Assembly: GCA_023701125.1 (NCBI GenBank)
Contig: JAMPXO010000012.1
Span: 2,130-66,129 of the forward strand
DNA from: Vicinamibacteria bacterium
Lineage (GTDB): Bacteria > Acidobacteriota > Vicinamibacteria > Fen-336
Length of the DNA: 64,000 bases
Direction of reading: 5' to 3'
Part shown: positions 1-64,000 of the stretch, one piece after another
Layout of the letters: every line of letters starts with the position of its first letter
Position numbering within the stretch: the stretch's first letter is position 1
Program-made: the position numbers and the translations under genes
The notes under the pieces: generated by a model
What the model was told of the DNA's origin: nothing
What the model saw: only the letters and a program-made list of their open reading frames with translations
The model's database searches: none

Positions 1-205
1 CGTGCAGCCCGAGGTCGAACAACTCGGCGGCCACCACCGCCAGCGCGGCGAGGAACGCGAAGTCGCCGAAATCGTCGACTCCGAGACCGCGCATCAGCAG
101 CAGCGAGGTGACGAACGTCAGGGCGCGGCTGCCCGCCTCGGCGAGCAACCGCACCACGCTGCCGCGGGTGGCTTCCTTCCCCCCGGCGGCGTCCGCGCCG
201 TCCAT
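1..205 (-). CDS. Polysaccharide/oligosaccharide flippase (MOP/Wzx-like), N-terminal fragment running off the window
   Basis: My own translation of the minus strand from ATG at 205: [68 protein letters not shown]. This is typical of the N-terminus and first TM of MOP flippases. GC3 is high. It is not in the ORF track because no stop lies inside the window. Confidence 0.45.
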
Positions 206-224
206 GCCCGGCGCTATGCCGCCG

Positions 225-437
225 TCAGCGCACGCGGCAGGAGGAGGCCCCGACACCGGAGCCACAGCGCTTGCCGACGACGTTGCCGCCGCCGTCGAGG
301 AAATTCACGCAGACGAACCCGTCCTGGCAGTCGGAATCCTGCTCGCAGACGTCGCACTCGTCGCCCTTGGTGCACGATGCGAGGGGCACGGTGGCGAGCA
401 GCATGAGGGCGAGGAGGAGGCGGGGGCTTCGCTTCAT
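225..437 (-). CDS. Small secreted Cys-rich lipoprotein (70 aa)
   Basis: Signal peptide [21 protein letters not shown]|C with lipobox L-A-S-C. The mature 49 aa peptide has 6 further Cys (possibly 3 disulfides). GC3 is very high in this frame. Confidence 0.6.
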
Positions 438-518
438 CGGGCCATGTTACACCGGTCCAAGTCACTCTGCCCATTGGCTTTGACCGTCCTGCACCCGCGT
501 GGTACCTTGACCGTTCCT

Positions 519-3316
<2,798 letters not shown>

Positions 3317-3320
<4 letters not shown>

Positions 3321-3898
3321 GCGTGATCGCTGCCCTCGGCGAGCGCCGCGGCCTGGCGACCCTGGCGCTGGTCCTGGTCGTGCTCGACCAGTGGACGAAG
3401 AGCCTGGTGGTGGCCCGCCTGCGCCTGCACGAGAGCGCCGAGGTGATCGCCGGTTTCGTCGACCTGACCCACGTCCGCAACCGCGGCGGCGCCTTCGGCT
3501 TCCTGGCCGACGCCAACCTGCCGATGCAGCCGCTGTGGTTCGGCGCCATCGGCGTGGTCGCCACCTGCGCCATCGCCTGGTACTCGCTGCGCACGCCGAT
3601 GACCGAGCGGATCGTGCAGTGGGCGCTGGCGCTGGTGCTGTCGGGCGCCGTCGGCAACCTGATCGACCGCGCCCGCTTCGGCTACGTGATCGACTTCGTC
3701 GACGTCTACTGGGGGCCGCACCACTGGCCGGCCTTCAACGTCGCCGACTCGGCGATCACCGTCGGCGTGGTGCTGCTGGTGATCGACATGCTGCGCCGGC
3801 CCGACGAGGAGCCGGCACCTTCCCCGGACCAACCCGCCTCCGCGGGCCCCGGCGCCGCCGATGGCGGCAGCCCGCGGGTCGCGGCGGCCGCGGAGTAG
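3317..3898 (+). CDS. lspA: Lipoprotein signal peptidase II
   Basis: [13 protein letters not shown]...DQWTKSLV...NRGGAFGF...NLIDR...VIDFVD...[12 protein letters not shown] overlap with the ileS stop. ileS-lspA is a classical conserved pair. Confidence 0.93.
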
Positions 3899-3907
3899 AC
3901 CCCCTCC

Positions 3908-4741
3908 ATGTTCCCGCGCCTGTTCACGATCCCGGCCTTCGACCTCGCCGGCCGCAGCCTCGGCCCGTTCACGCTGCACAGCTACGGCCTGCTGCTCGCC
4001 GTCGCCTTCATCTCCGGCCTGTGGATCGCCTCGCGCCAGGCCAAACGCGAGGGGCTCGACCAGAACCGCGTCGCCGACCTCGCCATCTACGTGCTGCTGT
4101 CGGGCCTGCTCGGCGCCAAGCTGATGCTGCTGATCGTCGAGTGGCGCGGCTTCACCTGGAGCGTGTCCGAGCTGATGACGCTGCTGCAGAGCGGCGGCGT
4201 GTTCTACGGCGGGCTGCTGCTGGCGCTGCCGGTGGCCTTCTGGTACGCGCGCCACTACGGACTCGACGTGTGGAAGACCGCCGACGCGCTGGCCCCGGGC
4301 GTGATCCTCGGCCAGGCCATCGGCCGCCTCGGTTGCCTGTGCGCCGGTTGCTGCCACGGGCGGCCCACCGACCTGCCGTGGGGCGTCACCTACACCGACG
4401 AGTACGCGTCGCGCACCGTGGGCGTGCCGCTGGGCCAGACGATGCACCCGGTCCAGCTCTACGAGTCGGTGCTGGCCTTCGCCATCCTGTGGTGGCTGCT
4501 GCGCGCGGCGAAGCGGAAGAAGTTCGACGGCCAGATCGTGCTGTCCTACCTCGGTCTCTACGCCGTGGCCCGCTTCGGGCTCGAGACCTTCCGCGGCGAC
4601 GTCGCCCGCGGCTTCGCGTTCGGCGGCCTGCTGTCGACCTCGCAGCTCGTGGCGATCGGGATGTTCGTGCTGGCGGCGGTGCTGTGGCCGCGGCTGTCGC
4701 GCTCGCGCAAGCTGGACCCGGCACCCGCCGTCGAAGGCTGA
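3908..4741 (+). CDS. lgt: Prolipoprotein diacylglyceryl transferase
   Basis: 277 aa multi-TM protein with Lgt signature blocks (HSYGLLLAVAF, GRLGC..AGCCHGRPTDLPWGV, HPVQLYES). Confidence 0.95.
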   Translation: MFPRLFTIPAFDLAGRSLGPFTLHSYGLLLAVAFISGLWIASRQAKREGLDQNRVADLAIYVLLSGLLGAKLMLLIVEWRGFTWSVSELMTLLQSGGVFYGGLLLALPVAFWYARHYGLDVWKTADALAPGVILGQAIGRLGCLCAGCCHGRPTDLPWGVTYTDEYASRTVGVPLGQTMHPVQLYESVLAFAILWWLLRAAKRKKFDGQIVLSYLGLYAVARFGLETFRGDVARGFAFGGLLSTSQLVAIGMFVLAAVLWPRLSRSRKLDPAPAVEG

Positions 4742-4760
4742 GCCGGGCTCGGCCCCGGCC

Positions 4761-5714
4761 GTGAGCGAGCCCGCCCCGGAAGCGCTGGTCGCCGGACCGG
4801 AGGCGCGCGGCGAGCGGCTCGACCGCTATCTCGCCTTGCGCCGGCCGGACCTGTCGCGGGCCCGCGTGCAGGCGCTGATCGACGCCGGCGACGTGCGCGT
4901 CGACGGCGCCGGCACTCGCGCCGCATACCGGCTGAAGGGCGGCGAGACGATCGACGTCCACGTGCCGCCGCCGGTCGACCCGACGCCGCAGCCCGAGGAC
5001 ATCCCGCTGCGCGTGCTGTACGAGGACCCGCGGCTGCTGGTCGTCGACAAGGACGCAGGCCTGGCGATGCACCCGGGCGCCGGTCGCTCCAGCGGTACTC
5101 TGGTCAACGCCCTGCTCCACCACGTGGTCGACCTGTCGGGCATCGGCGGCGAGCTGCGGCCCGGCCTCGTCCACCGCCTCGACAAGGGCACCTCGGGGCT
5201 CGTGCTGGTGGCCAAGGACGACGCCACCCACCGCTTCCTGGCCGCCCAGTTCGCCGCCCGCAGCGTGCACAAGGAGTACCTCGCGATCGTGCTCGGCCGC
5301 CCGCCGCTGGCCGCCGGCCGGATCGAGCGCGCGATCGGCCGCGACCCCATCCACCGCAAGCGGATGAAGGTCGACGCGCCGCGGGGCCGCCACGCGATCA
5401 GCGAGTGGACCGTCGAGCGCTGGCTCGACGCCGCCGCGCTGGTGCGAGTGCGGATCCTGACCGGTCGCACGCATCAGATCCGTGTCCACCTGGCGTCGAT
5501 CGGCCACCCCGTCGCGGGCGACAGCCTGTACGGCGCCCGCGTCAGCCCCGGCTGCAAGCGGCCGGAGGCGCGGGCAGCGGTGGCGGCGCTCGACCGACCC
5601 GCGCTGCACGCGACGCGGCTGCGCTTCACTCACCCCGACGGACGCGAGCTGGCGTTCGAGAGCCCGCTGCCCGACGATCTGCGGCGGTTGCTGGCCGCGC
5701 TGGAGGAGACATGA
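4761..5714 (+). CDS. rluD: RluA-family 23S rRNA pseudouridine synthase (RluD-like)
   Basis: S4 domain followed by the catalytic HRLDKGTSGLVLVAKD motif and the ...GRTHQIRVH block. GTG start. Confidence 0.9.
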   Translation: MSEPAPEALVAGPEARGERLDRYLALRRPDLSRARVQALIDAGDVRVDGAGTRAAYRLKGGETIDVHVPPPVDPTPQPEDIPLRVLYEDPRLLVVDKDAGLAMHPGAGRSSGTLVNALLHHVVDLSGIGGELRPGLVHRLDKGTSGLVLVAKDDATHRFLAAQFAARSVHKEYLAIVLGRPPLAAGRIERAIGRDPIHRKRMKVDAPRGRHAISEWTVERWLDAAALVRVRILTGRTHQIRVHLASIGHPVAGDSLYGARVSPGCKRPEARAAVAALDRPALHATRLRFTHPDGRELAFESPLPDDLRRLLAALEET

Positions 5715-6259
5715 AGGACGAGGCGGGCGGGAGCCGGCTGGACGGCCGCCGGATCTACGAGGGCAAGGTGCTCTCCCTCGACCTCGAAGAAGTCGAGGAG
5801 CCGGGCGACGTGCGCGCGACCCGCGAGGTCGTGCGCCACTCGGGCTCGGTCGCGGTGCTGCCGGTTCACGAGGACGGGTCGCTCGTGCTCGTCCGCCAGT
5901 ACCGCTGGCCCGCTCGCGCGCTGGTGTGGGAGCTGCCTGCCGGCCGCCGCGACCCCGGCGAGACGCCCGAAGAAGGCGCCCGCCGCGAGCTGGTCGAAGA
6001 GGTGGGGCTGGAGACAGGCGCGCTCGAGAAGATCGCGGAGTTCTGGACGACGCCCGGCTTCTGCGACGAGGTGATGCACCTGTATCGCGCGACCGACCTC
6101 CGCCAGGGCACCGCGCGCCCCGAGGCGGACGAGCGGATCGAAGCCCGGCGCTTCAGCCTCGCCGAGGCCCTGGCCGCGGTCGACCGTGGCGAGATCCGTG
6201 AGGGCAAGACGTTGGTGGCCCTGCTGATGGAGGCCCGGCGCCGCCGGATTGATACATAA
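5711..6259 (+). CDS. NUDIX hydrolase (ADP-ribose pyrophosphatase-like)
   Basis: Nudix box GRRDPGETPEEGARRELVEEVGL. ATGA overlap with the rluD stop. Confidence 0.85.
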   Translation: MKDEAGGSRLDGRRIYEGKVLSLDLEEVEEPGDVRATREVVRHSGSVAVLPVHEDGSLVLVRQYRWPARALVWELPAGRRDPGETPEEGARRELVEEVGLETGALEKIAEFWTTPGFCDEVMHLYRATDLRQGTARPEADERIEARRFSLAEALAAVDRGEIREGKTLVALLMEARRRRIDT

Positions 6260-6260
6260 C

Positions 6261-6297
6261 ACAAAGCGAATGATATCGATAGATTCATTCGCTTTGT
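6261..6297. terminator. Perfect 13-bp inverted repeat (ACAAAGCGAATGA / TCATTCGCTTTGT) with an 11-nt loop containing the palindrome TATCGATA, inside an AT-rich island
   Basis: Read directly from the sequence. It starts 2 nt after the NUDIX stop (TAA 6257-6259) and about 70 nt upstream of terC. It is either a terminator hairpin or an operator. Confidence 0.45.
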
Positions 6298-6366
6298 ATA
6301 TCATTCAGGATTCGCCTATCGTTCCCCCGTCGCGGCGTCCCGAGATTGTCGCCGCCGGAGGAATGC

Positions 6367-7473
6367 ATGTTCTGGATGTACGCGGGCTTCATCACGCTGG
6401 TGCTGGTGCTGCTGGCGCTGGACCTCGGGGTGTTCAACCGCAAGGCGCACGTGGTTTCGGTCAAGGAGGCGCTCGGCTGGTCGGCGTTCTGGATCGCCCT
6501 GGGCATGGCCTTCGCGGCCTTCGTCTACGTGGGCTACGACCGCCACTGGATGGGCCTGGGCCTGACCCCGGACTTCATGAGCGCGCAGCCGCAGGCGCTC
6601 GAGGGCGTCGGCCTCGTCTACAACGACGGGCCCACCGCGGCGATCAAGTACGTCACCGGCTACGTGGTCGAGAAGTCGCTCGCGGTCGACAACATCTTCG
6701 TGATCGCGATGATCTTCTCGTTCTTCGCGGTGCCGCCGATCTACCAGCACCGGGTGCTGTTCTGGGGCATCGTCGGCGCGCTGCTGATGCGCGGCGTGAT
6801 GATCGCCCTCGGCGCCCGGCTGATCGCCGAGTTCTCCTGGATCATCTACGTCTTCGGCGGCTTCCTGATCCTGACCGGCATCAAGATGCTGTTCATGCCC
6901 GAGGGCAAGAACGACCTCGAGCAGAACCCCGGCGTGCGCCTGGTCCGCCGGCTGTTCCCGATCACCGAGCGCTATCACGGCGAGCACTTCTTCGTGCGCG
7001 CGGGTTCCGACGCTTCCCACGAGGCCGCCGTCCCGGGCGCCGCGATGGAGCAGGACCGGGTCGTCGACGCCGCGAAGGCGGGCACCTTGCTGGCGACCCC
7101 GCTGATGCTCGCGCTGGTGATGGTCGAGGTGACGGACCTGATCTTCGCGGTCGACTCGATCCCGGCCATCTTCGCGATCACGGGCGACCCGTTCCTGGTC
7201 TTCACCAGCAACATCTTCGCGATCCTCGGCCTGCGCTCGCTCTACTTCGCGCTGGCCGGCATGATCGAGCGCTTCAAGTACCTGAAGGTCTCGCTGTCGG
7301 CCGTGCTGGTGATCGTCGGCGTCAAGATGATGACCCACGTCCAGCTCAAGGCGTGGCTCGGCCCCAACTTCAACCTGTACCTGCTCGGCGTCGTGCTGGG
7401 CGTGCTGATCCTGGGCGTGGTCGCCTCGCTGTGGGCGACCCGCGGCGACGCGGAGCACAAGCCCGCAGCCTGA
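6367..7473 (+). CDS. terC: TerC/Alx-family integral membrane protein
   Basis: Multi-TM protein with TerC blocks (LALDLGVFN, EKSLAVDNIFV, DLIFAVDSIPAI, SNIFAILGLRSLYF). GGAGGA lies 4 nt before ATG 6367. The ORF-track start at 6346 is a TTG. Confidence 0.9.
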   Translation: MFWMYAGFITLVLVLLALDLGVFNRKAHVVSVKEALGWSAFWIALGMAFAAFVYVGYDRHWMGLGLTPDFMSAQPQALEGVGLVYNDGPTAAIKYVTGYVVEKSLAVDNIFVIAMIFSFFAVPPIYQHRVLFWGIVGALLMRGVMIALGARLIAEFSWIIYVFGGFLILTGIKMLFMPEGKNDLEQNPGVRLVRRLFPITERYHGEHFFVRAGSDASHEAAVPGAAMEQDRVVDAAKAGTLLATPLMLALVMVEVTDLIFAVDSIPAIFAITGDPFLVFTSNIFAILGLRSLYFALAGMIERFKYLKVSLSAVLVIVGVKMMTHVQLKAWLGPNFNLYLLGVVLGVLILGVVASLWATRGDAEHKPAA

Positions 7474-7491
7474 GCGGGAACCCGAACGGGG

Positions 7492-7572
7492 GCTTGGGGG
7501 CGGAGGAGCGTCCGTTCGCGACGTAGCCCCCATGGGACCGGCGCCGGGTTCATCCCGGCGCCGGAACCCGAC
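7492..7572. repeat. Dispersed copy of the structured ~80-nt intergenic repeat (same family as 15521-15682)
   Basis: About four-fifths identical by eye to the 15521 element. It has the same GGGGGC...GCCCCC outer hairpin and the same 11-bp hairpin (CCGGCGCCGGG-TTCAT-CCCGGCGCCGG). It lies between the convergent terC gene and the 74-aa ORF. Confidence 0.7.
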
Positions 7573-7577
7573 GGGCG

Positions 7578-7802
7578 CTAGATCCGCTCCTCCATGAGCA
7601 CCAGGTACTGAACCTGGGCCCACGGCACGAGGATCTGGCTGACGACGGTCTCGATCTGGCCGCCCTCGGAGACGGCCCGCTGGACCTCGAAGACGACGCC
7701 GACGCTGTCCGAGTGCTGCACTGTGACGTCGTGCCACGCGTTGCTGGCGGTGACGATCTGGCGGATGCGGACACCCACCATCAGCACGCCCTTGTCACTC
7801 AT
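7578..7802 (-). CDS. Hypothetical small protein (74 aa) translationally coupled to ino1
   Basis: ATG lies 4 nt after the ino1 stop. GC3 is very high. The sequence looks beta-rich (VLMVGVRIRQIV...VGVVFEVQ...ILVPWAQVQYLVLMEE). I recognise no family. Confidence 0.6.
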   Translation of the reverse strand: MSDKGVLMVGVRIRQIVTASNAWHDVTVQHSDSVGVVFEVQRAVSEGGQIETVVSQILVPWAQVQYLVLMEERI

Positions 7803-7806
7803 CGGG

Positions 7807-9126
<1,320 letters not shown>

Positions 9127-9232
9127 GTCGAAAGACTCCTTGGGGGTCCGAGAAACCGGGCCCTGCGAGGGGCGAATCTTAACACGCAGGCCGCGGCTCG
9201 GCGGCAGCCGCGCGCTGCTGCGGACCGCCCCG

Positions 9233-9448
9233 CTACGGGGCGACGCGCCCCTCGCGTTCGAGGAACTCGAGCGCTGCCGCGGTCAGCTCGCGGTCGTGCC
9301 GGGGGCCGACGAAACGCTTCTCCCCGACGTGGTAGTGGAGGATGCCGGAGCGCGACAGCCGCTCCTCGGTCTCGAAGCAGTAGAAAAGCAGGATCCGGCC
9401 CTCGCGGGGAACGCTGTCGTCGAAGAAGGTGAGCCGCAGGTCGCGCAA
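9233..9448 (-). CDS. Hypothetical small protein (71 aa, TTG start)
   Basis: GC3 in this frame is above 90% by eye and the composition is protein-like (ILLFYCFETEERLSRSGILHYHVGEKRF). It lies downstream of a good sigma70-like promoter. The overlapping alternative frame 9283-9480 is Ser/Thr/Pro-rich junk. Confidence 0.45.
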   Translation of the reverse strand: MRDLRLTFFDDSVPREGRILLFYCFETEERLSRSGILHYHVGEKRFVGPRHDRELTAAALEFLEREGRVAP

Positions 9449-9528
9449 GTGGTGTCGGATTCCTTCACGTCGACCGCCAAGTTGGTGAGCGGGCCTCAGG
9501 CCCTCTCACGTGGCGGAAAGTGCGAGTC

Positions 9529-9558
9529 AAGATAGGGATCGTTGCTCGCGACTGTCAA
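9529..9558 (-). promoter_or_regulatory. Sigma70-like promoter TTGACA-18-TATCTT
   Basis: Minus strand reads cCTTGACAgtcgcgagcaacgatcccTATCTTg. An 11-bp, one-mismatch hairpin (9485-9509, GTGAGAGGGCC-tga-GGCCCGCTCAC) follows in the leader. Confidence 0.4.
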
Positions 9559-9806
9559 GGCTGCGTGCGCCCGCCATCGACGCCCTCTCGCGCCCGGCAC
9601 GATCGCGTCGCCGCGCCAGTCCACCGCCTCACGATCCGTTTTTTTTTCAGCCACGACTGGAGCGGTCAGCAGGCGCCAGATCGACGAGCGTGGCGCCTCG
9701 TCCGCCGCGTTTCACGAGTGCGTCGCGGATCTGGAGGACTCCAGAAAGCGAAGTCAGTGCGCGGCACACTCGCCGCGACGCACGTCGCCCGCGGACTCTT
9801 CGTCCG

Positions 9807-10244
9807 CTACGGACGAGGGCCCTGGCGCAGGCTCTCCCACGCCAGGCGGAAGAAGCCGACGATCGACTCGCTGTCGCCGAGTTCGAGGCGCAGGAACGCC
9901 TTGCCGATCGGGTCCCAGGCCGAGCCGCCGGGCAACACCACGACCATCGGCCACGGGGAGATGCCGCGCAGCGGCGAGCGCTGCGTCTCCAGCCAGCGCC
10001 CTCCCAGCCGCTTGACCATCACCTCGCCGACGTAGCAGCCGAGCACGAACAGCGCCTCGGCGACGTCCTCGCCGGTGTAACCGTCCTCGCGCAGGCTCTC
10101 GATCTGGACGTCGACCTCGTCGAGGCTGGCCGGCGAGTAGTCGAGGGTCATGTCGAACTCTTCCCACGCCGCGCGCACGGCCAGCTTTGCGTGGTGCGAG
10201 GCGTTGTCCGCGTTCGCGGGGTACTTGAGAGCGAGCGACTTCAC
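9807..10244 (-). CDS. Hypothetical cytoplasmic protein (145 aa), last gene of the sulfate operon
   Basis: GTG start 10 nt after the cysA stop. GC3 is high and there are no TM segments. I recognise no family with confidence. Confidence 0.65.
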   Translation of the reverse strand: MKSLALKYPANADNASHHAKLAVRAAWEEFDMTLDYSPASLDEVDVQIESLREDGYTGEDVAEALFVLGCYVGEVMVKRLGGRWLETQRSPLRGISPWPMVVVLPGGSAWDPIGKAFLRLELGDSESIVGFFRLAWESLRQGPRP

Positions 10245-10254
10245 CGTTGCGATG

Positions 10255-11004
10255 TTACTGGGCCGCGTGACAGATCGCGACGGGCTCGGCCTGCAGGAAG
10301 TCGGCGACGAAGGGCGTGGCCGGCCGGCGGGCGATGTCGTCGGGCGTGCCCTCCTGCTCGATGCGGCCGTCGTTCAGCACCGCCACCCGGTGCGCCAGCG
10401 ACAGCGCCTCCTCCTGGTCGTGGGTCACGAACACGCTGGTCAGCCCGATCTTGTCGTGCAGCCCGCGCAGCCACGCTCGCAACTGGCGCCGGACCCGCGC
10501 GTCGAGCGCACCGAACGGCTCGTCGAGCAGCAGCACCCGCGGCTCCACCGCCAGCGCCCGCGCCAGCGCCACCCGCTGGCGCTGGCCGCCCGAGAGCTGC
10601 GACGGGTAGCGGTCCGCCATCCAGCCGAGCTGGACCAGCTCGAGCAGTTCGCGGACGCGACCCTGGATGTCCTGCTCGGACGGGCGGGTGGCGCGGCCGC
10701 GCACGCGCAGGCCGAAGGCCACGTTCTCGAACACGTTCATGTGGCGGAACAGCGCGTAGTGCTGGAAGACGAAGCCGACGCGGCGATGACGGGCATCCTG
10801 GCGGGTCGCGTCTTCGCCCGCGAACAGCACCTGTCCCGCGTCCGGCCGCTCCAGCCCCGCGATGATCCGCAACAGGCTGGTCTTGCCGGAGCCGGATGGC
10901 CCGAGCAGCGCGACCAGGCTGCCGGTCTCGACCTTGAGGCTGACGCCGGCGAGCGCCTGGTGGTTGCCGAAGCGCTTGTGGATGTCCCGGACCTCGATGC
11001 TCAT
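10255..11004 (-). CDS. cysA: Sulfate/thiosulfate ABC transporter ATP-binding protein (short form)
   Basis: Walker [10 protein letters not shown], signature [15 protein letters not shown], Walker B LLLDEP. ATGA overlap with cysW. At 249 aa it lacks most of the usual C-terminal regulatory domain. Confidence 0.92.
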
Positions 11005-11870
11005 CGCGAGCCCCCGATGCGGCGCTCCAGCAGCGCCTTCGCGACCAGCGTGCCGATGGCGAGGAACGCCAGCAGCGAGGCGACCGCGAAGGCAGCCTGG
11101 AAGCGATATTCGTTGTAGAGGATCTCCACGTGCAGCGGCAGCGTGTTGGTCAGGCCGCGGATGTGCCCGGAGACCACGGACACGGCGCCGAACTCGCCCA
11201 TCGCCCGCGCGTTGGCGAGGATCACGCCGTACAGCAGGCCGAAGCGGATGTTGGGCAGCGTCACCCGCCAGAACATCTGGAAACCCGACGCGCCCAGCGT
11301 GCGCGCGGCTTCTTCCTCGTCGCGGCCCTCGGCCTCGAGCAGCGGGATCAGCTCGCGAGCCACGAACGGCAGGGTCACGAACAGCGTCGCCAGCACGATC
11401 CCCGGCACCGCGAAGATGACCTTGACGCCGTGCTCCGCGAGGGCCGGGCCGAACAGGCCCTGGCGCCCGAACAGCAGCACGAAGACGAGGCCGGCGATCA
11501 CGGGCGAGACCGCGAACGGCAGGTCGATCAGCGCCAGCAGCAGGCGCCGGCCGCGGAAGTCGAAGCGCGCGATCAGCCACGCGGCCGCCACGCCGAAGAC
11601 GGTGACCAGCGGCACCGACAGCGCCGCCACCTTCAGCGTCAGCCACAGCGCGGCGCGCGCTTCGGGCTCGGAGACGGCCGCGACCCAGGCTTCCCCGCCT
11701 TTCGACAACGCCTCCGTGAACACGGCGACCAGCGGCAAGAACAGGAACAGGCCGAGGAAGCCGAGCGCGGCAGCGGTCAGCGCCAGCCGCACCGGCCGGC
11801 TGTCCTCGCTGGCCGACAGCGCCGCCCGGGTCAGCGGCTGCGCTCGCCGCGCCGCGACGATCGCGCTCAC
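11001..11870 (-). CDS. cysW: Sulfate ABC transporter permease CysW
   Basis: Six-TM permease with the EAA loop ([21 protein letters not shown]). GTGA overlap with the cysT stop. Confidence 0.92.
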
Positions 11871-12712
11871 GATGCCGCCTCGCCCAGTGAGCGCCGCACG
11901 CTCCACGCCTGCAGCGTGCCGATCGCCAGCAGCAACAGCAGCGAGGCGAACAACATGACCAGGGCGATCGCGGTCGCTCCCGCGTAGTCGTACTGCTCCA
12001 GCCGGGTCATGATCAGCAGCGGCGCGATCTCGGTCTGCATCGGCATGTTGCCGGCGATGAACACGACCGAGCCGTACTCCCCCAGCGCCCGCGACAGCGC
12101 CAGGGTGACGCCGGTCAGCCACGCCGGCAGCAGCGTCGGCAGCACCACCCGCCACAGCGCCTGGACGCGGCCGGCGCCCAGCGAGGCCGCGGCCTCCTCG
12201 GCGTCGGTGCCCATCTCCTCGATCACGGGCTGCAGCGTGCGCACGACGAACGGCAGCCCGATGAAGGTGAGAGCCACCGTGATGCCCAACTCCGTGAACG
12301 CCACCTTCAGGCCGAGCGGCTCCAGGTGGCGGCCGATCCAGCCGTTGGGACCGTAGAGCGTCGTCAGCGTGATGCCAGCGACCGCGGTCGGCAGCGCGAA
12401 CGGCAGGTCGACCAGCGCGTCGACCAGCCGCTTGCCGGGAAACGGATAACGCACCAGCACCCAGGCGACCAGCAGGCCGAACAGGCCATTGAGCGCCGCC
12501 GCTGCCAGCGAGGCGCCGAAGCTGAGGCGGTAGGCGGCCAGCGCGCGCGCGTCGGTCACGGTCGCCCAGAACGCGGCCGGCCCCAGCGACGCCGCCTTCA
12601 CGGCGAGCGCTGCCAGCGGCAGCAGCACCAGCAGGCCGAGGAAGGCGGAGGTGACGCCCAGCGACAGCGAGAAGCCCGGCAGCACGCTCTCGCGCCGCAG
12701 CAGCGGGCGCAT
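11867..12712 (-). CDS. cysT: Sulfate ABC transporter permease CysT
   Basis: 281 aa permease with EAA loop [21 protein letters not shown]. It abuts sbp with no gap. Confidence 0.92.
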
Positions 12713-13723
12713 CTAGCGCCCCGCGGCGTAGATCTGGTCGAACGTCCCACCGTCGCCGAAGTGCGCGGCCTGGGCCTTCGTCCAGCCGCCGAACACCTCG
12801 TCGATGGTGAAGGTCGCCGTCTTCGGGAACTGCGCCGCGAACTTCGCCGCGACGGCAGCCTGCCGCGGACGGAAGTAGTGCCTGGCCGCGATCGCCTGGC
12901 CGGCCGGCGTGTAGAGGAACTCGAGGTAGGCCTGGGCCACCGCCCGCGTGCCCTTGGCGTCGACGACCTGGTCGACGAGCGCCACCGACGGCTCCGCCAG
13001 GATCGTCAGCGGCGGCAGCACGATCTCGAACTGGTCGGGACCGAGTTCCCTGACCGCCAGCAGCGCCTCGTTCTCCCAGGCCAGCAGCACGTCGCCGATG
13101 CCGCGCTGCACGAACGTGTTGGTGGAGCCGCGCGCGCCGGAGTCGAGCACCGGCACGTTGCGGAAGATCCGCGTCACCAGCTCCCTGGCCTTCGCCTCGC
13201 TGCCGCCGGGCTGGCGCAGCGCCCAGCCCCAGGCCGCGAGGTAGTTCCAGCGCGCGCCGCCGCTGGTCTTCGGGTTGGGCGTGATGACCTGGACGCCGGG
13301 CTTGCCGAGATCGGCCCAGTCCCGGATGCCCTTCGGGTTGCCCTTGCGGACCAGGAAGACGATCGTCGACGTGTACGGCGCGCTGTTGTGCGGCAGCCGC
13401 TGCTGCCAGCCGGCGGGGATCAGGCCGCCGACCTTGTGCAACGCGTCGACGTCGTAGGCCAGGGCGAGGGTGACGACGTCGGCTTCGAGGCCGTCGATCA
13501 CCGCCCGCGCCTGCTTGCCCGAGCCGCCGTGCGACTGCTGGATCGTCAGGCTCTGCCCCGTCTTCTGCTTCCACTCGCGGGCGAAGGCCGCGTTCACCTC
13601 CTGGTACAGCTCGCGGGTCGGGTCGTAGGACACGTTGAGCAGCGTCGTCGTTTGGGCGCCTGCGAGCGGGCACAGCCCGAGCGCGAATCCGGCGAGCAGG
13701 CGCCGGAAGCGGGTCGTCGTCAT
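12713..13723 (-). CDS. sbp: Periplasmic sulfate/thiosulfate-binding protein
   Basis: Signal peptide, then [13 protein letters not shown]...[26 protein letters not shown]..., typical of Sbp/CysP. Confidence 0.92.
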
Positions 13724-13742
13724 GGTGTACGCCTTTCTTCAG

Positions 13743-14957
13743 CTAGTAGGCGAGCTGCATCCGCCAGAGCAGGGCGTTCTCGGCCGCGCGATCGCGGCCC
13801 GCGGCGCCGCCCTCGAAGGTGGTGCGCTCGTAGTCGAACATCGTCCGGACGTTGCGGTTGAGGTACCAGTTGAGTCCCACGCCCAGCGCCAGGGCCTTGC
13901 GGGCGGAGCGGGTCGGGTCCGCGTACCCACCGTCGAAGACCGCGTCCTCTGCCTCGAAGCCGGAGACGCGGGCCTTCAACTCCCAGGCGCCACGGCCGCC
14001 CTTCTGCGGATCGAACGGGCGCTTCGGTGTGATGGCTCCGAGCGAGGCCTTCTCGCCGGTCAGCAGCCAGACGCCAGTCACGGTCCAGGCCGAGAGCTTG
14101 ACCTTCTCGTCGACGCCGCCGCGAACCACGGCCTGGTCGCTGACGACGTACTCCACGAACCCGGCGACGGGGCCCGCGGCGAAGCTGGCCTGCGGCGCGA
14201 GGCGGAAGCGGTTGCCATCCGCGGTGGTGCCGGCCGCGAACTGGAAGTACGCCGCCTGGGCCGTGGTGCGCAGGGCCGGCAGCAGGCCCTTCTGGGTGCC
14301 GGTGGTGATCGCGATGCCGAAGCCGAGCGCCTTCCACGCGCCCTCGGACTTCCACAGCGGCTTCACGAACAGCCGCGCCGCCACGTCCTTCGCGTCGTTG
14401 CCGTCGATGTCGACCGCGGCGCCGTTCTGCAACGCGGCCGCGTACAGCAGCGGCCCGGACTCGCCCTGGAACTGCACGCCGACGTCGCGACTCGGCGTCA
14501 GGCCGCTGGTCAGCGAGCGCTCCACGAACGGCAGCCAGTTCGCAGACTGCAGCTTCTCCAGGCTGAACGGCGTCTTGAACTTGCCGGCCCGGAAGCGGGC
14601 CGCGCGCGAGCGGATCACCTCGACGTACGCGTCCTGGATCGCGGCCGAGCCGCCGCCGAAGTCGGGCACGAAGACGGCCTCGAACGCCTTGCCCACCGTG
14701 ACCTGGAGCGAGGGGCGCATGCGGCGCAGCAGGAAGGTGTCGGTCACGGCAAGGGCGTCGTCGCCGGGCACGAAACGTCCGTCGAGCTGGGCGACGCCGT
14801 AGAACCGCAACTTCCAGAAGCCGTCCGCCGACGCGAACGAGAAGCCGTCCGCCCCCGCCTGCACCTTGACCGGGGTCGGCGCTTCGTCCGCCGCGCGTGC
14901 GACTCCCGCGCCGAGCAGGACCGCCACCATCCCAATGCCCATGATCCTGGTAGACAT
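13743..14957 (-). CDS. Anion-selective porin, phosphate-selective porin O/P (OprO/OprP) family
   Basis: Signal peptide, then the typical N-terminal block (FKLRFYGVAQLDGRF...LLRRMRPSLQ...FRAGKFKTPFSLE) and a C-terminal aromatic residue (LAY). Confidence 0.85.
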   Translation of the reverse strand: MSTRIMGIGMVAVLLGAGVARAADEAPTPVKVQAGADGFSFASADGFWKLRFYGVAQLDGRFVPGDDALAVTDTFLLRRMRPSLQVTVGKAFEAVFVPDFGGGSAAIQDAYVEVIRSRAARFRAGKFKTPFSLEKLQSANWLPFVERSLTSGLTPSRDVGVQFQGESGPLLYAAALQNGAAVDIDGNDAKDVAARLFVKPLWKSEGAWKALGFGIAITTGTQKGLLPALRTTAQAAYFQFAAGTTADGNRFRLAPQASFAAGPVAGFVEYVVSDQAVVRGGVDEKVKLSAWTVTGVWLLTGEKASLGAITPKRPFDPQKGGRGAWELKARVSGFEAEDAVFDGGYADPTRSARKALALGVGLNWYLNRNVRTMFDYERTTFEGGAAGRDRAAENALLWRMQLAY

Positions 14958-14975
14958 ATCTCCGAGGTCGTCCTT

Positions 14976-15440
14976 TCAGGCCTTGGCGGCGGGTGCCGCC
15001 GAGGCGGCCCGGCGGCTTTGCACCAGGCGGGTGTTGCGGGCCACGAGGTCGGCCAGCGAGGTGTGATCGAGGATGCCGGCGGCGGCGTTGCGGACCTGCA
15101 GGAAGACGTCGAACAGGCCCGCATGGCGCGGCTCGGTGCGGACCCGGTGGGCGAGCTCTGCGGCGTCGCCGAACGGGGCCAGGGGCCCGTCGATGATGCG
15201 CACGATCTCGCCGAGTCGGATCTCGTCGGGGGGGCGGCGCAGCCGGTAGCCGCCGTCGCGACCACGCTGGCTGCTGACGATCCGGCCGTGCTTGAGGCTG
15301 ACCAGGATCGCTTCCAGGAACTTGACCGGGATCTCTTCGGCTTCGGCGACCTCGTGGATCTTGACGAGGCCGGTCTCGTAGCGCTCGGCGAGGTGGGTCA
15401 GCGCTTTCAGGGCGTACAGCCCACGGCTGGAGATTCTCAT
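14976..15440 (-). CDS. Rrf2-family transcriptional regulator
   Basis: MRISSRGLYALKALTHLAE...EIPVKFLEAILVSLKHGRIVSSQRGRDGGYRL is a winged HTH of the Rrf2 family. It is the first gene of the sulfate operon. The ORF-track start at 15488 is upstream of the predicted promoter. Confidence 0.85.
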   Translation of the reverse strand: MRISSRGLYALKALTHLAERYETGLVKIHEVAEAEEIPVKFLEAILVSLKHGRIVSSQRGRDGGYRLRRPPDEIRLGEIVRIIDGPLAPFGDAAELAHRVRTEPRHAGLFDVFLQVRNAAAGILDHTSLADLVARNTRLVQSRRAASAAPAAKA

Positions 15441-15459
15441 ATCCCTACAGACGTGGTGG

Positions 15460-15488
15460 AGTATCGGCCCGGAACGGCCCCCTGTCAA
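15460..15488 (-). promoter_or_regulatory. Sigma70-like promoter TTGACA-17-GATACT for the Rrf2/sulfate operon
   Basis: Minus strand reads acTTGACAgggggccgttccgggccGATACTcc, 19 nt upstream of the Rrf2 ATG. It shares the 13-mer GGGCCGATACTCC with the promoter at 20906-20934. Confidence 0.5.
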
Positions 15489-15520
15489 GTCCTCCGTGGC
15501 CGGCTGCGAGCGGCCCGGGG

Positions 15521-15659
15521 GTGCGGGGGCGAGGGAGCGCCGTTGCGACGGAGCCCCCGCAGGACCGGCGCCGGATTCACTCCGGCGTCGGAACCTGACA
15601 AGCGTGCGGGGGCGAGGGAGCGCCGTTGCGACGGAGCCCCCGCAGGACCGGCGCCGGAT

Positions 15660-15682
<23 letters not shown>
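15521..15682. repeat. Tandem direct repeat: two identical 79-nt units (15521-15599, 15604-15682) separated by AAGC
   Basis: Read directly. Each unit contains a GGGGGC...GCCCCC hairpin and a CCGGCGCCGGA-TTCAC-TCCGGCGTCGG hairpin. The second unit supplies the last 7 codons and stop of metH (GQVPTPE*). Confidence 0.9.
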
Positions 15683-19367
<3,685 letters not shown>

Positions 19368-19453
19368 GGCAACGCGATTCTAGCGTCCGGCGCGTGCACG
19401 GCCCGCAGCTATGACGCGCGGGGATCGCCGGCGCTCGTGGCATTCTAGGGGTC

Positions 19454-19873
19454 GTGATCCGCGCCTGCCCCCGCTGCCAGCGACCGAACCGCGTGCCCGC
19501 CCGCCATCTCGCCGACGAGGGCCGGTGCGGAGCCTGTCAGGCGGCGCTGCCGGCGCTCGACGCTCCCGTCGAGGTCGATGCCGCGCTGTTCGACGAGATC
19601 GTCGATGGCGCGGTCGTGCCCGTGCTGGCCGATTTCTGGGCCGCGTGGTGCGCGCCGTGCCGCGCCGCTGCGCCCGAGGTGGCGGCGGCCGCCAGGCAGA
19701 TGGCCGGGCGCGCGATCGTCGTCAAGGTCGACACCGAGCGTGAGCAGGCGCTGGCCGCCCGCTTCGGCGTCTCGGGCATCCCCCACTTCGTCGTGTTCCA
19801 GGGGGGCCAGTCGGTGCGCGGCCGGTCCGGCTACCGCTCGCGTGGAGAACTCGCGACCTTCACCCTCGGCTGA
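19454..19873 (+). CDS. trxC: Thioredoxin 2-type thioredoxin with N-terminal Zn-finger
   Basis: CPRC...CGAC zinc-finger followed by the WAAWCAPC active site. GTG start. Confidence 0.9.
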   Translation: MIRACPRCQRPNRVPARHLADEGRCGACQAALPALDAPVEVDAALFDEIVDGAVVPVLADFWAAWCAPCRAAAPEVAAAARQMAGRAIVVKVDTEREQALAARFGVSGIPHFVVFQGGQSVRGRSGYRSRGELATFTLG

Positions 19874-19879
19874 GGCCTC

Positions 19880-20341
19880 TCAGCGCGTCCGGCTCCAGGT
19901 CCACTCCATCGCCTTCTCCTTGGCGTCGGGCGGCCCCTCCACCCGCGCGTGAAGCCGGCCGACGGCGTCGAGCCAGTACAGGATGCGCTGCGGGAAGTCG
20001 TGCTCCTCGTTCTCGAACACCGCGCGGTTCGCGCCCGACTCGACGAGCCGGAACGGCGTGGGCGCCGCGCCCCGGGGACTCGCCCAGTAGGTGATCACGC
20101 CGTCCTTGTCGTCGATGCGCAGGAACTCCCACGATACGGTGCGCCCGCGCGCCACGTCCCTGTGCAACCCGAGCAGGGTGCCGCCGGCGGGAGCCGTCCA
20201 GACCTCTTCCATGCGCAGGGCGCCGCTCTCCCCGCTCCAGGCTCCGGCGAGGAAAGACAGCGCTTCCAGGCCGTCTGCGGCGGCCGGAACGCCCAGCGCG
20301 AGCAGGGCCCACGCGATACCACCGAGCACCGTTCGTCTCAT
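19880..20341 (-). CDS. Secreted DUF6265-like protein
   Basis: The signal peptide begins at MRRTVLGGIAWALLALGVPAAA, the internal ATG at 20341. The block LAGAWSGE...MEEVW...GGTLLG...FLRI matches my memory of DUF6265. Confidence 0.65.
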   Translation of the reverse strand: MRRTVLGGIAWALLALGVPAAADGLEALSFLAGAWSGESGALRMEEVWTAPAGGTLLGLHRDVARGRTVSWEFLRIDDKDGVITYWASPRGAAPTPFRLVESGANRAVFENEEHDFPQRILYWLDAVGRLHARVEGPPDAKEKAMEWTWSRTR

Positions 20342-20478
20342 CGGGACCTCCACGGCCGAGCGCCCCGGGCGCAGCCGGTCGCGGGAGTCTGGGGCCCGCC
20401 CCGACGGCGCGCAAGCGGTGCGTCGCCGAACGACCGGCACGGGCATTGCACTGCGACAGGCCGACCCGGAGGTGGCTC

Positions 20479-20703
20479 TTGATCCGTCTCGACCTGACGC
20501 CGCGTGAAGCCGACATGCTCGACACGGTTTGCCGCGACTATCTGATGGACCTGCGGATGGAGATCGCGGGCACCGACCGCATGGAGTTCCGCGAGAACCT
20601 CAAGCAGCAGGAGGTCTTCCTCAAGGAGCTGCTGAAGACGCTCGAAGCGAAGGCCCCGCGCCGCGAGCCCGGCACCGGCGAGGAGTGGCCGATCAGCCAC
20701 TAG
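20479..20703 (+). CDS. Hypothetical small helical protein (about 74 aa)
   Basis: High GC3. GGAGG lies 6 nt before TTG 20479; ATG 20515 is an alternative start. The sequence is charged and helical (DYLMDLRMEIAGTDRMEFRENLKQQEVFLKELLKTLE). Confidence 0.5.
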   Translation: MIRLDLTPREADMLDTVCRDYLMDLRMEIAGTDRMEFRENLKQQEVFLKELLKTLEAKAPRREPGTGEEWPISH

Positions 20704-20717
20704 GACTTGGGCGCGAA

Positions 20718-20816
20718 TGGCGGAAGCGTGTGGGAATCGAACCCACCGCCGAGGGTTTCACCCCCCGGCCGGACGGCTTTGAAGGCCGCGCGAGTCACCA
20801 GACCCGATTCGCTTCC
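20718..20816 (-). tRNA. selC: tRNA-Sec (anticodon UCA)
   Basis: 99 nt: GGAAGCGAAUCGGGUCUGGUGACUCGCGCGGCCUUCAAAGCCGUCCGGCCGGGGGGUGAAACCCUCGGCGGUGGGUUCGAUUCCCACACGCUUCCGCCA. It has a long acceptor stem, a 6-bp D-stem with a 4-nt loop, a CUUCAAA anticodon loop, a long 7-bp variable arm, GGUUCGAUUCC, discriminator G and an encoded CCA. The layout parallels E. coli selC. Confidence 0.9.
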
Positions 20817-20905
20817 ATCGCGGCAACGGACGGCCGCCAGAAGTGTAGCCTCATCCCTCCCTGGGTCGCACCTGCATCTTTTTTGGTCGAAAACTACTCA
20901 ATACC

Positions 20906-20934
20906 TTGACGTCACGGGGAGCAGGGCCGATACT
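20906..20934 (+). promoter_or_regulatory. Sigma70-like promoter TTGACG-17-GATACT upstream of the CarH-like gene
   Basis: ccTTGACGtcacggggagcagggccGATACTcc. The -35 is embedded in the 8-bp palindrome TGACGTCA. About 240 nt of leader precede ATG 21180. Confidence 0.45.
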
Positions 20935-21179
20935 CCGGTTCGTGCGATGTTCCTCCCCGAGCCGACGCCAGCCAGGCCCTGAGGACCCACGCGGTCTGCC
21001 CACGGGGGCGCGTCATCCCGCCCCGGCTGCCGAGGCTCTCTTTCTCCTCCGTCCATTCCTTCCAAGCGCGGGGAGGTGGCCGCAGGGCCGCTTCCCCGCT
21101 CCGGGCCTTCCGACCCTTCAAGATCCTGCCCGGCTTCTGAGTGCCAATCGAACGTTATGATCGGCCGCCTGAGGCCCCG

Positions 21180-22124
21180 ATGAACCAGCGAGCGCGGAAC
21201 GAAGCGGACCCCGGGGCGCGCCTGTCGATCGGCGCGCTCTCGCGGGCGACGGGGGTGCCCGTCGAGACCCTGCGCACCTGGGAGGCGCGCTACGGCTTCC
21301 CGGTGCCGGAGCGCAAGCCGTCCGGGCATCGCGTGTACCCGACGACGTCGATCCCGCGCCTGCTCCGCATCGCCGAAGCGCTGGCCCGCGGACACCGCGC
21401 GGGACAGGTGGTCGCCGCCTCCGACTCCGACCTCGACGAGTTGCTGCTGGTGACGCCACCGGCACTGCCGGCGCCGGCAGCGCCGGCCCCGGCGATGCGC
21501 AGCACGGAAGTCCTGCTCGACCACGTCGAGCGCTTCGACGCCGACCGCCTGACCCGGGCCCTGCTCGGCGAGTGGGCACGCCGCGAGCCCGTCGACTTCC
21601 TCGTGCAGGTGATCGCGCCGCTGGTGCGGGCGGTCGGCCTGGCCTGGGAGGAGCGCCGGCTCGAGGTGCGCCACGAGCACTTCTTGTCGGAGCGCGTCGG
21701 CGACCTGTTGCGCTCGCTGCGGCTGCCGCTCGAGGAGCGGGCGCGCGGGCCGCTGGTCGTGCTCGGCTCGCTGCCCGGCGAGAGCCACGGGCTCGGGCTG
21801 CAGATGGTGGCACTGGTGCTGGCCGCGGCCGGCTGCCGGCTGCTCTACCTCGGCACGGAGGTGCCGCCCGACCAGATCGCCGCCCTGGCCCGCGACCTCG
21901 GCGCTCGCGCGCTCGGCCTCAGCATCTCGGCCGCGACCGGCGGCGCCGCGTCGAACGCCCAGTTGCGCCGGCTGCGGGCCGCCCTGCCCCGCCGCATCCA
22001 GTTGCTGGTCGGCGGCGCGGGCGCGCCGAAGAAGAGCGAAGGCATCGAGGTCATCACCGATCTGGCGGTGCTCGACGCCTGGGCGCGGCAGCGCGTGGCC
22101 CGCTCGGAGCTGCGGCCGAGCTGA
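21180..22124 (+). CDS. CarH/LitR-type MerR-family regulator with an adenosylcobalamin-binding photosensory domain
   Basis: N-terminal MerR HTH (LSIGALSRATGVPVETLRTWEARYGFP), then W-x9-EH (AWEERRLEVRHEHF) and the B12-binding ExHxxG...SxS...GG pattern (GESHGLG, GLSIS, LLVGGAG). Confidence 0.85.
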   Translation: MNQRARNEADPGARLSIGALSRATGVPVETLRTWEARYGFPVPERKPSGHRVYPTTSIPRLLRIAEALARGHRAGQVVAASDSDLDELLLVTPPALPAPAAPAPAMRSTEVLLDHVERFDADRLTRALLGEWARREPVDFLVQVIAPLVRAVGLAWEERRLEVRHEHFLSERVGDLLRSLRLPLEERARGPLVVLGSLPGESHGLGLQMVALVLAAAGCRLLYLGTEVPPDQIAALARDLGARALGLSISAATGGAASNAQLRRLRAALPRRIQLLVGGAGAPKKSEGIEVITDLAVLDAWARQRVARSELRPS

Positions 22125-22203
22125 ATCAGCGGCGGCCGTGACGCCGCGCATGCCACGTCGTGCTCCGAGGTCGCGTCGAGTCGGCTAGAATCCTCGCCCA
22201 CCG

Positions 22204-22668
22204 ATGAGCCGCGACCCACAAGCGAGAGGCGACAGCCGGGCCGACGCCTCTCGACGGAACTTCGTGCGCCGCATCCGCATGCCCAGCCGGCGCGAGGCGG
22301 TGGCGCCCACGGTCGACCGCGTGCTGGAGATGATCACGCCGGCGGGGCTCTCGGAGGACCAGCGCGACGACCTCGCGGTGGCGCTGTCGGAAGCGCTGTC
22401 GAACGCGGCGGTCCACGGCAACCGGCTGCGCGCCGACGCCGTCGTGCGCGTCGTGGTGCGGGTCGAGCCCGCGCACTGCGCGGTGATCGAGATCGCCGAC
22501 GACGGCCCCGGCTTCGACGTGGCCCGCGTCCACGACCCGACGGACCCCGACCGGCTGCTGGCGACGGGCGGACGCGGCGTGTTCATGATGAAGCGACTGG
22601 TCGACCGCCTCGAGTACAACGAGAGCGGCAACCGCGTCCGCCTCACGATCGAGACCCGCGCGAGCTAG
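22204..22668 (+). CDS. Anti-sigma regulatory Ser kinase (RsbW/SpoIIAB-like, HATPase_c_2)
   Basis: N-box EALSNAAVHGN, G-boxes DDGPGFD and GGRGVFMMKRL. A TAGAAT box lies 12 nt upstream of the ATG. Confidence 0.85.
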   Translation: MSRDPQARGDSRADASRRNFVRRIRMPSRREAVAPTVDRVLEMITPAGLSEDQRDDLAVALSEALSNAAVHGNRLRADAVVRVVVRVEPAHCAVIEIADDGPGFDVARVHDPTDPDRLLATGGRGVFMMKRLVDRLEYNESGNRVRLTIETRAS

Positions 22669-22696
22669 CTCGCGCGGGGCGTGAGGCCGCGCGCCA

Positions 22697-25417
22697 TCAC
22701 TTCTGGGGCGGGCGCCGCCACTCGTCGATCAGGCTGGCGACGAGTCCCGTCCAGCCCGTCTGGTGCGGCGCGCCCAGGCCTTCCCCGGTCTCGCCGTGGA
22801 AGTACTCGTGGAACAGCACCAGGTCGCGCCAGTGAGGGTCGTCCTGGAACTTGCGCCGCGCGCCGTGCACCGGCCGCCGCCCGGCCGCGTCGCGGGTGAA
22901 GATGCCGATCATGCGGTCGGAGAGCCCGGCCGCCAGCGCCCACAGGTTCTTCGGCTCGCCCGCGGGCCCGTTCTCGGGCAGCTCCAGGTCGGGCCCGAAG
23001 GCCGTGCCCAGCTTGCGCAGCGACTCGATCATCAGGAACGTGGTCGGGAACCACACCGGCCCCCGCCAGTTGGAGTTGCCGCCCTTGATCTTGGAGTCCG
23101 CCTCGGCCGGCTCGTAGCGCACCTCGCGCTGCCCCAGCCGGTACGGGTGGTGCTCGTGGCGGCGCGACAGGCTGCGCAGCCCGAAGGCCGACATGAACTC
23201 TTCGGGGTCGAACAGCCGCGACAGGATGCGCCGCATCTGGTCGGGGTCGACGATCGCCAGCACGTGCACGTCCTGGCCGTCGCGGTGCACGCGGTAGCAG
23301 ACGTTCTCGACCACGTTCGCCTTGTTGGCGAGGAACCAGTGGAAGTTCGGCGTGAAGTCGCGGAACGGCTGCAGCCAGCGCTCCTCCAGCCGCTCGACGG
23401 CGTAGAGCGGAATCAGGCCGACCAGCGACCGCACCTTGAATTTCTCGAAGTGGCCGTCCGGGTAGCGCAGCACGTCGTAGAAGAAGCCGTCTTCTTCGTC
23501 CCACAGCTGGTAGCGGCGCCCGCCGCCCATGTGCTTCATCGCCGCGCCGACGTGCACGTAGTGCTGGAAGAACTTGGTCGCCAGCCCCTCGTAGGCGCGG
23601 TTCTCCTTGGCCAGCTCCAGCGCGATCCGCATCAGGTTCAGGCAGAACATGCCCACCCAGCCCGTGGCGTCGCTCTGTTCGAGCACCGCGCCCTCGGGCA
23701 GCTTCTCGCTGCGGTCGATCACCGTGATGTTGTCGAGGCCGAGGAAGCCGCCCTCGAACACGTTGTTGCCCTCGCGGTCGACCTTGTTGATCCACCACGC
23801 GAAGTTGATCAGCAGCTTGTGGAAGCACTTCTCCAGGAACTCGCGGTCCGCCTGGCCGCTGCGGATGCGGTCCATGTTGTAGACCCGCCACACGGCCCAG
23901 GCGTGGACCGGAGGGTTGAGGTCCGAGAACTCCCACTCGTACGCGGGGATCTGCCCCGACGGGTGCTGGAACTGCTCGAACAGCAGCAGCCAGAGCTGCT
24001 CCTTGGCGAAGGCCGGGTCGATGATCGCGAGCGGCGCGCAGTGGAAGGCGAGATCCCAGGCGGCGAACCACGGGTACTCCCACTTGTCCGGCATCGACAT
24101 CACCCGCATCGAGTTCAGGTGGCGCCAGTGCACGTTGCGGATGTGCTGACGCGACTCGGGCGGAGGCAGGTCGGGGTTGTCCCCCTCCAGCCAGGTCTCG
24201 ACGTCGAACAGGTAACTCTGCTTCGACCACAGCAGGCCCGCGAAGGCCTGGCGCTGGACCAGCTTCTCGTCGGCGCTGGCCGCCTCCGGCTGGATCACCG
24301 CGTAGAAGCGGTCGGCCTCTTCGCGGCGCGCGTCGACGATGGCGTCGACGTCGCCGAGCGGGTCCGCCGGCTCGCCCGGCGTCAGCCGGAAGCGCAGCGT
24401 GACGCGGCCGCCCGCCGGCACGACGCGGCGGTGCCAGAACGTGGCCTTGCTGCCCCGCTGTTCCGGGTTCACGCTGGCCGCCTCACCCTGCACGACGCGG
24501 CGGTGGAAGCCGTCCTTGACGAAGGCCGAGCGGCTGGCGACGTGCGGGCCCCACACCCGTTCGGCGTGGGTCTCGTTGTCGGTGAACAGCGGAAGGCCAT
24601 CCGCCTCCGCGTACAGGCGGCGCGGTCCCAGCCGGTACTCGAACGGCAGGTTGTCGAGCGGGTCGGCGAGGCTGTCGTCGGCCAGCGCGCAGGCCGCCCC
24701 GCCGCGCGGCGCGCCGACCCGAATCTCCGGCGCGGGCTTCGCTTCGCGGCCCCAGGCCCAGGTGTTGCGGAACCACAACTGCGGCAGCACGTGGATCGGC
24801 GCGGCTTCCGGCCCGCGGTTCTCGACCGTGACCCGGATCGCCAGGTCCTCGGGGTCCGCCTTCGCGTACTCGACGAACACGTCGAAGTAGCGGTCGTCGT
24901 CGAACAGCCCGGTGTCGAGCAGCTCGAACTCGGGCCCGCGTCCCGCCCGCGCCCGGTTCTCCTCCACCAGCCGCGTGTACGGATACTCGCGCTGCGGGTA
25001 CTTGTAGAGCCACTTCATGTAGGCGTGGCTCGGCAGGTTGTCGAGGTAGAACCAGTATTCCTTCGGGTCCTCGCCGTGGTTGCCCTCGGAGGGCACGACG
25101 CCGAACGGCCGCTCCTTGAGGATCGGGTCGCGCTCGTTCCAGAACGCGAACGCGAAGCACAGCAACTGGTAGCGGTCGCAGATTCCCGCCAACCCGTCTT
25201 CGCCCCAGCGATACGCGCGGCTGCGCGCGTGGTCGTGGGGGAAGGAGTGCCAGGCGTCGCCGTCCGCGCTGTAGTCCTCGCGCACGGTGCCCCACGAGCG
25301 CTCCGACACGTACGGTCCCCAGCGCCGCCAGCCGACCAGTGGGCCACGCTCGCCGGCCAGGCGCGCGTGCTCCTCGGTCGGCGCGGAACGGTGACCGTCC
25401 GTCGGCTCCGGACTCAC
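22697..25417 (-). CDS. GH63-like (alpha/alpha)6 glucosidase (MGH/processing alpha-glucosidase family)
   Basis: About 906 aa with the typical N-terminal block [21 protein letters not shown]...[11 protein letters not shown] 25417 is preceded by GAGGAG. The ORF-track start at 25507 would leave only 8 nt to the divergent gene. Confidence 0.8.
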
Positions 25418-25515
25418 GAGCAGCTCCTCGAGGATTTTTTTTGGACGGACGACGGGAATTGCGGCGACTCTAGCAGGCTTCTCGCCCGCGACGAGGCGGC
25501 ATACCATGCGCGCCC

Positions 25516-26682
25516 ATGTGGTCCGCGCGCACGCGCTGGGAGCTGTCCGAGAACCCGCTGTCGCAAGCGCTGGCGCGTCGCCGCGCGGCCGGGGCGCCGC
25601 TGCTCGACCTGACCGAGACCAACCCCACCCGCGCGGGGCTGGTGGCCCCCGCCGACGTCCTGGCGTTGCTCGGCCACGCGCGCAGCAGCGACTACTCGCC
25701 CGAACCGTTCGGACTGCCCGAGGCGCGCGCGGCCGCGGCCGCGGAGTTCGCCCGCCATGGCGGCCCGGTGGACGTCGACCGGGTGTTCCTCACCGCCAGC
25801 ACCAGCGAGGCCTACGCGTGGCTCTTCAAGCTGTTGTGCGATCCCGGCGACCGGGTGCTGGTGCCGCGACCGAGCTACCCGTTGTTCGAGTACCTGGCCC
25901 GCCTCGAGTCGGTCGAGGTCGACCGCTACCCGCTCGCCTACGACGGGAGCTGGCACCTGCTCGCCTCCGCGGTGGAGGCGGCGCTGACGCCACGCACGCG
26001 GGCCGTCGTCGTCGTCCACCCCAACAACCCGACCGGCTCGTGCCTCAAGCGGGACGAGGCCGCAGCGCTGCACGAGTTGTGCGCGGCGCGCGGCGTCGCG
26101 ATCGTCTCGGACGAGGTGTTCGCGGACTACACCTTCGGCCCCGACCCGAGGCGGGCAGGCAGCTTCGCCGCCGATGGCCCGGCTCTCGCGTTCGCGATGG
26201 GTGGGCTGTCCAAGGCCTGCGCGCTGCCGCAGCTCAAGCTGGCGTGGACCGCGGTCGCGGGACCGGCGGCGCTGCGTGAGCCGGCGTTGGCGCGGCTGGA
26301 GGTGATCGCCGACACCTACCTCTCCGCGGGCACACCGGTGCAGCGCGCGCTGCCCGAGCTGCTGGCGCGGCGCGAGGCGCTGGCCGCGCCGGTACGCGCC
26401 CGCGTCGTGCGCAACCTGGAGACGCTGCGAGCGGCGATGGCCCAGGCGCCCGAGGCCACGGTGCTCGCGGTCGAGGGCGGCTGGTGCGCCGTGCTGCGGG
26501 TGCCGGCCACGGTCTCCGAGGAACAGCGCGCGCTGCGGCTGCTGGAGCGCGAGGGGGTTCTCATCCACCCCGGCTTCTTCTTCGACTTCGAGAGCGAGGC
26601 CTTTCTCGTGGTCAGCCTGCTGACCCCGGCCGACACGTTCGCGGCCGGCGCCGCGGCCCTCGCCCGCGACAGCGTGCTATAA
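25516..26682 (+). CDS. Class I/II pyridoxal-phosphate aminotransferase
   Basis: 388 aa with the fold-type I pattern ([32 protein letters not shown] with the PLP lysine). Confidence 0.88.
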
Positions 26683-26691
26683 GCCCTCGCC

Positions 26692-27408
26692 ATGAAGAGT
26701 GGGGCCGTCTACGTCGTCACGGGGGGGGCAGGCTATCTGGGGCGGGCCGTGTGCCAGGAGCTGCTGGCCCGCGGAGCGCAGGTCGCGGTGCCCTACCGCG
26801 GCGCGCGGAGCTGGGACGAATTGCGCGAGGCGATGGGCGACCCGCAGGGGTTGTGGGGCGCGCCGGCGGACGTCGCCGACCCCGCGGCCATGGAGTCCTT
26901 CGTGGCCGAGGCGGTGCGCACGTTCGGCCACCTCGAAGGCCTGGCCGCACTGGCGGGGGCCTACGCGGGTGCGGGCCCGCTGGAAACCGCCACCGCCGAC
27001 GAGTGGCGGCGCATGCTCTCGGCCAACCTCGACACGTTCTGGAGCGCGACCCGCGCGGTGCTGCCGCAGTTGCTGGCGACGGGCGGCGGCAGCGTCGTCT
27101 CGGTCGGCGCGCGGATCGCGTTCGAGGGCGGCGCCGGCGCTGCGGCCTACGCGGTGTCCAAGGCCGGCGTCGCGACGCTGACCCGGGTGCTGGCGCTCGA
27201 GAACCGCGAGCGCGGCGTGCGCTTCAACTGCGTGGTGCCGGGCACGATCGACACCGCCGCCAACCGTCGCGACATGCCTGCGGCCGACTTCTCGCACTGG
27301 ACGCCGCCGGCCGCGATCGCGTCGGTGATCGCGTTCCTGCTCTCCCCCACCTCCGCGCCGGCCACCGGCGCGGTGGTCCCCGTCGACGGGCCGGCGCCGA
27401 GGCCGTAG
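26692..27408 (+). CDS. Short-chain dehydrogenase/reductase (SDR)
   Basis: TGGAGYLG Rossmann motif and YAVSKAG catalytic YxxxK. Confidence 0.9.
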   Translation: MKSGAVYVVTGGAGYLGRAVCQELLARGAQVAVPYRGARSWDELREAMGDPQGLWGAPADVADPAAMESFVAEAVRTFGHLEGLAALAGAYAGAGPLETATADEWRRMLSANLDTFWSATRAVLPQLLATGGGSVVSVGARIAFEGGAGAAAYAVSKAGVATLTRVLALENRERGVRFNCVVPGTIDTAANRRDMPAADFSHWTPPAAIASVIAFLLSPTSAPATGAVVPVDGPAPRP

Positions 27409-27689
27409 ACCGGCCCGGCGCGGCGGGCGACCAGCCGCGCCACGAACGCCAGCGCGATCAGCATCAGCAGCAGGCCGATCAGCGCCAGCAGCAGCGCCCG
27501 CCCCGGCGACGGCGGGCGAGTCGAGCGCGGCGGCGTGCGTACGGCGAGCAGCAGCCGGTCCTGGCACGCGGCGCAGCGGGCGACGTGCTCCGCGAGGGCG
27601 GCCGGCGCGGCACCGGGCGGCGCCTGCGCGAAGACGACGAGGCCCGCCCGCGTCAGGCAGCCCCGCGCATCCTGCCAGTCAGCGGACAT
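27147..27689 (-). CDS. Putative zf-HC2 (anti-sigma-like) single-pass membrane protein downstream of PYP
   Basis: H-x3-C-x2-C (HVARCAACQ), then a TM helix (ALLLALIGLLLMLIALAFVARLV). There is no stop until 27147, so the last 262 nt run antisense to the SDR 3' end in the frame that shares third positions. The tail may be a shadow reading. Confidence 0.4.
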   Translation of the reverse strand: MSADWQDARGCLTRAGLVVFAQAPPGAAPAALAEHVARCAACQDRLLLAVRTPPRSTRPPSPGRALLLALIGLLLMLIALAFVARLVARRAGPVYGLGAGPSTGTTAPVAGAEVGESRNAITDAIAAGGVQCEKSAAGMSRRLAAVSIVPGTTQLKRTPRSRFSSASTRVSVATPALDTA

Positions 27690-27743
27690 GCGGGTTCATG
27701 CTTGGCTGCGGGCGGGCCGAAGTCAATCGGCGCCGAACCGGCC

Positions 27744-28148
27744 TCAGTTCCGCTTCAGCTCGCGCACGAACACCCACGCCGTCTCCGTGGTCTTGCTGTA
27801 GAACAGCGTCACCGTCACGTCGCGCGGCGCCATCTCGAAGTCGAAGCGGTAGGGAAAGACCTCGTGCAGGTCGCCGACCTTCACGCCCTCGCGGAACTTG
27901 CCGGCGAAGCGCTGCACGTTGGTGCACGGGGCAACGTCGGTGAAGAAGTTCTTGCCGATCACCCGCTTCGGGTCGCGGCCCGTCAGCGTCGCCTCGTGCT
28001 GGTTGAAGCTCAGCACGGTGCCGTTCTTGTCGAGCCGGATGGCCCCGATCGGCAGCGCGTCCAGCTCGCTCTCCTTGAGATGGTCGATGCGCTCCATCTC
28101 GGTCCGGGTCAGGAAGCTCTCGGCCGACTCGTTCACCTGGTTCATCAC
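27744..28148 (-). CDS. pyp: Photoactive yellow protein (PAS-fold, p-coumaric acid chromophore)
   Basis: It aligns end to end with Halorhodospira PYP: GAIRLDKNGTVLSFNQHEATLTGRDPKRVIGKNFFTDVAPCT...FDFEM...WVFV. Cys69, Glu46, Thr50, Arg52 and Met100 equivalents are present. The Tyr42 equivalent is Phe. Confidence 0.9.
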   Translation of the reverse strand: MMNQVNESAESFLTRTEMERIDHLKESELDALPIGAIRLDKNGTVLSFNQHEATLTGRDPKRVIGKNFFTDVAPCTNVQRFAGKFREGVKVGDLHEVFPYRFDFEMAPRDVTVTLFYSKTTETAWVFVRELKRN

Positions 28149-28335
28149 TTGCGTTCTCTCCTCTTCGCGTCCCGCTCACCCAGTTCGCGCACGCCTGCAC
28201 GGCACGGGGAGGAGTCTAAGCGCGGATTCCTGCGCTCTCTTAAATCTGCTCAAATCTTCACATTAATTTAAACAAGACCGCGGCCAGGCACGCCGGCCGT
28301 GCGGCGCCGCTATACTCCGCGGCCTGGAGGAGCGA

Positions 28336-28830
28336 GTGGCCTTCGAGACGACGGCGACGCGGATCTGGAAGCACCTGGCGGCGGAAGACCGGTTGGAAGC
28401 GGCCCAGGCGCTGCTGCGCGAGCCGGCCCCGGACGCGTTCGCCGCGGCGCTGGGCGCCGTGATCCGCGCTCGCCGCCTGCGGCCCCAGGTCGCGCGCACG
28501 ATGCCCGCCGAGCAGCAGGCCCGCATTCTGTCCAGCGTGCTCGACCCCGGCGAGCCGCTGGCGGCGTCGCTGCTGATCGCGCTCCACCTCTCCGCCCGGC
28601 GCCCGCTGCTGGTCGCCTTCCTCGACGCGCTCGGCCTGCCGCACGAGGACGGCGTGCTCAAGGAGGAGGCCGACGCGCTGCCCCCGCCGGCGACCGACAA
28701 GTTGCGCGACGCGGTCCGCGGCCTCGAGGCCGCCTTCCCCGCCGGCCAGGTGCGCGCCTACCTCAACACGCTGCTGCTGCAGGACCCGGAGCGCTGGAGC
28801 GGCCTGGCGGAGGTCGAGCCGGGGGCCTGA
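28336..28830 (+). CDS. Hypothetical protein (164 aa)
   Basis: GTG start preceded by GGAGGA, with TATACT 20 nt upstream. Helical, and I recognise no family. It is divergent from pyp. Confidence 0.55.
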   Translation: MAFETTATRIWKHLAAEDRLEAAQALLREPAPDAFAAALGAVIRARRLRPQVARTMPAEQQARILSSVLDPGEPLAASLLIALHLSARRPLLVAFLDALGLPHEDGVLKEEADALPPPATDKLRDAVRGLEAAFPAGQVRAYLNTLLLQDPERWSGLAEVEPGA

Positions 28831-28834
28831 GCCC

Positions 28835-29803
28835 TCAGCTCGCGAGCGCCTCGACCACGTCCCCGGGGCGCCGCAGCGTGTCGGCACCCGGCCCCCGCAA
28901 CAGCAGCCAGTAGCGCTCGACGGGCTGGGCGCTGTGGAGCCGGCGCGCGTGCGCTTTTTCGAGCGCCGTCAGCCGCTTCAGCGACCCGAACGGCGAGCCG
29001 CCGGGCAACACGGCCGCGGCTTCGTCGAGGCGCACGATCGCCTGGTCGCTGACCGGCTGCAGCACGGGTTGCAGGCGGGGCCCGAACGAGTGATGGGGCC
29101 GCCAGGCCCGGGCCTCGATCCAGCGGCGGCGCGACTGCGCGGCCAGCGCCAGCCGGTCGCCGAGGCTCGGCGCCTGGCGCCGGACGAAGGGGTCGATCGG
29201 CACCCGCAGCATCAGCCCCGCGAGCCCGCCGCGATCGCGGAACGGGGCACCGGGGGGCAATCGTGCGCCGAGTTCGCCGAGGCGCACCCGCACGGCCGCC
29301 GGGAACAACGCGAACGGGCGCTCCTCGTAGAGGAACACGTCGCGGCCGGCACCGCTCTCCAGCACCCGCACCGCGGCCTCGTGGACCAGCCGGTGGTCGG
29401 GGTGGGGCCACACGCCGAGCGGCAGGTAGACGCGCCGCGGGCGGGTGCGGCGCACCAGTTCCAGCAGCGCCAGCGCCAGGTCCGCGACCAGCGCCTCGTC
29501 GAGCCCGAGTGCAGAGCGCAGCGCCAGCGCCGGGCGCAGGCCGTCGCGCACCGACGCATCGGGATGCCCGAGCGCCACCCGCGGCACGCGCAGGCGGTCG
29601 GCGGGCGACTCGACGCCGGCGCGCGGCCCGGCACCGAACAGCTCGACGATCAGCACGCTCTCCCCGCGCTCGCGCTCGGCCAGGATCCGCGCCGCACACG
29701 ACAGCGCCGCGTCGTCCGCGTGGGGAGACACGTAGAGCGAGTCGCACGGCTGGAGGTCTTGGTGGGCCTCGATCCGCTGGATGAGGCGAGCGTCGGACGA
29801 CAT
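28835..29803 (-). CDS. PIG-L/LmbE-family N-acetylglucosaminyl deacetylase
   Basis: SPHADDAALS motif and the downstream HPDH metal-binding block. Confidence 0.8.
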   Translation of the reverse strand: MSSDARLIQRIEAHQDLQPCDSLYVSPHADDAALSCAARILAERERGESVLIVELFGAGPRAGVESPADRLRVPRVALGHPDASVRDGLRPALALRSALGLDEALVADLALALLELVRRTRPRRVYLPLGVWPHPDHRLVHEAAVRVLESGAGRDVFLYEERPFALFPAAVRVRLGELGARLPPGAPFRDRGGLAGLMLRVPIDPFVRRQAPSLGDRLALAAQSRRRWIEARAWRPHHSFGPRLQPVLQPVSDQAIVRLDEAAAVLPGGSPFGSLKRLTALEKAHARRLHSAQPVERYWLLLRGPGADTLRRPGDVVEALAS

Positions 29804-29847
29804 TGGGCGACGAGTGTAGCAGGCCGGAGGTTAGACTCTCCCGCGCC

Positions 29848-31503
29848 ATGCCCCGCCTCGCCGGCCCGGCCGCCCGTCCGGGATTGTGGGCCGCCGCGCT
29901 CGCGGCGCTGCTCTACCTGCCCTCGCTCGGCGGCGGTTTCTTGTACGACGACAACCGGATCGTGCTCGGCAACCGCGCCCTCCAGGAGGGCGCGGAGCTG
30001 GTCACCCTCCTGCGCTCCGACCCCACCCGCCCGCTGCTGGCGCTCGGCTTCGCCTTCAACTTCGCCTGGAGCGGAGACCGGGCCTGGTCCTACCACCTCG
30101 TCAACCTGCTGCTGCATGCGGGCAACGCGGCGCTGGCGGCGTCGCTGTTCGCCTGGATGGCGCGCCGCGCCGGCGCCGCCGACCCGGGCCGCCACGCGTT
30201 GGTGGCCGGCGCGCTGTTCGCGGCGACGCCGATGGCCGTGGAGACCGTCGCCTACGTGTCGAGCCGATCGACCGCGCAGTGCTCGCTGCTGATCCTGGCC
30301 GCGCTGCGCGCCGCGTTGCCCGCCCTCGAGGGCGGCCCGCGCTTCCCCGCCGCGGCCGTCGCCCTGTTCTGTGCCGCGCTGGCGACCAAGGAGGAGGCGG
30401 CTTCGCTGCCGCTCTACCTGCTGCTGCTCGACGGCTTCTTCGGCGCACCCCGCGCGGCCGCGTCACGGTTGAAGTGGCACGCGCCCTTCTGGCTGCTGCC
30501 GGCGGCCGGACTGCTCGCCCGCCGCTTCGCGACCGGCGAGTGGCTGCCGGTGCCGGCCGTGGCCCTGGAACGCTACGCCGTGACCCAGTGGGGCGCCTTC
30601 CCGTTCTACTGGGGGCGGGCGTTCGTGCCACTCGACCCCGCGCTCTACCGCGAGCACCCGGTCGCACCCTGGCCCCCGGATCTCCCGGCCCTGGTGCTGG
30701 CCGCGGTCGGCATCGGCCTGCTGGCCGCGGCATTCGCGCTGCGCCGGCGCGCCCGGGCCTTCTCGTTCTCGGTGCTGTGGATGGCCGCGGGCCTGGTGCC
30801 GTCGTCGACGCTGGTGGCGCTCCAGGAGATGGTCGTCGACCACCGCGCCTACCTGGGCGGCGCGGGCGCCCACCATGCGCTGGCCGGGGTGGCCCTGCAG
30901 CGCCTGCCGGCCTGGGGGGCGCCAGCCCTGGTCGCCGGCTTCGCCTTGCGGGCGGCCCACTACGAGTGGGTCCTGCGCGACCCCGTGCGGGCGTGGGAGG
31001 ACGCGGTGCGGCGCGTGCCGCGCTCGCCGATGGCGCACCTCAACCTGGCGCAGGCCCGGGAACAGGCCGGCGACGACCTCGGCGCGCAGGAGGCGCTGCG
31101 GCGCGGACTCGCGGTGGCACCGGCCGACCCGCGCTTGTGGACCAACCTCGGCGCCCTCCACGCGAGCGCCGGACGGCTCGAGCCGGCGGCCGAGGCGATG
31201 CGGCAGGCGGTGGCCACCGCGCCCGGCGATCCGCGGCTGCGCCACAACCTCGCGCTGCTGCTGGTGGCGACCGGCCGCGCCGAGGAGGCCCGGGCCGAGC
31301 TGGAGCGGGTGATCGCCGCGCTGCCGGAGCTGGCCCAGCCGCGGGTCGACCTGGCCCGGCTGCTGGTCGCACCGCCCGCGCCACCCGCCGCCGACGTGAG
31401 CCGCGCCCGCGAGCTGATCGCGCAGGCGCGGCAACTCGCGCGCGAGCGCGCCGACAGCCCCGAGATCGAGGCGGTGTCGGCGCGCCTGCGCGAGCTGCCG
31501 TGA
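29848..31503 (+). CDS. Polytopic membrane protein with C-terminal TPR repeats (PMT_2/TMTC-like glycosyltransferase architecture)
   Basis: N-terminal FLYDDN block, about 9 TM segments, then TPR repeats (NLAQAREQAGD..., NLGALHASAGR...). Confidence 0.75.
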   Translation: MPRLAGPAARPGLWAAALAALLYLPSLGGGFLYDDNRIVLGNRALQEGAELVTLLRSDPTRPLLALGFAFNFAWSGDRAWSYHLVNLLLHAGNAALAASLFAWMARRAGAADPGRHALVAGALFAATPMAVETVAYVSSRSTAQCSLLILAALRAALPALEGGPRFPAAAVALFCAALATKEEAASLPLYLLLLDGFFGAPRAAASRLKWHAPFWLLPAAGLLARRFATGEWLPVPAVALERYAVTQWGAFPFYWGRAFVPLDPALYREHPVAPWPPDLPALVLAAVGIGLLAAAFALRRRARAFSFSVLWMAAGLVPSSTLVALQEMVVDHRAYLGGAGAHHALAGVALQRLPAWGAPALVAGFALRAAHYEWVLRDPVRAWEDAVRRVPRSPMAHLNLAQAREQAGDDLGAQEALRRGLAVAPADPRLWTNLGALHASAGRLEPAAEAMRQAVATAPGDPRLRHNLALLLVATGRAEEARAELERVIAALPELAQPRVDLARLLVAPPAPPAADVSRARELIAQARQLARERADSPEIEAVSARLRELP

Positions 31504-31504
31504 G

Positions 31505-33604
<2,100 letters not shown>

Positions 33605-33728
33605 GAGGAGAGCCTCCTTGGCGGGCAGCCCCCGGCTGCCCGGGCGGCGGCCATTGTCTCCCGAATCGCGGCACATTCCGCCTTGTGCGCCGCGACGGAT
33701 CGCGTCAGAGTTGTCGCAGGGAGATCCC

Positions 33729-34535
33729 ATGGCGAAGCACGATCGCTGCTGCCTCTGGCTCATCTGCGGAGCCTTGCTGACGGGCGCGCCTGCACACGGT
33801 CAGAGCGAACCGCTGCGGGCCGACACGCTGTCGGTGCAGGCCGCGCGGGCGGCCCGCAACCACTACGAGAAGGCGCGCAAGGCCTTCGAGGAGCGGAAGG
33901 TCGAGCGCACGCTGCAGGCGCTGGACGAGGCGCTCCGGCTGTGGCCGGACTACCCCGACGCCCACTTCCTGCGGGCCAAGGTCGCCTACTACCAGAAGAA
34001 CTACGTCGAGGCCGGGCAGCACATGGCCCGCGCCGAGCAGGGCCTGGTGGCGGGCGCCGCGCTCCACGGCGATGCGGAGCGCGCACGCCGGACGGAGATC
34101 GAGCGCCTGATCGACCGCGAGCGCACGCGCCTCGACGAACTTCGCGGCGCCCTGGCCCAGGCACGGTCCGACGATCAGCGGCGACAGATCCAGGCCCTGA
34201 TCGACGACGCCGAGCGCTACCGGAGCGACCTCCAGCGCCGGGCCGCCGAGCCTCCGGCCGCGGTGCAGGCAGCGCCCGGCCTGCCGCCCGACTACGATTT
34301 TTTCGGCGGCAACATCCTGCTCCGCCTCGGCCGGCGCGAGGAGGCCGCGGAGCGGTACCGCAAGGCGATCGCGGTGAAACCGGACCACGCCGACGCCATC
34401 AACAACCTGGCCAGCCTCTACCTCGACGCCGGCAAGCCGCTGCTCGCCCTCGACCTGCTGCAGCAGGCGGAGACGAAAGGCGTCAAGGTCAACGAGGCGC
34501 TGAAGCAGGCCGTGCTCCACGCCGTGGGGCGCTGA
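33729..34535 (+). CDS. Secreted TPR/coiled-coil protein (paralogue A)
   Basis: Signal peptide, then TPR blocks (LRLWPDYPDAHFLRAKVAY, AINNLASLYLDAG). It is a paralogue of 37333-38133. Confidence 0.8.
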   Translation: MAKHDRCCLWLICGALLTGAPAHGQSEPLRADTLSVQAARAARNHYEKARKAFEERKVERTLQALDEALRLWPDYPDAHFLRAKVAYYQKNYVEAGQHMARAEQGLVAGAALHGDAERARRTEIERLIDRERTRLDELRGALAQARSDDQRRQIQALIDDAERYRSDLQRRAAEPPAAVQAAPGLPPDYDFFGGNILLRLGRREEAAERYRKAIAVKPDHADAINNLASLYLDAGKPLLALDLLQQAETKGVKVNEALKQAVLHAVGR

Positions 34536-34616
34536 CCCGGCGACCCCGCAGGCGCTCGATCCGATTCGGGGCGCATTACACTGCGGCGGGAGCGCCGCCT
34601 GACCACCCTGACCCCG

Positions 34617-37274
34617 TTGCGGATCGACCGACCCGAAGAACCCGGGACGGAGTCCGTCGCGGTCGAAGATCTCCCCGCGGCCCCTCAACCCACGCTGCCC
34701 CCCGGGACCCGGGTCGCCGGCCGCTACGTGCTCGACGTGGTGCTCGGACGGGGCGGCTTCGGGGTCGTCTACCTCGCCCGCGACGAGCGCGAGGAGCGTG
34801 AGGTCGCGCTCAAGATCCTCCGCGCCGACCGCCTGACCGGGCTGTCGCGGCGCCGCTTCGAGCGCGAGGCCGAGATCGCGCGCCGGATCGCGCATCCCCA
34901 CCTCGTCCGCGTCCTCGATTTCGGCCCGACCGAAGACACGGTCTACCTCACGATGGAGCGGGTCCACGGCGAGACGCTGCGTGACCGGCTCGCGCGCGGC
35001 GCGCTCGCGGCCGACGAGGCGATCCGCATCGCCTCCGAGGTCCTGCAGGCACTCGAGGCGCTCCACTCGCAGGGTGTCGTCCACCGCGACGTCAAGCCGA
35101 GCAACGTGCTGCTCGACGAGCACGGCCACGCCCGGCTCGGCGACCTCGGCCTCGCCCGCCGCTTCGAGCGCGACGAGAGCCGCGCCACCGAGTCCTCCGC
35201 CCTGGTCGGCACCGTCGAGTACCTCTCACCCGAACAGGCGCTCGGCCGCGACCTCGACGGCCGCAGCGACCTCTACTCGCTCGGCGTCGTGCTGTTCGAG
35301 ATGGTCACCGGGCACCTGCCCTACGAGAACCGCTCGACGCTGGGCACGGTGCTGGCCCACATCACACAGCCCGCCCCCGACGTCAGGACCTCCGCGCCGG
35401 ACACGCCCTCGTGGCTCGCAGGGGTGATCGCGCACCTGCTCGAGAAGGACCCACAAATGCGCTACGCGGGGGCTCGGCCGGTGCTGGCCGATCTCGAACG
35501 AAGGCAACCGCCGCCGCGAGCCGGGCGGCGCGCAGGGGCGACGTTCTCCGCGCATCGGGTGGGTGCGCTCCTGCTGGCGCTGGCGGCCCTGGGCGCGCTC
35601 GGCCTCGGCTGGCTCCGGTTCGGCCAGGAGCGGCGCTTCGTGCGCGTGCTCGACGACGGCAAAGGCGCCTGCTTCGGCGTCGACAGCGAGAGCCAGGTGT
35701 TGTGGACGAAGTCGGCGCTGTGCGGGGCGGCGGCGTTCGGGCCCAACTTCGTCCCGGTTCGAGTGCAGAAGGACCGGACGTTGCTGGCGGCCATCCAGGC
35801 CAGGCGCGAGGACGACGTCGTGGGCTTGCACCAGCTGACCCTGCTGGAGCCGGAGTCCGGGGACACCGTGCGAACAGTGGAGCTGCCGAACGCCGCCCAC
35901 AGCTTCCCCGGCTTCGCCTTCCGGTACGGAGCCTCCATTGCCGCCTTCGACCTCGACGGGAACGGGATCGACGAGGTGCTGGTCACCTTCGCCCACCGCC
36001 GGCTCTGGCCGAGCTACACCGTGATCTACGAGCCCGCGATCGACCGCTCGCGCGTGCTGATGGCGTCGTCGGTCGGGCAGAGCGAGCCACGCGGGACGGC
36101 TGACGTGGACGGCGACGGGCAGCCCGAGATTCTCTTCGCCGGCGCCGCCAACCGCCTGGGCTGGTATCACCACGTGTCCGCCGTGCGCAGCGGCGTGGGC
36201 GCGCGCCCCACCGACAGGGGTTGGACGCCCGACAGCGACCTCGGCGGGCTCCACCGCGGCCTCGGCGTGTGGTTCGCGCTGGTCCCGGCGGATACCAACA
36301 CGGCCCTGCCGCCACGCCTGTCGACGCTCGGCGAGCGCCGGGTGCTGGCCTGGCCGCGCGGCAACGGTGGCGATCTCCACCTCGACCTGGACGGTTTCGT
36401 CGTCGACGCCTCAGCCGCGACAGCCCCGTCTCCTCGCCGCGCCGAGGAGCGGGAGCTCGCCTACCGTCGGTTGCGCGAGGCGCGCGTGCTGGAGCGCGAC
36501 GGCCGCGTGCGCGAGGCGGCCGGCGCCGTGCAGGCTGCGGAGCGCGCCGCGGCGACCGCGGGCGATGTCCTGCTCGCGACCTGGGCGCGGCGGCGGCATG
36601 CGGCCCTGGCCGTGGCCGCGGGCGAGCCGGCCCGCGGCGAGCGCGAATTCGAACGGCTGATGACCGCAACCGGGCCGGGCGAGGACTCGCGCGTCGCGCT
36701 CGACGCGGCGCAGAGCTTCCACCTGGCGGGCGACCTCCAGCGCGCACTAGCCTGGTACCGGCGGGCGTTGCGCACACCGAACCCGGAACTGGCCCGCACC
36801 TGGGAGACGCTCGAGGGCCTCGTCTTCGCCCTCGGCGAGACCGGCCGATGGGACGAGGCGGCGCGCGCGATCGAGGCCCGTGAGCCGAGCCAGCAGCTCT
36901 CGCCGGCGATGGTGAAGTTCCTCGCGGGCTACCTGGACTGGCGCCGGGGACGCCCGCCGGCGACGCCGGCGAACACGCCCGAGGTCGACATCCAGACCTA
37001 CTGGCGCCTGGAGTTCCAGCTCGCCGCCGGAGCGGACGCGGCGGCGGTGCTGCGCGAGGTGGAGGTCGAGAAGCCGCTGGCGTCGGAGAGCGTGGCCCTG
37101 CTGATGTCAGTCGAGTCCGAGTGCCTGGCCCGCCTCGGCCGCCGGGAAGAAGCGCTGGCGAAAGCCCGAGATGCGTTCGAGCGCGTCGCGGCGAGCCGGC
37201 GCTCGAGCCTGTACGCCCGCGTCCACCTGCCGATCGTCGAGTCGAGGCTGCGCAAGCTGGAGGCGGGCGGCTGA
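34617..37274 (+). CDS. Ser/Thr protein kinase with TM segment, FG-GAP/VCBS-like repeats and C-terminal TPR region
   Basis: Hanks kinase motifs GRGGFGVV, ALK, HRDVKPSN, DLG and SPE. These are followed by FDLDGNGIDEVLV and DVDGDGQPEILF repeats. Confidence 0.9.
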   Translation: MRIDRPEEPGTESVAVEDLPAAPQPTLPPGTRVAGRYVLDVVLGRGGFGVVYLARDEREEREVALKILRADRLTGLSRRRFEREAEIARRIAHPHLVRVLDFGPTEDTVYLTMERVHGETLRDRLARGALAADEAIRIASEVLQALEALHSQGVVHRDVKPSNVLLDEHGHARLGDLGLARRFERDESRATESSALVGTVEYLSPEQALGRDLDGRSDLYSLGVVLFEMVTGHLPYENRSTLGTVLAHITQPAPDVRTSAPDTPSWLAGVIAHLLEKDPQMRYAGARPVLADLERRQPPPRAGRRAGATFSAHRVGALLLALAALGALGLGWLRFGQERRFVRVLDDGKGACFGVDSESQVLWTKSALCGAAAFGPNFVPVRVQKDRTLLAAIQARREDDVVGLHQLTLLEPESGDTVRTVELPNAAHSFPGFAFRYGASIAAFDLDGNGIDEVLVTFAHRRLWPSYTVIYEPAIDRSRVLMASSVGQSEPRGTADVDGDGQPEILFAGAANRLGWYHHVSAVRSGVGARPTDRGWTPDSDLGGLHRGLGVWFALVPADTNTALPPRLSTLGERRVLAWPRGNGGDLHLDLDGFVVDASAATAPSPRRAEERELAYRRLREARVLERDGRVREAAGAVQAAERAAATAGDVLLATWARRRHAALAVAAGEPARGEREFERLMTATGPGEDSRVALDAAQSFHLAGDLQRALAWYRRALRTPNPELARTWETLEGLVFALGETGRWDEAARAIEAREPSQQLSPAMVKFLAGYLDWRRGRPPATPANTPEVDIQTYWRLEFQLAAGADAAAVLREVEVEKPLASESVALLMSVESECLARLGRREEALAKARDAFERVAASRRSSLYARVHLPIVESRLRKLEAGG

Positions 37275-37332
37275 CGAGCCAGGGGTCGCCCTGTGCAGCT
37301 CTTCGCGCCCCGTGTGTGGTCGGGCGCCCGGG

Positions 37333-38133
37333 TCAGGGCCCCACGGCCTGGAGCACGGCCTGCTTCAGCGCCCCGTTGACCTTGACGCCCTTCGCCTCGG
37401 CCTGCAGCAGCACGGCGCGGGCGAGCAGCGGCTGGCCGGCGTCGAGGTAGAGGCTCGCCAGATTGTTGATGGCCTCGGCGTGGTCCGGCTTGGCCGCAAT
37501 CGCCCTGCGATAGCGCTCCGCGGCCTCCTCGCGCTGGCCGAGCCGGAGCAGGATGTTGCCGCCGAAAAAATCATAGTCGGGGGGCAGGCCGGACGCCCCC
37601 ACGCCCGGCAACTCGCCGAGTTCGCGTTGGAGGTCGCCCCGGTCCCGCTCGGCGGTGTCGATCCGTTCCTGGAGTTCCTGTCGCTGTCCGTCGCTCGTGG
37701 CCTGGGCCTGGGCACTGCGCATCTGGTCGGTGCGCACGCGCTCGCTGTCGAGGTACTTCTGGAGTTCCTCCTTGCGCGCGCGCTCGGCGTCACCCTGGAG
37801 CGCTGCGGCGGCCAGCAGGGCCTGCTCGGCGCGCGCCATGTGCTGGGCGGCCTGGGCGTAGTTCTTCTGGTGGTAGGCGACCTTGGCCCGCAGGAAATGT
37901 GCGTCGGGGTAGTCCGGCCACAACCGCAGGGCCGCGTCCAGCGCCTCCAGCGTGGGCTCGATCTCGCGTCGCTCGAAGGCCTCGAGAGCCTTTCCGTGTT
38001 GGAGGCGGGCCGCCCGCACGGCTTGCACCGTAAGGGTGTCCGCCTGCACCGGCTCGCCCGGTCCGAAGGCGAGCACGCTGAGCAGCACCGCTCCGCAGAC
38101 CAGCCCCAGAAACCAGCGACCACTTGTGGCCAT
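37333..38133 (-). CDS. Secreted TPR/coiled-coil protein (paralogue B)
   Basis: At least about 60% aa identity by eye to 33729-34535, with long identical blocks. ATG 38133 precedes the signal peptide. Confidence 0.8.
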   Translation of the reverse strand: MATSGRWFLGLVCGAVLLSVLAFGPGEPVQADTLTVQAVRAARLQHGKALEAFERREIEPTLEALDAALRLWPDYPDAHFLRAKVAYHQKNYAQAAQHMARAEQALLAAAALQGDAERARKEELQKYLDSERVRTDQMRSAQAQATSDGQRQELQERIDTAERDRGDLQRELGELPGVGASGLPPDYDFFGGNILLRLGQREEAAERYRRAIAAKPDHAEAINNLASLYLDAGQPLLARAVLLQAEAKGVKVNGALKQAVLQAVGP

Positions 38134-38389
38134 CAGGGACTCTCCCCCAAACCGCCGACTGCGACGGCATCCAGCCCGGCGAGTCAGTGCTGCAGGACGC
38201 AAGCGGATCAACATGGGGACACCTCTACTCGAAACCTGCGAGAGCGTGGAGCAGACTCCGTGCCACCCGGCCGGCCTCGTGCCATCAACGAGTTGCAGTC
38301 ATCGCTGCGGCGATCCGTCGCCTGTGGGAGACGGCGTGTGTCCTCGGGTCGAGCAAGGCTGGCGCGCACGGGGGGCCTCAAGCTGTCGC

Positions 38390-38620
38390 GGCAGGCATCC
38401 GCGAGCGATAGCGGTGGGCGTAGCTCCGCGTCAGCTCGGCGCCGGAGAAGAAGATCAGCGACGAGTAGTGGACCGAGAGAGGAGCAGGACGACGGACCCC
38501 GCGCGCCATACGCGGAGGCGACGCCGGTGGTGCCGAGGAAGGCCCCGATCGCGAACTTGTCGGCCGTGAACCGGACGGCCCGCGGATGTAGGCGCCGACG
38601 ATCGGCTCCAGGTTCATCCA
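38390..38620 (-). pseudogene. Frameshifted remnant of a YihY/BrkB (RNase BN-like) membrane protein C-terminus
   Basis: Two minus frames together read ...EPIVGAYIRGP / AVRFTADKFAIGAFLGTTGVASAYGARG / LSVHYSSLIFFSGAELTRSYAH. The last block resembles the conserved YihY C-terminal W.Y.S..I.L.GAE motif. No intact ORF is present. Confidence 0.35.
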
Positions 38621-38711
38621 TCACGCGGGCCAGGCGGATGTGATGCGAGCGAGGACCACGGAGAACAGGGCGACCCGCCGAGGAATGTGGCCCGAGGCGG
38701 GAGAGGGCGCC

Positions 38712-38746
38712 GCAGAAACGACAAGGGGGCCGCTTTCGCGACCCCT
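38712..38746 (-). terminator. Intrinsic terminator after tRNA-fMet
   Basis: Minus-strand RNA folds as GGGGUCGC-GAAA-GCGGCCCC (8 bp including one G.U, GAAA tetraloop), followed by UUGUCGUUUCUG. Confidence 0.55.
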
Positions 38747-38777
38747 CTATCCGACTGGGTTCTGCTGATGATGGCGT

Positions 38778-38854
<77 letters not shown>

Positions 38855-38872
38855 ACAGATGACTCCTGAAAT

Positions 38873-41197
38873 TTAACCGGGCGGGAGCTCGCTGTCAACC
38901 ACCGTGGGCGGATCGTCCGGCAGCGCGTAGAGGCCGCCCTCGTCGTACACCAGCTTCCAGGCGGGCAGCAGGTCCAGCTTGCCGGCCAGGATCAGCGACG
39001 CGAGCGGGCCGCGCACATAGCGGTCGACCGTGCGCTGGGCCTCGTGCACGCCCTGCTCCAGGCTCCACGCCTGCCCGCAGACGAAGTCGAACGCCGCCGC
39101 CTCCAGCCGCAAGGCCGTCTCGTACTTGACCTGGAGCTCGAGCTCGATCGCATCGATCAGCCGGCGCACGACCAGGGCGGCGTCTTCGGGGCCGAGCGGA
39201 GCGAACTCGACCCGCTCGTCGATCCGGTCGAGGAGTTCCCTGGGCGCTGCCCCCGCAGCGGCCCCCAGGTGGGAGGTCATCACGATCACCGCGTGGCGCG
39301 CGTCGGCCGTGCGGCCGGCGCCGTCGGTCAGCCGGCCCTCGGCGAACAACGGCAGGCACGCCTCGAGCACCCGTGGGTGCGCCTTCTCCACCTCGTCGAG
39401 GAGCACGAGCGACCACGGGTTGCGGCGCAGGCCACCGGTGAGCTGGCCTTCGTCGGCCGGGCCGGCGTCACCGGGCGGCGCGCCGATCAGGCGCGACACC
39501 GAGTGCTCTTCCTGGTACTCCGCCATGTCGAGGCGCAACAGCCGCTCGCCGTCGTCGAACACGAACTGCGAGAGCAGCTTGGCCATCTCCGTCTTGCCGG
39601 TGCCCGAGGGGCCGCAGAAGTGCATCACGGCCAGCGGGCCGTTCTCGCGGCGCTCGCCCGAGAAGGCCAGCCGCACGCGGCGGGCGACCTGGTCGATGGC
39701 GGCCTTCTGGCCGACGAGATGGGAGGCGAGGAACGCCTCCAGCTCCAGCAACCGCGAGTGGTCGCCTTCGCCCAGCGCCAGCAGCACGCGGTCGACGGCC
39801 AGCCCGCGCTTCTGGGCCAGGACCTCGGCCACCTGGTGCGCGGTGACCTTGACCGTGCCCGCGGGCGCCGCTGCGTCGGTGCCGAGGCCGGGCTGTGGCA
39901 CCCGCGCGTGCGCGCAGGCCTTGTCGGCCACGTCGACGGCCTTGTCGGGCCAGCGGTGCTCGGGGTCGAAGCGGGCCGTCAGGTCGACCGCGGCGGCCAG
40001 CGCGGCCTCGTCGATCTCGACGCCGTGGTTCTCCTGCCACCGGCTGCGCCAGCCGCGCAGGATGGCGAGCGTCTCCTCGCGGGTGGGCTCGCCCACCGCC
40101 ACCTTCTCGAAACAGCGAGCGAGAGCGGAATCGGCCTCCACCTGTCCGGCGTACTCGTCGGCCGTCGTGGCGCCGATGCAGGAGATCTCGCCGCGGGCGA
40201 GGGCCGGCGTCAGCAGGTTGGCCGCGTCCGGGCTGCCGCGCCCCGTGGCCCCCGCGGCGACGACCGTGTGCAACTCGTCGAAGAACAGGATCACATCGGG
40301 GTTGGCACGGGCTTCCGCCAGCAGCGCCAGCAGCCGCTCCTCGAACTCGCCGCGGTCGGCGCCAGCCAGCAGGGCGCCCATCGGCACCTCCACGATGCGC
40401 CGGCCCTCGAGTGCCGCGTCCTTGCCGGACGCGATGCGGAGCGCGAGGCCCTCGACGACGGCCGTCTTGCCGACGCCGGCTTCGCCGACCAGCACCGGGT
40501 TGCGGCTGCCGGCCCGGGACAGGGCCTCGATCACCGCCAGCATCTCGGCGCGGCGGCCGAACACGGGGGGCAACTCGCCGCGACGCGCCAGCGCCGTGAG
40601 GTCGCGGCCGAAGCGGTCCAGCATCGGCGTCGCCCCGCGCACCGCGGCGGCGACCGCGACCGCGGCCCCGGCCTGCGCCACCGGCGGCGCGGCGAAGAAG
40701 CCCGCGACCGCCTGTAGCGCGCCGGCGTGCAGCGTGGGCACCTGGGCGCCGAGATCGACGAACAGCTTGAACGTCAGCGGGTCGGCCCCCTCGGCCATCG
40801 CGGCCACGAGGTGCAGGCCCGAGAGCCGCGGCGCCTCGGCCGCGAGCGCCTCCGCCGCCTGGAACAGCGCCTTGGTGACGAGGCTGCGGCTCATCGCGCC
40901 GCTCGGCTGCCTGGCGAGCGCACCCTGGCCGACGCGGTCACGCGCGAGCCGCCGCATCCTGGTGGCGTCGAGGGCGGCGGCCCGCATCACCTGGCCGAGC
41001 AGCGCCTCTTCGCGCGCAACCTCGGCGAGGGTCTGGCTGTCGAGGCCCAACTCGACCGGCTGCAGCTTGACCACCTTCTCGAGGCTCAACAGGCCCATCA
41101 GCAGGTGGGCGGGCTCGATCTTCTCGTGGCGGGAAGCGGCGGCCTCGCCGGCGGCGATCCGCCAGGCCAGCTCCGCGCCCGGGGTCAGCTTCATCAA
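38873..41197 (-). CDS. Clp/Hsp100-family double-ring AAA+ ATPase with non-canonical pore loops
   Basis: Clp_N repeats; D1 Walker A GEAGVGKT and Walker B ILFFDELH; D2 Walker A GPSGTGKT and Walker [10 protein letters not shown]. The pore loops read GADRGEFEE (canonical AKYRGEFEE) and GAPPGDAGP (canonical GAPPGYVGY). There is no M-domain-length insert and no obvious IGF/L loop. Confidence 0.9.
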
Positions 41198-41315
41198 GAT
41201 CTAGCTCCTCAAGGGCTCCCGGCAGGCACCTTTCGTCTGCCAGAGCTTGCCATGCCGCGGGCACACCGCAAGCCCCCCTTCGAATCCAGGTGAGCGTCTC
41301 GGCCTCGACGCCACG

Positions 41316-42035
41316 TCAGGCACCCTCGGACTCGACGCCCGGGGCGACCGGGGCGAAGGCCGTGGTCTGCGCGGTGAGCAGCTCCGCGTCGAGCGACGGC
41401 GTCGCCGCCGGGCCGCGCGGCGGCAGCGTGACTTCGCGGTCCCCCTCTTCGAGCTCCACCCTGTACACGGCGGCGCCGAAGGCCAGCCGGTCGCCATCCG
41501 CGAGGCGCGCGTGGGAAACCAGCGCACCGTTGACGCGGGTGCCGTTGGCCGAGCCGAGGTCCTCGACGGTCACCGCGTCGAAGCCGCGGACCACGCGGGC
41601 GTGGCGCTTGGAGGCCGTCGGGTCGGCGAGCACGACCTGGGCGTCGACGGCCCGGCCGCACACGTTCTCGCCGGGCACGAGGGCGACGCGGGTCCCGCCC
41701 GACTCGACGCGCAGCCAGGCGCTGCACACGCCGCGGCGGCGCTCGGGGCCCTGCTCCTCGACCAGCAGCACCAGCCGCGTCGAGCCGAGCGCGAGCACGT
41801 CGAGGTGCCGCACCGGGCTGAGGGCGGTGGGCCGTCCGTTCACCCGCAAGCCGCCGCCCAGGTCGTGGGCGACGATCCGCCCGCCGTCGCGGACGAGGCG
41901 CAGGTGGCGAGCCTCCAGCCCGGGCAGCGACAACTCGAGGTCGGCGCCCGGCCCGGCGCCGACCACGCAATCGTCCAACTCGGGCACCTCGGCCCGCGCG
42001 AGCCCGCCGTCTGCGCGGCGGCCGACCAGTTCCAT
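41316..42035 (-). CDS. Protein with two FHA domains
   Basis: The second domain has the canonical GR...SKRHARV...DLGSANGTRVNG pattern. The first is degenerate (GAG...ARHLRL...DLGGGLRVNG). Start is ATG 42035 inside a longer shadow ORF. Confidence 0.85.
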   Translation of the reverse strand: MELVGRRADGGLARAEVPELDDCVVGAGPGADLELSLPGLEARHLRLVRDGGRIVAHDLGGGLRVNGRPTALSPVRHLDVLALGSTRLVLLVEEQGPERRRGVCSAWLRVESGGTRVALVPGENVCGRAVDAQVVLADPTASKRHARVVRGFDAVTVEDLGSANGTRVNGALVSHARLADGDRLAFGAAVYRVELEEGDREVTLPPRGPAATPSLDAELLTAQTTAFAPVAPGVESEGA

Positions 42036-42051
42036 TCTCACGGCCCGACCC

Positions 42052-43113
42052 TCAGAGGACGCCGCGGGGATGATACCGATGGCACGCCGCGCAGTCGCGT
42101 ACCGCCGGCTCCCTGCGGTGGCAGTCGAGGCAGCCGGCCGGGTCCGGTCGCGGCAGCGGCAGGGCTGTCGCGGCGGCCACGTCCCCGTGGCAACTCGCGC
42201 AGGCCTGCGGGTGCCGCCCGTGGTCGAAACGGGCGACGAGACTGCGGCCCGCGCCTGCTGCGAAGCGGCCGCGCTCGGCGCCGGGGTGACAGCGCAGGCA
42301 GGGCGCCGCCAGCGCCCGCGCGGTGGTGACGGCCTCGCGCGCGACGGCCCGCTCGAGGTTGAACAGCAACCACGGATCGCGGTGACCGATCTGCGCGAAG
42401 ACCGTGCGGTCGTCCGCTTCCACCTCGGTCGCAATCGCCATCTCCAGGCCCGCCGCCTCCAGTTCCTGCGGCAGTACGACCGCGGCCCGCGGCACGGAGA
42501 CTGCGCCGAGCGGACCCTCGGGCGCATGACAACCCGCGCAGGCGTCGAAGCGCGGGCGGGCGAGGCGGGCGCGCGGACCGTGGCAGGCCTCGCAGGCCGC
42601 CTCCCCCGTCCGCCCCTCGCGACGGAGTTCGTCGAGGTGCCGCGCGTGGGAGAAGGCGAGGTCGAGCGAGCGCGCGGCCTGCGCGCGCGGGAGCGGCAGC
42701 GGATGGACGTCGAGCGAATCGAAGTGGCAGGTCGCGCAACGGTCGTCGGCGACCGGCGGCGACGGCGACCCGCGATGTTCGCCGTGGCAGGTCGCGCACC
42801 CGGCCGGAGCCTGCGCCGCGTGCGCGGTCGCGGCGAAGCGCTGGCCGTCGCCCGCGGCGTGGCAGCGCGCGCAGCCCGCGTCGCCGCGCCCGCGCGCGTG
42901 GCAATCCGCGCAACGGGTCGCCGCCGTCACATGGGGAGCGGCGAGCGGCCCGGGACTGAGCGGGCTGGGGCCGCCGGCGAGGTGCAGCAGCGCAGCCGCG
43001 GCTGCCGTCACCAGCGCCGCACCGCCCACTCGCCACAAGCCGCGGCCGGCGCCTGCAGCCACCAGCGGTCGCCGCGAGCGCGCACCGCTGCCCCACACGG
43101 GCGTGCGCGCCAT
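42052..43113 (-). CDS. Decahaem c-type cytochrome (c3/c7-like), N-terminally anchored
   Basis: Ten CxxCH motifs: CADCH, CARCH, CATCH x2, CEACH, CAGCH, CLRCH, CASCH, CLDCH, CAACH. F.H..H blocks and an N-terminal hydrophobic segment are present. The start overlaps the upstream stop (TGATG). Confidence 0.85.
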   Translation of the reverse strand: MARTPVWGSGARSRRPLVAAGAGRGLWRVGGAALVTAAAAALLHLAGGPSPLSPGPLAAPHVTAATRCADCHARGRGDAGCARCHAAGDGQRFAATAHAAQAPAGCATCHGEHRGSPSPPVADDRCATCHFDSLDVHPLPLPRAQAARSLDLAFSHARHLDELRREGRTGEAACEACHGPRARLARPRFDACAGCHAPEGPLGAVSVPRAAVVLPQELEAAGLEMAIATEVEADDRTVFAQIGHRDPWLLFNLERAVAREAVTTARALAAPCLRCHPGAERGRFAAGAGRSLVARFDHGRHPQACASCHGDVAAATALPLPRPDPAGCLDCHRREPAVRDCAACHRYHPRGVL

Positions 43114-43826
43114 CAGTAGATCCAGAAGCTCGAGCCGTGCACGGCCGCGAGCCCGATCAGGGCGCCGGAGACGAGCGCGTGGGCCAGCCGGGCAAGGCCC
43201 AGCGCCCCCTCGAGCCCGTGCTGCGTGTCGAGCTCCAGCTTCTCGCGGAGCAGGGTGCGCAGGTCGTCGAGCGTTTCCCGCTCGAGGTCCGTGACCGCAG
43301 GCCACGCGGCTTCGATCGCGGCCACGGGCGCGGCCACTTCGGCGGGTGCGGGCGGGCGCAGGCGGACGCGTAGCGCCGCGAGCTGCGGCGCGACGCCGGT
43401 GTCGAAGGCCTGGCGCGCGGCGGGCGGAAAGCCGGCGGCCAGCGTCCTCGCCTCCTCGGCGAGTTGTGCGACCCGGGCGGGGACGAGGGCCGCGGGCTCG
43501 CTGACCCGCAGGCGCTCGGTGAGCAGGCGCGGGATCTGCTTCACCAGGAGTTCGATCAACGCGGCCGAGGCCAGCGACAGCACGAGCAGCGAGAGCAGCA
43601 CGAGGCCCGTGCTCCCCCGCGGCCAGCGGGCGCCGACGTGGATGCAGGCGAGCACGAGCGCGAGCCCGCCGATCGCCCGGTGCGCGCGCAGCCAGGCGGA
43701 GGCCCGGAAGCCCGGTCGCAGCCGGTCCGGCAGGCGCACCAGCAGGCGATGGGCGGGAAACAGGGCGGCCGCGACGAACGCGAGCAGCGTCGCGAGGCCC
43801 ACCCACCCGGTCGCGCCGTGCGGCAT
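43113..43826 (-). CDS. His-rich polytopic membrane protein (possible b-type haem anchor)
   Basis: 3-4 TM helices carry conserved-looking His residues (FPAH, RAHRAIG, ACIHVG, AAVHG). TGATG overlaps occur at both ends. I recognise no family. Confidence 0.6.
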   Translation of the reverse strand: MPHGATGWVGLATLLAFVAAALFPAHRLLVRLPDRLRPGFRASAWLRAHRAIGGLALVLACIHVGARWPRGSTGLVLLSLLVLSLASAALIELLVKQIPRLLTERLRVSEPAALVPARVAQLAEEARTLAAGFPPAARQAFDTGVAPQLAALRVRLRPPAPAEVAAPVAAIEAAWPAVTDLERETLDDLRTLLREKLELDTQHGLEGALGLARLAHALVSGALIGLAAVHGSSFWIY

Positions 43827-45346
43827 CAGAAGCGGCTCCCGAACGCACGCGCCGCGCCGGCGCGGTCGCGGGCCGAGAGCCGGATCGACGACTCGTGCGG
43901 ACAGGCCTGCACGCAGGCGGGCCCCTCGCGCCGGCCCGCACACAAGTCACACTTGACCGCGCGCTCCTGGGCGCTGCCGTCGCTGCGGGCGCCGGCCTCG
44001 ACCATCAGCACGTTGCCCCACGGGCAGCCCTGCGCACAGTTGCCGCAGCCGATGCACGACGCCGCCGCGATCGTCACCTCGAGCGCGCCCCAGTCGCGGG
44101 TGATGGCGCCGGTCGGGCAGTCGAGCATGCACACCGGGTCGGTGCACTGGTGGCAGGCCGTGGGCACCAGCCAGCGGCCGAGGCGCTTGCCCTGGCGCAC
44201 GAAGCGCGGCACCCCGTCGTGGGAGTCGGCGCAGGCCGTCACGCAGGCGTCGCAGCGGGTGCAGGTCGCGAGGTCGATCAGCAGCGCGCTCTCGCCGTGG
44301 ACGAGCCCGGCCTCGCGCAGCGCGTCCATGGCCTGGGCCAGGCCGGGATCGGAGAGCGCTTCGCCGCGCTGCTCGAGGCGGGCGACGCCCGCGTCCCACA
44401 GCGCCTGTTCGACCTGGGGGTCGAGCGCGATCGCATCCAGCACGTCCGCGCGCGCCAGCCGCACCAGCTCCACGTGATCGAGCGCGTGCAGCTCGAACGG
44501 CCACGGCGTGGCGAGCAGCAGGCCGGCCTCGCCTGCGACGTCGCCGGCGCGCAGGTAGGTGACGACGCGCGGCCCGTCGGGCGCCGCGACGCCCACCTGG
44601 ACCAGTCCCCCGCGGACCAGCAGCAGCTCGCGCGCGGGGTCGCCTTCGGCCGCGATGCGCTGGCCGGGCTCGAACGAGCAGAGCTCGGCGCGCGCCGCCA
44701 GCGCCGCGACCCGCTCGTCGGGCAGGCCCGCGAACAGCGGTACCCCGCGCAGATGGCGGCCGAGGGCGCGCTCGCGGTAGCGGGCGTCGACGAAGGCGCG
44801 GAACGACGGGGCCGCGGCCAACAGCATGCGCAGCGCGGGCAGCTTGAGCAGCAGCACGCGCGTCGCCGACCGCGCGCGCACCGACGCGGAGACCGGGTAG
44901 CGCGAGAGCGCGGCCAGTTCGCCGAACACCTCGCCGGGCCCGAGCGCCTTTCGCGACGGGGCTTCGACGGGAGGCGCCCCGCGCCCGACCCAGGTCCGCC
45001 CGCCGGCATCGACTGCGGCACTGGCGTCGCCGTGACGGACCACGACGGGTCGCGCCTCCGCCACGGAGTAAGCCCCGAGCACGACCTCGACCTCGCCCTC
45101 CATGACGTAGAAGGCCGTGTCGGAGTACTCGCCCTCGCGGAGGATCTCCTCTCCGGCCGGGAACCGTGCGGTGCGCAGCCGCGGCAGCACCTTCTCCAGC
45201 AGCCGCTGCCGGGCCCGCTCGGGCACGGCGCTGAACAGCGGCAGCCCGGCCAGCTCCTCGAGCCGGGCGGGCGCCTGCAACTGCAGCCGCCGCTCGTGGC
45301 GGCGGCGCAGCGCGTCGCGATCGGGCGCCGGCGCCTCGGGCTGCAT
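43826..45346 (-). CDS. Fusion of two cyclic-nucleotide-binding (CAP-like) domains to a 4x[4Fe-4S] DmsB/NrfC/PsrB-type ferredoxin domain
   Basis: Two cNMP blocks (GEVFGELAAL, GDVAGEAGLL). Four Cys clusters follow: CTRCDACVTAC; CHQCTDPVCMLDCP; CIGCGNCAQGCP; CDLC...CVQACP. No Tat or Sec signal is visible. Confidence 0.85.
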   Translation of the reverse strand: MQPEAPAPDRDALRRRHERRLQLQAPARLEELAGLPLFSAVPERARQRLLEKVLPRLRTARFPAGEEILREGEYSDTAFYVMEGEVEVVLGAYSVAEARPVVVRHGDASAAVDAGGRTWVGRGAPPVEAPSRKALGPGEVFGELAALSRYPVSASVRARSATRVLLLKLPALRMLLAAAPSFRAFVDARYRERALGRHLRGVPLFAGLPDERVAALAARAELCSFEPGQRIAAEGDPARELLLVRGGLVQVGVAAPDGPRVVTYLRAGDVAGEAGLLLATPWPFELHALDHVELVRLARADVLDAIALDPQVEQALWDAGVARLEQRGEALSDPGLAQAMDALREAGLVHGESALLIDLATCTRCDACVTACADSHDGVPRFVRQGKRLGRWLVPTACHQCTDPVCMLDCPTGAITRDWGALEVTIAAASCIGCGNCAQGCPWGNVLMVEAGARSDGSAQERAVKCDLCAGRREGPACVQACPHESSIRLSARDRAGAARAFGSRF

Positions 45347-45363
45347 CGGGGGGAGTACGGCCG

Positions 45364-45395
45364 CGCCCCGCGCTGCGGTTTCCGCGCGCGGGGCG
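45364..45395 (-). terminator. GC-rich hairpin after ispH (14 bp with one bulge, 3-nt loop)
   Basis: CGCCCCGCGC(t)GCGG-TTT-CCGCGCGCGGGGCG, read directly. There is no U-tail, so function is uncertain. Confidence 0.3.
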
Positions 45396-45400
45396 GCGGC

Positions 45401-46606
45401 CTACAACGCCACCAGCTCCGCAGCCGACTGGCCGCGCGCCGCGAGCACGCGCTCGACGACCGCGGCGACGACGGAGTTGGGGGTCGAGGCGCCAGCCGTG
45501 AGACCGACCCGCAGCGGGCCCGCGGGCAGCCAGCCCGACGTGCTCCCGATGCTGCCGTCGACCACCGCGCGGTGCGAGATGGCCTCGGCTTCGACGCAGG
45601 CCGCGGAGTCGATGTGGTAGGTCGGCACCTTGTCGGCGCACATCTTCGCCAGCGCCTGGGTGTTGCTGGAGTTGTAGCCGCCGATCACCACCATCAGGTC
45701 GACCGCCCGCTCGGCCAGCAACTGGAGGACGGCGTCCTGCCGGTCCTGGGTCGCGGAACAGATCGTGTCGAACGCGCGGAAGCGGCTGGCCAGCGCCGCC
45801 TCGCCGTGGCGGTCCTTCATCGCCTGCCGCAGCCGCTCCTGGACCTCGAGGCTCTCGCTCATCAGCATCGTGGTCTGGTTGGCGAGGCCGATCCGCTGCA
45901 GGTCGCGGTCCGGCTCGAAGCCCGGCCCCGCCGCGTGCCCCAGCTTCTCCAGCAGCGTCGCGGCCGGCAACTCGCCGCGGATGAAGGCGCAGACGAGGTC
46001 GGTCTCGGGCAGGTTGCGCACGCACAGGTACTGGCCGCCGGCGAACTCCAGCGCCTGCGAGGCCGTTGCGCGCGTCTCCTCGTGGTAGTGCTTGCCGTGG
46101 ATCACCACGGTGAAGCCGTCCTGGGCGTAGCGCTTGACGTTCTTCCAGACGTTCAGCACCGAGCCGCAGGTGGTGTCGATCAGCACGCAGCCCTTGTCGC
46201 GCAGGTGGGACAGCTCGCCCTGGGTGACGCCGAAGGCGGGCAGCAGCACGACGTCCTCGACCGTCACCGGCGCGTAGCGTTCCGCCGGCGTCGGCGCCGG
46301 GTCGAGCTGGACGTAGCCCATCGCCGCCAGTCGGGCGTTGACGTCGGGGTTGTGGATGATCTCGCCGGACAGGAACAGCCGCTTGCCGGGGAACTTCTGG
46401 CGGGTCTCGTAGGCGTACTCGACCGCCCGGTCCACGCCGTAGCAGAAGCCGAACTCGCGGGCCAGGCGCAGGGTCAGCTCTCCCGCCCGGGCCGCGTAAC
46501 CCAGCTCGCGCAGGCGGTCGACCACCCCGCTGCCGTACTCCGCCTCGAGGATCGGGGCGACCTGGGCTTTCAGGCCGAGGCCCTTCTGGAAATAGGTCTG
46601 GCTCAC
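45401..46606 (-). CDS. ispH: 4-Hydroxy-3-methylbut-2-enyl diphosphate reductase (long form)
   Basis: GFCYGVDRAV, the three Fe-S Cys regions and SSNT are present. It has an N-terminal extension like the roughly 400-aa cyanobacterial-type enzymes. GTG start. Confidence 0.93.
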   Translation of the reverse strand: MSQTYFQKGLGLKAQVAPILEAEYGSGVVDRLRELGYAARAGELTLRLAREFGFCYGVDRAVEYAYETRQKFPGKRLFLSGEIIHNPDVNARLAAMGYVQLDPAPTPAERYAPVTVEDVVLLPAFGVTQGELSHLRDKGCVLIDTTCGSVLNVWKNVKRYAQDGFTVVIHGKHYHEETRATASQALEFAGGQYLCVRNLPETDLVCAFIRGELPAATLLEKLGHAAGPGFEPDRDLQRIGLANQTTMLMSESLEVQERLRQAMKDRHGEAALASRFRAFDTICSATQDRQDAVLQLLAERAVDLMVVIGGYNSSNTQALAKMCADKVPTYHIDSAACVEAEAISHRAVVDGSIGSTSGWLPAGPLRVGLTAGASTPNSVVAAVVERVLAARGQSAAELVAL

Positions 46607-46653
46607 GGGGACTAGAATACCGTGCGCAGCCTGCTAGACTTCAAGGCTCTCGA

Positions 46654-47673
46654 ATGCAGTTCCAGAACCTCGCGATCGAATCGATGGCGTACGAGCTTCC
46701 GCCGGTCTCCGTGTCTTCGCGCGAGATCGAGGAGCGGCTGCGCCACGTCATGGGCAATCTCAAGGTGCCGACCCGCACCCTCGAGCTGCTGACCGGCATC
46801 GTCGAGCGCCGCTTCTGGAACGAGGGCACCCAGGTCCACGAGGCCGCCGCGCGGGTCGCCCGGCGCGCGATCGCCGCCGCCGGCATCGCCGCCGACGCGG
46901 TCGGCGTGCTGATCAACACCTCGGTCTCCAAGGACTACCTCGAGCCGTCGATGGCCAGCCTGGTCCACGGCGACGTCGGCCTGTCCGAGCGCTGCATGAA
47001 CTTCGACGTCTCCAACGCCTGCCTCGGCTTCCTGAACGGGATCGAGGTGGCGGGCCGGATGATCGAGTCCGGCGCCGCCGACTACGCGCTGCTGGTCGAC
47101 GGCGAGAGCTCGCGCCAGGTCGTCGAGTCGACGATCGACCGGCTGTCCGCCCCGGGCGCCACGGCCAAGGACTTCTGGGACAACTTCGCGACCCTGACGC
47201 TCGGCTCGGCTGCCGTGGCGATGGTGCTGTGCCGGGCCGACCGCTCGCGCACCACCCACCGCGTCAACGGCAGCGTGACGCTGGCGGACACCGCGCAGAG
47301 CCGGCTCTGCACGGGCACCGCCGAGCGCATGGTGACCGACTCCACGCGGCTGCTGAAGGCCGGCGTCTCGCTCGCCCAGAAGACGTGGCAGGTCGCGGCC
47401 GAACAACTGGTCTCCTGGTCGCCCGCGGGCATCCGCCGCTTCGTCTGCCACCAGGTCGGCGAGTCGCACATGCGCGCGATGTGCGACGCGCTGCGGATCG
47501 ACTTCAACAAGTGTTTCCTCAGCTACCCCACCCACGGCAACGTGGGCCCGGCCGCGGTGCCGCTGACGCTGGCGCTGGCCGCCGAGGCGGGCGAGCTGAA
47601 GTCGGGCGACCACGTCGCGCTGATGGGGATCGGCTCCGGACTCAACGTCACGATGATGAGCGTGACCTGGTGA
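46654..47673 (+). CDS. oleA: FabH-like thiolase, OleA (head-to-head acyl condensation)
   Basis: Thiolase fold with Cys (SNACLGF), His (CHQVG) and Asn (HGNVGPA). The call rests on the conserved oleABCD context. Confidence 0.8.
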   Translation: MQFQNLAIESMAYELPPVSVSSREIEERLRHVMGNLKVPTRTLELLTGIVERRFWNEGTQVHEAAARVARRAIAAAGIAADAVGVLINTSVSKDYLEPSMASLVHGDVGLSERCMNFDVSNACLGFLNGIEVAGRMIESGAADYALLVDGESSRQVVESTIDRLSAPGATAKDFWDNFATLTLGSAAVAMVLCRADRSRTTHRVNGSVTLADTAQSRLCTGTAERMVTDSTRLLKAGVSLAQKTWQVAAEQLVSWSPAGIRRFVCHQVGESHMRAMCDALRIDFNKCFLSYPTHGNVGPAAVPLTLALAAEAGELKSGDHVALMGIGSGLNVTMMSVTW

Positions 47674-47677
47674 GCTG

Positions 47678-48544
47678 GTGAGCTGGCGCTCACTCTTCCC
47701 CTTCGCCTCCCACACCCTCGACACCCCCGGCGGCCGGCTTCGTTACCTGGACGAGGGCCCGCGCGACGCGCCGGTGCTGCTGTGCGTGCACGGGAATCCC
47801 ACCTGGTCGTTCCTGTGGCGGGACGTCGTGTCGGAGTTCCGCGCCTCACACCGAGTGGTGGCCCCCGACCACCTCGGCTGCGGCCTCTCGGACAAGCCGC
47901 AGAACTGGGGCTACCGGCTCGCCGATCACATCGACAATCTCGGCCGCCTGATCGAGAACCTCGACCTGCAACGGATCACGCTGCTCGTCCACGACTGGGG
48001 CGGGCCGATCGGGCTGGGCGCCGCACTGGCCGAGCCCGCCCGCGTCGAGCGCCTCGTGATCACCAACACCGGCGCCTTCCCCGCCCCGGGCATGCCGGCC
48101 CGGATCGCGGCCTGCCGGCTGCCACTGCTCGGCCCGCTCGCGGTCCGCGGCTTCAACGCCTTCTCGTGGGCGGCCACGTTCATGACCACGGTGCGCGGCC
48201 TCCCGCCCGACGTCGCGGAGGGCTACCTGTACCCGTACCGCTCGTGGGCCGACCGGGTCGCGGTGCAGCGCTTCGTCGAGGACATCCCGCTCGACCCGGG
48301 TCACCCGTCGTGGCCGACGCTGGTCGGCATCGCGGAGGGCCTGCAGCGCCTCGCCGATCGGCCCGGGCTGATCCTGTGGGGCGAGCAGGACTGGTGCTTC
48401 ACCCCGTGGTTCCGCCGCGAGTTCGAGCGGCGCCTGCCGCGGCTCGCGTCGCACCCTTTCGCCGACGCCGGCCACCTGGTGATCGAGGACGCTCGCGGTC
48501 GCGTGCTCGGGCTGCTGCACGAGCTGCTCGACACCACGGCGTGA
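47678..48544 (+). CDS. oleB: Alpha/beta hydrolase, haloalkane-dehalogenase-like OleB (beta-lactone decarboxylase)
   Basis: HGNPTWSFLWR and the nucleophile elbow VHDWGGPIG. GTG start. Confidence 0.8.
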   Translation: MSWRSLFPFASHTLDTPGGRLRYLDEGPRDAPVLLCVHGNPTWSFLWRDVVSEFRASHRVVAPDHLGCGLSDKPQNWGYRLADHIDNLGRLIENLDLQRITLLVHDWGGPIGLGAALAEPARVERLVITNTGAFPAPGMPARIAACRLPLLGPLAVRGFNAFSWAATFMTTVRGLPPDVAEGYLYPYRSWADRVAVQRFVEDIPLDPGHPSWPTLVGIAEGLQRLADRPGLILWGEQDWCFTPWFRREFERRLPRLASHPFADAGHLVIEDARGRVLGLLHELLDTTA

Positions 48545-50136
48545 GCCCGGCCCCCGCCAACGTCGCGCGCCACTTGCGCGCTGCCGCCGCGCGCACCCCG
48601 ACCGCCTGCGCGATCGCCCAGCAGACCCGCGACGGCTACCGCCGCGTTTCGTTCGCCGAGCTCGAGGAGCGCAGCAACGCGGTCGCCCGCGGCCTGCTCG
48701 CCGCGGGCATCGCCCCCGGCGAACTTGCCCTCTGCATGGTGCGGGCCGGCATCGACCTGATCACGCTGACCTACGCGCTGTTCAAGGCCGGCGTCGTGCC
48801 GGTGCTGATCGACCCCGGCATGGGCCTGCGCGGCTTCCTCGCCTGCGTGCGGCGCACGCGGCCGACCGCGCTGGTGGGCCTGCCGCTGGCTCACGCCGTC
48901 AGCCTCGTGGCCGCGGGCGCGTTCGACACCGTACGCACGCGGGTGACCGTCGGCCGCCGCTACGGCTGGAGCGGGCCGACGCTGCACGACCTCGAGCGGC
49001 TCGGGGCTCACGGGGCCGCGCCGCTCCGCGCGCCGACGGCGGGCGCGCCGGCCGCGATCCTGTTCACCTCCGGCAGCACCGGCCCCGCCAAGGGCGTCGT
49101 CTACAGCCACGACCACTTCGACGCCCAGGTCCGGCTGCTCGGCGCGACCTACGCCTTCCGCGAAGGCGACGTGGACCTCGCCGCGTTCCCGCTGTTCTCG
49201 CTGTTCGACAACGCGTTCGGCATGACCAGCGTGATCCCGGACCTCGACCCCTCGCGGCCCGGAAGCTGCGATCCCGCCCGCGTCGCCGCGGCCATCAACG
49301 AGTCCGCGTGCACGACCGCGTTCGGCTCGCCCGCGATCTGGCGGCGGGTCGCGCCGTGGTGCGCCAGGAGCGGCGTGCGGCTGCCGACGCTGAAGCGGGT
49401 GCTGATCGCCGGCGCGTCCGTGCCGCCTGCGCTGATCGCGGCACTGCGCGCGGTGATCGCCGACGGCGGCGACGTGGAGACGCCGTACGGCGCGACCGAG
49501 TCGCTGCCGGTCGCCAACGTGCGCGGCAGCGAGATCCTCGGCGAGACCGCGGCGTTGACCCGCGCGGGCGCCGGCACCTGCGTCGGACGCGTGGTGGACG
49601 GCATGGAAGCGCGGGTGATCCGCATCGACGACGGCCCGATCGCCGCCTGGAACGAGGCCGACGTGCTGCCGCGCGGCGAGGTCGGCGAGATCGCCGTGCG
49701 CGGCCCGGTCGTGACCTGCGCATACCACAACCTGCCCGAGCCGACGGCCGCCGCGAAGATCCCCGACGGCGAGCAGGTCTGGCATCGGATGGGCGACCTC
49801 GGCTACTTCGACGAGGGCGAGCGCCTCTGGTTCTGCGGCCGCAAGGCCGAGCGCGTGGAGACGGCCGCCGGCCCGTGGTTCACGGACAAGGTCGAGGGCC
49901 TGGCCGCTGCCGACGCGCGAGTCGGGCGCTGCGCTTTGGTCGGGGTCGGCCCGCGCGGGGCGCAGCGCCCGGTGCTGGTGGTCGAAGGTCGCCGCGACGA
50001 CGCGCTCGCGGCGGACCTGCGGGCGCGGACGGGGGTCGAGGCCGTGCTGTTCCGCGACAAGCTGCCCGTCGACGTGCGTCACAACGCCAAGATCCATCGC
50101 CTGCAACTCGGCCCGTGGGCGGAGGCGCAACTGTGA
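48541..50136 (+). CDS. oleC: AMP-dependent synthetase OleC (beta-lactone synthetase)
   Basis: AMP-binding motif FTSGSTGPAKGV and TGD-like core. GTGA overlap with oleB. Confidence 0.8.
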   Translation: MSPAPANVARHLRAAAARTPTACAIAQQTRDGYRRVSFAELEERSNAVARGLLAAGIAPGELALCMVRAGIDLITLTYALFKAGVVPVLIDPGMGLRGFLACVRRTRPTALVGLPLAHAVSLVAAGAFDTVRTRVTVGRRYGWSGPTLHDLERLGAHGAAPLRAPTAGAPAAILFTSGSTGPAKGVVYSHDHFDAQVRLLGATYAFREGDVDLAAFPLFSLFDNAFGMTSVIPDLDPSRPGSCDPARVAAAINESACTTAFGSPAIWRRVAPWCARSGVRLPTLKRVLIAGASVPPALIAALRAVIADGGDVETPYGATESLPVANVRGSEILGETAALTRAGAGTCVGRVVDGMEARVIRIDDGPIAAWNEADVLPRGEVGEIAVRGPVVTCAYHNLPEPTAAAKIPDGEQVWHRMGDLGYFDEGERLWFCGRKAERVETAAGPWFTDKVEGLAAADARVGRCALVGVGPRGAQRPVLVVEGRRDDALAADLRARTGVEAVLFRDKLPVDVRHNAKIHRLQLGPWAEAQL

Positions 50137-51143
50137 GGGTGCTGGTCACGGGCGGCGGCGGCTTCCTCGGCCGCGCCGTCGCCCTTCGCCTGGTCGGCCT
50201 CGGCCACGACGTGACCAGCGCGGCCCGCGGCGACTACCCCGAGCTGCGCGCGCTGGGCGTGCGCACGGTGCGACTCGACCTCGGCGATTCCGCGGCGGTG
50301 CGGGCCGCGGCGACGGGCATGGACGCGATCGTGCACGCGGCCGCGAAGGCGGGCGTGTGGGGACCGCGCGAGGAGTACGAGCGCGCGAACGTCGATGGCA
50401 CCCGCCACGTCGTCGAAGCCTGCCGCGCCGCGGGCGTGCCGCGGCTCGTCCACACCAGCTCGCCGAGCGTCGTGTTCGACGGCCGCGATCACGAGAACGC
50501 AGGCAACGACCTGCTGTACCCGGCCCGCCACGAGGCCGTCTACCCCGAGACCAAGGCCGCGGCCGAGCGCCTGGTGCTGGGTGCCAACGGGCGGGAGCTG
50601 GCGACGATCTCGCTGCGCCCGCACCTGATCTGGGGCCCGCGCGACCCGCACCTGCTGCCGCGGCTGTTCGAGCGCGCCCGCCGCGGCCTGCTGCGGATCG
50701 TCGGCAGCGGCCGCAACCGGGTCTCGATCACCTACGTCGACAACGCCGCCGAGGCCCACGTGGCCGCGCTGCTGTCGCTCGCCCCCGGCGCCGCGTGGGC
50801 AGGTCGCGCCTACTTCGTCAACGACGCCGAACCGGTGGTGCTCTGGCAGTGGTTGAACGGCCTGCTGGCCCGACTCGGCCTGCCCCAGGCGACGCGCCGC
50901 GTGCCGCTCGGTGTGGCCCGCGCGGCGGGAGCGATCCTGGAGACGACCTGGCGCGCGCTGCGCCTCGCGGGAGAGCCGCCGCTGACCCGCTTCGTCGCGG
51001 CCCAGCTCGCGGCCAGCCACTGGTACGACCTGGCCCCGGCCCGCGCCGCCTTCGGCTACGCGCCCCCGGTCGATGGCGAAGAGGCGCTGCGCCGCACGGT
51101 CGAGTGGTGGGGCCCGCGGGTCCGCGGCCCGGGAGGCGAATGA
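50133..51143 (+). CDS. oleD: NAD(P)-dependent 3-beta-HSD/epimerase-family reductase OleD
   Basis: VTGGGGFLG and YPETKAAAE (YxxxK). GTGA overlap with oleC. Confidence 0.8.
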   Translation: MRVLVTGGGGFLGRAVALRLVGLGHDVTSAARGDYPELRALGVRTVRLDLGDSAAVRAAATGMDAIVHAAAKAGVWGPREEYERANVDGTRHVVEACRAAGVPRLVHTSSPSVVFDGRDHENAGNDLLYPARHEAVYPETKAAAERLVLGANGRELATISLRPHLIWGPRDPHLLPRLFERARRGLLRIVGSGRNRVSITYVDNAAEAHVAALLSLAPGAAWAGRAYFVNDAEPVVLWQWLNGLLARLGLPQATRRVPLGVARAAGAILETTWRALRLAGEPPLTRFVAAQLAASHWYDLAPARAAFGYAPPVDGEEALRRTVEWWGPRVRGPGGE

Positions 51144-51613
51144 TGGACGAACGCGAGTTCCTGCGTCACACGCTGGCGACCGTCGCCTATCGCGGAGGCA
51201 AGGCGATCCGCAACGCTCCGCCGGGGTTCGCGGGCTTCGGCGCCAGTTCCGGCGACCGCACGCCCGCGCGGATCCTGGCCCACATCGGCGACCTGTTCGA
51301 CTGGGCGTCGTCGATGGCGGATGGACGTGAGGTCTGGCACGACTCGACGCCGCTGGCGTGGGACGAGGAGTGCGCGCGCTTTCACAGCAGCCTCGCGGCC
51401 TTCGATGCCCGGCTCGCGGATGCCGCGCTCGCGGTCGATGCGGGCCGCCTGTTCCAGGGCCCGATCGCCGACGCGCTGACCCACGTCGGCCAGCTCGCGA
51501 TGCTGCGGCGCATGGCGGGCGCCGCGATTCGCGGCGAGAACTACTCGCGGGCCGGGATCGAGGTGGGCCGCGTCGGCCCGGACCAGGCCCTGCCCCGGCG
51601 TGAGTTCGACTAG
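51140..51613 (+). CDS. DinB-superfamily-like four-helix protein
   Basis: About 157 aa with helical His-containing blocks (ILAHIGDLFDW, LTHVGQLAMLRR). ATGA overlap with the oleD stop. Confidence 0.6.
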   Translation: MMDEREFLRHTLATVAYRGGKAIRNAPPGFAGFGASSGDRTPARILAHIGDLFDWASSMADGREVWHDSTPLAWDEECARFHSSLAAFDARLADAALAVDAGRLFQGPIADALTHVGQLAMLRRMAGAAIRGENYSRAGIEVGRVGPDQALPRREFD

Positions 51614-51632
51614 CAGGGAGCGAGCGCTCGCG

Positions 51633-53204
51633 TCAGCGAGCGACGCCGACCTCGGCCGCCAGAAAGAACGTGTCCGCGCGGGGCGTCCAGCGCAGGGCCT
51701 TGTCGGCGAACACCACGGTCTTCTCGTTGAGGAGCGGGACGGCCAATCGCGCTTCGCCCACCCGGCGCAGGCCCGCCGAGACCGCCGCCATCCGCTCGGC
51801 GGGCACGATCAGCGGCCGCAGTTCCTCGATCTCGTCGTCGAGTCCCGGCACCGGGTTCGCGTCGTACGAGTAGTTCGCCTGGCCATACCCGCGGGCCGGG
51901 TCCTTCGAGTGCACCCAGCGGTCCAGCAGCTCCTGCGCGTCGCCGGTGCGGCACGAGAAACGCAGCACGTAGAGCGACGCGCGCCCGCCGCGGACGCGGG
52001 CGAAGAACTCGTCGTCGGGCCAGGTCCGCGGTCGCACCTGCAGCCCCAGCTCGGCGAGGTCGGCGACCAGCGGCGCGGCGTACTCGGCCATCTGCTCGCG
52101 CAGGTCCAGGTCGACCTCGAAGCCGTCGGCGAAACCCGCCGCGGCGAGCTGGCGGCGGGCCGCCTCCAGATCCCGCCGCGGAGCAGGAGCGGCCCCGTCG
52201 AAGCCGGCGACGACGGGGGCGACGAGCTGCCGGGCCACCAGCGCCTCGCCCCCGGCTACTCGCTGCGGCAGGCTCGCAATGTCGAGCGCGAGGGCGATCG
52301 CCTCCCGCACCCGCACGTCGAGGAACGGATTGCCGGTGGAGCCGGCCGGGAGCCGCACGCCCGACGTCCGCGGCCCGTGCAGGTCGAAGCCGAGGTAGCT
52401 GACCCCCAGCCCAGGGCCGACCCGCGGCTCCCACTCGGCCCTGGCGCGCCGCAGCAGGGCCGGGTCGCGCGGAGCCCAGAACAGCATCGGCGCCCTGGCA
52501 GCCAGCGGCTCCGCGTCAGCCGCCCCGAAGGAGCGGGCGACGAAACGCACTCGTTCGATGGTGGGCACCCCGCGCCAGTGGCCCTCGAAGCGCCGCAGCT
52601 CGACCTGTTCTCCCGGGCGATGGGCGACGATCTGGTAGGGTCCCGTGCCCGCGGAGCGCTCCGCCAGTGCCGCCTCGCCCTGGCGCTCGATCGCTCGGCG
52701 CGACACCACGGCCACGTCTCGCAGGCGGGCGACGAGCGTGGCGTCGGGTTCCGCGGTTCGCAACCGCACCCGGCCGCCGGGCAGTGCCTGCACGTCGACG
52801 ACGCCGCCGAGCGCCGTGCGCGCGAGCGAGCGATCGCCGTCCAGGGCACGCCGGAAGCTGAACACCACGTCTTCGGCCTCCAGCGCCTGGCCGTCGTGGA
52901 AGCGGACCCCGGGACGCAAGCGGAAGTCCCAGGTGTCGTCGTCCGGGTTGCTCCACGCTTCGGCCAGCGCGGGATGCATCGCCATCTCGGCATCGAACGC
53001 GACCAGCCCCTCGTAGACGTTGGCCAGCACCGTGTGGGTCTGGAACACGGCGCCAACTCGGTGCGGGTCGAGGCCCACGACGTCGCCGTCGTTGAGGATC
53101 ACCAGGGTCGACGGCGGTGCCGGCCGCTCGCAGGCGGTCGCAAACAGGGCCAGGCAGGCGATCCGGCCGAGCCCCCTCCACCGCATGCGGAACCGTCGCA
53201 CCAC
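51633..53204 (-). CDS. ABC transporter substrate-binding lipoprotein, family 5 (peptide/nickel type), orphan
   Basis: Lipobox FATAC, then the SBP_bac_5 blocks (DPH..., VYEGLV, LAEAWS...D..TW.F.LR.GV.FHDG). No permease or ATPase gene is adjacent. Confidence 0.88.
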   Translation of the reverse strand: MVRRFRMRWRGLGRIACLALFATACERPAPPSTLVILNDGDVVGLDPHRVGAVFQTHTVLANVYEGLVAFDAEMAMHPALAEAWSNPDDDTWDFRLRPGVRFHDGQALEAEDVVFSFRRALDGDRSLARTALGGVVDVQALPGGRVRLRTAEPDATLVARLRDVAVVSRRAIERQGEAALAERSAGTGPYQIVAHRPGEQVELRRFEGHWRGVPTIERVRFVARSFGAADAEPLAARAPMLFWAPRDPALLRRARAEWEPRVGPGLGVSYLGFDLHGPRTSGVRLPAGSTGNPFLDVRVREAIALALDIASLPQRVAGGEALVARQLVAPVVAGFDGAAPAPRRDLEAARRQLAAAGFADGFEVDLDLREQMAEYAAPLVADLAELGLQVRPRTWPDDEFFARVRGGRASLYVLRFSCRTGDAQELLDRWVHSKDPARGYGQANYSYDANPVPGLDDEIEELRPLIVPAERMAAVSAGLRRVGEARLAVPLLNEKTVVFADKALRWTPRADTFFLAAEVGVAR

Positions 53205-53236
53205 GCGACGGCTACGTCAAGGCGCGGGTCGGCCTT

Positions 53237-53848
53237 TCAGCGCACCCCGCAGCCGCCCTGGGCCGCCGCGGCCGCCATTCGCTCCGGGTCGGGCGCGAAG
53301 GCGGCGATCAACTTGTCGGCGGTGGCATGCAGCGCGTCGATCGATCCGTCGGCCGCCAGCTTGCGGTCGAAGACCTCGAACTGCTCCTGCATCGCCGCCA
53401 CCTCGTCGGGCAGCAGCACCCGCAACGCCATCGGGTAGAGGATGCGGTCCTCCTTGAGGATGTGGGCACGCAGCAACGGCACGAACTCGCGCGCGCTGCC
53501 GACCAGCGCCGCCCGCTCCCCGGCCTGCACCGGCCCCTCGCCCGCGCCGACCGAGTGCAGCGCGGCCACCCGCGCCCGGCCCTGGTCGTGCTCGAAGAGC
53601 ATCACCGCGATCGGCCCCGCCTCGCGGGCGAAACCGCGTTCGCACATGCGCGCGAACAGGATGTCCTCCTCCTTGCCGTGGTGGCAGGCGTCCGCGAACT
53701 CACGGAAGAAGCGGGCGTAGCCCGCGACCAGCTCGCGCTCGACGGCGAGCCCGTCGGTCACGCCCAGGGCGAAGGTTTCCAGCGATCCGAGCACGTTCTC
53801 GATCAGTCGGTGCTCGTCCATCAAGGTCTTGATCGGTTGGTCCAGCAC
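53237..53848 (-). CDS. Hemerythrin (HHE cation-binding) domain protein
   Basis: MDEHRLIE, CHHGKEEDILF, FEHDQ and HILKEDRILYP His/Glu ligand blocks. Confidence 0.85.
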   Translation of the reverse strand: MLDQPIKTLMDEHRLIENVLGSLETFALGVTDGLAVERELVAGYARFFREFADACHHGKEEDILFARMCERGFAREAGPIAVMLFEHDQGRARVAALHSVGAGEGPVQAGERAALVGSAREFVPLLRAHILKEDRILYPMALRVLLPDEVAAMQEQFEVFDRKLAADGSIDALHATADKLIAAFAPDPERMAAAAAQGGCGVR

Positions 53849-53922
53849 GGCGCTCCTCCTCGTGGACCGCAGGCTGACAGACCCGGATCCGGCGCGCCAT
53901 GACGTCGGTCATGCCCCGGGAG

Positions 53923-54390
53923 TCAGCCTCCCTGCCCCGTGCCGTTCACGGCCCGCCGTGCGACCAGCGCGATCGGAAGACCGACCAGCACGGCGTGGCC
54001 CACGAGGCCCGCCCAGGTGAAGCCGATCGGTCGCGCCGCGGACAGCGGCACCACCACGTCCTTCATGAAGAAGTAGACCGCCACACCGAAGGCGAGACCG
54101 CACGGCGCGGCGTGCTCGACCAGCCCTCGCACCCGCGCGCTCGCCGCCACGTAGCAGGCGGCGGCCGTCGTCGCGATCCAGAAGTGAAGCAGCAGGCCGA
54201 GCGCCGTCGTGGCCAGCCCGCCGCCGAGGGCGGCCTCGCGCCCGATCAGGCCGGCCGCGACTCCGCGATACACGACCACGGGCCCCACCCCGTGCATCCC
54301 CATCGCGAGCAGTGTGTCGCCCACTCCCGCCGCCGCCCCGGCGAGCAGGATCGCCCTGCCCGGCCGGAGCGGGGAGCGCGCCCCGTTCAC
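53923..54390 (-). CDS. Hypothetical 4-TM membrane protein
   Basis: GTGA overlap with the upstream gene. Hydrophobic helices are present and GC3 is high. I recognise no family. Confidence 0.55.
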   Translation of the reverse strand: MNGARSPLRPGRAILLAGAAAGVGDTLLAMGMHGVGPVVVYRGVAAGLIGREAALGGGLATTALGLLLHFWIATTAAACYVAASARVRGLVEHAAPCGLAFGVAVYFFMKDVVVPLSAARPIGFTWAGLVGHAVLVGLPIALVARRAVNGTGQGG

Positions 54391-54851
54391 GCCAGCGCGG
54401 GTTGCCGATCGAGCCGCTTCGTCAGCCACATCACGATCGAACCGCCCGCCCACAGCACGAGCGGGGCGGCCACCATGCCGATGGTGAGGTGCGACAGGGC
54501 GTGCAGCCCCTGCCGGTCGGCGGCGGGACCCGCGTACTCGGGCGCCGCGAAGATGTTCGGGAAGCCGAACACCGAGAGCGCGATTCCCGTGACCGCGATC
54601 ACGTGCAGGATCGCGACCTGGAAGGTCACCAGCGGCAGGATCTGGCGATAGCTGCCGAAGCCGCTCCGGTGCACCGCGACTCCGTAGTAGACCGCGCCGG
54701 CCCAGATCACCAGGTTCATCGACAGCCAGCGCACGCTCTCGTCGGACCCGCCGGCGAGCGACGCCCCCAGCCGCGCGAGGCCGACGGCCACCGTCAACCA
54801 CAACCAGCCCTTCTGGAACGCCAGGTACTCCGCGACCCGCTTGCCGAACAT
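54387..54851 (-). CDS. Hypothetical 4-TM membrane protein
   Basis: ATG 54851 is preceded by GGAGGAGAAGGA. It is divergent from the MocR-type regulator. Confidence 0.6.
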   Translation of the reverse strand: MFGKRVAEYLAFQKGWLWLTVAVGLARLGASLAGGSDESVRWLSMNLVIWAGAVYYGVAVHRSGFGSYRQILPLVTFQVAILHVIAVTGIALSVFGFPNIFAAPEYAGPAADRQGLHALSHLTIGMVAAPLVLWAGGSIVMWLTKRLDRQPALA

Positions 54852-54986
54852 TCCTTCTCCTCCACCGAAGCGCAGGCCCCCGCCGCGCCGCATTGTCCGC
54901 GCCCTCGGCCCGCCGCGGGCAGATCCAGTTCGGCACCGACCGATCAGTCCAGTTGAGACTGGTAGCATGACGGCCTCCGATTCCCC

Positions 54987-56519
54987 ATGACCCACCAGAC
55001 CACTTCGCGCCGCCGGCGCACGTCCGGCCTCGGCCTGCTGATCCGGCTCGACCCCGGCGAACGGGGCGGCCTGCAGCGGCAGATCTACGCCGGCGTGCGG
55101 CGAGCGATCCTCGACGGCGTGCTGCCGCCCGGCACCCGGGTGCCTTCGTCGCGCGAGCTGGCGGCCGACCTGCGGGTCTCGCGCACGACCAGCCTGCTGG
55201 CGCTCGAGCAGCTCGTGGCCGAGGGCTACCTCGCCGCGCGAGCCGGCTCGGGCACGTTCGTGGCACACGAGTTGCCCGACGACCGACCCCGCGCCCACGG
55301 CACCCCGCCCTCGCGCGCCGCGCGTCACCCGCCGCTCTCGAAGCGCGGGAAGGCGCTGGCCGCCGGGCGCCCGCCGAGCGACCGCCTGGCGGGGCCGCCG
55401 CGCCCGTTCCGGATCGGCGTGCCCGCCGTCGACTTGTTCCCCGTCCGCACCTGGTCCCAACTGGTCACACGGCGCCTGCGCTCCGCTTCGCCGTCGCAAC
55501 TCGACTACGGCGAGACCACGGGCGCCCTCGAACTGCGCGTCGCGATTGCCGCCCACGTGCGGGCGGCGCGCGGCACGGAGTGCGACCCCGAGCAGGTGCT
55601 GGTCGTCTCCGGCGCCCAGCGCGCGATCGACCTGCTCTGCCAGCTCCTGCTCGACCCCGGCGACGAAGCCTGGATGGAGGAGCCCGGCTACCCCGGCGCG
55701 CGCAACGCGCTGGTCGCCGCCGGCGCCCGCATCCACCCCGTGCGAGTCGACGACGAGGGCATCGACGTCGCGGCCGGGGCGCGGGTCGCGCCACGCGCGC
55801 GGCTGGTCTACGTGACGCCCTCGCACCAGTTCCCGCTGGGCGTGCCGATGAGCCTGCGGCGGCGGCTCGCACTGCTGCAGTGGGCGAGCAGCGCGGGCGC
55901 GTGGGTGATCGAGGACGACTACGACGCGGAGTTCCGCCACGGCGCGCGACCCGTGCCCTGCCTGCACGGTCTCGACGCCGACGGCCGCGTGCTGTACGTC
56001 GGCAGCTTCAGCAAGACGCTGTTCCCGGCGCTGCGGCTGGGCTTCGTGATCGCGCCTCGCGACCTGCACGACCCGCTGGTCGCCGTGCGGCGAGCCAGCG
56101 AGTTGCACCCGCCGCGCCTCGACCAGGCCGTGCTCGCCGACTTCATGCGCGAGGGCCACTACGAGCGCCACCTGCGGCGCATGCGCCGCGTCTATCGCGA
56201 GCGGCTCGAGGCGCTCGAGCACGCCGCCCGCCGCCACTGCGCGGGTGCCCTGAAGCTGCGCCCGGCGCTGACCGGCCTGCACGCCGTGGCCGACCTCGTG
56301 GAGGCCGACGCGGGGCGCGTCTTCGCAGCGGCCGCGCGCCACGGCGTGGAGGTGATGCCGCTCTCGGCCTACGGCTTCGGTCGCTCCCGCCCGCCGGACG
56401 CATTGGTGCTGGGCTTCGGCGCGGTGCGCGCCGACGCGATGGACGCGGGCATGGAGCGCCTCGCCGCGGCGATCGACGAGGCCCGACGCGGGAGTCGGCG
56501 CTCGCCCACAGCCGGTTGA
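54987..56519 (+). CDS. MocR/PdxR-type GntR regulator with aminotransferase-like PLP domain
   Basis: GntR wHTH (LPPGTRVPSSRELAADLRVSRTTSLLALEQLVAEGYL), then a class-I aminotransferase fold (SFSKTLFPALRLGF). Confidence 0.9.
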   Translation: MTHQTTSRRRRTSGLGLLIRLDPGERGGLQRQIYAGVRRAILDGVLPPGTRVPSSRELAADLRVSRTTSLLALEQLVAEGYLAARAGSGTFVAHELPDDRPRAHGTPPSRAARHPPLSKRGKALAAGRPPSDRLAGPPRPFRIGVPAVDLFPVRTWSQLVTRRLRSASPSQLDYGETTGALELRVAIAAHVRAARGTECDPEQVLVVSGAQRAIDLLCQLLLDPGDEAWMEEPGYPGARNALVAAGARIHPVRVDDEGIDVAAGARVAPRARLVYVTPSHQFPLGVPMSLRRRLALLQWASSAGAWVIEDDYDAEFRHGARPVPCLHGLDADGRVLYVGSFSKTLFPALRLGFVIAPRDLHDPLVAVRRASELHPPRLDQAVLADFMREGHYERHLRRMRRVYRERLEALEHAARRHCAGALKLRPALTGLHAVADLVEADAGRVFAAAARHGVEVMPLSAYGFGRSRPPDALVLGFGAVRADAMDAGMERLAAAIDEARRGSRRSPTAG

Positions 56520-56608
56520 CCTGTTCCCACCGCAGGAGGATCCTCCCGCCGGCTCGCCACCGCGCCGCGCACGAGGCGCCGCAGCCGGCTGCCAGGAGGA
56601 CCACTTCG

Positions 56609-59600
56609 ATGAAACGCTCCACGCTTGCCACCCTCGCGCTCGCCGCGACCGTCTTCGCCGCGGCGGCGTCCGCTGCCGCGGCGACGGACGAGGCGCGCTT
56701 CATGGCCCGGCCGGATGTCCATGGCGACCGCATCGTCTTCGCCTGGGACGGAGACCTGTGGGTCACCACCGTGACCGGCGCGGCGCCGGTGCGGCTGACC
56801 AGCCACCCCGCCGCCGAGACCGCGCCGCGCTTCTCGCCCGACGGCCAGTGGATCGCCTTCGTCGGCGCGTACGACGGCAGCGACGACGTGTACGTGATCC
56901 CGTCCGCGGGCGGCTTGCCGAAGCGGCTGGGCTTCCTGCCGGGCGGCGGCACGCCTGCCTGCTGGACGCCGGACTCCCGCCACGTCGTGTTCGCGAGCCG
57001 CTGGGGCGTCGGGCCGGTGGCCCGCGATCAGCGGCTGTACCGGGTCGCGCTCGACGGCTCGCTGCCGGAGCCGCTGCCGCTCGACCGCGGGGTCGCGTGC
57101 AGCTATTCGGCGGACGGCCAGCGCCTGGCCTACGTCCGCAAGGGCAACCAGGACTACTACTGGAAGCGCTACAAGGGCGGCCAGTACACCGACATCTGGA
57201 TGTACGACGTCGCGACCGCCGCGTTCGCACCGCTGACCGACTACGTCGGCCGCAACACGTACCCGATGTGGGTCGGCGACCAGATCTACTTCGCCTCCGA
57301 CCGCGGGCCCGGCGGCATCACCAACCTGTTCCGGATGGACCCGAAGACGAAGGCCGTCGAACAGGTCACCCACTTCACCGACGTCGACGTGCTGAGCCCG
57401 GGCGCGGACCGCAAGCGGATCGTCTTCACCCAGGACGGCTACCTGCACGTGATGGAGCCGGGCGCGGCTCCGCGCAAGGTGAGCGTGCGCATCCCCTCGG
57501 ACGACTGGCGGCTGCACGACCGCTGGATCAACCCCGCCGAGTACACCCAGTCGGTCGACGCCGCGGGCGACGGCAAGGCGCTGGTGATCTCGGCCCGTGG
57601 CGACGTGTTCCGGCTGGCGCTGGAGGGCGAGAAGGACGTGCGCCCGCGCAACCTGACCGGCACCCCCGGCGTGCGCGAGGCGAACCCGCGAGTGTCCCCC
57701 GACGGCAAGAGCGTCGCGTACTTCTCGGACGAGACCGGCGAGTACCAGCTCTACAAGCGCGAGATCGCCACCGGCGCGGTCACCCGCCTGACCGACGACC
57801 TGAAGCGCACGCCCTACAAGCCGATCTGGTCGCCCGACGGCAAGAAGCTGGCCTTCGGCAACCGCGACTTCGTGATCTTCGTGCTCGACGTCGCCACCCG
57901 GAAGCTGACCCGGGTCGACGAGTCGCGCTTCCTCGACAACGACCAGTTCACCTGGGAGCAGGCCGACTACGCGTGGTCGCCCGACGGCCGCTGGCTCGCC
58001 TACTCGTTGACTCGTGAGAACCGCAACAACGCGATCTATCTCTACGACACCGTGAGCGCCCAGCGCACGCCACTGACCGACGACTTCTTCGACAACCTGA
58101 ACCCGCGCTGGGACGCTGACGGCGGCTTCCTGTACTTCCTCTCCAACCGCAACTTCGAGATCGGGATGGACGTGTTCGAGGACAACCATGTGGTCGTCAA
58201 CCCGACCCGCCTGATGGTGGTCCAGTTGCGCAAGGGCGAGAAGCCCCCGTTTGCCAAGCCGGTGCTGCCGGAGGCGGACAAACCCGCCGAGACGCCGGCG
58301 AAGACGCCCGACAGGGCGGCCGACAAGCCGGCCGCGAAGCCCGACGACGCGCGCTTCCGGGTCGACGTCGAGGGCATCGCCGCGCGTGTGTTCCAGGCCC
58401 CGGTCGATCCGGGCCACTTCTTCCACCTGGTGGCCGGCAAGGGCCACGCGGCGTGGCTGTCGGTGCCGCAGTTCACCGAGGACGAGTACGAGGAGTTCTA
58501 CCGCGTCGGCGGCCGCACCAAGTGGACGCTGAACGTCTTCTCGATGAAGGACGAGAAGGTGGTCGCGGCCGACGACAAGGTCGCCCAGGCCGAGATCTCG
58601 GCCAACGGCGAGCAGGTGGTGATCCGCAAGGACGGCAAGCTGTTCCTGACCCAGCTCGACAAGGTCTACGCGTCGAAAAAGCTCGGCCGCGAGGTCGAGA
58701 CCGCCGGGCTCACGTACCGCGTGTCGCCGCGGGCGGAGTGGCGGCAGATCTTCGCCGACGCCTGGCGCTGGTACCGCGACTTCTTCTACGACAAGGACAT
58801 GCACGGCCTCGACTGGAAGGCGCTCGGCGACCGCTACCGCGCGTACGTCGAGCAGATCCGCAACCGCGACCAGCTCAACTGGGTGCTGCTGCAGATGGTC
58901 GGCGAGCTGTCCGTGTCGCACACCTACGTCGGCGGCGGCGACATGGGCCCGTCGGTCACCCCGCCCACTCCGGCCGTCTCGACGGCAAGCCTCGGCGTCG
59001 ACCTCGCCGCCGACGCCGCCTCCGGCCTCTACCGCTTCGCCCGCATCTACGGCCCGACGCCGTACTTCAGCCAGGTGCAGACGCCGCTCGCGCGCCCGGA
59101 CATCGAGCTGAAGAAGGGCGACTACCTGATCGCGATCAACGGCCAGAAGCTGCGCGCGCCCGAGAACTACTTCAAGCTGCTCCAGGTCGGCAAGGAGGAC
59201 CTGGTCGAGGTGACCGTGGCCAGCGCCCCGACGGGGCCGACCCGCACGTACCGGGTCAAGCCGTTGCGCACCGAGCGCGAGGCCCGCTACGCGGCGTGGG
59301 TCAGCGACAACGTCGACAAGGTGCTGGCGGCGTCGAACGGCGAGCTCGGCTACATGCACATCACCGCGATGGGCGGCGGCGGCGTGATGGAGTTCGACAA
59401 GTTCTGGCGCGCGTTCCGCTACAAGAAGGGGCTCGTGATCGACGTCCGCGGCAACGGCGGCGGCTGGACCGAGTACTTCATGATCGACAAGCTCGAGCGC
59501 CAGCAGGTGGCGTACAACGTGCTGCACGGCATGGAGCCCTACCGCTACCCGAACACCGCCTCGCGCGCCCACTTCGTGGTCGTCTCCAACGAGGACAACG

Positions 59601-59941
59601 GCTCGGACGGCGAGGCCTTCGTCGAGCACTTCAAGGCCCGCCAGCTCGGCACCGTGGTCGGCGTGCCGTCGTGGGGCGGCCTGGTCGGCATCATCAACGG
59701 CCAGCCGACGATCGACAACGGCACCGTCCACCAGTCGAACAACGCGTTCTACGGCAAGGACGGGAAGTGGCTGGTCGAGAACCACGGCGCCGACCCGGAC
59801 GTGCTGATCGACAACGACCCGGCCTCGGTCACGGCGGGCAAGGACGCCCAGCTCGACAAGGCGATCGCGGTGGCGCTGGAGAAAATCAAGACCGAGCCCT
59901 GGCAGTTCCCGCCAGTGCCGGCGTATCCGAAGAAGAAGTAG
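56609..59941 (+). CDS. Tricorn-protease-like S41 peptidase with tandem beta-propellers and PDZ
   Basis: Signal peptide after AGGAGGA-ATG. The N-terminal block RFMARPDVHGDRIVFAWDGDLW... and the C-terminal S41 block (VIDVRGNGGG) match. About 1110 aa. Confidence 0.88.
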   Translation: MKRSTLATLALAATVFAAAASAAAATDEARFMARPDVHGDRIVFAWDGDLWVTTVTGAAPVRLTSHPAAETAPRFSPDGQWIAFVGAYDGSDDVYVIPSAGGLPKRLGFLPGGGTPACWTPDSRHVVFASRWGVGPVARDQRLYRVALDGSLPEPLPLDRGVACSYSADGQRLAYVRKGNQDYYWKRYKGGQYTDIWMYDVATAAFAPLTDYVGRNTYPMWVGDQIYFASDRGPGGITNLFRMDPKTKAVEQVTHFTDVDVLSPGADRKRIVFTQDGYLHVMEPGAAPRKVSVRIPSDDWRLHDRWINPAEYTQSVDAAGDGKALVISARGDVFRLALEGEKDVRPRNLTGTPGVREANPRVSPDGKSVAYFSDETGEYQLYKREIATGAVTRLTDDLKRTPYKPIWSPDGKKLAFGNRDFVIFVLDVATRKLTRVDESRFLDNDQFTWEQADYAWSPDGRWLAYSLTRENRNNAIYLYDTVSAQRTPLTDDFFDNLNPRWDADGGFLYFLSNRNFEIGMDVFEDNHVVVNPTRLMVVQLRKGEKPPFAKPVLPEADKPAETPAKTPDRAADKPAAKPDDARFRVDVEGIAARVFQAPVDPGHFFHLVAGKGHAAWLSVPQFTEDEYEEFYRVGGRTKWTLNVFSMKDEKVVAADDKVAQAEISANGEQVVIRKDGKLFLTQLDKVYASKKLGREVETAGLTYRVSPRAEWRQIFADAWRWYRDFFYDKDMHGLDWKALGDRYRAYVEQIRNRDQLNWVLLQMVGELSVSHTYVGGGDMGPSVTPPTPAVSTASLGVDLAADAASGLYRFARIYGPTPYFSQVQTPLARPDIELKKGDYLIAINGQKLRAPENYFKLLQVGKEDLVEVTVASAPTGPTRTYRVKPLRTEREARYAAWVSDNVDKVLAASNGELGYMHITAMGGGGVMEFDKFWRAFRYKKGLVIDVRGNGGGWTEYFMIDKLERQQVAYNVLHGMEPYRYPNTASRAHFVVVSNEDNGSDGEAFVEHFKARQLGTVVGVPSWGGLVGIINGQPTIDNGTVHQSNNAFYGKDGKWLVENHGADPDVLIDNDPASVTAGKDAQLDKAIAVALEKIKTEPWQFPPVPAYPKKK

Positions 59942-60577
59942 CTACTTCGCGGCGAGCTTCGCGGCTTCGTCAGGGGTGGTCTGCGAGCGGGCGGGGCTCT
60001 TTCCGAACCAGCGCATCGGAGGGATCGGCCGGCCGGCCGCGCAGCTCTCGATCAAGATCGCCAGGCGCTTCTCGCGCGTGTCTTCCTTCTTTGCGCTCAT
60101 CACCCACTGCTTCGCGGCGGCGCGGTACGAGGGCGCCTGCGCCTGAAAGTACTTCCACGCCGCCTCGTCCGCGCGCAGCGCCTTCAGCCCCGCGGCGCTC
60201 AGCTCGATGGAGTGACGCTGCTCATACGAATACGGCCCTGCCTGGACCTTGCTCCGTCGCTCGTACGCGCGCAGCCCGGACGGCTGCATGCGCCGCTGGG
60301 CGATCAGCTCCTTCACGCGCTTCAGGTTCACGGCGCTCCAGTGGCTGCTCGGCTTGCGCGGAGTGAAACGAATCGTGTAGCTCTCCTCGCCGAGGCTCGT
60401 CCGCACCCCGTCGATCCAGCCGTAACACAGGGCCTCGTCGACCGACTGGGGCCAGGTGAGGCTCGGCTTGCCGGTCTTGGCCTTGTGGAAGCCGACCAGC
60501 AGCTCGCTGTGGGTGTCGTGATGCGCCTCGAGCCAGGCGCCGAACTGCGCGGGAGTGGCGAAGAACCGCGGTTTCAT
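59942..60577 (-). CDS. YdeI/OmpD-associated family protein
   Basis: FATPAQFGAWLEAHH...ELLVGFHK...EALCYGWIDG is the typical YdeI (DUF1801-related) N-terminus. ATGA overlap with the upstream peroxiredoxin stop. Confidence 0.8.
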   Translation of the reverse strand: MKPRFFATPAQFGAWLEAHHDTHSELLVGFHKAKTGKPSLTWPQSVDEALCYGWIDGVRTSLGEESYTIRFTPRKPSSHWSAVNLKRVKELIAQRRMQPSGLRAYERRSKVQAGPYSYEQRHSIELSAAGLKALRADEAAWKYFQAQAPSYRAAAKQWVMSAKKEDTREKRLAILIESCAAGRPIPPMRWFGKSPARSQTTPDEAAKLAAK

Positions 60578-61086
60578 GGCAGCCCCAGCGCGGCGAGCTT
60601 CGCGGCGATGTCGTTGCCCGCGGAGCTCGTCTTCACGTCCTTGTCGACGAACAGGATTCGGCCGTCGGCGCCGATGTAGAACGTCCAGCGCTTCGCCACG
60701 CCGACCAGCGGCATCAACACCCCGTACGCCTTCGCGACCTGCTTGTCGGGGTCGGACAGGATCGGGTAGTCGAGGCCGAGCGAACGCGCGAACTCCGCGT
60801 TCTTCTGCGGCGGGTCGACGCTGGCGGCGAAGTGGACGACGTCGAATGCCCGGATCTTCTCGCCGCTCTCACGGAGCGACTTGCACTCCCGCGTTCAACC
60901 CGAAGTCGCCGCCTTCGGGAACCAGGCCAGGACGACGGCCTTGCCGCGCAGCGCGGCCAGCGTGTGGGAGCGGCCGTCCGAGCCGACCAGGGTGAAGTCG
61001 GGGGCGGCGTCGCCCGGCTTCAGGTCGGCGCCCGAAGCCGTCCACGACGCCAGCAGCGACAGACCGATGCTGGCCGGGTTCCGCAT
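60574..61086 (-). CDS. Secreted BCP/AhpC-TSA-type peroxiredoxin with selenocysteine (TGA 60895-60897) at the peroxidatic position
   Basis: My translation across the TGA: ...GKAVVLAWFPKAATSG-U-TRECKSLRESGEKIRAFDVVHFAASVDPPQKNAEFARSLGLDYPILSDPDKQVAKAYGV...RWTFYIGADGRI... The TGA aligns with Cys of the F/YPKA.T.GCT.E Prx motif. The reading frame, GC3 and family similarity all continue for 106 codons after it. Confidence 0.8.
60870..60893 (-). promoter_or_regulatory. Candidate bacterial SECIS hairpin
   Basis: Minus-strand RNA immediately 3' of the UGA: A-CGCGGGAGUG[CAAGU]CGCUCCGUG. This gives about 9 bp including G.U pairs and one bulged G. The apical loop carries GU 15-16 nt after the UGA. Confidence 0.4.
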
Positions 61087-61218
61087 CTTCAACAGGCCCT
61101 CCGCTAGACGACGCTCGATTGTCCCGCCGCCGCCCCACGACCACAAGGCGCGCGGCCCGCCACTCGCACGGCGCGCGGGAGTAGGATCACTAGGTTTTTC
61201 GACAGCGGGGCCCGCCCG

Positions 61219-63171
61219 ATGGAACCTCTTGATCCACCCCTCGACTACACCGCGGTCGGCCTCATCTCGGGCCTGGAGGTGCACCAGCAGCTCCTGACCG
61301 AGCGGAAGCTGTTCTGCCACTGTCCCGCCGGGCGCTACACCCGCACGCACGACGGCACGGTGCTGCGCCACATGCGGCCGACGCTCTCGGAGCTGGGCGT
61401 CTACGACGGCACGGCGCTGATGGAGTTCAAGACCAAGAAGCACATCGTCTACCTCCTCAACCGCGCCAACACCTGCACCTACGAGATGGACGACACGCCG
61501 CCCTTCCCCGTCAACCAGGCGGCGATCGATGTGGCGATCGAGCAGTGCCTGATGCTCGGCTGCGACATCGTCGACGAGGTCCACATCGCGCGGAAGCAGT
61601 ACCTCGACGGCTCGATCCCCACCGGCTTCCAGCGCACCGCGATCGTCGGCGTCAACGGCCAGCTCCCGTTCCGCGGCCGCCACCTCTCGATCACCCAGGT
61701 CAGCGTGGAAGAGGACTCGTGCCGCGAGGTCTCCGACCGCGGCCACCTGATCGTGTGGCGCACCGACCGCCTCGGCATGCCGCTGATCGAGACGGTCACC
61801 GGGCCCGACCTGCGCACGCCGGACGAGGTCGAAGAGGCGATCCTGCTGGTCGGCCGCGTGTGCCGCTCGACCGGCCACGTCCGAGTCGGCATGGGCGCCA
61901 GCCGCCAGGACGTCAACGTGTCGGTCCGCGGCGGCCGGCGGGTCGAGATCAAGGGCGTGCCGCAGGCGGGCTGGGCGCCGCGGCTCGTCCACGGCGAGGC
62001 GTGGCGCCAGGTCAACCTGCTGCGCCTGCGCGACGAGTTGCACGGCCGCGGCTTCCGCGCGGCCGCCGACCTCCGGGTCGAGACGGCCGATGTCACGGCA
62101 CTCGCGGCCGTGTCCCGCCTCGCCCCGCTGTGCGCGGAGAACTGGGAGGCGTTCGTGCGCGGCCAGAGCCGGCGGCCGGACTTCGAGCTCGGCCCGGGCC
62201 CCTTCCGCGTGCTCGCCGTGCGCCTCGTCGGCCTGGCCGGCACGCTCGCCTGGCCGACCCAGCCGCGGCGCACGTTTGCCGACGAGCTGAAGGGCCGCGT
62301 GCGAGTGATCGCCGGCCTCGACCAGGCGCCGATCCTGTTCCACTCCGAGGACTGGCCGCCCGCTGCCGCGGACGAGCTGGCGCCGCTGCGGGCTGCGGCC
62401 GGTTGCGGCGAACGCGACGGGCTGGTCGTCGTCTGGGGGCCGGAGCGCGACGTGCGCACCGCCGCGGACGAGATCCGGCTCCGCTACGTGGACGCCACCG
62501 ACGGCGTGCCGAACGAGACGCGGCAGCCGTTCGTCGACGGCTCGACCGACTTCGAGCGCATCCTGCCGGGGCCGGACCGGATGTACCCGGACACCGACTC
62601 CCCGCCCACCCGCGTCACCCGCGAGCGCGTCGACGGCCTGCGCACGACCCTGCCCGAGCGCCCGTGGGAACGCGAGAGCCGGTACGCGACGGCGGGCGTG
62701 CCGATCCACGTCGCCCACTACCTGATCCGCCGCGGCGGGGCTGCGCTCGTGGACCGCGTCGTCGACGAGGCCGGCGCGGACCTGCGCTTCACCGCCTTCT
62801 TCTTCGGCGAGCGGCTCAAGGGCCTGCGCCGCGCCGGCGTCGATGTCGACGCGGTCGCCGCCGACGCGTGGGTTGCGCTGTTCCACGCCATCGCCGCCCG
62901 ACCCGAGCTGCGTGAGGCCTGGGCACCACTGGCCCGGCGGATGGCGGCCGGCGAAGCGCTCGACGCCGTGCTCGGCGAGTTCACCGCGCAGGTCGACTGG
63001 CGAGCGGGGCTCGCGGAGTGGATGCAGGCGGCGGAGCGCGAGGCCTACGACGGCAACCGAGACCGCCTGCTGCGCCACGCGACGGGCAAGGCGATGGACG
63101 CCCTGCGCGGTCGCGTCTTCGCGGGGCTGGTGACCGAGGCCGTGAGAGCGGCCGTGGAGGCGAAGGCATGA
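61219..63171 (+). CDS. gatE: Glu-tRNA(Gln) amidotransferase subunit E (archaeal-type GatE)
   Basis: GLEVHQQL...KLFCHC, RPTLSELG, EMDDTPPFP and the GatE-specific ARKQYLDGSIPTGFQRT (GatB has RKNYFYPDLPKGYQISQ). 650 aa with a GatB/YqeY-like tail. Confidence 0.88.
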   Translation: MEPLDPPLDYTAVGLISGLEVHQQLLTERKLFCHCPAGRYTRTHDGTVLRHMRPTLSELGVYDGTALMEFKTKKHIVYLLNRANTCTYEMDDTPPFPVNQAAIDVAIEQCLMLGCDIVDEVHIARKQYLDGSIPTGFQRTAIVGVNGQLPFRGRHLSITQVSVEEDSCREVSDRGHLIVWRTDRLGMPLIETVTGPDLRTPDEVEEAILLVGRVCRSTGHVRVGMGASRQDVNVSVRGGRRVEIKGVPQAGWAPRLVHGEAWRQVNLLRLRDELHGRGFRAAADLRVETADVTALAAVSRLAPLCAENWEAFVRGQSRRPDFELGPGPFRVLAVRLVGLAGTLAWPTQPRRTFADELKGRVRVIAGLDQAPILFHSEDWPPAAADELAPLRAAAGCGERDGLVVVWGPERDVRTAADEIRLRYVDATDGVPNETRQPFVDGSTDFERILPGPDRMYPDTDSPPTRVTRERVDGLRTTLPERPWERESRYATAGVPIHVAHYLIRRGGAALVDRVVDEAGADLRFTAFFFGERLKGLRRAGVDVDAVAADAWVALFHAIAARPELREAWAPLARRMAAGEALDAVLGEFTAQVDWRAGLAEWMQAAEREAYDGNRDRLLRHATGKAMDALRGRVFAGLVTEAVRAAVEAKA

Positions 63172-64000
63172 ACGCCCCCGATCCGCTCAAGGGCTACCGG
63201 GGCCGGGCGCGGGCCCGGCTCGAGGGCTTCGGCGTCCGCGTGTGGAGCGACGTGGTGGCCACCAACGACGCGGGCAGCGCCTTCGAGGGCGTGATCCTGC
63301 CCCGCTCCGAGTCGGCCGACGACGAGCACGTCGTGCTCAAGCTGAAGACCGGCTACAACGTCGGCCTCCACGTCGACCGCCTGCGCTCGATGCGCGAGAT
63401 CGGCTACAAGGAAGCGATCTACAAGATCCCGGAGCAGGAGTTCCCCTCGCGGCCGCACCTGCCGAAGGTGACCCTGCTCGGCACCGGCGGCACCATCGCT
63501 TCGCGGCTCGACTACCGCACCGGCGCGGTGATCCCCGCGTTCACGCCGGGCGAGCTGTACGGCGCTGTGCCCGAGCTGGCCGATCTCGCCAACCTGACCA
63601 CGAAGAAGCTGTTCGGCGTGTTCTCCGAGAACATGGCCAAGCCGCAGTACGTCGAGCTGGCCGAGGCCATCGGCCGCGAGATCGCGGAGGGCGTCGACGG
63701 TATCGTGATCGGCCACGGCACCGACACCATGGGCCACACGGCCGCGATCCTCTCGTTCATGGTCCAGGACACACCGGTGCCGATCGTGATGGTCGGCTCG
63801 CAGCGCTCGAGCGATCGCCCCTCGAGCGATGCCGCGTTGAACCTGATCCACGCGGTGCGAGCGGCGGGCCGCGGCCGGATCGCCGAGGTCCAGATCTGCA
63901 TGTTCGGCCCGACCTCGGACCAGTACGCGCTGCTCCACCGCGGCACCCGCTGCCGCAAGATGCACAGCTCCTACCGCTCGACGTTCCGCACCCTCGGCGG
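63168..64000 (+). CDS. gatD: Glu-tRNA(Gln) amidotransferase subunit D (archaeal-type GatD, asparaginase-like), 3'-truncated by the window
   Basis: My own translation: GatD N-domain, then the asparaginase motifs LLGTGGTIAS and GHGTDTM. ATGA overlap with the gatE stop. It is absent from the ORF track because it has no stop in the window. Confidence 0.88.
   Translation, partial: MNAPDPLKGYRGRARARLEGFGVRVWSDVVATNDAGSAFEGVILPRSESADDEHVVLKLKTGYNVGLHVDRLRSMREIGYKEAIYKIPEQEFPSRPHLPKVTLLGTGGTIASRLDYRTGAVIPAFTPGELYGAVPELADLANLTTKKLFGVFSENMAKPQYVELAEAIGREIAEGVDGIVIGHGTDTMGHTAAILSFMVQDTPVPIVMVGSQRSSDRPSSDAALNLIHAVRAAGRGRIAEVQICMFGPTSDQYALLHRGTRCRKMHSSYRSTFRTLG

Follow-up and report, generated by a model that had tools for sequence, protein, structure and literature searches.

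A natural Phe42 photoactive yellow protein homologue in an acidobacterial genome, and covariation of positions 42 and 45 among its relatives

The gene pyp, carried by the 64-kb stretch of acidobacterial DNA analyzed here (the window), encodes an intact member of the photoactive yellow protein (PYP) family that is maintained by selection and has phenylalanine in place of the tyrosine at position 42. On the evidence of its conserved sequence, the product is probably a functional photoreceptor, a single-domain PYP that binds p-coumarate and responds to blue light. The combination of Phe42 with the absence of linked chromophore genes is ordinary for the PYP family. As a textbook case, PYP is used to study photoreceptor dynamics and short hydrogen bonds, and what this gene adds is modest: a coupling between positions 42 and 45, and a view of the light-response context in which acidobacterial pyp genes are found. 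The features discussed are listed in Table 1.

Table 1. Positions of the features discussed, in window coordinates. Residues of the pyp product are followed in parentheses by the equivalent position in Halorhodospira PYP.
Feature	Position	Strand	Basis
Promoter-associated motif AAAACTACTCAATACCTTGAC, upstream of the CarH-like gene	20890..20910	+	0 chance matches expected
CarH/LitR-type regulator gene, 5.6 kb from pyp	21141..22124	+	Pfam MerR_1, B12-binding_2, B12-binding; signature motifs
HATPase_c_2 gene of the RsbW-like anti-sigma kinase type, immediately 3' of the CarH-like gene	22204..22668	+	Pfam, synteny
Small conserved ORF on the pyp strand, 55 nt 3' of pyp	27409..27689	-	Alignment in which many differences are synonymous, dN/dS 0.23
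pyp, single-domain photoactive yellow protein homologue	27744..28148	-	ORF, coding signature, alignment, fold
Cys75 (Cys69, thioester attachment site), within DVAPCT, codon TGC	27924..27926	-	Sequence, alignments
Thr56 (Thr50), codon ACG	27981..27983	-	Sequence, alignments
Glu52 (Glu46, hydrogen-bond and proton donor), codon GAG	27993..27995	-	Sequence, alignments
His51 (Ala45 position; covaries with Phe42), codon CAC	27996..27998	-	Mutual information, counts
Phe48 (Tyr42 position, phenolate hydrogen-bond donor in Halorhodospira PYP), codon TTC	28005..28007	-	Sequence, alignments
Intergenic region separating pyp from the divergent 164-aa gene	28149..28335	.	Sequence and alignment with L001, L083, L085
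FabH-like gene, oleABCD-type cluster	46654..47673		
Alpha/beta-hydrolase gene, oleABCD-type cluster	47678..48544		
AMP-binding enzyme (the only one in the window), oleABCD-type cluster	ORF 47782..50136		
3beta-HSD-type reductase gene, oleABCD-type cluster	50136..51143		

The pyp ORF encodes 134 amino acids when read from a GTG and 133 when read from the ATG at 28145. Since this ATG, one codon in, is common to the relatives, it is the likelier start; it is preceded by GGAGAG. The G+C content at the three codon positions (0.59/0.38/0.97, in a window of 72% G+C) gives a clear coding signature, and the gene is under purifying selection, with a dN/dS of 0.30 against the 84%-identical orthologue in L001. 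Two independent metagenome contigs carry genes for the identical PYP protein. The intergenic region upstream of pyp contains an AT-rich stretch (about 28240-28275) and a -10-like hexamer, TAGACT, on the minus strand (28213-28218), and a scan of this region with the strict sigma-70 consensus found no site. The lack of a strong sigma-70 consensus promoter would fit a gene that has become a decaying or unexpressed relic, as would the divergence in the window of a motif that marks the pyp promoter in a sister lineage (see below). Against this, the reading frame is intact, its third-position G+C and dN/dS are those of a maintained gene, the same protein recurs in two independent metagenome assemblies and the downstream ORF is conserved too, so that decay is very improbable.

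The original prediction described the product as a full-length homologue of Halorhodospira PYP in which Tyr42 and Tyr98 are naturally replaced by Phe while Cys69, Glu46, Thr50, Arg52 and Met100 are kept, and all of this holds. A phmmer search against all PDB sequences aligned query residues 23-130 with PYP residues 17-124 with zero gaps (E ~1e-32), the engineered Y42F entry 1F9I being among the best matches. The identical register was obtained from phmmer, from a MAFFT alignment with 120 relatives and from Foldseek structural alignment, and in it query numbering equals Halorhodospira PYP numbering plus 6. The two substituted positions are Phe48 and Phe104; the kept residues are Cys75, Glu52, Thr56, Arg58 and Met106, and the codons were confirmed in the DNA. 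A shift of register that would restore a tyrosine at the chromophore phenolate was considered and rejected, since query residues 40-60 contain no Tyr for such a shift to place there and the three alignments are gapless. The further pocket residues listed in PMC12826048 (Ile31, Phe62, Val66, Ala67, Pro68 and Phe96) are all kept, as Ile37, Phe68, Val72, Ala73, Pro74 and Phe102. Together with Cys69 they are invariant across the alignment of the relatives, and of nine pocket residues in the window protein Tyr42 alone is not retained.

The predicted fold agrees with the alignments. An AlphaFold2 model built with 68 sequences (pLDDT 80.3, pTM 0.72) has the strand and helix order of PYP, and its 40 best Foldseek matches in the PDB are all PYP or PYP-derived (TM 0.80-0.89, E ~1e-13), with 1F9I again near the top, whereas other PAS domains reach only E ~1e-6. 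In Pfam the product matches PAS, PAS_4 and PAS_9. Against the TIGR02373 model ('photo_yellow') it scores 136.8 bits (E 4e-40), a narrow miss of the equivalog cut-off of 143.05 bits. Ten members of its clade score between 135 and 150 bits, the Phe42 proteins mostly just below the cut-off and the Tyr42 proteins mostly just above it. The same model has been reported to capture only 20% of the PYP family, membership of which Xing et al. (2022) define by Cys69 (PMC9664959).

The rarity of Phe42 that the original prediction implied is not borne out. Y42F is the commonest Tyr42 substitution, present in about 9% of 789 homologues, in clades A and B (Xing et al. 2022, PMC9664959), and a later survey gives Phe42 as 8.9% of 984 homologues (Dohmen et al. 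2025, PMC12826048). In our samples the share is 13-17%: 18 of the 121 closest sequences, 27 of 201 unique cores and 20 of 151 Cys69-containing domains among diverse representatives at 50% identity. Nor is Phe98 a peculiarity of this protein; it is found in 121 of the 121 closest relatives and is a trait of a large Acidobacteriota clade. Cys69, Glu46, Thr50 and Arg52 are invariant in the same 121 sequences. Phe42 and Gln46 never occur together in PYP homologues, and Phe42 homologues that contain Cys69 are treated as PYP family members expected to bind p-coumaric acid (PMC9664959). Natural Phe42 PYPs are absent among the homologues with a described characterization in PMC9664959 and PMC12826048.

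The chromophore genes TAL and pCL had been predicted to be missing from the vicinity of pyp, and the only acyl-AMP ligase of the window to belong to an ole cluster; both observations stand. A six-frame search of the 64-kb window for the MIO motif ASGD[LIM] found no match, and neither did tblastn at E<=0.01 with TAL and pCL proteins from the pyp operons of Vreelandella, Idiomarina, Rheinheimera and Herminiimonas. As a control, the same motif search was applied to proteobacterial loci and recovered TAL in about 22 of them, some 2 kb downstream of pyp. The Pfam map covers every sizeable ORF of the window. A TAL hidden in the remaining gaps, which hold ABC-transporter parts, an FHA protein and a multiheme cytochrome, was rejected on the strength of the negative whole-window motif and tblastn searches. 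The single AMP-binding enzyme lies amid genes of the oleABCD pattern (Table 1); as an OleC inside that cluster, and unlike the pCLs of pyp operons at E<=0.01, it was rejected as a hidden pCL.

The lack of chromophore genes beside pyp is not unusual either, although it had been presented as if it were. According to published surveys, only 5% of predicted pyp operons contain TAL and 32% contain pCL, and in our comparison none of about 40 acidobacterial pyp loci, Tyr42 or Phe42 alike, has a TAL or pCL linked within 10 kb. Because Tyr42 relatives in the same clade are also without linked TAL, its absence does not track with Phe42.

Absent from the original prediction is any mention of position 45, which holds a His here and covaries with Phe42. 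In the acidobacterial clade the column with the highest mutual information with column 42 is column 45 (0.49 bits against a possible maximum of 0.65; 0.34 for the runner-up), a statistic that, like the others given here for this pair, ignores phylogeny. Among the closest relatives Phe42 nearly always occurs with His, Tyr or Arg at 45, and Tyr42 with Thr or Ala. The 201 unique cores show the same pairing. When residue 42 is Phe (n=27), residue 45 is H in 13, Y in 4, R in 4, M in 3, T in 2 and A in 1; when it is Tyr (n=174), residue 45 is T in 105, A in 52, S in 3, V in 2 and P in 1, and is large in 11 (M in 4, Y in 3, and K, F, H and I). H, Y, R or M is thus present at 45 in 24 of the 27 Phe42 proteins of this close family, and a donor (H, Y or R) in 21. 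Each of His, Tyr and Arg has a long side chain able to donate a hydrogen bond. Across the 151 diverse Cys69 domains, a donor at 45 (here Y, H, K, R, W or N) accompanies Phe42 in 11 of 20 cases and Tyr42 in 22 of 122 (Fisher p = 9e-4, by a test that ignores phylogeny). Ala or Thr occupies position 45 in 8 of the 20 diverse Phe42 domains, which makes the coupling a tendency. A neighbor-joining tree requires about 10 parsimony changes at position 42 and places the acidobacterial Phe42 proteins in two main groups plus singletons; the coupling is partly lineage inheritance. Position 45 is unmentioned in both PYP surveys (PMC9664959, PMC12826048), a literature search found no paper on PYP residue 45, and the coupling may be new.

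Residue 45 comes three after residue 42, at the start of helix alpha-3, and by helical periodicity its side chain therefore lies beside that of 42. Intermediates are present among the homologues, Tyr42/His45 in L023 and Tyr42/Tyr45 in P0006, and they hint that the change at residue 45 may have come first, rendering the Tyr42 hydroxyl dispensable. We put forward, tentatively and with more doubt than conviction, that PYPs combining Phe42 with His, Tyr or Arg at 45 form a 'relocated-donor' subclass, in which a residue one turn along the helix would supply the second hydrogen bond, whether to the phenolate or to Glu46. If this were true, His45 as the relocated donor would provide a pH-sensitive or otherwise distinct spectral or kinetic tuning that is so far undescribed for PYP.

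By homology, p-coumaric acid would be thioester-linked to Cys75, its phenolate would be stabilized by protonated Glu52, and light would cause trans-cis isomerization, proton transfer from the Glu and partial unfolding to the signaling state. Because the Tyr42 hydroxyl is missing at Phe48, the second hydrogen bond must come from elsewhere. Two replacement donors can be suggested: Thr56, equivalent to the Thr50 that is invariant in the clade and that takes this role in the Y42F crystal structure, and His51, to which the covariation points. The expected consequence would be a shifted or pH-sensitive absorption band rather than lost function, and the spectral tuning that was proposed for this homologue by analogy to the engineered Y42F protein is plausible. 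The chromophore would be supplied by unlinked genes or by environmental p-coumarate, as across the acidobacterial clade.

A different chromophore has to be weighed at this point. In vitro, Halorhodospira PYP accepts chromophore analogues on reconstitution, and the window protein might bind another hydroxycinnamate, for instance plant-litter caffeate or ferulate, with Phe42/His45 fitting a ring substituent near the phenolate. The changes do cluster at 42 and 45 beside the phenolate site, no acidobacterial pyp has a linked TAL, and the sequence comes from environments (soil, rhizosphere and groundwater) with a supply of lignin-derived hydroxycinnamates. The remaining pocket residues, however, are identical to those of p-coumarate-binding PYPs, and Tyr42 relatives of the clade are equally without linked TAL. 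We regard another hydroxycinnamate as unlikely and continue to favor p-coumarate.

The relatives of the window protein form a large group. A search of a 90%-clustered database yielded 707 homologues at E<=1e-5; the nearest (84-85% identity) come from metagenome-assembled genomes (MAGs) labelled Vicinamibacteria or Acidobacteria, followed by a large set of Thermoanaerobaculia MAGs (62-79%). Acidobacteriota made up 2.4% of the homologues in the 2025 survey (PMC12826048) and contribute hundreds here, and the acidobacterial PYP clade is much larger than published surveys show. Groundwater metagenomes cover the window sequence itself in full; soil, rhizosphere and sediment samples cover part of it.

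Thermoanaerobaculia have pyp in a conserved cluster. Immediately upstream is a CPD-photolyase-like gene; pyp is often followed at once by an EAL gene and one or two more PYP paralogues, and after these come Fer4_13, BrkB-like and VTT/DedA genes. Several of these loci also have a divergent MerR-B12 regulator. An EAL gene lies directly downstream of pyp in about 12 acidobacterial loci, and EAL genes are candidate PYP partners in these cousin genomes. Photolyase, MerR and B12 neighbors of pyp are unmentioned in both surveys (PMC9664959, PMC12826048), and the light-response context of acidobacterial pyp (photolyase, CarH/LitR-type regulator and EAL) may be new.

The 64-kb window contains no second PYP paralogue and no photolyase, EAL, Fer4_13, BrkB or VTT gene. 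On the 5' side of pyp lie the divergent gene for a 164-aa protein with no Pfam match and then a PIG-L deacetylase gene; on the 3' side lie the small conserved ORF and then convergent SDR and aminotransferase genes. These neighbors are conserved in close relatives only (L001, L081, L083-86). The product of the small ORF has the pattern C-x23-H-x3-C-x2-C (C11, H35, C39, C42) followed by one transmembrane helix, and a single homologue was found in 5.8 billion proteins; the stop-free frame extends to 27147, antisense to the SDR gene. The ORF is a possible operon partner of pyp. Its identification as a ZAS-type/zf-HC2 anti-sigma factor was rejected, there being no Pfam match even at E 0.5 and no sigma-factor gene in the flanking Pfam map.

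The CarH-like protein carries the signatures W-x9-E-H (WEERRLEVRHEH, at residue 169) and E/D-x-H-x-x-G (ESHGLG, at residue 214). Its gene is syntenic in L001, L083 and L084; in L005, L013, L014, L016 and L018, homologues stand directly upstream of pyp. The 21-mer pattern found upstream of the CarH-like gene recurs in the sister lineage, where it precedes pyp by about 100 nt. An operator common to the CarH-like promoter and the window's pyp promoter was rejected, since the 21-mer precedes pyp in the sister lineage only. Also rejected was a riboswitch in the conserved leader of about 170 nt upstream of the CarH-like gene, for which Rfam gave no match, either at the gathering threshold or at E<=1. 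Within the window, the candidate signaling partners of pyp would be the membrane protein encoded by the small ORF and CarH-linked regulation.

In the lineage of the window, pyp has moved out of a photolyase-pyp-EAL cluster to its present place beside the small membrane ORF, 5.6 kb from the CarH-type gene. Departure from the canonical cluster would also suit a PYP-fold PAS domain that is no longer a light sensor and that functions chromophore-free or with another signal, and so would the score under the TIGR02373 cut-off and the recovery of the sequence mainly from groundwater metagenomes, where light is scarce. Neofunctionalization has been proposed for other PYP homologues, but these have Cys69 substitutions (PMC9664959). 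In the window protein, Cys69, Glu46, Thr50, Arg52 and the hydrophobic pocket are kept under purifying selection, the TIGR02373 shortfall is marginal in a clade that straddles the cut-off, and the CarH-type photoreceptor gene kept nearby indicates that the lineage is still light-responsive. Loss of light sensing is accordingly improbable, and a blue-light photoreceptor remains the preferred reading. As natural variants, the window protein and its His45, Tyr45 and Arg45 cousins lend themselves to the study of a phenolate network rebuilt without Tyr42, and the photolyase, CarH and EAL neighborhoods of Acidobacteriota are leads to the long-missing PYP output pathway.

Halorhodospira halophila PYP (2PHY, 1NWZ) and the window protein have the same single-domain PAS/PYP fold (TM 0.80-0.87) and are 42-44% identical, without gaps over 17-124. 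Both have Cys69, Glu46, Thr50, Arg52, Met100, Ile31, Phe62, Val66, Ala67, Pro68 and Phe96. Unlike the Halorhodospira protein, the window protein has Phe at 42 and 98 and His at 45, and its N-terminal cap is longer by 6-8 residues. The genetic setting differs as well, since the window is without the pyp-pcl-tal operon of Halorhodospira and the host is a non-phototrophic acidobacterium.

The EAL link of the cousin acidobacterial loci resembles that of Idiomarina loihiensis PYP and other GGDEF/EAL-adjacent PYPs; PYPs beside GGDEF/EAL genes are a published biofilm-regulating class (PMC9664959). In the window no GGDEF or EAL gene adjoins pyp, and c-di-GMP output therefore cannot be assumed for it. 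The pyp clusters of Thermoanaerobaculia (for example L087, L088 and L013) belong to the same clade at 62-79% identity, with Phe98, Thr50 and Arg52 invariant, and mostly have Tyr42/Thr45. Their arrangement is photolyase-pyp-(EAL-pyp2)-Fer4_13-BrkB-VTT, often with a divergent CarH-like gene, and of these neighbors the window keeps just the CarH-like gene, 5.6 kb off.

The engineered Y42F protein (1F9I) and the window protein both have Phe42 together with Glu46 and Thr50. In the Y42F crystal structure Thr50 takes over the chromophore hydrogen bond (PMC9664959), and the absorbance of the mutant is altered (PMC9664959, PMC12826048). The engineered protein has Ala45 and Tyr98 whereas the window protein has His45 and Phe98, and for this reason the hydrogen-bond network and spectrum of the latter need not copy those of the mutant. 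The natural Phe42 homologues of Xing et al. (2022) and Dohmen et al. (2025) are of the same Cys69/Glu46/Phe42 class as the window protein.

The upstream region of the CarH-like gene, which lies 5.6 kb from the photoactive yellow protein (PYP) homologue gene pyp, carries a 21-nt motif that contains a -35-like TTGAC and an 11-nt internal repeat. The CarH-like gene or operon lies downstream of the motif. A further copy occurs about 100 nt upstream of pyp in the sister lineage, which suggests that pyp and the CarH-like gene are co-regulated in that lineage; in the window itself, the pyp promoter has diverged where the motif would lie. Features of the region and of related loci are summarized in the table below.

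Features of the window and of pyp loci in related genomes
Feature	Position	Strand	Remark
tRNA-Sec gene	window 20718-20816	-	anticodon TCA; Rfam 71.9 bits
21-nt motif AAARCTACTCAAWAVCTTGAC	window 20890-20910	+	5' of CarH-like gene
21-nt motif, copies in relatives	L083 9878-9898 and 17936-17956; L001 9881-9901
Conserved 5' leader	window ~20940-21120	+	~170 nt, GC-rich; between 21-nt-motif promoter and CarH-like gene
Matching leader	L083 ~17700-17900	-	aligned to window leader
CarH/LitR-type B12 photoregulator, then RsbW-like HATPase_c_2 gene	window 21141-22668	+	W-x9-E-H and E-x-H-x-x-G motifs
Small ORF	window 27409-27689	-	same strand as pyp, 55 nt downstream
164-aa protein gene	window 28336-28830	+	divergent from pyp
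oleABCD-type cluster	window 46654-51143	+	olefin or beta-lactone lipid synthesis type
Tandem PYP loci	L087 8001-9875; also L002, L003, L008, L010, L012, L013, L017, L019, L021, L024

In the close relatives L083 and L001, the leader of a folE-carH-like operon aligns with that of the window's CarH-like gene; folE itself is missing from the window apart from its last ~40 nt. An Rfam search of the leader returned no matching family (gathering threshold or E<=1); it may represent a type of structured leader not yet described. The CarH-like and HATPase_c_2 pair adjoins, in L083 and L084, a GTP cyclohydrolase I gene, two cyclopropane-fatty-acid-synthase-like methyltransferases and DUF1365. The tRNA-Sec gene has an 85-aa ORF on one side and the promoter of the CarH-like gene on the other; given this gene, the organism probably uses selenocysteine. 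Further along, the oleABCD-type cluster comprises a FabH-like thiolase, an alpha/beta hydrolase, an AMP-binding enzyme and a 3beta-HSD-type reductase.

Two genes without a Pfam match flank pyp. The small ORF, whose frame runs without a stop as far as 27147, encodes a C-x23-H-x3-C-x2-C pattern followed by a single transmembrane helix; towards the C-terminus its frame runs antisense to the 3' end of an SDR gene. The ORF is conserved in L001, L083, L085 and L086, where most of the changes are synonymous (dN/dS 0.23), and a single homologue (P0121) was found among 5.8 billion proteins. The all-helical-looking 164-aa protein is encoded next to pyp in the closest relatives only (85-86% identity in L001 and L083-L085).

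The pyp region (window 27600-28400) is fully covered in groundwater metagenomes (runs X1 and X2). Groundwater is an unexpected habitat for an organism retaining both PYP and CarH-type light sensors.

Elsewhere, many Thermoanaerobaculia encode two or three tandem PYP paralogues per genome, often with an EAL gene in between; in the second paralogue, position 50 is Ser or Ala and Met100 is absent. In about 14 loci, pyp is immediately preceded on its 5' side by a CPD-photolyase-like gene. A search of representative sequences also identified two very large multi-domain proteins: P0122 (1174 aa) contains 4 PYP-like stretches and P0123 (4799 aa) contains 31, repeat architectures that are unusual for the PYP domain.

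Follow-up and report, generated by a model that had tools for sequence, protein, structure and literature searches.

Five adjacent genes, all on the minus strand between positions 38873 and 45346 of the 64-kb window (the whole stretch of Vicinamibacteria DNA analysed here), raise the question of whether they form one functional unit and what such a unit would do. The initial annotation read them as a five-gene operon encoding a transmembrane electron conduit that could be gated by cAMP or cGMP and is physically coupled to an FHA protein and a Clp-like AAA+ ATPase, with a Hanks kinase nearby. The ORF check agrees with the layout given there: the five ORFs are co-oriented and at the same coordinates, the Fe-S/membrane and membrane/cytochrome gene pairs each share a one-base TGATG stop/start overlap, 16 nt (42036–42051) separate the cytochrome gene from the FHA gene, and 118 nt separate the latter from the Clp-like gene. 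A Pfam and NCBIfam profile search likewise bore out the domain calls for the five proteins. The promoter/terminator scan found no terminator-like site inside the five-gene string. The string ends at a tRNA-Met (CAT) gene (38778–38854, minus strand; Rfam tRNA, 65 bits; also called by ARAGORN), which follows the Clp stop codon after 18 nt and has its own promoter-like site (38898–38870) and terminator-like hairpin (38745–38726) in the same scan. This tRNA gene is conserved in L081, the locus of the closest relative. The annotation also knew of no described system of this composition; the core trio of cNMP/Fe-S protein, transmembrane protein and decahaem cytochrome has, however, already been named PtdE/F/G within the cluster ptdABCDEFG in a 2023 preprint, without an assigned function (bioRxiv 10.1101/2023.11.21.568154).

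The conserved unit comprises four genes only, those encoding the Fe-S protein, the four-TM protein, the decahaem cytochrome and the FHA protein. Their order is repeated across three phyla, in Acidobacteriota, Salinivenus and Planctomycetota, and related loci were found in Vicinamibacteria, Thermoanaerobaculia, Salinivenus, Phycisphaerae, Pirellulaceae and Verrucomicrobiales. A homologue of the membrane protein directly follows the Fe-S gene at 23 of the 27 related loci and at none of 55 control loci. An ORF with ten CxxCH motifs comes next at all 15 loci that have enough flanking sequence and keep the module (controls, 0/55). The Fe-S and membrane proteins are joined in a single polypeptide, with the membrane part placed C-terminally, in P0101 (771 aa) and P0250 (828 aa); Fer4-membrane fusions also occur in P0291 and P0286. 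Given these fusions, the Fe-S domain would sit in the cytoplasm, at the N-terminal end of the membrane protein.

The PtdE-like Fe-S protein (43826–45346, minus strand; 506 aa) has two CNB-fold domains (Pfam cNMP_binding, 96.5 bits, two domains) followed by a HycB/HydN-type domain predicted to hold four [4Fe-4S] clusters (Fer4_11). The latter (43877–44284, minus strand) contains four Cys motifs, starting at C362 (CxxCxxCxxxC), C398 (CxxCx4CxxxCP), C431 (CxxCxxCxxxCP) and C466 (CxxCx8CxxxCP), whose 16 Cys residues are all invariant among 90 homologues. In NCBIfam and by PDB sequence, this part matches AegA, HydN, HycB3 (7qv7) and HycB (7z0s) best, and it is nearest to HycB3 and HycB, both of which are cytoplasmic electron-wire subunits. 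No hydrophobic N-terminus, TM segment or Tat/Sec signal was found in the protein, which fits the initial description of a four-cluster ferredoxin that is not exported. In a Foldseek search with its AF2 model (pLDDT 76.8), PKA regulatory subunits matched best, through their tandem CNB domains.

The PtdF-like integral membrane protein (43113–43826, minus strand; 237 aa) is laid out as four TM helices plus a predicted cytoplasmic helical domain of about 100 residues. Four His residues in two parallel TM helices, H49 and H63 in TM2 and H216 and H230 in TM4, show the spacing H-x13-H twice, as in dihaem b cytochromes, and the protein is probably one, with these residues as the haem ligands. All four are kept without exception in 15 orthologues and again in a set of 8 close homologues; among 37 diverse representatives of the family, which comprises 1042 representative clusters, H49, H216 and H230 never vary and conservation of H63 is 90% or more. 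The protein has no Pfam or PDB sequence match and stays below the threshold of every curated family; no PDB fold match was obtained with its AF2 model (pLDDT 77) either. Of the 37 family members, 8 match DUF4405 weakly, and sub-threshold matches to ferric reductase (one) and cytochrome b561 (a few) were also seen; the faint DUF4405, Ferric_reduct and Ni_hydr_CYTB signals fall exactly on the His-bearing helices. The label "His-rich" was overstated, as the protein contains 7 His in 237 residues, 4 of them important.

The PtdG-like decahaem cytochrome c (42052–43113, minus strand; 353 aa; Pfam Paired_CXXCH_1, Cytochrome_C7 and Cytochrom_CIII) carries the ten CxxCH motifs reported for it, 21 His, and an N-terminal signal anchor at residues 29–47, a single TM segment followed by a predicted periplasmic haem domain. 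Every orthologue with a complete gene retains the ten haem motifs, and orthologues of 499–780 aa also have exactly ten.

The double-FHA protein (41316–42035, minus strand; 239 aa; Pfam FHA, 78.7 bits over two stretches) has, by direct reading, the canonical GR...SxxH...NG in its second domain; the Arg and the Ser of this set are missing from the first. The coupling of this gene to the conduit genes that had been proposed is borne out by linkage: of the 18 loci with sufficient flanking sequence, 14 have co-oriented FHA genes 1.8–4.6 kb downstream of the Fe-S gene, and none of the 55 control loci has any. In L015 the FHA domain is fused to Pyr_redox and Fer2. The FHA gene is thus a true partner of the conduit genes, and its tight linkage to a PtdEFG-type core appears to be new. 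A cross-phylum comparison of the Fe-S protein turned up no conserved Thr as a candidate FHA target.

We consider it fairly probable that the locus encodes a reduced inner-membrane Ptd module (PtdE-PtdF-PtdG) with a conserved FHA partner, acting as an electron conduit. The reading of the first three proteins as a transmembrane conduit, already made in the initial annotation, is supported by the synteny, the fusions, the H-x13-H spacing and the ten haem motifs. From cofactor motifs and topology we infer the following scheme. A cytoplasmic donor would supply electrons to the Fe-S protein, whose HycB/HydN-like domain would take them up in its four [4Fe-4S] clusters and which would be docked on the cytoplasmic helical domain of the four-TM protein. 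Two bis-His haems b, one on the inner side ligated by H49 and H216 and one on the outer side ligated by H63 and H230, would then carry the electrons across the membrane and deliver them to the membrane-anchored periplasmic decahaem cytochrome. Such a conduit would join low-potential redox carriers of the cytoplasm directly to the periplasm, with no obvious quinone step. The FHA protein is most simply seen as a phospho-Thr-dependent adaptor that would recruit or regulate partners of the complex.

The same components could instead serve mainly as a transmembrane redox sensor, with the redox state of the periplasmic decahaem cytochrome signalled to the CNB domains by way of the b haems and Fe-S clusters, and with output by FHA recruitment of, for example, a diguanylate cyclase. 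Tandem CNB domains as in PKA-R and FHA are signalling-type domains, and in L024 (Pirellulaceae) an FHA-GGDEF fusion directly follows the decahaem gene. In L012 FHA genes come immediately after the Fe-S/CNB gene, and both the membrane protein and the cytochrome are missing; the Fe-S/FHA pair may thus function in a different setting as well. Near the studied locus, no obvious donor or acceptor genes were seen. A sensor, however, would need many fewer redox centres than the sixteen counted here (four Fe-S clusters, ten c haems and two b haems), and the full clusters, with porin, further multihaem cytochromes and 2Fe-2S flavoprotein, are typical of electron-transport chains. Transcripts of ptdAB also reach 500–900 FPKM (bioRxiv 10.1101/2023.11.21.568154). 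A primarily sensory role is therefore unlikely.

Sequence sets no direction of flow, and a periplasmic or extracellular donor, such as Fe(II), reduced humics or a nitrogen intermediate, might feed electrons inward through the decahaem cytochrome and the b haems and Fe-S clusters to a cytoplasmic acceptor. PioAB and MtoAB are multihaem/porin systems that run in uptake mode. Consistent with this direction, ptd clusters occur in nitrite oxidisers (Nitrospirales) and other aerobes, with links to N-cycle enzymes (bioRxiv 10.1101/2023.11.21.568154). Uphill transfer to low-potential HycB-type clusters would, however, need energy, and no coupling subunit is evident; the Pyr_redox and 2Fe-2S flavoprotein of fuller clusters is more simply explained as an NAD(P)H-oxidising input. 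We regard inward flow as somewhat more doubtful than a sensory role.

Gating of the conduit by cyclic nucleotides would depend on the two CNB domains. Their fold is real, and the Gly-Glu of the phosphate-binding cassette is retained. The cassette of CNB1 (about residues 29–178; 44813–45262, minus strand), FGELAALSRYPVSASVRA, nevertheless has Val at the Arg position in HMMER alignments to MloK1 (PRSAT) and PKA RI-alpha (PRAAT), and that of CNB2 (about residues 199–312; 44411–44752, minus strand), AGEAGLLLATPWPFELHA, has Trp for Arg and Pro for Ser/Thr when aligned to PKA-R (5j3u). CNB1 also contains an insertion (residues 96–126) that is disordered, with pLDDT below 50 in the AF2 model. The Arg is replaced in all acidobacterial orthologues examined, with V, H, I or Q at the CNB1 position, and the WPF motif of CNB2 is conserved in the acidobacterial clade. 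Planctomycetota and Verrucomicrobiota orthologues retain the Arg within a full PR[ST]AT cassette, and cNMP control may therefore be ancestral. Having lost the residue that binds the cyclic phosphate, the acidobacterial domains are probably now unresponsive to cAMP and cGMP, and the gating proposed for this locus is doubtful. In the conduit reading, the two domains would form a regulatory or dimerisation module, and they may bind another small ligand.

The proposed extension of the unit to the Clp-like ATPase and the kinase fared no better. The Clp-like gene (38873–41194, minus strand; 773 aa; start at 41194 with ATG or at 41197 with TTG) encodes two AAA+ modules and is closely packed with the others. 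It adjoins the FHA gene in L081 (82% identity) too, but it is syntenic only there and is absent from the 25 other core loci, whereas the first four genes recur across phyla. The protein scores far below the cut-offs of the ClpB, ClpA and ClpV models and of every Clp equivalog. Its M domain is absent, the D1 pore-loop Tyr is deleted, GYVG in D2 is changed to GDAG, and a deletion of about 28 residues takes out the ClpP-docking GF loop present in homologues. Decay differs between the two genomes, affecting the pore and GF loops at the studied locus and the Walker motifs in P0132, the L081-type orthologue. The protein is a degenerate paralogue and a lineage-specific neighbour outside the conserved module. 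A 68%-identical homologue whose gene overlaps a Pkinase-TPR gene by 4 nt ties this Clp clade to Ser/Thr kinases, and the nearby kinase itself is genuine (34617–37274; Pkinase, E = 1e-54). A coupling to it is not supported: kinases are not enriched near core loci (3/25 versus 12/55 controls), and this one lies on the opposite strand, beyond the tRNA-Met gene and a TPR gene, within an inverted duplication missing from L081. The tRNA-Met and TPR genes between the string and the kinase were not mentioned in the initial annotation. The association of the Clp-like ATPase and the Hanks kinase with the module is local, and the complete five-gene, cNMP-gated scheme, in which the FHA protein would couple the conduit to both, is very improbable. 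Adjacency by chance, which might be suspected because redox and signalling genes are generally dense in Acidobacteriota, is rejected for the first four genes by their cross-phylum order, the fusions and the control loci (0/55), and has almost no probability left.

The conduit reading places the locus beside the ptd clusters, a match that rests on architecture and gene order. The composition of the module is also given as PtdD-E-F-G within ptdABCDEFG (bioRxiv 10.1101/2023.11.21.568154). The studied locus shares the PtdE-PtdF-PtdG core with that cluster and differs in lacking PtdA-D, none of which was found within the window; outer cytochromes, a beta-barrel and a flavoprotein with Pyr_redox, FHA and 2Fe-2S domains are likewise absent from it. 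Fuller clusters elsewhere add a beta-barrel of the outer membrane and two cytochromes, one with four or eight haems and one with five, and the full set is present in L015 and L023 (5-haem cytochrome, beta-barrel ending in ...KF, 8-haem cytochrome, Fe-S protein, membrane protein, 10-haem cytochrome and FHA protein, then an FAD protein). In these clusters, the further multihaem cytochromes and the beta-barrel would carry the chain outward, and the flavoprotein is the likely NAD(P)H-side input. Judged by its sequence, the studied locus is a reduced variant of the recently named, uncharacterised Ptd system.

Five genes lie on the minus strand of the window, encoding an Fe-S protein (43826-45346, 506 aa), a membrane protein (43113-43826, 237 aa), a cytochrome (42052-43113, 353 aa), an FHA protein (41316-42035, 239 aa) and a Clp-like protein (38873-41194, 773 aa). 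The first three genes are joined by two one-base TGATG overlaps and the remaining gaps are 16 and 118 nt, as the initial annotation had described. Its domain assignments were also upheld by profile searches (Pfam and NCBIfam), except that the membrane protein fell into no family. The G+C content of the window is about 72%, and its nearest relatives are Vicinamibacteria (Acidobacteriota) MAGs.

The conservation of these genes was compared across 80 genome loci with relatives of the Fe-S protein, together with loci retrieved by exact-protein look-up, and across 55 control loci with cyclic-nucleotide (cNMP)-domain matches of other types (839 kb in total). A homologue of the membrane protein, detected by profile, directly follows the Fe-S gene in 23 of the 27 core loci and in none of the 55 controls. 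An ORF with exactly ten CxxCH motifs comes next in all 15 loci that keep the module with enough flank; four further decahaem ORFs end at a contig edge after six motifs. Of the 18 loci with a flank of at least 3.5 kb, 14 encode FHA domains downstream of the Fe-S gene, in the same orientation and 1.8-4.6 kb away; the controls never do. The module is distributed among Vicinamibacteria, Thermoanaerobaculia, Salinivenus (Bacteroidota/Rhodothermota), Phycisphaerae, Pirellulaceae and Verrucomicrobiales. The Clp-like gene was found elsewhere only in L081, the locus of the closest relative (82% identity), which is syntenic with the window all the way from ispH to tRNA-Met. Kinase genes are no commoner near core loci (3/25) than near controls (12/55). 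Since the Fe-S protein, membrane protein, decahaem cytochrome and FHA protein are conserved across loci and the Clp-like protein and kinase are not, the conserved unit consists of these four genes, and not of all five as had been proposed.

At L012 (10001-14800), an Fe-S gene with cyclic-nucleotide-binding-fold (CNB) domains is directly followed by several FHA-domain genes; the membrane protein and decahaem are absent, and a kinase gene lies just upstream on the opposite strand. L083 (1-21698) contains tetrahaem and Fe-S genes, lacks the membrane protein and decahaem, and has DDE transposases and an integrase around it; it is probably a disrupted or mobilised copy. Two Vicinamibacteria-type loci encode extra ten-CxxCH ORFs of more than 1100 aa downstream of the FHA gene (L010:18089-21484 and L019:16608-20414). 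These are preceded by proteins of about 660-680 aa with signal peptides, and together they may represent outer-membrane or extracellular extensions of the chain.

Full-text literature searches for this composition returned one description only, that of a cluster named ptdABCDEFG, whose function was called 'completely unknown' (bioRxiv 10.1101/2023.11.21.568154). As described there, the cluster encodes three multihaem cytochromes, namely the pentahaem PtdA, the periplasmic tetrahaem PtdD and the periplasmic decahaem PtdG, together with the porin PtdB, the FAD/NAD(P) oxidoreductase PtdC, the ferric-reductase-like transmembrane (TM) protein PtdF, and PtdE, which combines cyclic-nucleotide binding with 4Fe-4S clusters (bioRxiv 10.1101/2023.11.21.568154). 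The hosts in its Table S7 are Alpha- and Gammaproteobacteria, Nitrospinota/Nitrospirales, Planctomycetota, Verrucomicrobiales, Gemmatimonadales and two Acidobacteriota, namely Sulfidibacter corallicola and the MAG LB_AC_1. The sources are marine or saline, cultured hosts include S. corallicola, Tistlia consotensis and Roseibium aggregatum, and the accessions of named Ptd proteins include QTD51415-17 and REK03313-15 (bioRxiv 10.1101/2023.11.21.568154). PtdE, PtdF and PtdG have the same three-protein composition as the window, and the initial view that no such system was known is not supported. The window trio corresponds to PtdE-F-G in architecture, by composition and order. The position of PtdF is occupied by the 237-aa protein with four TM helices, whose gene overlaps the Fe-S gene by 1 nt. 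The label 'ferric-reductase-like' finds no backing in Pfam, where Ferric_reduct was matched only at E = 0.26 and by one orthologue.

The related loci reproduce the Ptd architecture. At least 13 of them have a 3- or 4-haem gene (7- or 8-haem in L013, L015 and L023) in the position of PtdD, upstream of the Fe-S gene, which it directly precedes in most Vicinamibacteria and Thermoanaerobaculia loci. The loci L015 and L023 add a pentahaem, a beta-barrel and an FAD protein, with the order 5-haem, beta-barrel, 8-haem, Fe-S, membrane, 10-haem, FHA and FAD protein; the beta-barrel has a signal peptide and a C-terminal ...KF. The accession numbers of both acidobacterial preprint entries leave a gap of one gene from PtdG to PtdC. 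The skipped gene would be the FHA gene, whose place it is in L015 and L023. The window and L081, in contrast, have only the E-F-G core and the FHA gene, and PtdA, PtdB, PtdC and PtdD are absent from the window. For PtdD, the 64 kb contain no other ORF with at least two CxxCH motifs and no tblastn match; for PtdA, PtdB and PtdC, tblastn of the L015 versions found nothing in the window, and these genes may be located elsewhere in the genome.

No terminator-like site was found inside the five-gene string by pattern scan. A tRNA-Met (CAT) gene was identified with Rfam at 38778-38854 (-), 18 nt past the Clp stop codon, and also follows the Clp gene in L081; no other RNA element was detected by Rfam within 38000-47000. 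The promoter, terminator and hairpin signals described here are pattern matches only. The sole sigma-70-like promoter match in the region scanned, TTGACA-17-TAAATT at 38898-38870, lies inside the end of the Clp gene just upstream of tRNA-Met, and the sole terminator-like hairpin of the region (38745-38726) lies just downstream of tRNA-Met. The distance from ispH to the Fe-S gene is 54 nt. A GC-rich hairpin between them (45355-45404, minus strand; -44.6 kcal/mol, z = -5.0) takes in the stop codon of ispH and stops roughly 10 nt short of the Fe-S start codon; it has no U-tract, no Shine-Dalgarno sequence follows it, and the equivalent hairpin in L081 is weaker (z = -1.7). It may be the ispH transcription terminator or part of a 5' leader. 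The 118-nt spacer between the FHA and Clp genes shows no unusual structure (z = -0.37) and contains a GAGGAG ribosome-binding site. Divergent from ispH, a gene string common to the window and L081 (46654-51143, plus strand) encodes an ACP-synthase-III-like protein, an alpha/beta hydrolase, an AMP-binding enzyme and an NAD-dependent epimerase/3-beta-HSD, and looks like a lipid or polyketide-type modification operon.

The Fe-S protein contains two cNMP_binding domains (96.5 bits, Pfam) and a Fer4_11-type domain. Its four Cys motifs begin at C362, C398, C431 and C466, and their 16 Cys are invariant across 90 homologues. Close homologues are overwhelmingly metagenomic. The best PDB sequence matches are HycB3 of the hydrogen-dependent CO2 reductase (7qv7_A; E = 1e-15) and HycB of formate hydrogenlyase (7z0s_B), both of them 'wire' subunits that reside in the cytoplasm; in similarity to the Fe-S domain they are followed by the FdnH, NrfC and DmsB types, and every NCBIfam cut-off for four-cluster ferredoxin equivalogs was missed. 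The protein has no export signal, unlike DmsB and NrfC, which reach the periplasm by a Tat signal or by hitch-hiking, and the CNB domains form its N-terminus, so it is predicted to be cytoplasmic. A search of the Fe-S protein for a conserved Thr that could be an FHA target returned two kept across phyla, both within Fe-S motifs.

The fold of the two CNB domains is supported by Pfam, by PDB sequence matches and by Foldseek, which aligned them to PKA regulatory subunits (PKA-R) at E = 1e-18. The nearest structures are the tandem CNB-A/B domains of these subunits, including the cAMP-independent ones of trypanosomes. The AF2 model of the Fe-S protein has a pLDDT of 76.8, with high values for the CNB domains and lower ones for the Fe-S part, which is modelled without its cofactors. 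The first domain (CNB1) has a disordered insertion at 44969-45061 (aa 96-126; pLDDT below 50), in which the motif RGGAH...GRG is conserved in the family and the window protein keeps only GRG. In CNB domains the cyclic phosphate is bound by an Arg of the phosphate-binding cassette, such as R82 in CRP, R209 in RI-alpha and R348 in MloK1. HMMER alignment with MloK1 and PKA-R places Val at this position in CNB1 (PVSAS versus PRSAT/PRAAT) and Trp in the second domain, CNB2 (PWPFE). The ribose-contacting Gly-Glu is kept in both (FGE in CNB1, AGE in CNB2). The cassette Arg is replaced by V, or by H, I or Q, in all acidobacterial and Salinivenus orthologues examined, and planctomycete and verrucomicrobial orthologues keep P-R-[ST]-A-T in CNB1. 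Its retention in the latter two groups and loss in Acidobacteriota suggest that control by cNMPs may be ancestral and is unlikely in the lineage of the window. The initial annotation had proposed gating by cNMPs and had itself named in advance the lack of ligand-binding residues as the result that would speak against it; with Val and Trp in the two cassettes, the proposal is unlikely to hold here.

The membrane protein has four predicted TM helices (five in most relatives, which have an extra N-terminal helix), and TM3 is separated from TM4 by about 100 residues that form a helical insert in the cytoplasm. Four His form two pairs, each 13 residues apart, H49/H63 in TM2 and H216/H230 in TM4. 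They are invariant in 15 orthologues from three phyla; among 37 diverse family representatives, each is either invariant or kept in at least 90%. Two His pairs with this spacing typically ligate two bis-His haems b, one above the other in the membrane; cytochrome b, FdnI and NOX are examples. The four His of the membrane protein thus bear the signature expected of two transmembrane-stacked bis-His haems b and are their predicted ligands. The family comprises 1042 representative clusters at E <= 1e-3 (about 1,000 at 50% identity). For the window protein, Pfam and NCBIfam gave nothing at E <= 0.01, a PDB sequence search gave nothing even at E <= 10, and Foldseek with the AF2 model returned generic helical bundles only (E > 0.2, TM ~0.3), which pointed to no structural family. 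DUF4405 was weakly matched by 8 of the 37 relatives (best E = 2.6e-5), and a permissive scan produced only sub-threshold matches, to DUF4405, Ferric_reduct and Ni_hydr_CYTB. The below-threshold matches to ferric reductase (one) and cytochrome b561 (few) fall exactly on the His-bearing helices.

In the homologues P0101 (771 aa) and P0250 (828 aa), one polypeptide comprises the entire Fe-S protein followed by the membrane protein, and Fer4 domains likewise precede the membrane protein in P0291 and P0286. These fusions argue for a physical complex of the two proteins. Together with the positive-inside loops, they point to a topology in which H49 and H216 would lie on the cytoplasmic side and H63 and H230 on the periplasmic side.

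Besides its ten CxxCH motifs, the cytochrome has a single TM segment, an N-terminal signal anchor. Its 21 His are enough for bis-His ligation of all haems, and it is the shortest decahaem seen. The FHA protein matches Pfam FHA with 78.7 bits over two stretches. By direct reading, domain 2 has the canonical GR, SKRH and NG, and domain 1 has GA and EARH, without the Arg and Ser; the FHA proteins of relatives have three FHA domains. FHA domains are also found fused to other modules. A PtdC-like flavoprotein with a Pyr_redox-FHA-2Fe-2S architecture (Pfam) is encoded next in line at L015:11371-13656, and the matching ORF of L023 (~14773-17241) has an FHA domain at the same relative position. In Pirellulaceae, an FHA-GGDEF gene directly follows the decahaem gene (L024:14685-15653). 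The constant FHA partner and its fusions to a flavoprotein or GGDEF domain suggest that Ser/Thr phosphorylation signalling acts directly on the conduit, for which we know of no precedent.

The Clp-like protein resembles Hsp100 proteins (ClpC/ClpA/ClpB/ClpV) in its Clp_N-like N-terminus and in its two AAA+ modules, whose Walker A and B motifs are intact (D1 GEAGVGKT and FFDELH; D2 GPSGTGKT and LLDEVE). It differs from them in scoring far below every NCBIfam equivalog cut-off (ClpB 517/1232, ClpA 461/993, ClpV1 451/885) and in several losses, which were located by alignment to ClpB (1qvr) and to ten family members. The M domain is absent, the D1 pore-loop Tyr (KYRG) is deleted, and the D2 pore loop is changed from GYVG to GDAG. 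A deletion of about 28 residues takes out the loop bearing a GF tripeptide in homologues, which we take to be the ClpP-docking motif of ClpA, ClpC and ClpX. The L081-type orthologue P0132 has lost the D1 Walker A Lys, D1 Walker B, the D2 pore loop and the D2 Walker B Glu. These differing losses indicate a paralogue that is apparently decaying or functionally changed in both genomes. At L084:2899-10373, a 68%-identical Clp homologue with normal motifs and pore loops has a 4-nt overlap with the end of a 1701-aa Pkinase-TPR gene, and this Clp clade therefore seems to belong with Ser/Thr kinases, not with the cytochrome module.

The Hanks kinase placed next to the operon by the initial annotation is real (34617-37274; Pkinase, E = 1e-54), but it is encoded on the other strand. 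Its gene is flanked by inverted repeats of about 0.8 kb (33743-34540 and 37328-38119; 79-90% identical), each arm encoding one paralogous TPR protein; in L081 there is just one TPR gene, and the kinase is missing. The kinase and TPR copy look like a lineage-specific insertion or duplication. A type VI secretion system (T6SS) remnant, with the FHA protein, Clp and kinase as TagH/Fha, ClpV and PpkA, was also considered and rejected. NCBIfam scores are far below cut-off, the syntenic neighbourhood in L081 has no T6SS structural genes by Pfam content, and Clp and kinase are not conserved alongside FHA.

We consider it probable, though well short of certain, that the conserved proteins form a conduit of 16 redox centres leading from the cytoplasm to the periplasm. 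Its CNB module would be regulatory, with the cNMP-binding signature lost here, and the FHA partner would mediate phospho-dependent docking. A rival reading, in which the complex is mainly sensory, draws on the FHA-GGDEF fusion and on the L012 arrangement of an Fe-S gene and following FHA genes that lacks the membrane protein and cytochrome. Inward electron uptake, a rival to the cytoplasm-to-periplasm direction, would run through the same components. The initial model, five genes gated by cNMPs and coupled to Clp, is spoken against by both the synteny and the cassette residues.

Going beyond the cytoplasm-to-periplasm conduit, a more speculative proposal, which we regard as rather doubtful at present, is that PtdE-F-G and FHA constitute an 'electron valve' that is both widespread and regulated. 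It would link low-potential carriers of the cytoplasm, either ferredoxin or an NAD(P)H flavoprotein, directly to multihaem wires in the periplasm, with the quinone pool bypassed, under two layers of control. In the first layer, the tandem CNB domains would sense a ligand, ancestrally a cNMP and retuned to another ligand in Acidobacteriota. In the second, phospho-Thr-dependent FHA docking would plug different modules into the complex, such as a flavoprotein reductase or diguanylate cyclase in other genomes and a stand-alone multi-FHA adaptor in the window. If so, Ser/Thr phosphorylation would directly switch a respiratory-type electron conduit. As for the conduit itself, a path from cytoplasmic Fe-S carriers through a new dihaem membrane protein to the decahaem would represent a new inner-membrane route for reducing power. 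It would bear on extracellular electron transfer, on the redox cycling of metals and humics, and on redox balancing in Acidobacteriota, Planctomycetota and marine Proteobacteria. Experimental handles are provided by the four His ligands, by the natural R-to-V cassette switch for ligand specificity, and by the cultured hosts in the preprint. The system is widespread and mechanistically suggestive, and is neither undescribed nor the five-gene cNMP-gated machine first proposed.

Several known systems share parts of this architecture. In dihaem b carriers (FdnI/Ni_hydr_CYTB, NOX/ferric-reductase and DUF4405), two TM helices likewise have two His each, 13 apart, and the His pairs of the window protein could hold one haem near each membrane face. 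In NOX/FRE, a cytoplasmic FAD/NADPH domain feeds the inner haem, the same logic as the cytoplasmic redox module here. However, the window membrane protein reaches no curated threshold and has no PDB fold match, has four TM helices (five in relatives) with the 100-residue helical insert between TM3 and TM4, and is partnered by a polyferredoxin rather than a flavin domain or periplasmic enzyme. In Hmc and Tmc of sulfate reducers and CbcL, ImcH and CymA of metal reducers, a membrane b-type or multihaem subunit is coupled to periplasmic multihaem cytochromes, and Hmc and Tmc include a cytoplasmic Fe-S subunit. Unlike these, the window system has no NrfD-like protein, CCG-domain protein, NapC/NirT fold or recognisable quinone-binding subunit, and its Fe-S subunit bears CNB domains. 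HycB, HydN and HycB3, which include its best PDB matches, share the four Cys motifs and the lack of an export signal, whereas the window protein is fused to two CNB domains and its partner is a membrane cytochrome, not a hydrogenase or formate dehydrogenase. The cAMP-independent, nucleoside-binding PKA-R of trypanosomes resembles it in the tandem CNB fold (6hyi, 6flo and 6h4g; Foldseek E ~1e-17) and in a cassette without the canonical Arg, the title of entry 6h4g giving an engineered T318R; it differs in that the window system has no kinase partner and has the cassettes PVSAS and PWPFE.

The core is a recently named, experimentally untouched system, Ptd, of which the window contains a reduced variant. 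Compared with Ptd, the window has a short 353-aa decahaem and has lost the cassette Arg, its Fe-S protein has four Cys motifs where the preprint counts two clusters in PtdE, and the unit includes an FHA gene that the preprint does not name. As far as we can tell, the new features are the four conserved His ligands, the Fe-S/membrane fusions, a cluster count of four instead of two, the lineage-specific loss of the cassette Arg, the degenerate Clp paralogue, and the FHA linkage across phyla with its fusions.

Follow-up and report, generated by a model that had tools for sequence, protein, structure and literature searches.

The textbook example of proteins that thread polypeptides hand over hand is the Hsp100/Clp family, in which tyrosines on the pore loops of the rings do this work. 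The window analysed here, a 64,000-nucleotide stretch of DNA from a Vicinamibacteria bacterium, contains a Clp/Hsp100-like gene whose product has kept the Walker motifs of both rings and has lost these tyrosines. What, then, does such a protein do? The initial annotation described an ATP-hydrolysing ring that may not thread polypeptides in the usual way, and that could act as a remodelling or scaffolding ATPase for the FHA/cytochrome genes upstream. From the analysis presented here, it appears, with a probability of roughly 0.55, that the protein is a non-threading, ClpP-independent Hsp100 paralogue that has taken on a new role, as a scaffold or switch within a redox module linked to FHA and kinase functions.

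The gene occupies positions 38876..41194 of the minus strand and encodes 773 residues from an ATG at 41194, with its stop codon at 38873–38875. An alternative TTG start at 41197 would give a product of 774 residues (ORF 38873..41197, minus strand). The GC3 of 0.95 is typical for expressed genes in the source genome, and the reading frame can be regarded as a genuine gene. A terminator-like hairpin, identified by consensus scan only, is located at 38726..38745 on the minus strand, approximately 130 nt past the stop codon.

The encoded protein (P0001) has the N-D1-D2 architecture of a two-ring Clp/Hsp100, and its two tandem AAA+ modules, each with a Walker A and a Walker B motif, are those of class I. 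Pfam assigns AAA to residues 235–346, AAA_lid_9 to residues 373–435 and AAA_2 to residues 522–650. Read directly from the translation, and in agreement with the initial annotation, the Walker motifs are intact in both rings: GEAGVGKT (residues 237–244) and ILFFDELH (residues 302–309) in D1, and GPSGTGKT (residues 528–535) and LVLLDEVE (residues 596–603) in D2. The NCBIfam models for ClpB, ClpA and ClpV all match the protein, each at a score far under its cutoff: 517 against 1232 for TIGR03346 (ClpB), 461 bits against 993 for TIGR02639 (ClpA) and, in a partial match, 451 against 885 for TIGR03345 (TssH). An AlphaFold2 (AF2) model with a pLDDT of 91 was matched by Foldseek to ClpC, ClpC1 and ClpB protomers with target-normalised TM-scores of 0.83–0.85, and the predicted fold is that of an intact Hsp100 protomer.

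In the same model, residues 1–170 (40685..41194, minus strand) adopt an eight-helix, Clp_N-like fold, and this domain is included where Foldseek aligns the full-length model to ClpC. Pfam Clp_N gives no match in the protein at E ≤ 0.01, whereas relatives do match PF02861, and a sequence search of the PDB with the N domain alone returned nothing significant (ClpC N domain, E 0.96). At the other end of the protein, a conserved C-terminal motif (38912..38965, minus strand) is nearly invariant in P0001–P0004, P0018 and the family consensus. For the region in which ClpB carries its M domain, HMMER alignments to ClpB structures place residue 433 opposite ClpB 394/403 and residue 449 opposite ClpB 519/530; therefore, about 15 residues stand for the ~120-residue M domain, and a ClpB-length M domain is absent.

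In characterised Hsp100s, the pore-loop tyrosines are the translocation paddles. Replacing the tyrosines at these positions with alanine eliminates or hinders degradation by ClpAP (PMC8666677). The aromatic pore-1 motifs of class I Clp/Hsp100 proteins, KYR in D1 and GYVG in D2, are missing from the window protein. Its D2 pore-1 loop (residues 571–583; 39446..39484, minus strand) has Asp in place of the Tyr of the consensus GSPPGYVGHEEEG. Its D1 pore-1 loop (residues 277–286; 40337..40366, minus strand) has one residue fewer than the GGTKYRGEFEE of the family consensus and, since the corresponding loop of a paralogue reads GADHRGEFEE, the Asp in this loop is the counterpart of the Lys, while the residue equivalent to the Tyr has been deleted. 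The initial annotation, which had both tyrosines exchanged for Asp, was thus right that neither ring has a pore-1 aromatic, but a strict substitution is found only in D2. Rescue of the pore by a shifted aromatic is ruled out: the ±4 residues around each pore-1 position contain no aromatic other than the GEFEE Phe, a residue common to all family members.

Protease docking appears to have been given up as well. The D2 sensor-1 motif TSHLG is separated from the D2 Arg finger LLDRIDE by no more than the remnant AAAGAA (39215..39277, minus strand), and the ClpP-docking IGF/L tripeptide is missing. This gap represents a lineage-specific deletion of ~37 residues.

Residues of sensor-1, sensor-2 and the D1 Arg pair contact the nucleotide or its γ-phosphate in characterised Hsp100s, and several of these have changed in the window protein. 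The second Arg of the D1 pair has become Cys (ALARCFEKV, residues 357–365; 40100..40126, minus strand; consensus ALERRFEKV), at a site where 108 of 120 aligned family members have RRF. Two further changes, absent from the initial annotation, are located in D2: Asn has become His at sensor-1 (N642H, within TSHLG), and the Arg of GAR/GVR has become His at sensor-2 (R717H, GAR to GVH, within QGVHEAQR; 39032..39055, minus strand). The D1 sensor-1 (IGATT) and the D2 Arg finger are kept; with both its sensor residues altered, the D2 ring lacks the full residue set of a competent AAA+ ring. Overall, the protein deviates at 30 of 214 family-conserved columns, another feature absent from the initial annotation, where typical members deviate at 6–7.

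The closest relatives form a subfamily of ~780-aa, M-domain-less Clp proteins from Vicinamibacteria, Nitrospirota and Chloroflexi, to which the window protein belongs at 43–70% identity and 95–100% coverage, and with which it has a C-terminal W..V.DEGG.Y.LP motif in common. Distant members of this subfamily resemble ClpA in keeping KYR, GYVG and an IGF, LGF or MGF tripeptide. The 120 closest sequences were ordered by UPGMA, and 12 taxa were used for neighbour-joining (NJ) trees. The window gene is not alone in its loss of the tyrosines: 39 of the 120 closest clusters lack both pore aromatics. Alignment across the family and the orthologues shows that the loss of the aromatic paddles is conserved but that the Asp residues are not: the syntenic orthologue also lacks the D2 Tyr, its loop there being deleted, and it does not keep the specific Asp. 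The loss itself is no strain-specific accident, given that the tyrosines are missing from the orthologue and from many relatives, whereas the particular Asp, the Arg-to-Cys change and the altered sensor residues are specific to the lineage. As the orthologous group is represented by two deep lineages (the type found in the window and in L024, and the P0004 type), few independent events stand behind the conserved loss. In some other degenerate relatives, a Phe is located 3–4 residues downstream in D2.

The gene is the last in an operon on the minus strand. The first operon gene encodes a 506-aa protein (43826..45346) in which two cNMP-binding domains are combined with a 4Fe-4S dicluster domain of the NrfC/DsrO type. 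Next come the genes for a 237-aa membrane protein without a family match (43113..43826), a 353-aa decahaem c-type cytochrome with 10 CxxCH motifs and an N-terminal anchor (42052..43113) and, directly upstream of the Clp-like gene, a double-FHA protein of 239–241 aa (P0121; 41316..42041; Pfam FHA, E 4e-22). At least four lineages of Vicinamibacteria have the same operon (loci L008, L015, L018, L019, L022 and L024), and this conservation bears out the proposed tie to the upstream FHA/cytochrome genes. The 506-aa protein has an 83% identical counterpart in L008, the membrane protein is syntenic in L008, L015 and L022, and the orthologues of the FHA protein, at 67–96% identity, are every one encoded within this operon.

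Downstream of the Clp-like gene lies a gene for a 293-aa TPR protein (37333..38214, minus strand), which adjoins the Clp-like gene in L008 and L022 too, in the opposite orientation. Convergent with the operon is a gene for an 885-aa Ser/Thr protein kinase (34617..37274, plus strand) with a kinase domain and FG-GAP/TPR matches; this kinase is missing from the corresponding position in L008 and L022. Further ties to phospho-signalling and TPR proteins are seen at other loci. A Zn-ribbon-kinase-TPR gene comes directly after the FHA gene in L023. A paralogue of the window gene (P0002 type) and P0018 are translationally coupled, through a 4-nt overlap, to genes for proteins of 1295–1711 aa. Pfam assigns Ser/Thr-kinase and TPR domains to the two encoded ahead of P0002 and P0018, and the one ahead of P0003 has no Pfam match on record and a tblastn match to the window kinase. 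TPR-Clp fusion proteins (P0250 and P0289) also occur. The operon is flanked by housekeeping genes that are syntenic between genomes, and its own genes are evolving faster than these flanks. Gene adjacency is the sole link of the Clp-like protein to the FHA protein, the kinase and the cytochrome module. One neighbour universal to the whole family was not found, the contexts being kinase-TPR, VitK2_biosynth or the FHA/cytochrome operon; as other degenerate members have a VitK2_biosynth neighbour, the redox/FHA link is not general for the pore-loop-less members.

The syntenic orthologue, which was found in three lineages (P0004 type; P0004, L008, L018, L019 and L022), is more degenerate than the window protein. 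In its D1, GVGRN stands instead of Walker A, and Walker B is deleted. In its D2, the catalytic Walker B Glu is gone (DG instead of DE), the Arg finger is lost and the pore loop is deleted. The D1 Arg pair (ARRFE) is kept despite the dead D1 site, and 72 of the 214 family-conserved columns deviate. The members of this operon-linked group, the window protein included, are encoded by the last operon gene, group together in NJ trees, and have neither the D2 Tyr nor the ClpP loop. Within the P0004 type, dN/dS is 0.10 (76 synonymous versus 21 nonsynonymous changes) and 0.15, like that of IspH or FabH, as estimated by the NG86 method, which is approximate in a genome with 95% GC3. The catalytic and pore motifs are gone and yet the gene is under purifying selection; therefore, the conserved function cannot require ATP-driven threading.

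Conservation also differs from domain to domain. Between the window protein and P0004, identity is 81% in the N domain, 67% in the C-terminal domain and 53–61% in the ATPase cores, and dN/dS is 0.14 for the N domain versus 0.41–0.45 for the cores. In the 12-taxon NJ trees, the branch leading to P0004 is several-fold longer only in the cores. The ATPase cores have evolved fast, and the N and C-terminal domains are conserved.

With the parts for threading and protease docking lost, and the operon with an FHA reader and a multihaem cytochrome conserved, the window protein is probably a scaffold or switch. It is proposed that it descends from a family of ClpP-coupled, M-domain-less (ClpA-like) unfoldases, and that one copy, after a duplication, was taken up at the end of an operon whose other genes encode the cNMP-regulated Fe-S protein, the membrane protein, the decahaem cytochrome in the periplasm and the double-FHA protein in the cytoplasm. 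In this setting, the pore-1 aromatics of both rings and the ClpP-docking loop would have been lost, and changes would have been gained at D2 sensor-1, D2 sensor-2 and one D1 arginine. Most likely, the resulting protein neither translocates polypeptides nor feeds a protease, in agreement with the initial annotation as far as canonical threading and ClpP docking are concerned. It would more likely act through its conserved N- and C-terminal domains as an oligomeric scaffold, an adaptor or a nucleotide-dependent switch. Such a role would join Ser/Thr-kinase/FHA signalling, with its binding of phospho-threonine, to the redox module. The role itself, its putative physical partners and any remaining ATP binding or hydrolysis are predictions from sequence and gene order.

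Nearest to the initial annotation is the view that the protein is still an ATP-driven remodeller of a dedicated client, such as the FHA or cytochrome component, which it would handle without ClpP, through acidic or non-aromatic pore loops or by a non-processive, Torsin-like action. As Walker A and B in both rings, the D1 sensor-1 and the D2 Arg finger are kept, the protein may indeed still hydrolyse ATP and do mechanical work via a non-canonical grip. The predicted fold is fully Hsp100-like, the ATPase cores are 78–79% identical to those of a paralogue that has the D2 Tyr, and the Torsins are functional Clp-related ATPases that lack aromatic pore loops (PMC5425593). However, the changes at D2 sensor-1, D2 sensor-2 and the D1 Arg pair all affect nucleotide or γ-phosphate contacts, and the ATPase cores are the fastest-evolving parts of the protein. 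Furthermore, the catalytic motifs of both rings are gone in an orthologue under strong purifying selection, so the common function of the group needs no hydrolysis. An ATP-hydrolysing ring is therefore compatible with the intact Walker motifs of the window protein, but doubtful as a conserved property, and a remodelling motor seems a rather unlikely, if serious, candidate.

Inactive subunits that pair with active ones have precedents in ClpR with ClpP and LAP1/LULL1 with Torsin. The window protein could, by the same token, be a regulatory or inactive subunit that forms mixed rings with its kinase-linked paralogue (P0002 type) and tunes or caps that motor. This paralogue retains the D2 Tyr and has GADHRGEFEE in D1; the two types are ~70% identical, and their N domains and oligomerisation-relevant cores are very similar. 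Both types occur in one MAG, ACD2 (L007 and L008), and in one metagenome sample, 3300048592 (L002 and L022). In addition, the D1 Arg pair that P0004 keeps beside its dead D1 site recalls a degenerate AAA+ partner that provides an Arg finger in trans (PMC5425593). The two genes, however, lie at separate loci with different partners, and a P0002-type paralogue is not present in the 64-kb window. Mixed rings are considered improbable.

It is very unlikely that the gene is decaying towards a pseudogene, with motif losses that reflect neutral erosion. Such erosion might account for the 30 and 72 deviating columns of the window protein and P0004, and for the rate at which the operon genes outpace their flanks, but the reading frames are intact, at 732–773 aa, in all lineages sampled, and GC3 is 0.95. 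The low dN/dS of the P0004 type is matched by 0.11 for the window N domain versus strain L024 and by 0.30 for the window gene overall versus L008, and even the degenerate cores are now constrained (0.11–0.21). Pseudogene decay is thereby largely ruled out, and the window gene itself is not decaying.

A ClpV/TssH-like ATPase of an Fha/PpkA-regulated type VI secretion system (T6SS), or an anti-phage defence component, has almost no probability left: FHA-kinase-ClpV links occur in T6SS (PMC3953482), TIGR03345 matches in part, PADLOC reports D2-only matches to DolB and PDC-M37B and CHAT-Clp fusions exist in the wider family, but neither T6SS structural genes nor ClpP are found across the 64-kb window or the syntenic loci, the TssH score is far under its cutoff, the PADLOC matches are limited to the generic D2 ATPase module and a kinase domain, and the neighbours are syntenic housekeeping genes, so that both roles were rejected.

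The scaffold or switch reading can be carried further, although only tentatively. The group may represent a bacterial 'pseudo-Hsp100', whose fold stayed under purifying selection once it no longer threaded substrates or docked ClpP and, in the sister lineage, no longer hydrolysed ATP. As a phospho-signalling scaffold, it would be an assembly platform or a switch that, under FHA/kinase control, serves a multihaem conduit carrying electrons across the membrane, and perhaps an Arg-finger donor to the paralogue. If so, the recurrent Tyr loss in one Vicinamibacteria clade (the 39 of 120 nearest clusters) would point to an entire class of Clp proteins that do not thread and have so far gone unrecognised. 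Nothing specific was found in the literature on naturally pore-loop-less bacterial Clp proteins or on FHA-Clp operons outside T6SS. 

These natural, selectively maintained members of the family have given up both tyrosines, the segment that docks the protease and, in one lineage, the motifs for catalysis, but have retained the fold, the N domain and the operon, which shows that bacteria can reuse the Hsp100 scaffold in a non-unfolding role. The FHA protein, the Ser/Thr kinase, the TPR proteins and the cNMP-regulated multihaem redox module provide a concrete system for the role of a non-threading AAA+ double ring. JGI names relatives of the protein 'ClpC', and the automatic label 'ATP-dependent Clp protease ATP-binding subunit ClpC' is misleading for dozens of acidobacterial protein clusters.

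Among the known systems, ClpA shares with the window protein the N-D1-D2 architecture and the lack of an M domain, and the two align without a break (residues 188–646 to 164–609). In contrast to the window protein, ClpA has the KYR and GYVG tyrosines and an IGL loop, and its N domain is not matched by sequence. The best structural matches are ClpC of S. aureus and B. subtilis and ClpC1 of M. tuberculosis. ClpC has a short, MecA/McsB-regulated M-domain coiled coil, a ClpP loop (tripeptide VGF) and the pore tyrosines, whereas the window protein has none of these and no insertion in the D1 small domain. ClpB/Hsp104 gives the top sequence scores in both the PDB and NCBIfam and likewise has no ClpP loop, but carries an M domain of ~120 residues, where the window protein has ~15, and pore tyrosines, which are absent here.

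ClpV retains its pore tyrosines and threads VipB. The T6SS threonine-phosphorylation pathway PpkA-Fha-ClpV brings together the genes for a Ser/Thr kinase, an FHA protein and an ATPase of the Hsp100 type (PMC3953482); this combination is common to the window locus, where the structural T6SS genes are absent. Torsins, AAA+ proteins related to Clp/Hsp100, are naturally devoid of aromatic pore loops, are thought to be non-processive in threading and are regulated by the degenerate AAA+ partners LAP1/LULL1 (PMC5425593). They are single-ring, ER-lumenal proteins without an Arg finger, whereas the window protein, a bacterial Hsp100, has two rings and retains the Arg finger of D2. The plant SMXL/D53 proteins are N-D1-D2 double-ring Clp proteins that serve as signalling scaffolds or repressors and are not known to be unfoldases (PMC9133912). 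SMXLs are eukaryotic and nuclear, carry an M domain and EAR/RGKT motifs, and have no operon or partners in common with the window protein. If the reading of a bacterial pseudo-Hsp100 is correct, it would be a prokaryotic counterpart of the SMXL/D53 or the Torsin-LAP1 arrangement; for SMXL/D53, the likeness is, rather than functional homology, an analogy of evolutionary fate.

The Clp-like open reading frame on the minus strand (38873..41197) lies in a window of 70–77% G+C and has a GC3 of 0.95; its codon-position pattern is that of a genuine gene. Its product, P0001, comprises 773 residues from an ATG at 41194, which is preceded by GAGGAG. Pfam matches to AAA, AAA_lid_9 and AAA_2 were found in P0001, and the NCBIfam models for ClpB, ClpA, ClpV, ClpG and ClpK all match it but score far under their cutoffs. 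ClpA aligned to P0001 without a break. AlphaFold2, supplied with 120 relatives, gave a model with a pLDDT of 91, and the PDB structures that match it best are protomers of ClpC, ClpC1 and ClpB (TM-scores of 0.83–0.85 normalised to the target). By fold and domain content, P0001 belongs to the Clp/Hsp100 class I superfamily.

The initial annotation described an ATPase with intact Walker motifs in both rings and Asp in place of both pore-loop tyrosines. The translation contains GEAGVGKT and ILFFDELH in D1 and GPSGTGKT and LVLLDEVE in D2, and both pore loops, as well as the RCFE segment (ALARCFEKV), read as quoted there. The observation is confirmed, with a refinement in D1: set against the paralogue loop GADHRGEFEE, P0001 has a deletion at the Tyr position, and its Asp occupies the Lys position. 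The reported lack of a ClpB-length M domain was borne out by alignment to ClpB structures, in which ~15 residues stand in for that domain. The ClpP-docking loop is likewise absent, with just AAAGAA remaining between sensor-1 and the D2 Arg finger. Further substitutions by His affect D2 sensor-1 (Asn in relatives; TSHLG in P0001) and the D2 sensor-2 Arg (GVH; GAR or GVR in relatives). Among 214 columns that are ≥90% conserved in 116 relatives, 30 are altered in P0001, compared with 6–7 in ordinary members and 72 in the group designated kind B.

Comparison with distant members of the ~780-residue family, from Thermodesulfovibrionales, Dissulfurispiraceae and Chloroflexi MAGs, identifies the missing ClpP loop of P0001 as a deletion. 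These members keep GGTKYRGEFEE, GSPPGYVGH/YEEEG and, between sensor-1 and the D2 Arg finger, a KKIGF, GIGF, RLGF or RMGF loop. Because KYR, GYVG and the ClpP loop are all retained there, the ancestral form of the family is a ClpP-coupled unfoldase of ClpA-like architecture. The pore-loop tyrosines have been lost repeatedly: of the 120 nearest clusters at 90% identity, the pore-1 aromatic is lost from both rings in 39, from D1 only in 10 and from D2 only in 5, and 66 keep both. The losses are concentrated in a clade of ~50% identity, in which the few members that carry a name are Vicinamibacteria. In a broader sample of 154 sequences (149 representatives of 50%-identity clusters and five reference family members), nine lack both aromatics and 23 lack that of D1 only.

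Other architectures and contexts occur in the wider family. In P0250 and P0289, ~800 residues of TPR repeats are fused to a Clp D1–D2 of this subfamily, and in P0193, P0229 and P0236 a caspase-like protease domain (CHAT) is fused to Clp_N–D1–D2; these fusions, of 1225–1424 residues, retain both pore-loop tyrosines. Within the main degenerate clade, P0011, P0031 and P0223 have a pore aromatic in neither ring. A VitK2_biosynth gene (futalosine-pathway, MqnA-like) lies 30–90 nt upstream of each on the same strand (L003:7082-10340, L004:7104-10346 and L025:5850-8926), and this neighbourhood may be a second conserved context, tied to quinone and respiration.

Close relatives of P0001, sought by scanning species genomes and metagenomes, are of two kinds. 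Kind A (P0002, P0003 and genes at L007, L016 and L017; 68–71% identity) reads GADHRGEFEE in D1, and so lacks the D1 Tyr; its D2 loop is GSPPGYVGH, accompanied by RR, TSNLG, GAR/GVR (the sensor-2 Arg is kept) and an AAGF loop. The kind A gene overlaps by 4 nt an upstream gene encoding 1701–1711 residues. Upstream of P0002, this gene has Pfam matches to a Ser/Thr kinase and TPR; upstream of P0003, no Pfam match is on record for it, but tblastn matches its 5′ part to the window kinase. P0018, the next outgroup at 53% identity, shows such coupling too, to a 1295-residue kinase–TPR gene. Kind B (P0004, identical to the L008 and L015 genes, and genes at L018, L019 and L022; 70% identity) occupies a locus that follows the gene order of the window: alpha/beta hydrolase, FabH-like, IspH, operon, TPR protein and S9 peptidase. 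Its operon has the order cNMP ×2 plus 4Fe-4S protein, membrane protein, decahaem cytochrome, double-FHA protein and Clp-like protein. Identity to the window is 82–96% for flanking genes and 55–83% for operon genes. In neighbour-joining trees, P0001 groups with kind B for the full length, the N and C domains and the ATPase cores alike, which identifies kind B as the orthologue and kind A as a paralogue. Both kinds are present in MAG ACD2.

Kind B is more degenerate than P0001. In D1, Walker A reads GVGRN or GVGRS, Walker B is deleted and sensor-1 reads AVT instead of ATT. In D2, Walker B reads LLDGVE, with loss of the catalytic Glu, sensor-1 reads TSDLG, the Arg finger is lost (LAALVDE instead of LLNRIDE), and the pore and ClpP loops are both deleted. 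Kind B dN/dS is nevertheless 0.10 between L008 and L018 (76 synonymous and 21 nonsynonymous differences) and 0.15 between L008 and L022, comparable with IspH (0.08–0.10) and the paralogue (0.18), and per-domain values of 0.11–0.21 place even its degenerate ATPase cores now under constraint. Between the window and L024, a close strain (96% identical DNA), the first 198 codons hold 13 synonymous and four nonsynonymous changes (dN/dS 0.11). As both lineages are under purifying constraint, a pseudogene reading is rejected. Across the deep split between the window and L008, dN/dS is 0.14 for the N domain (81% identity), 0.45 for D1 large (D1 identity 53%), 0.41 for D2 large (D2 identity 61%) and 0.28 for the C-terminal domain (67%). 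Selection thus keeps the two terminal domains and the fold as a whole, and not the chemistry of the motor.

The operon's first protein (43826-45346, −) is cytoplasmic and unusual in joining two cNMP-binding domains to a multi-cluster ferredoxin module of the NrfC/DsrO/HybA type, a module normally met as a redox subunit in the periplasm or associated with the membrane. The 237-residue membrane protein (43113-43826, −) has no match in Pfam or NCBIfam and is the least constrained operon gene, with a dN/dS of 0.59 against the window and ~0.8 between L008 (7326-8132) and the close strain L018 (nine synonymous, 17 nonsynonymous). The 353-residue cytochrome has ten CxxCH motifs and an N-terminal anchor. 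In the 239-residue FHA protein (41316-42041, −), as read from sequence, the second FHA domain has the canonical GR...SxxH...NG signature (GR...SKRH...NG), and the first is degenerate (GA for GR, EARH for SxxH), its canonical residues for phospho-threonine binding missing. After L024, the closest FHA protein (87% identity) is at L023:1096-3763, where the cytochrome and FHA genes are 87% identical in DNA to window 41310-43129. The gene directly after FHA there encodes a Zn-ribbon/Ser-Thr kinase/TPR protein, not a Clp-like protein, and the contig then stops.

A terminator-like hairpin lies 3′ of the Clp-like gene, followed downstream by a TPR protein. Comparison of window 34536-38300 with L008:12353-13334 and L022:8879-9777 shows the TPR gene in inverted orientation in the window, and an 885-residue Ser/Thr kinase (34617-37274, +) is present downstream in the window only, so there has been local rearrangement beside the Clp-like gene. 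Between the window and L008, dS is 0.51–0.88 in the operon region (37333-45346) and 0.26–0.35 in the flanks (IspH, 45401-46606; FabH-like, 46654-47673; S9 peptidase, 31505-33763); operon dN is 3–5 times that of the flanks. Weaker codon bias, older alleles or recombination could account for this. Elsewhere the window is ordinary chromosome and holds no ClpP or T6SS genes. A MerR-HTH protein with B12-binding domains and CarH-like architecture (21141-22124, +) is encoded in the vicinity of MetH (15660-19379, −), a full-length gene for B12-dependent methionine synthase on the other strand. On either side of the region lies a large beta-propeller peptidase, one a tricorn-like S41 protease (PD40, Tricorn_C1, PDZ_Tricorn, Peptidase_S41; ~56600-59941, +) and the other the PD40/S9 prolyl-oligopeptidase-family protein (31505-33763, −).

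Changing the tyrosines at these positions to Ala abolishes or impairs degradation by ClpAP (PMC8666677). Canonical unfolding or partnership with a protease is thus very unlikely for a protein that has neither pore tyrosine nor ClpP loop. As the orthologue lacks catalytic motifs yet is strongly constrained, with conserved N and C domains, a change of function is the most economical reading. The double-ring fold may have been kept to serve as an oligomeric platform or a switch that binds nucleotide, which would act via the N and C domains. That genes of the subfamily are repeatedly coupled with Ser/Thr kinases, TPR scaffolds and an FHA protein suggests a role in phospho-threonine signalling, and, judged from operon gene context only, what is assembled or regulated would be a transmembrane haem/Fe-S module under cNMP control. 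The probability of this overall model is put at roughly 0.55. The main rival, a still-active, non-canonical remodeller, is rather unlikely but retains some probability for P0001, which keeps Walker A and B motifs in both rings. A regulatory subunit in mixed rings, improbable overall, is suggested by the co-occurrence of the two paralogues and by the D1 Arg pair that kind B keeps beside a dead D1 site, recalling Torsin and LAP1 (PMC5425593).

Neither a natural bacterial Hsp100 in which both pore tyrosines are missing nor an FHA/cytochrome-linked Clp paralogue was found described in the literature searched, an absence that is not proof. Pseudo-AAA+ proteins are already known elsewhere. The organisms belong to uncultured MAG lineages; the evidence on anatomy and evolution is solid and would come as a surprise to a specialist, and the function is inferred. 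P0001 falls outside the named families by their defining features: ClpA by its lack of a ClpP loop and its equivalog score, ClpB by its lack of the M domain, ClpC by its lack of both M domain and ClpP loop, and ClpV by its lack of a T6SS context. The closest functional analogies are the Torsins, which are Clp-related and, like P0001, lack aromatic pore loops, and the plant SMXL/D53 'atypical Clp ATPases', which are used as signalling scaffolds (PMC9133912).

Follow-up and report, generated by a model that had tools for sequence, protein, structure and literature searches.

A probable selenocysteine-containing BCP/PrxQ-like peroxiredoxin encoded across an in-frame UGA in a Vicinamibacteria genome

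Results

In the stretch of Vicinamibacteria DNA analyzed here (64 kb, hereafter the window), a minus-strand peroxiredoxin (Prx) gene, 61086-60574(-), comprises 170 sense codons, including a putative selenocysteine (Sec) at codon 64, followed by a stop (Table 1). Its translation, MRNPAS...FPKAATSG*TRECKSLRESGEKIRAFDVV...AALGLP*, runs through 63 codons to a TGA at 60897-60895 and then through 106 further sense codons to the terminal stop, in agreement with an earlier note on this DNA, which had pointed out that the open reading frame track splits the gene at this in-frame triplet. GC3 is 0.94 upstream of the TGA and 0.95 downstream, so both halves are coding, and a screen of the whole window for in-frame TGAs flanked on both sides by coding signal returned the codon-64 TGA alone. 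The ATG at 61086, preceded by a Shine-Dalgarno-like motif, is also the start annotated in two public assemblies, where gene calling yields a 63-aa product. The terminal TGA overlaps the start codon of the downstream gene, as previously noted, and is seen as ATGA at 60574-60577; judging from this arrangement, the OmdA/YdeI-family gene is probably co-transcribed and translationally coupled with the Prx gene. When the surroundings of 80 related loci were searched by tblastn with the YdeI, GatE and tricorn proteins of the window, no YdeI or GatE match was obtained, and all-against-all clustering of the open reading frames around the same loci revealed synteny that was lineage-specific only. The linkage between Prx and YdeI is therefore lineage-specific, no YdeI homologue having been detected beside the 80 related loci. 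No linked gene for a periplasmic reductant of the DsbD/TlpA type was found. A Trx2-like gene is located in the window at 19415-19873.

Table 1. Position of the features of the Prx locus and of the tRNA-Sec gene in the window.
Feature	Position	Strand	Basis
tRNA-Sec gene (selC), anticodon UCA	20718..20816	(-)	ARAGORN; Rfam RF01852
Downstream OmdA/YdeI-family gene	59942..60577	(-)	Pfam OmdA 2.3e-15; sequence
Complete putative Sec-peroxiredoxin CDS	60574..61086	(-)	translation, Pfam, PDB matches, GC3
Arg133 codon, conserved active-site Arg of peroxiredoxins (KRWTF)	60688..60690	(-)	76/76 sequences
UGA + SECIS segment matched by covariance model	60850..60897	(-)	68.1 bits
SECIS-type hairpin GUCGCUC-CGUGA-GAGCGGC	60862..60880	(-)	pairing conservation, synonymous-site identity
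TGC codon of Cys68, the putative resolving Cys at +4 from Sec	60883..60885	(-)	family conservation
In-frame UGA, codon 64, predicted Sec at peroxidatic position (P57-x3-T61-x2-U64)	60895..60897	(-)	Sec/Cys column, PDB alignment
Signal-peptide-like N-terminal extension, codons 1-20, MRNPASIGLSLLASWTASGA	61027..61086	(-)	family comparison, heuristic
Shine-Dalgarno-like GGAGGG, 10 nt upstream of ATG at 61086	61097..61102	(-)	read from sequence

The read-through protein matched the Pfam family AhpC-TSA (PF00578) with 104.7 bits against a gathering score of 26 (E 4.1e-30), over profile positions 1-121 of 124, and Pfam Redoxin with an E-value of 1.8e-20, and its PDB matches were the BCP/PrxQ/AhpE structures 2ywn (3.6e-19), 5epf and 1xvw. 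Alignment with these structures places the UGA on their peroxidatic Cys, the position that the earlier note had assigned to it in BCP-type peroxiredoxins. P57, T61, R133 and the codon-64 Sec/Cys column, which was written as C in the alignment, were invariant in 76 unique family sequences, and R133 aligns with the Arg of the akRavF motif in 2ywn. The second Cys reported four residues after the TGA corresponds to C68, conserved as Cys in 75 of the 76 family members and presumed to act as the resolving residue. The designation as BCP-type holds loosely: the score against the NCBIfam model for BCP / thioredoxin-dependent thiol peroxidase (NF006960) was 79 bits, below the cut-off of 140, and the protein is therefore described here as BCP/PrxQ-like and not as an equivalog. 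In place of the CxxxxC arrangement that characterizes helix alpha2 of BCP/PrxQ, it reads U-T-R-E-C, i.e., with the second Cys at +4, one position before that of 2ywn and 5epf in the alignment (+5).

In the homologous loci of other genomes, codon 64 was TGA in 52, TGC in 24 and TGT in four of the 80 loci, drawn from Acidobacteriota, Verrucomicrobiota, Planctomycetota, Myxococcota and others. The comparison with Cys-containing homologues that had been proposed as a check thus returned a Cys/Sec column, with 52 TGA standing against 28 TGC/TGT. The tblastn matches to these loci extend across the TGA, and the mean identity to 47 Sec homologues was 0.68 upstream of U and 0.59 downstream, which points to protein-level constraint on both halves of the gene. 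Among the 108 top protein-database homologues (the ones matching the WFP motif pattern), the homologous TGA appeared as W in 11; W in this column of the database entries is a TGA translated with another code.

A stem-loop had been claimed to begin 1 nt after the UGA, but the conserved hairpin was found to start 14 nt after it. It consists of a 7-bp stem (5' arm 60880-60874, 3' arm 60868-60862) closed by a 5-nt loop (60873-60869) with a conserved G-U-G, at -9.6 kcal/mol. A longer fold taking in the UGA was no better than chance (z = -0.99, 33 of 200 shuffles folding as well). Folding energy was rejected as evidence for a SECIS element, the hairpin being energetically unexceptional in this GC-rich DNA: in the window (72% GC), about 10% of the TGA triplets are followed by a 7-bp hairpin 8-20 nt downstream. 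Since its energy is indistinguishable from chance, the hairpin is meaningful through comparative evidence only. Over 38 distinct sequences 95.9% of the cells were paired, covariation was sparse (two compensatory pairs), and in the loop G26 and G28 were invariant and U27 at least 90% conserved. Synonymous identity at codons +4 to +11 reached 0.86-1.00 in Sec genes vs. 0.34-0.69 in Cys genes, the codons on either side giving about 0.3-0.8 and mostly 0.3-0.6, a pattern supporting RNA-level selection on the hairpin only in TGA-bearing genes. When a covariance model of the UGA and the segment downstream of it, another check suggested beforehand, was built from 37 other genomes with the window left out, its best match in the 64 kb was the segment reported in Table 1 (E 1.8e-15) and the next best reached 12.1 bits; Cys-form loci scored 9-42 bits against the same model at the homologous site. 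No SECIS family from Rfam was detected on 60780-60960 at permissive thresholds, where chance matches only were returned. In the SECIS of Escherichia coli fdhF, the loop carries G23 and U24, counting from the U of UGA. The Prx hairpin likewise lies in the coding region just 3' of the UGA and has a small G-U apical loop, G26 and U27 being one codon further from the UGA; unlike fdhF-type elements, it lacks a bulged U in its upper stem and is matched by no Rfam SECIS model. TGA/Cys pairs together with a hairpin bearing a small G-containing apical loop, the criteria given in the literature (PMC1088965), were both found here.

As regards decoding, the tRNA-Sec gene indicated in the earlier note was recovered with both ARAGORN and the Rfam model RF01852 (71.9 bits, gathering score 47). 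Genes selA, selB and selD were not found within the 64-kb window by Pfam searches on about 40 open reading frames and inspection of the gaps between them. The TGA was present in a Logan assembly, whose locus is 100% identical, and recurred in a JGI assembly obtained from another sample, 99.8% identical with three differences in 1608 positions.

The first 20 aa of the protein run from a basic n-region through a hydrophobic core to a small-x-small end (SGA). Extensions of at least 15 aa ahead of the mature LKxGDxAPxF start were observed in 112 of 118 homologues (median 25 aa). The hydrophobic core of the window protein, IGLSLLA, is weaker than the family median, the maximum Kyte-Doolittle value over nine residues, a heuristic measure, being 1.94 vs. 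2.68.

Discussion

The gene at 61086-60574(-) very probably encodes a genuine BCP/PrxQ-like peroxiredoxin of 170 residues in which the peroxidatic Cys is replaced by Sec (U64). The earlier proposal of a Sec-Prx and not a pseudogene is borne out by the TGA/Cys column, the PDB alignment, the Sec-specific hairpin, the tRNA-Sec and the TGA in an independent assembly. The opposite reading, in which a Cys-Prx was recently killed by a TGC-to-TGA nonsense mutation that leaves at most a 63-residue fragment as product, would fit with the callers of the two public assemblies ending the gene at the TGA and with the lack of sel genes in the window; it appears nonetheless highly improbable, as the TGA is retained in the 52 loci across several phyla, the coding signal downstream is intact both in GC3 and in identity to the Sec homologues, the catalytic Arg133, located downstream of the TGA, is invariant, the hairpin conserved at synonymous sites is specific to TGA-bearing genes, and a tRNA-Sec gene is at hand in the window. 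A single base change would suffice for a sequencing or assembly error to have hidden a true TGC or TGT, a chance that we regard as practically negligible given that the same TGA stands in the Logan assembly and in the JGI assembly from a different sample, and occurs at codon 64 in related genomes. The UGA might otherwise be read as Trp or Cys, through near-cognate or suppressor decoding or a reassigned code, with the hairpin acting as a mere read-through stimulator. The homologous TGA given as W in some database entries speaks for such a reading, to which we attach very little credence: TGA is the usual stop and ends most high-GC3 open reading frames of the window, indicating that the code is not reassigned, the codon-64 column alternates with Cys only and does so at the catalytic redox Cys, a dedicated tRNA-Sec is encoded, and Trp at the peroxidatic position, from what is known of the family, would result in a dead enzyme.

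The cellular location of the Sec-peroxiredoxin leaves more room for debate. A cytoplasmic enzyme, whose extension is no cleaved signal peptide and whose recycling depends on ordinary thioredoxin, would agree with the short and weak hydrophobic core of the window protein, with the Trx2-like gene in the window and with the lack of a linked DsbD/TlpA-type gene. We consider it the less probable location, although one with roughly a third of the weight, because the extension is family-wide, has a canonical n/h/c organization and ends with A-x-A in most homologues, whereas the cytoplasmic BCPs matched in the PDB begin right at the mature motif, and because an exported BCP/PrxQ has been shown experimentally (PMC3322552). 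The signal-like N-termini of the family thus incline us, by a modest degree, towards export of the Sec-peroxiredoxin to the cell envelope. Export had been put forward in the earlier note as a trait that would be unusual for a bacterial selenoprotein. It is plausible here, and exported bacterial selenoproteins have a precedent: FdnG of E. coli, a Tat-exported periplasmic formate dehydrogenase, is a selenoprotein. Nothing specific on exported or periplasmic Sec-peroxiredoxins was found in the literature searched.

If the gene is decoded as proposed, a ribosome arriving at the UGA would be met by SelB-GTP-Sec-tRNA(Sec), carrying the tRNA transcribed from the selC gene of the window, with SelB tethered, on the paradigm of E. 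coli fdhF, to the hairpin whose GU apical loop is found 22-23 nt after the UGA; Sec would then be inserted and termination avoided. By analogy with the family, T61 and R133 would activate the selenolate of U64 within the PxxxTxxU pocket; the selenolate would reduce H2O2 or an organic hydroperoxide and be converted to selenenic acid, which C68 would probably resolve to an intramolecular selenenylsulfide, and a thioredoxin-fold reductant would recycle the enzyme. Should the protein reside in the envelope, as the family's signal-like N-terminus suggests, this reductant might be of the TlpA/DsbD type, as it is for PprX, a Cys-using enzyme of Caulobacter. To judge by the ATGA overlap, translation of the downstream ydeI-like gene may be coupled to completion of the selenoprotein.

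Bacterial Sec-Prx (PF00578, TxxU motif) has already been catalogued as a selenoprotein family by Zhang and Gladyshev, recorded in 78 organisms including the high-GC Anaeromyxobacter (PMC13188914, PMC1794560, PMC5029168). With this family the window gene shares the Prx fold, Sec in place of the peroxidatic Cys in PxxxTxxU, the existence of Cys homologues and a hairpin that follows the UGA inside the coding region, and the Vicinamibacteria (Acidobacteriota) gene adds a member to a known family and is not a new kind. Its less ordinary features are the signal-like N-terminus, which is family-wide and suggestive of export, and the U-x3-C spacing; no mention of signal peptides or of Acidobacteriota Prx members was found in the Sec-Prx literature searched. 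PrxU of Eubacterium acidaminophilum and clostridia (NF040737), which is experimentally known, also carries Sec at the peroxidatic site, but it represents another Prx subfamily: against its model the window protein scores 38.9 bits, below the cut-off of 270, and has 170 residues compared with a model length of 233. In structure and in sequence, the nearest relatives (E 1e-15 to 4e-19) belong to BCP/PrxQ (E. coli Bcp, NF006960; 2ywn, 5epf; AhpE 1xvw), with which the PxxxTxxC plus Arg active site and the small, monomer-sized protein are shared, and from which the window protein is distinguished by Sec for Cys, by the signal-like N-terminal extension and by the position of the second Cys. A functional model for an envelope peroxidase is offered by the periplasmic PprX (CC1673) of Caulobacter crescentus. 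This Prx, of the BCP/PrxQ type and with a 20-aa signal sequence, was shown to be reduced and so recycled through TlpA and ScsB/DsbD (PMC3322552). The likeness to PprX is one of description, and PprX differs from the window protein in using Cys and in the placement of its resolving Cys.

On a broader scale, these genes could form a large clade, not yet so described, of exported envelope selenoperoxiredoxins in Acidobacteriota, Verrucomicrobiota, Planctomycetota and Myxococcota, with a signal peptide, PxxxTxxU-x3-C and a near-invariant SECIS, with repeated switching between Sec and Cys, and with export by the Sec translocon and recycling of the DsbD/TlpA type; we advance this proposal tentatively, rating its chances as slightly short of even. 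If correct, the clade would represent bacterial counterparts of extracellular GPx. Export, if it occurs, would bring a selenol-based peroxidase into the oxidizing cell envelope, where the resistance of Sec to irreversible over-oxidation would be a clear advantage, and would raise the question of which periplasmic reductant recycles the Sec-peroxiredoxin.

The finding overturns nothing in the current understanding of selenoproteins, and its most immediate consequences concern annotation. Standard callers cut the gene to a 63-aa stub, with loss of the catalytic half, or put Trp for the TGA, and an antioxidant selenoenzyme that appears widespread in soil and marine Acidobacteriota is consequently missing or garbled in databases. 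The 48-nt signature of UGA plus SECIS picks out such genes specifically, with 68 bits vs. at most 42 bits for the Cys forms, and the Sec-decoding trait of this Vicinamibacteria genome is, on the reading preferred here, seen in use. The clade with the signal-like N-terminus and U-x3-C is dominant in Acidobacteriota MAGs.

Reading frame, genomic context and Sec decoding

As the earlier note had held, the ORF track splits this gene at its in-frame TGA. A minus-strand ORF terminates at codon 64, its end reading ...VVLAWFPKAATSG, and is listed as 60895-63078 since the frame is open far 5′ of the ATG at 61086, while the only ORF listed for the part 3′ of the TGA is a 48-aa GTG-initiated one (60574-60720). 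High GC3 is a coding signature in this 72% GC genome; it is 0.94 on the 5′ side of the TGA and 0.95 on the 3′ side, and in a screen of all TGA triplets of the 64 kb this was the only one with coding signal on both sides. The terminal TGA overlaps the start of the following ydeI-like gene as ATGA (60574-60577), suggesting translational coupling, and if the two genes are coupled, YdeI synthesis could, speculatively, be conditional on successful Sec insertion upstream. This overlap is specific to the lineage of the window and the linkage is missing from the 80 related loci, among which neither a linked reductant gene nor conserved synteny was found.

The tRNA-Sec gene reported earlier was recovered on the minus strand. 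It adjoins no sel gene (19415-22124), and the failure to find selA, selB or selD in the 64-kb window says little about the whole genome.

Features of the selenoprotein locus and of the tRNA-Sec region
Feature	Position	Strand	Remarks
Sec-peroxiredoxin CDS	61086-60574	-	single frame, 170 sense codons, one internal TGA
In-frame TGA, codon 64	60897-60895	-	sole interruption of the frame
SECIS hairpin GUCGCUC-CGUGA/C-GAGCGGC	60880-60862	-	begins 14 nt past the UGA; present in every Sec-form gene
GGAGGG	10 nt 5′ of the start codon at 61086	-	sequence inspection
GatE gene	61219-63171	+	upstream neighbour, divergent
OmdA/YdeI-family gene	59942-60577	-	downstream neighbour
tRNA-Sec gene	20718-20816	-	anticodon UCA
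Trx2-type thioredoxin	19415-19873	+	near tRNA-Sec
DUF6265 gene	19880-20446	-	near tRNA-Sec
MerR/B12-binding CarH-like regulator	21141-22124	+	near tRNA-Sec
metH	15660-19367	-	just beyond the tRNA-Sec neighbours

Protein family and the Sec/Cys column

With Cys substituted at codon 64, the protein matched Pfam AhpC-TSA across essentially the entire model (104.7 bits, E 4e-30), Redoxin was matched too, and the best solved-structure matches were the BCP/PrxQ/AhpE-type peroxiredoxins 2ywn (3.6e-19), 5epf (1e-16) and 1xvw (M. tuberculosis AhpE; 1e-15). Codon 64 aligns to the peroxidatic Cys in all three, in the context F(Y/F)P-A-(F/M)-T-x-x-C-(T/Q)-x-E, which is where the earlier note had placed it. 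The assignment to the BCP type, from the same source, agrees with these structures and holds only in part, as the nearest NCBIfam model, the BCP equivalog, scored under its cut-off (79 vs. 140 bits), and the second Cys lies at +4 (U-T-R-E-C), one residue nearer than the +5 of 2ywn and 5epf. This residue, C68, correctly located from the outset, is kept in 75 of 76 unique family sequences, in whose alignment P57, T61, R133 and the Sec/Cys column are invariant. The clostridial selenoperoxiredoxin PrxU is distant (38.9 vs. a 270-bit NCBIfam cut-off).

A scan of GTDB with one genome per species returned 80 homologous loci, and alignment with the Cys forms revealed a Sec/Cys column, the codon being TGA in 52 loci and TGC or TGT in 28 (24 and 4, respectively). 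TGA-bearing loci occur in Acidobacteriota (Vicinamibacterales, Holophagales, 'Marinacidobacterales', Bryobacteraceae) and, outside this phylum, in Verrucomicrobiota, Planctomycetota and one Myxococcales MAG; Sec and Cys forms are intermixed in a neighbour-joining tree, which implies several conversions. Among the 108 top homologues matching the WFP motif pattern in a large protein database, 11 have W at this column (e.g., the JGI metagenome predictions P0002-P0008 and P0015) and the others Cys; the W is a TGA translated under an alternative code by the gene caller, and such selenoproteins are thus stored in databases with the wrong residue. Compared with 47 Sec homologues, the window protein has a mean identity of 0.68 ahead of the Sec residue and 0.59 beyond it, and by this measure protein-level constraint persists 3′ of the TGA.

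In 'Marinacidobacterales' chromosomes the gene sits in a cassette of ~745 bp present in several copies per genome (three in OZ253507.1, loci L010, L017 and L019; two in OZ250169.1, loci L009 and L014; about 2794-3537 in each locus). The copies are 98.5-99.9% identical with mostly unrelated flanks, which suggests recent duplication or mobility.

The SECIS hairpin and the reality of the selenocysteine codon

The stem-loop first proposed 1 nt past the UGA proved to consist of outer pairs that belong to one minimum-free-energy fold and are not conserved; the conserved hairpin begins at 14 nt. Across 38 distinct sequences its pairing reaches 95.9%, with two compensatory substitutions (C-G to U-A in locus L058, C-G to G-C in L050), and the loop positions G26, U27 and G28, numbered from the U of the UGA, are invariant or nearly so; we take the loop G-U to be close to G23/U24 of E. 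coli fdhF. With so little variation in the element, covariation is sparse, and synonymous-site conservation was therefore measured. Among 45 unique Sec genes, pairs of sequences that agree in the amino acid also agree in the codon 86-100% of the time at codons +4 to +11. Flanking codons reach about 30-80% (mostly 30-60%), and the corresponding positions of 27 Cys-form genes 34-69%. Synonymous sites frozen in Sec but not in Cys genes indicate that the segment is under RNA-level selection linked to the presence of the TGA.

A covariance model trained on 37 sequences from other genomes, the window left out, had its best match in the window at precisely 60897-60850(-) (68.1 bits, E 1.8e-15), in support of the predicted SECIS, and the second-best match within the window had 12 bits. 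Cys-form loci gave 9-42 bits at the equivalent site; the highest score belongs to a locus of a Planctomycetaceae MAG (L044:3145-3192), which has TGC and a partly decayed hairpin (GUCGCUC-CGCGA-GAACGGC) and has probably switched from Sec to Cys recently.

Three alternatives were weighed: a pseudogene, an error of sequencing, and read-through with a residue other than Sec. The post-UGA fold, taken by itself, is not thermodynamically unusual for this GC-rich DNA (z = -0.99); a 7-bp hairpin follows ~10% of all TGA triplets in the window, and no Rfam SECIS family was matched. As for an error, a Logan assembly (SRR23907158) carries the locus with 100% identity and JGI metagenome 3300037810 carries it with differences at 3 of 1608 bases; both have TGA at codon 64, so that, judged across assemblies, the TGA is not an artefact of sequencing. 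The Sec/Cys column, the constraint past the TGA, the TGA-tied hairpin, the tRNA-Sec gene and the recurrence of the TGA in other assemblies bear out the earlier preference for a selenoprotein over a pseudogene. The three alternatives are, even jointly, very improbable, and we are highly confident that the gene encodes a genuine Sec-peroxiredoxin, comparison of sequences showing UGA 64 to be a Sec codon served by the coding-region SECIS hairpin and the genomic tRNA-Sec.

By analogy with the family mechanism, SelB-GTP-Sec-tRNA(Sec) would dock on the hairpin loop and bring Sec to UGA 64; T61 and R133 would activate the U64 selenolate, which would reduce the peroxide and become a selenenic acid; C68 would resolve this acid to a selenenylsulfide, and a thioredoxin-fold protein would regenerate the enzyme.

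Export, host and relation to known selenoproteins

The N-terminus, MRNPASIGLSLLASWTASGA|DLKPGD, resembles a Sec-pathway signal peptide. In 112 of 118 homologues the N-terminus is extended by 15 aa or more, with a core that is strongly hydrophobic and a small-x-small end; the core of the window protein is weaker than theirs, and we lean slightly towards export of the protein. Among the selenoproteins of E. coli, FdnG is exported to the periplasm by the Tat pathway, and the earlier remark that called export unusual in a bacterial selenoprotein was therefore overstated. Caulobacter PprX offers a precedent. This peroxiredoxin of the BCP/PrxQ type has a signal sequence of 20 aa and resides in the periplasm, where TlpA reduces it with electrons from ScsB or DsbD (PMC3322552). 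A literature search found no paper on a signal-peptide-bearing Sec-peroxiredoxin.

Sec-peroxiredoxins are an established bacterial selenoprotein family, with twelve members in 2006, three of them in Anaeromyxobacter (PMC1794560), and 91 members in 78 organisms by 2016 (PMC5029168). A 2026 review tabulates 'Peroxiredoxin (Prx), PF00578, TxxU' with the motif PxxxTxxU, and cites the purification of an enzyme from Eubacterium acidaminophilum by Sohling et al. 2001 (PMC13188914). The window gene thus adds a member to a catalogued family, and what the analysis yields is a selenoprotein gene correctly restored after mis-splitting; secondary points are the probable envelope location, the U-x3-C spacing, a SECIS near-invariant across phyla and the wide spread in Acidobacteriota.

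The neighbouring GatE shares 84% identity with proteins whose names refer to Vicinamibacteria MAGs, and the window also encodes Lgt and an O/P-type porin, which points to a diderm host of the Acidobacteriota class Vicinamibacteria. GatE matches TIGR00134 gatE_arch, the archaeal-type Glu-tRNA(Gln) amidotransferase subunit (377.7 bits vs. a cut-off of 319.55), and an asparaginase-like GatD begins after it (TLLGTGGTIAS; about 63250-64000, +). GatDE is usually regarded as archaeal, but there are homologues with 70-85% identity whose names point to MAGs of Vicinamibacteria, Acidobacteria and Planctomycetes. Elsewhere in the window, a 143-aa ORF (27744-28175, -; GC3 0.95) resembles, by eye, photoactive yellow protein in the context of its chromophore-Cys motif.
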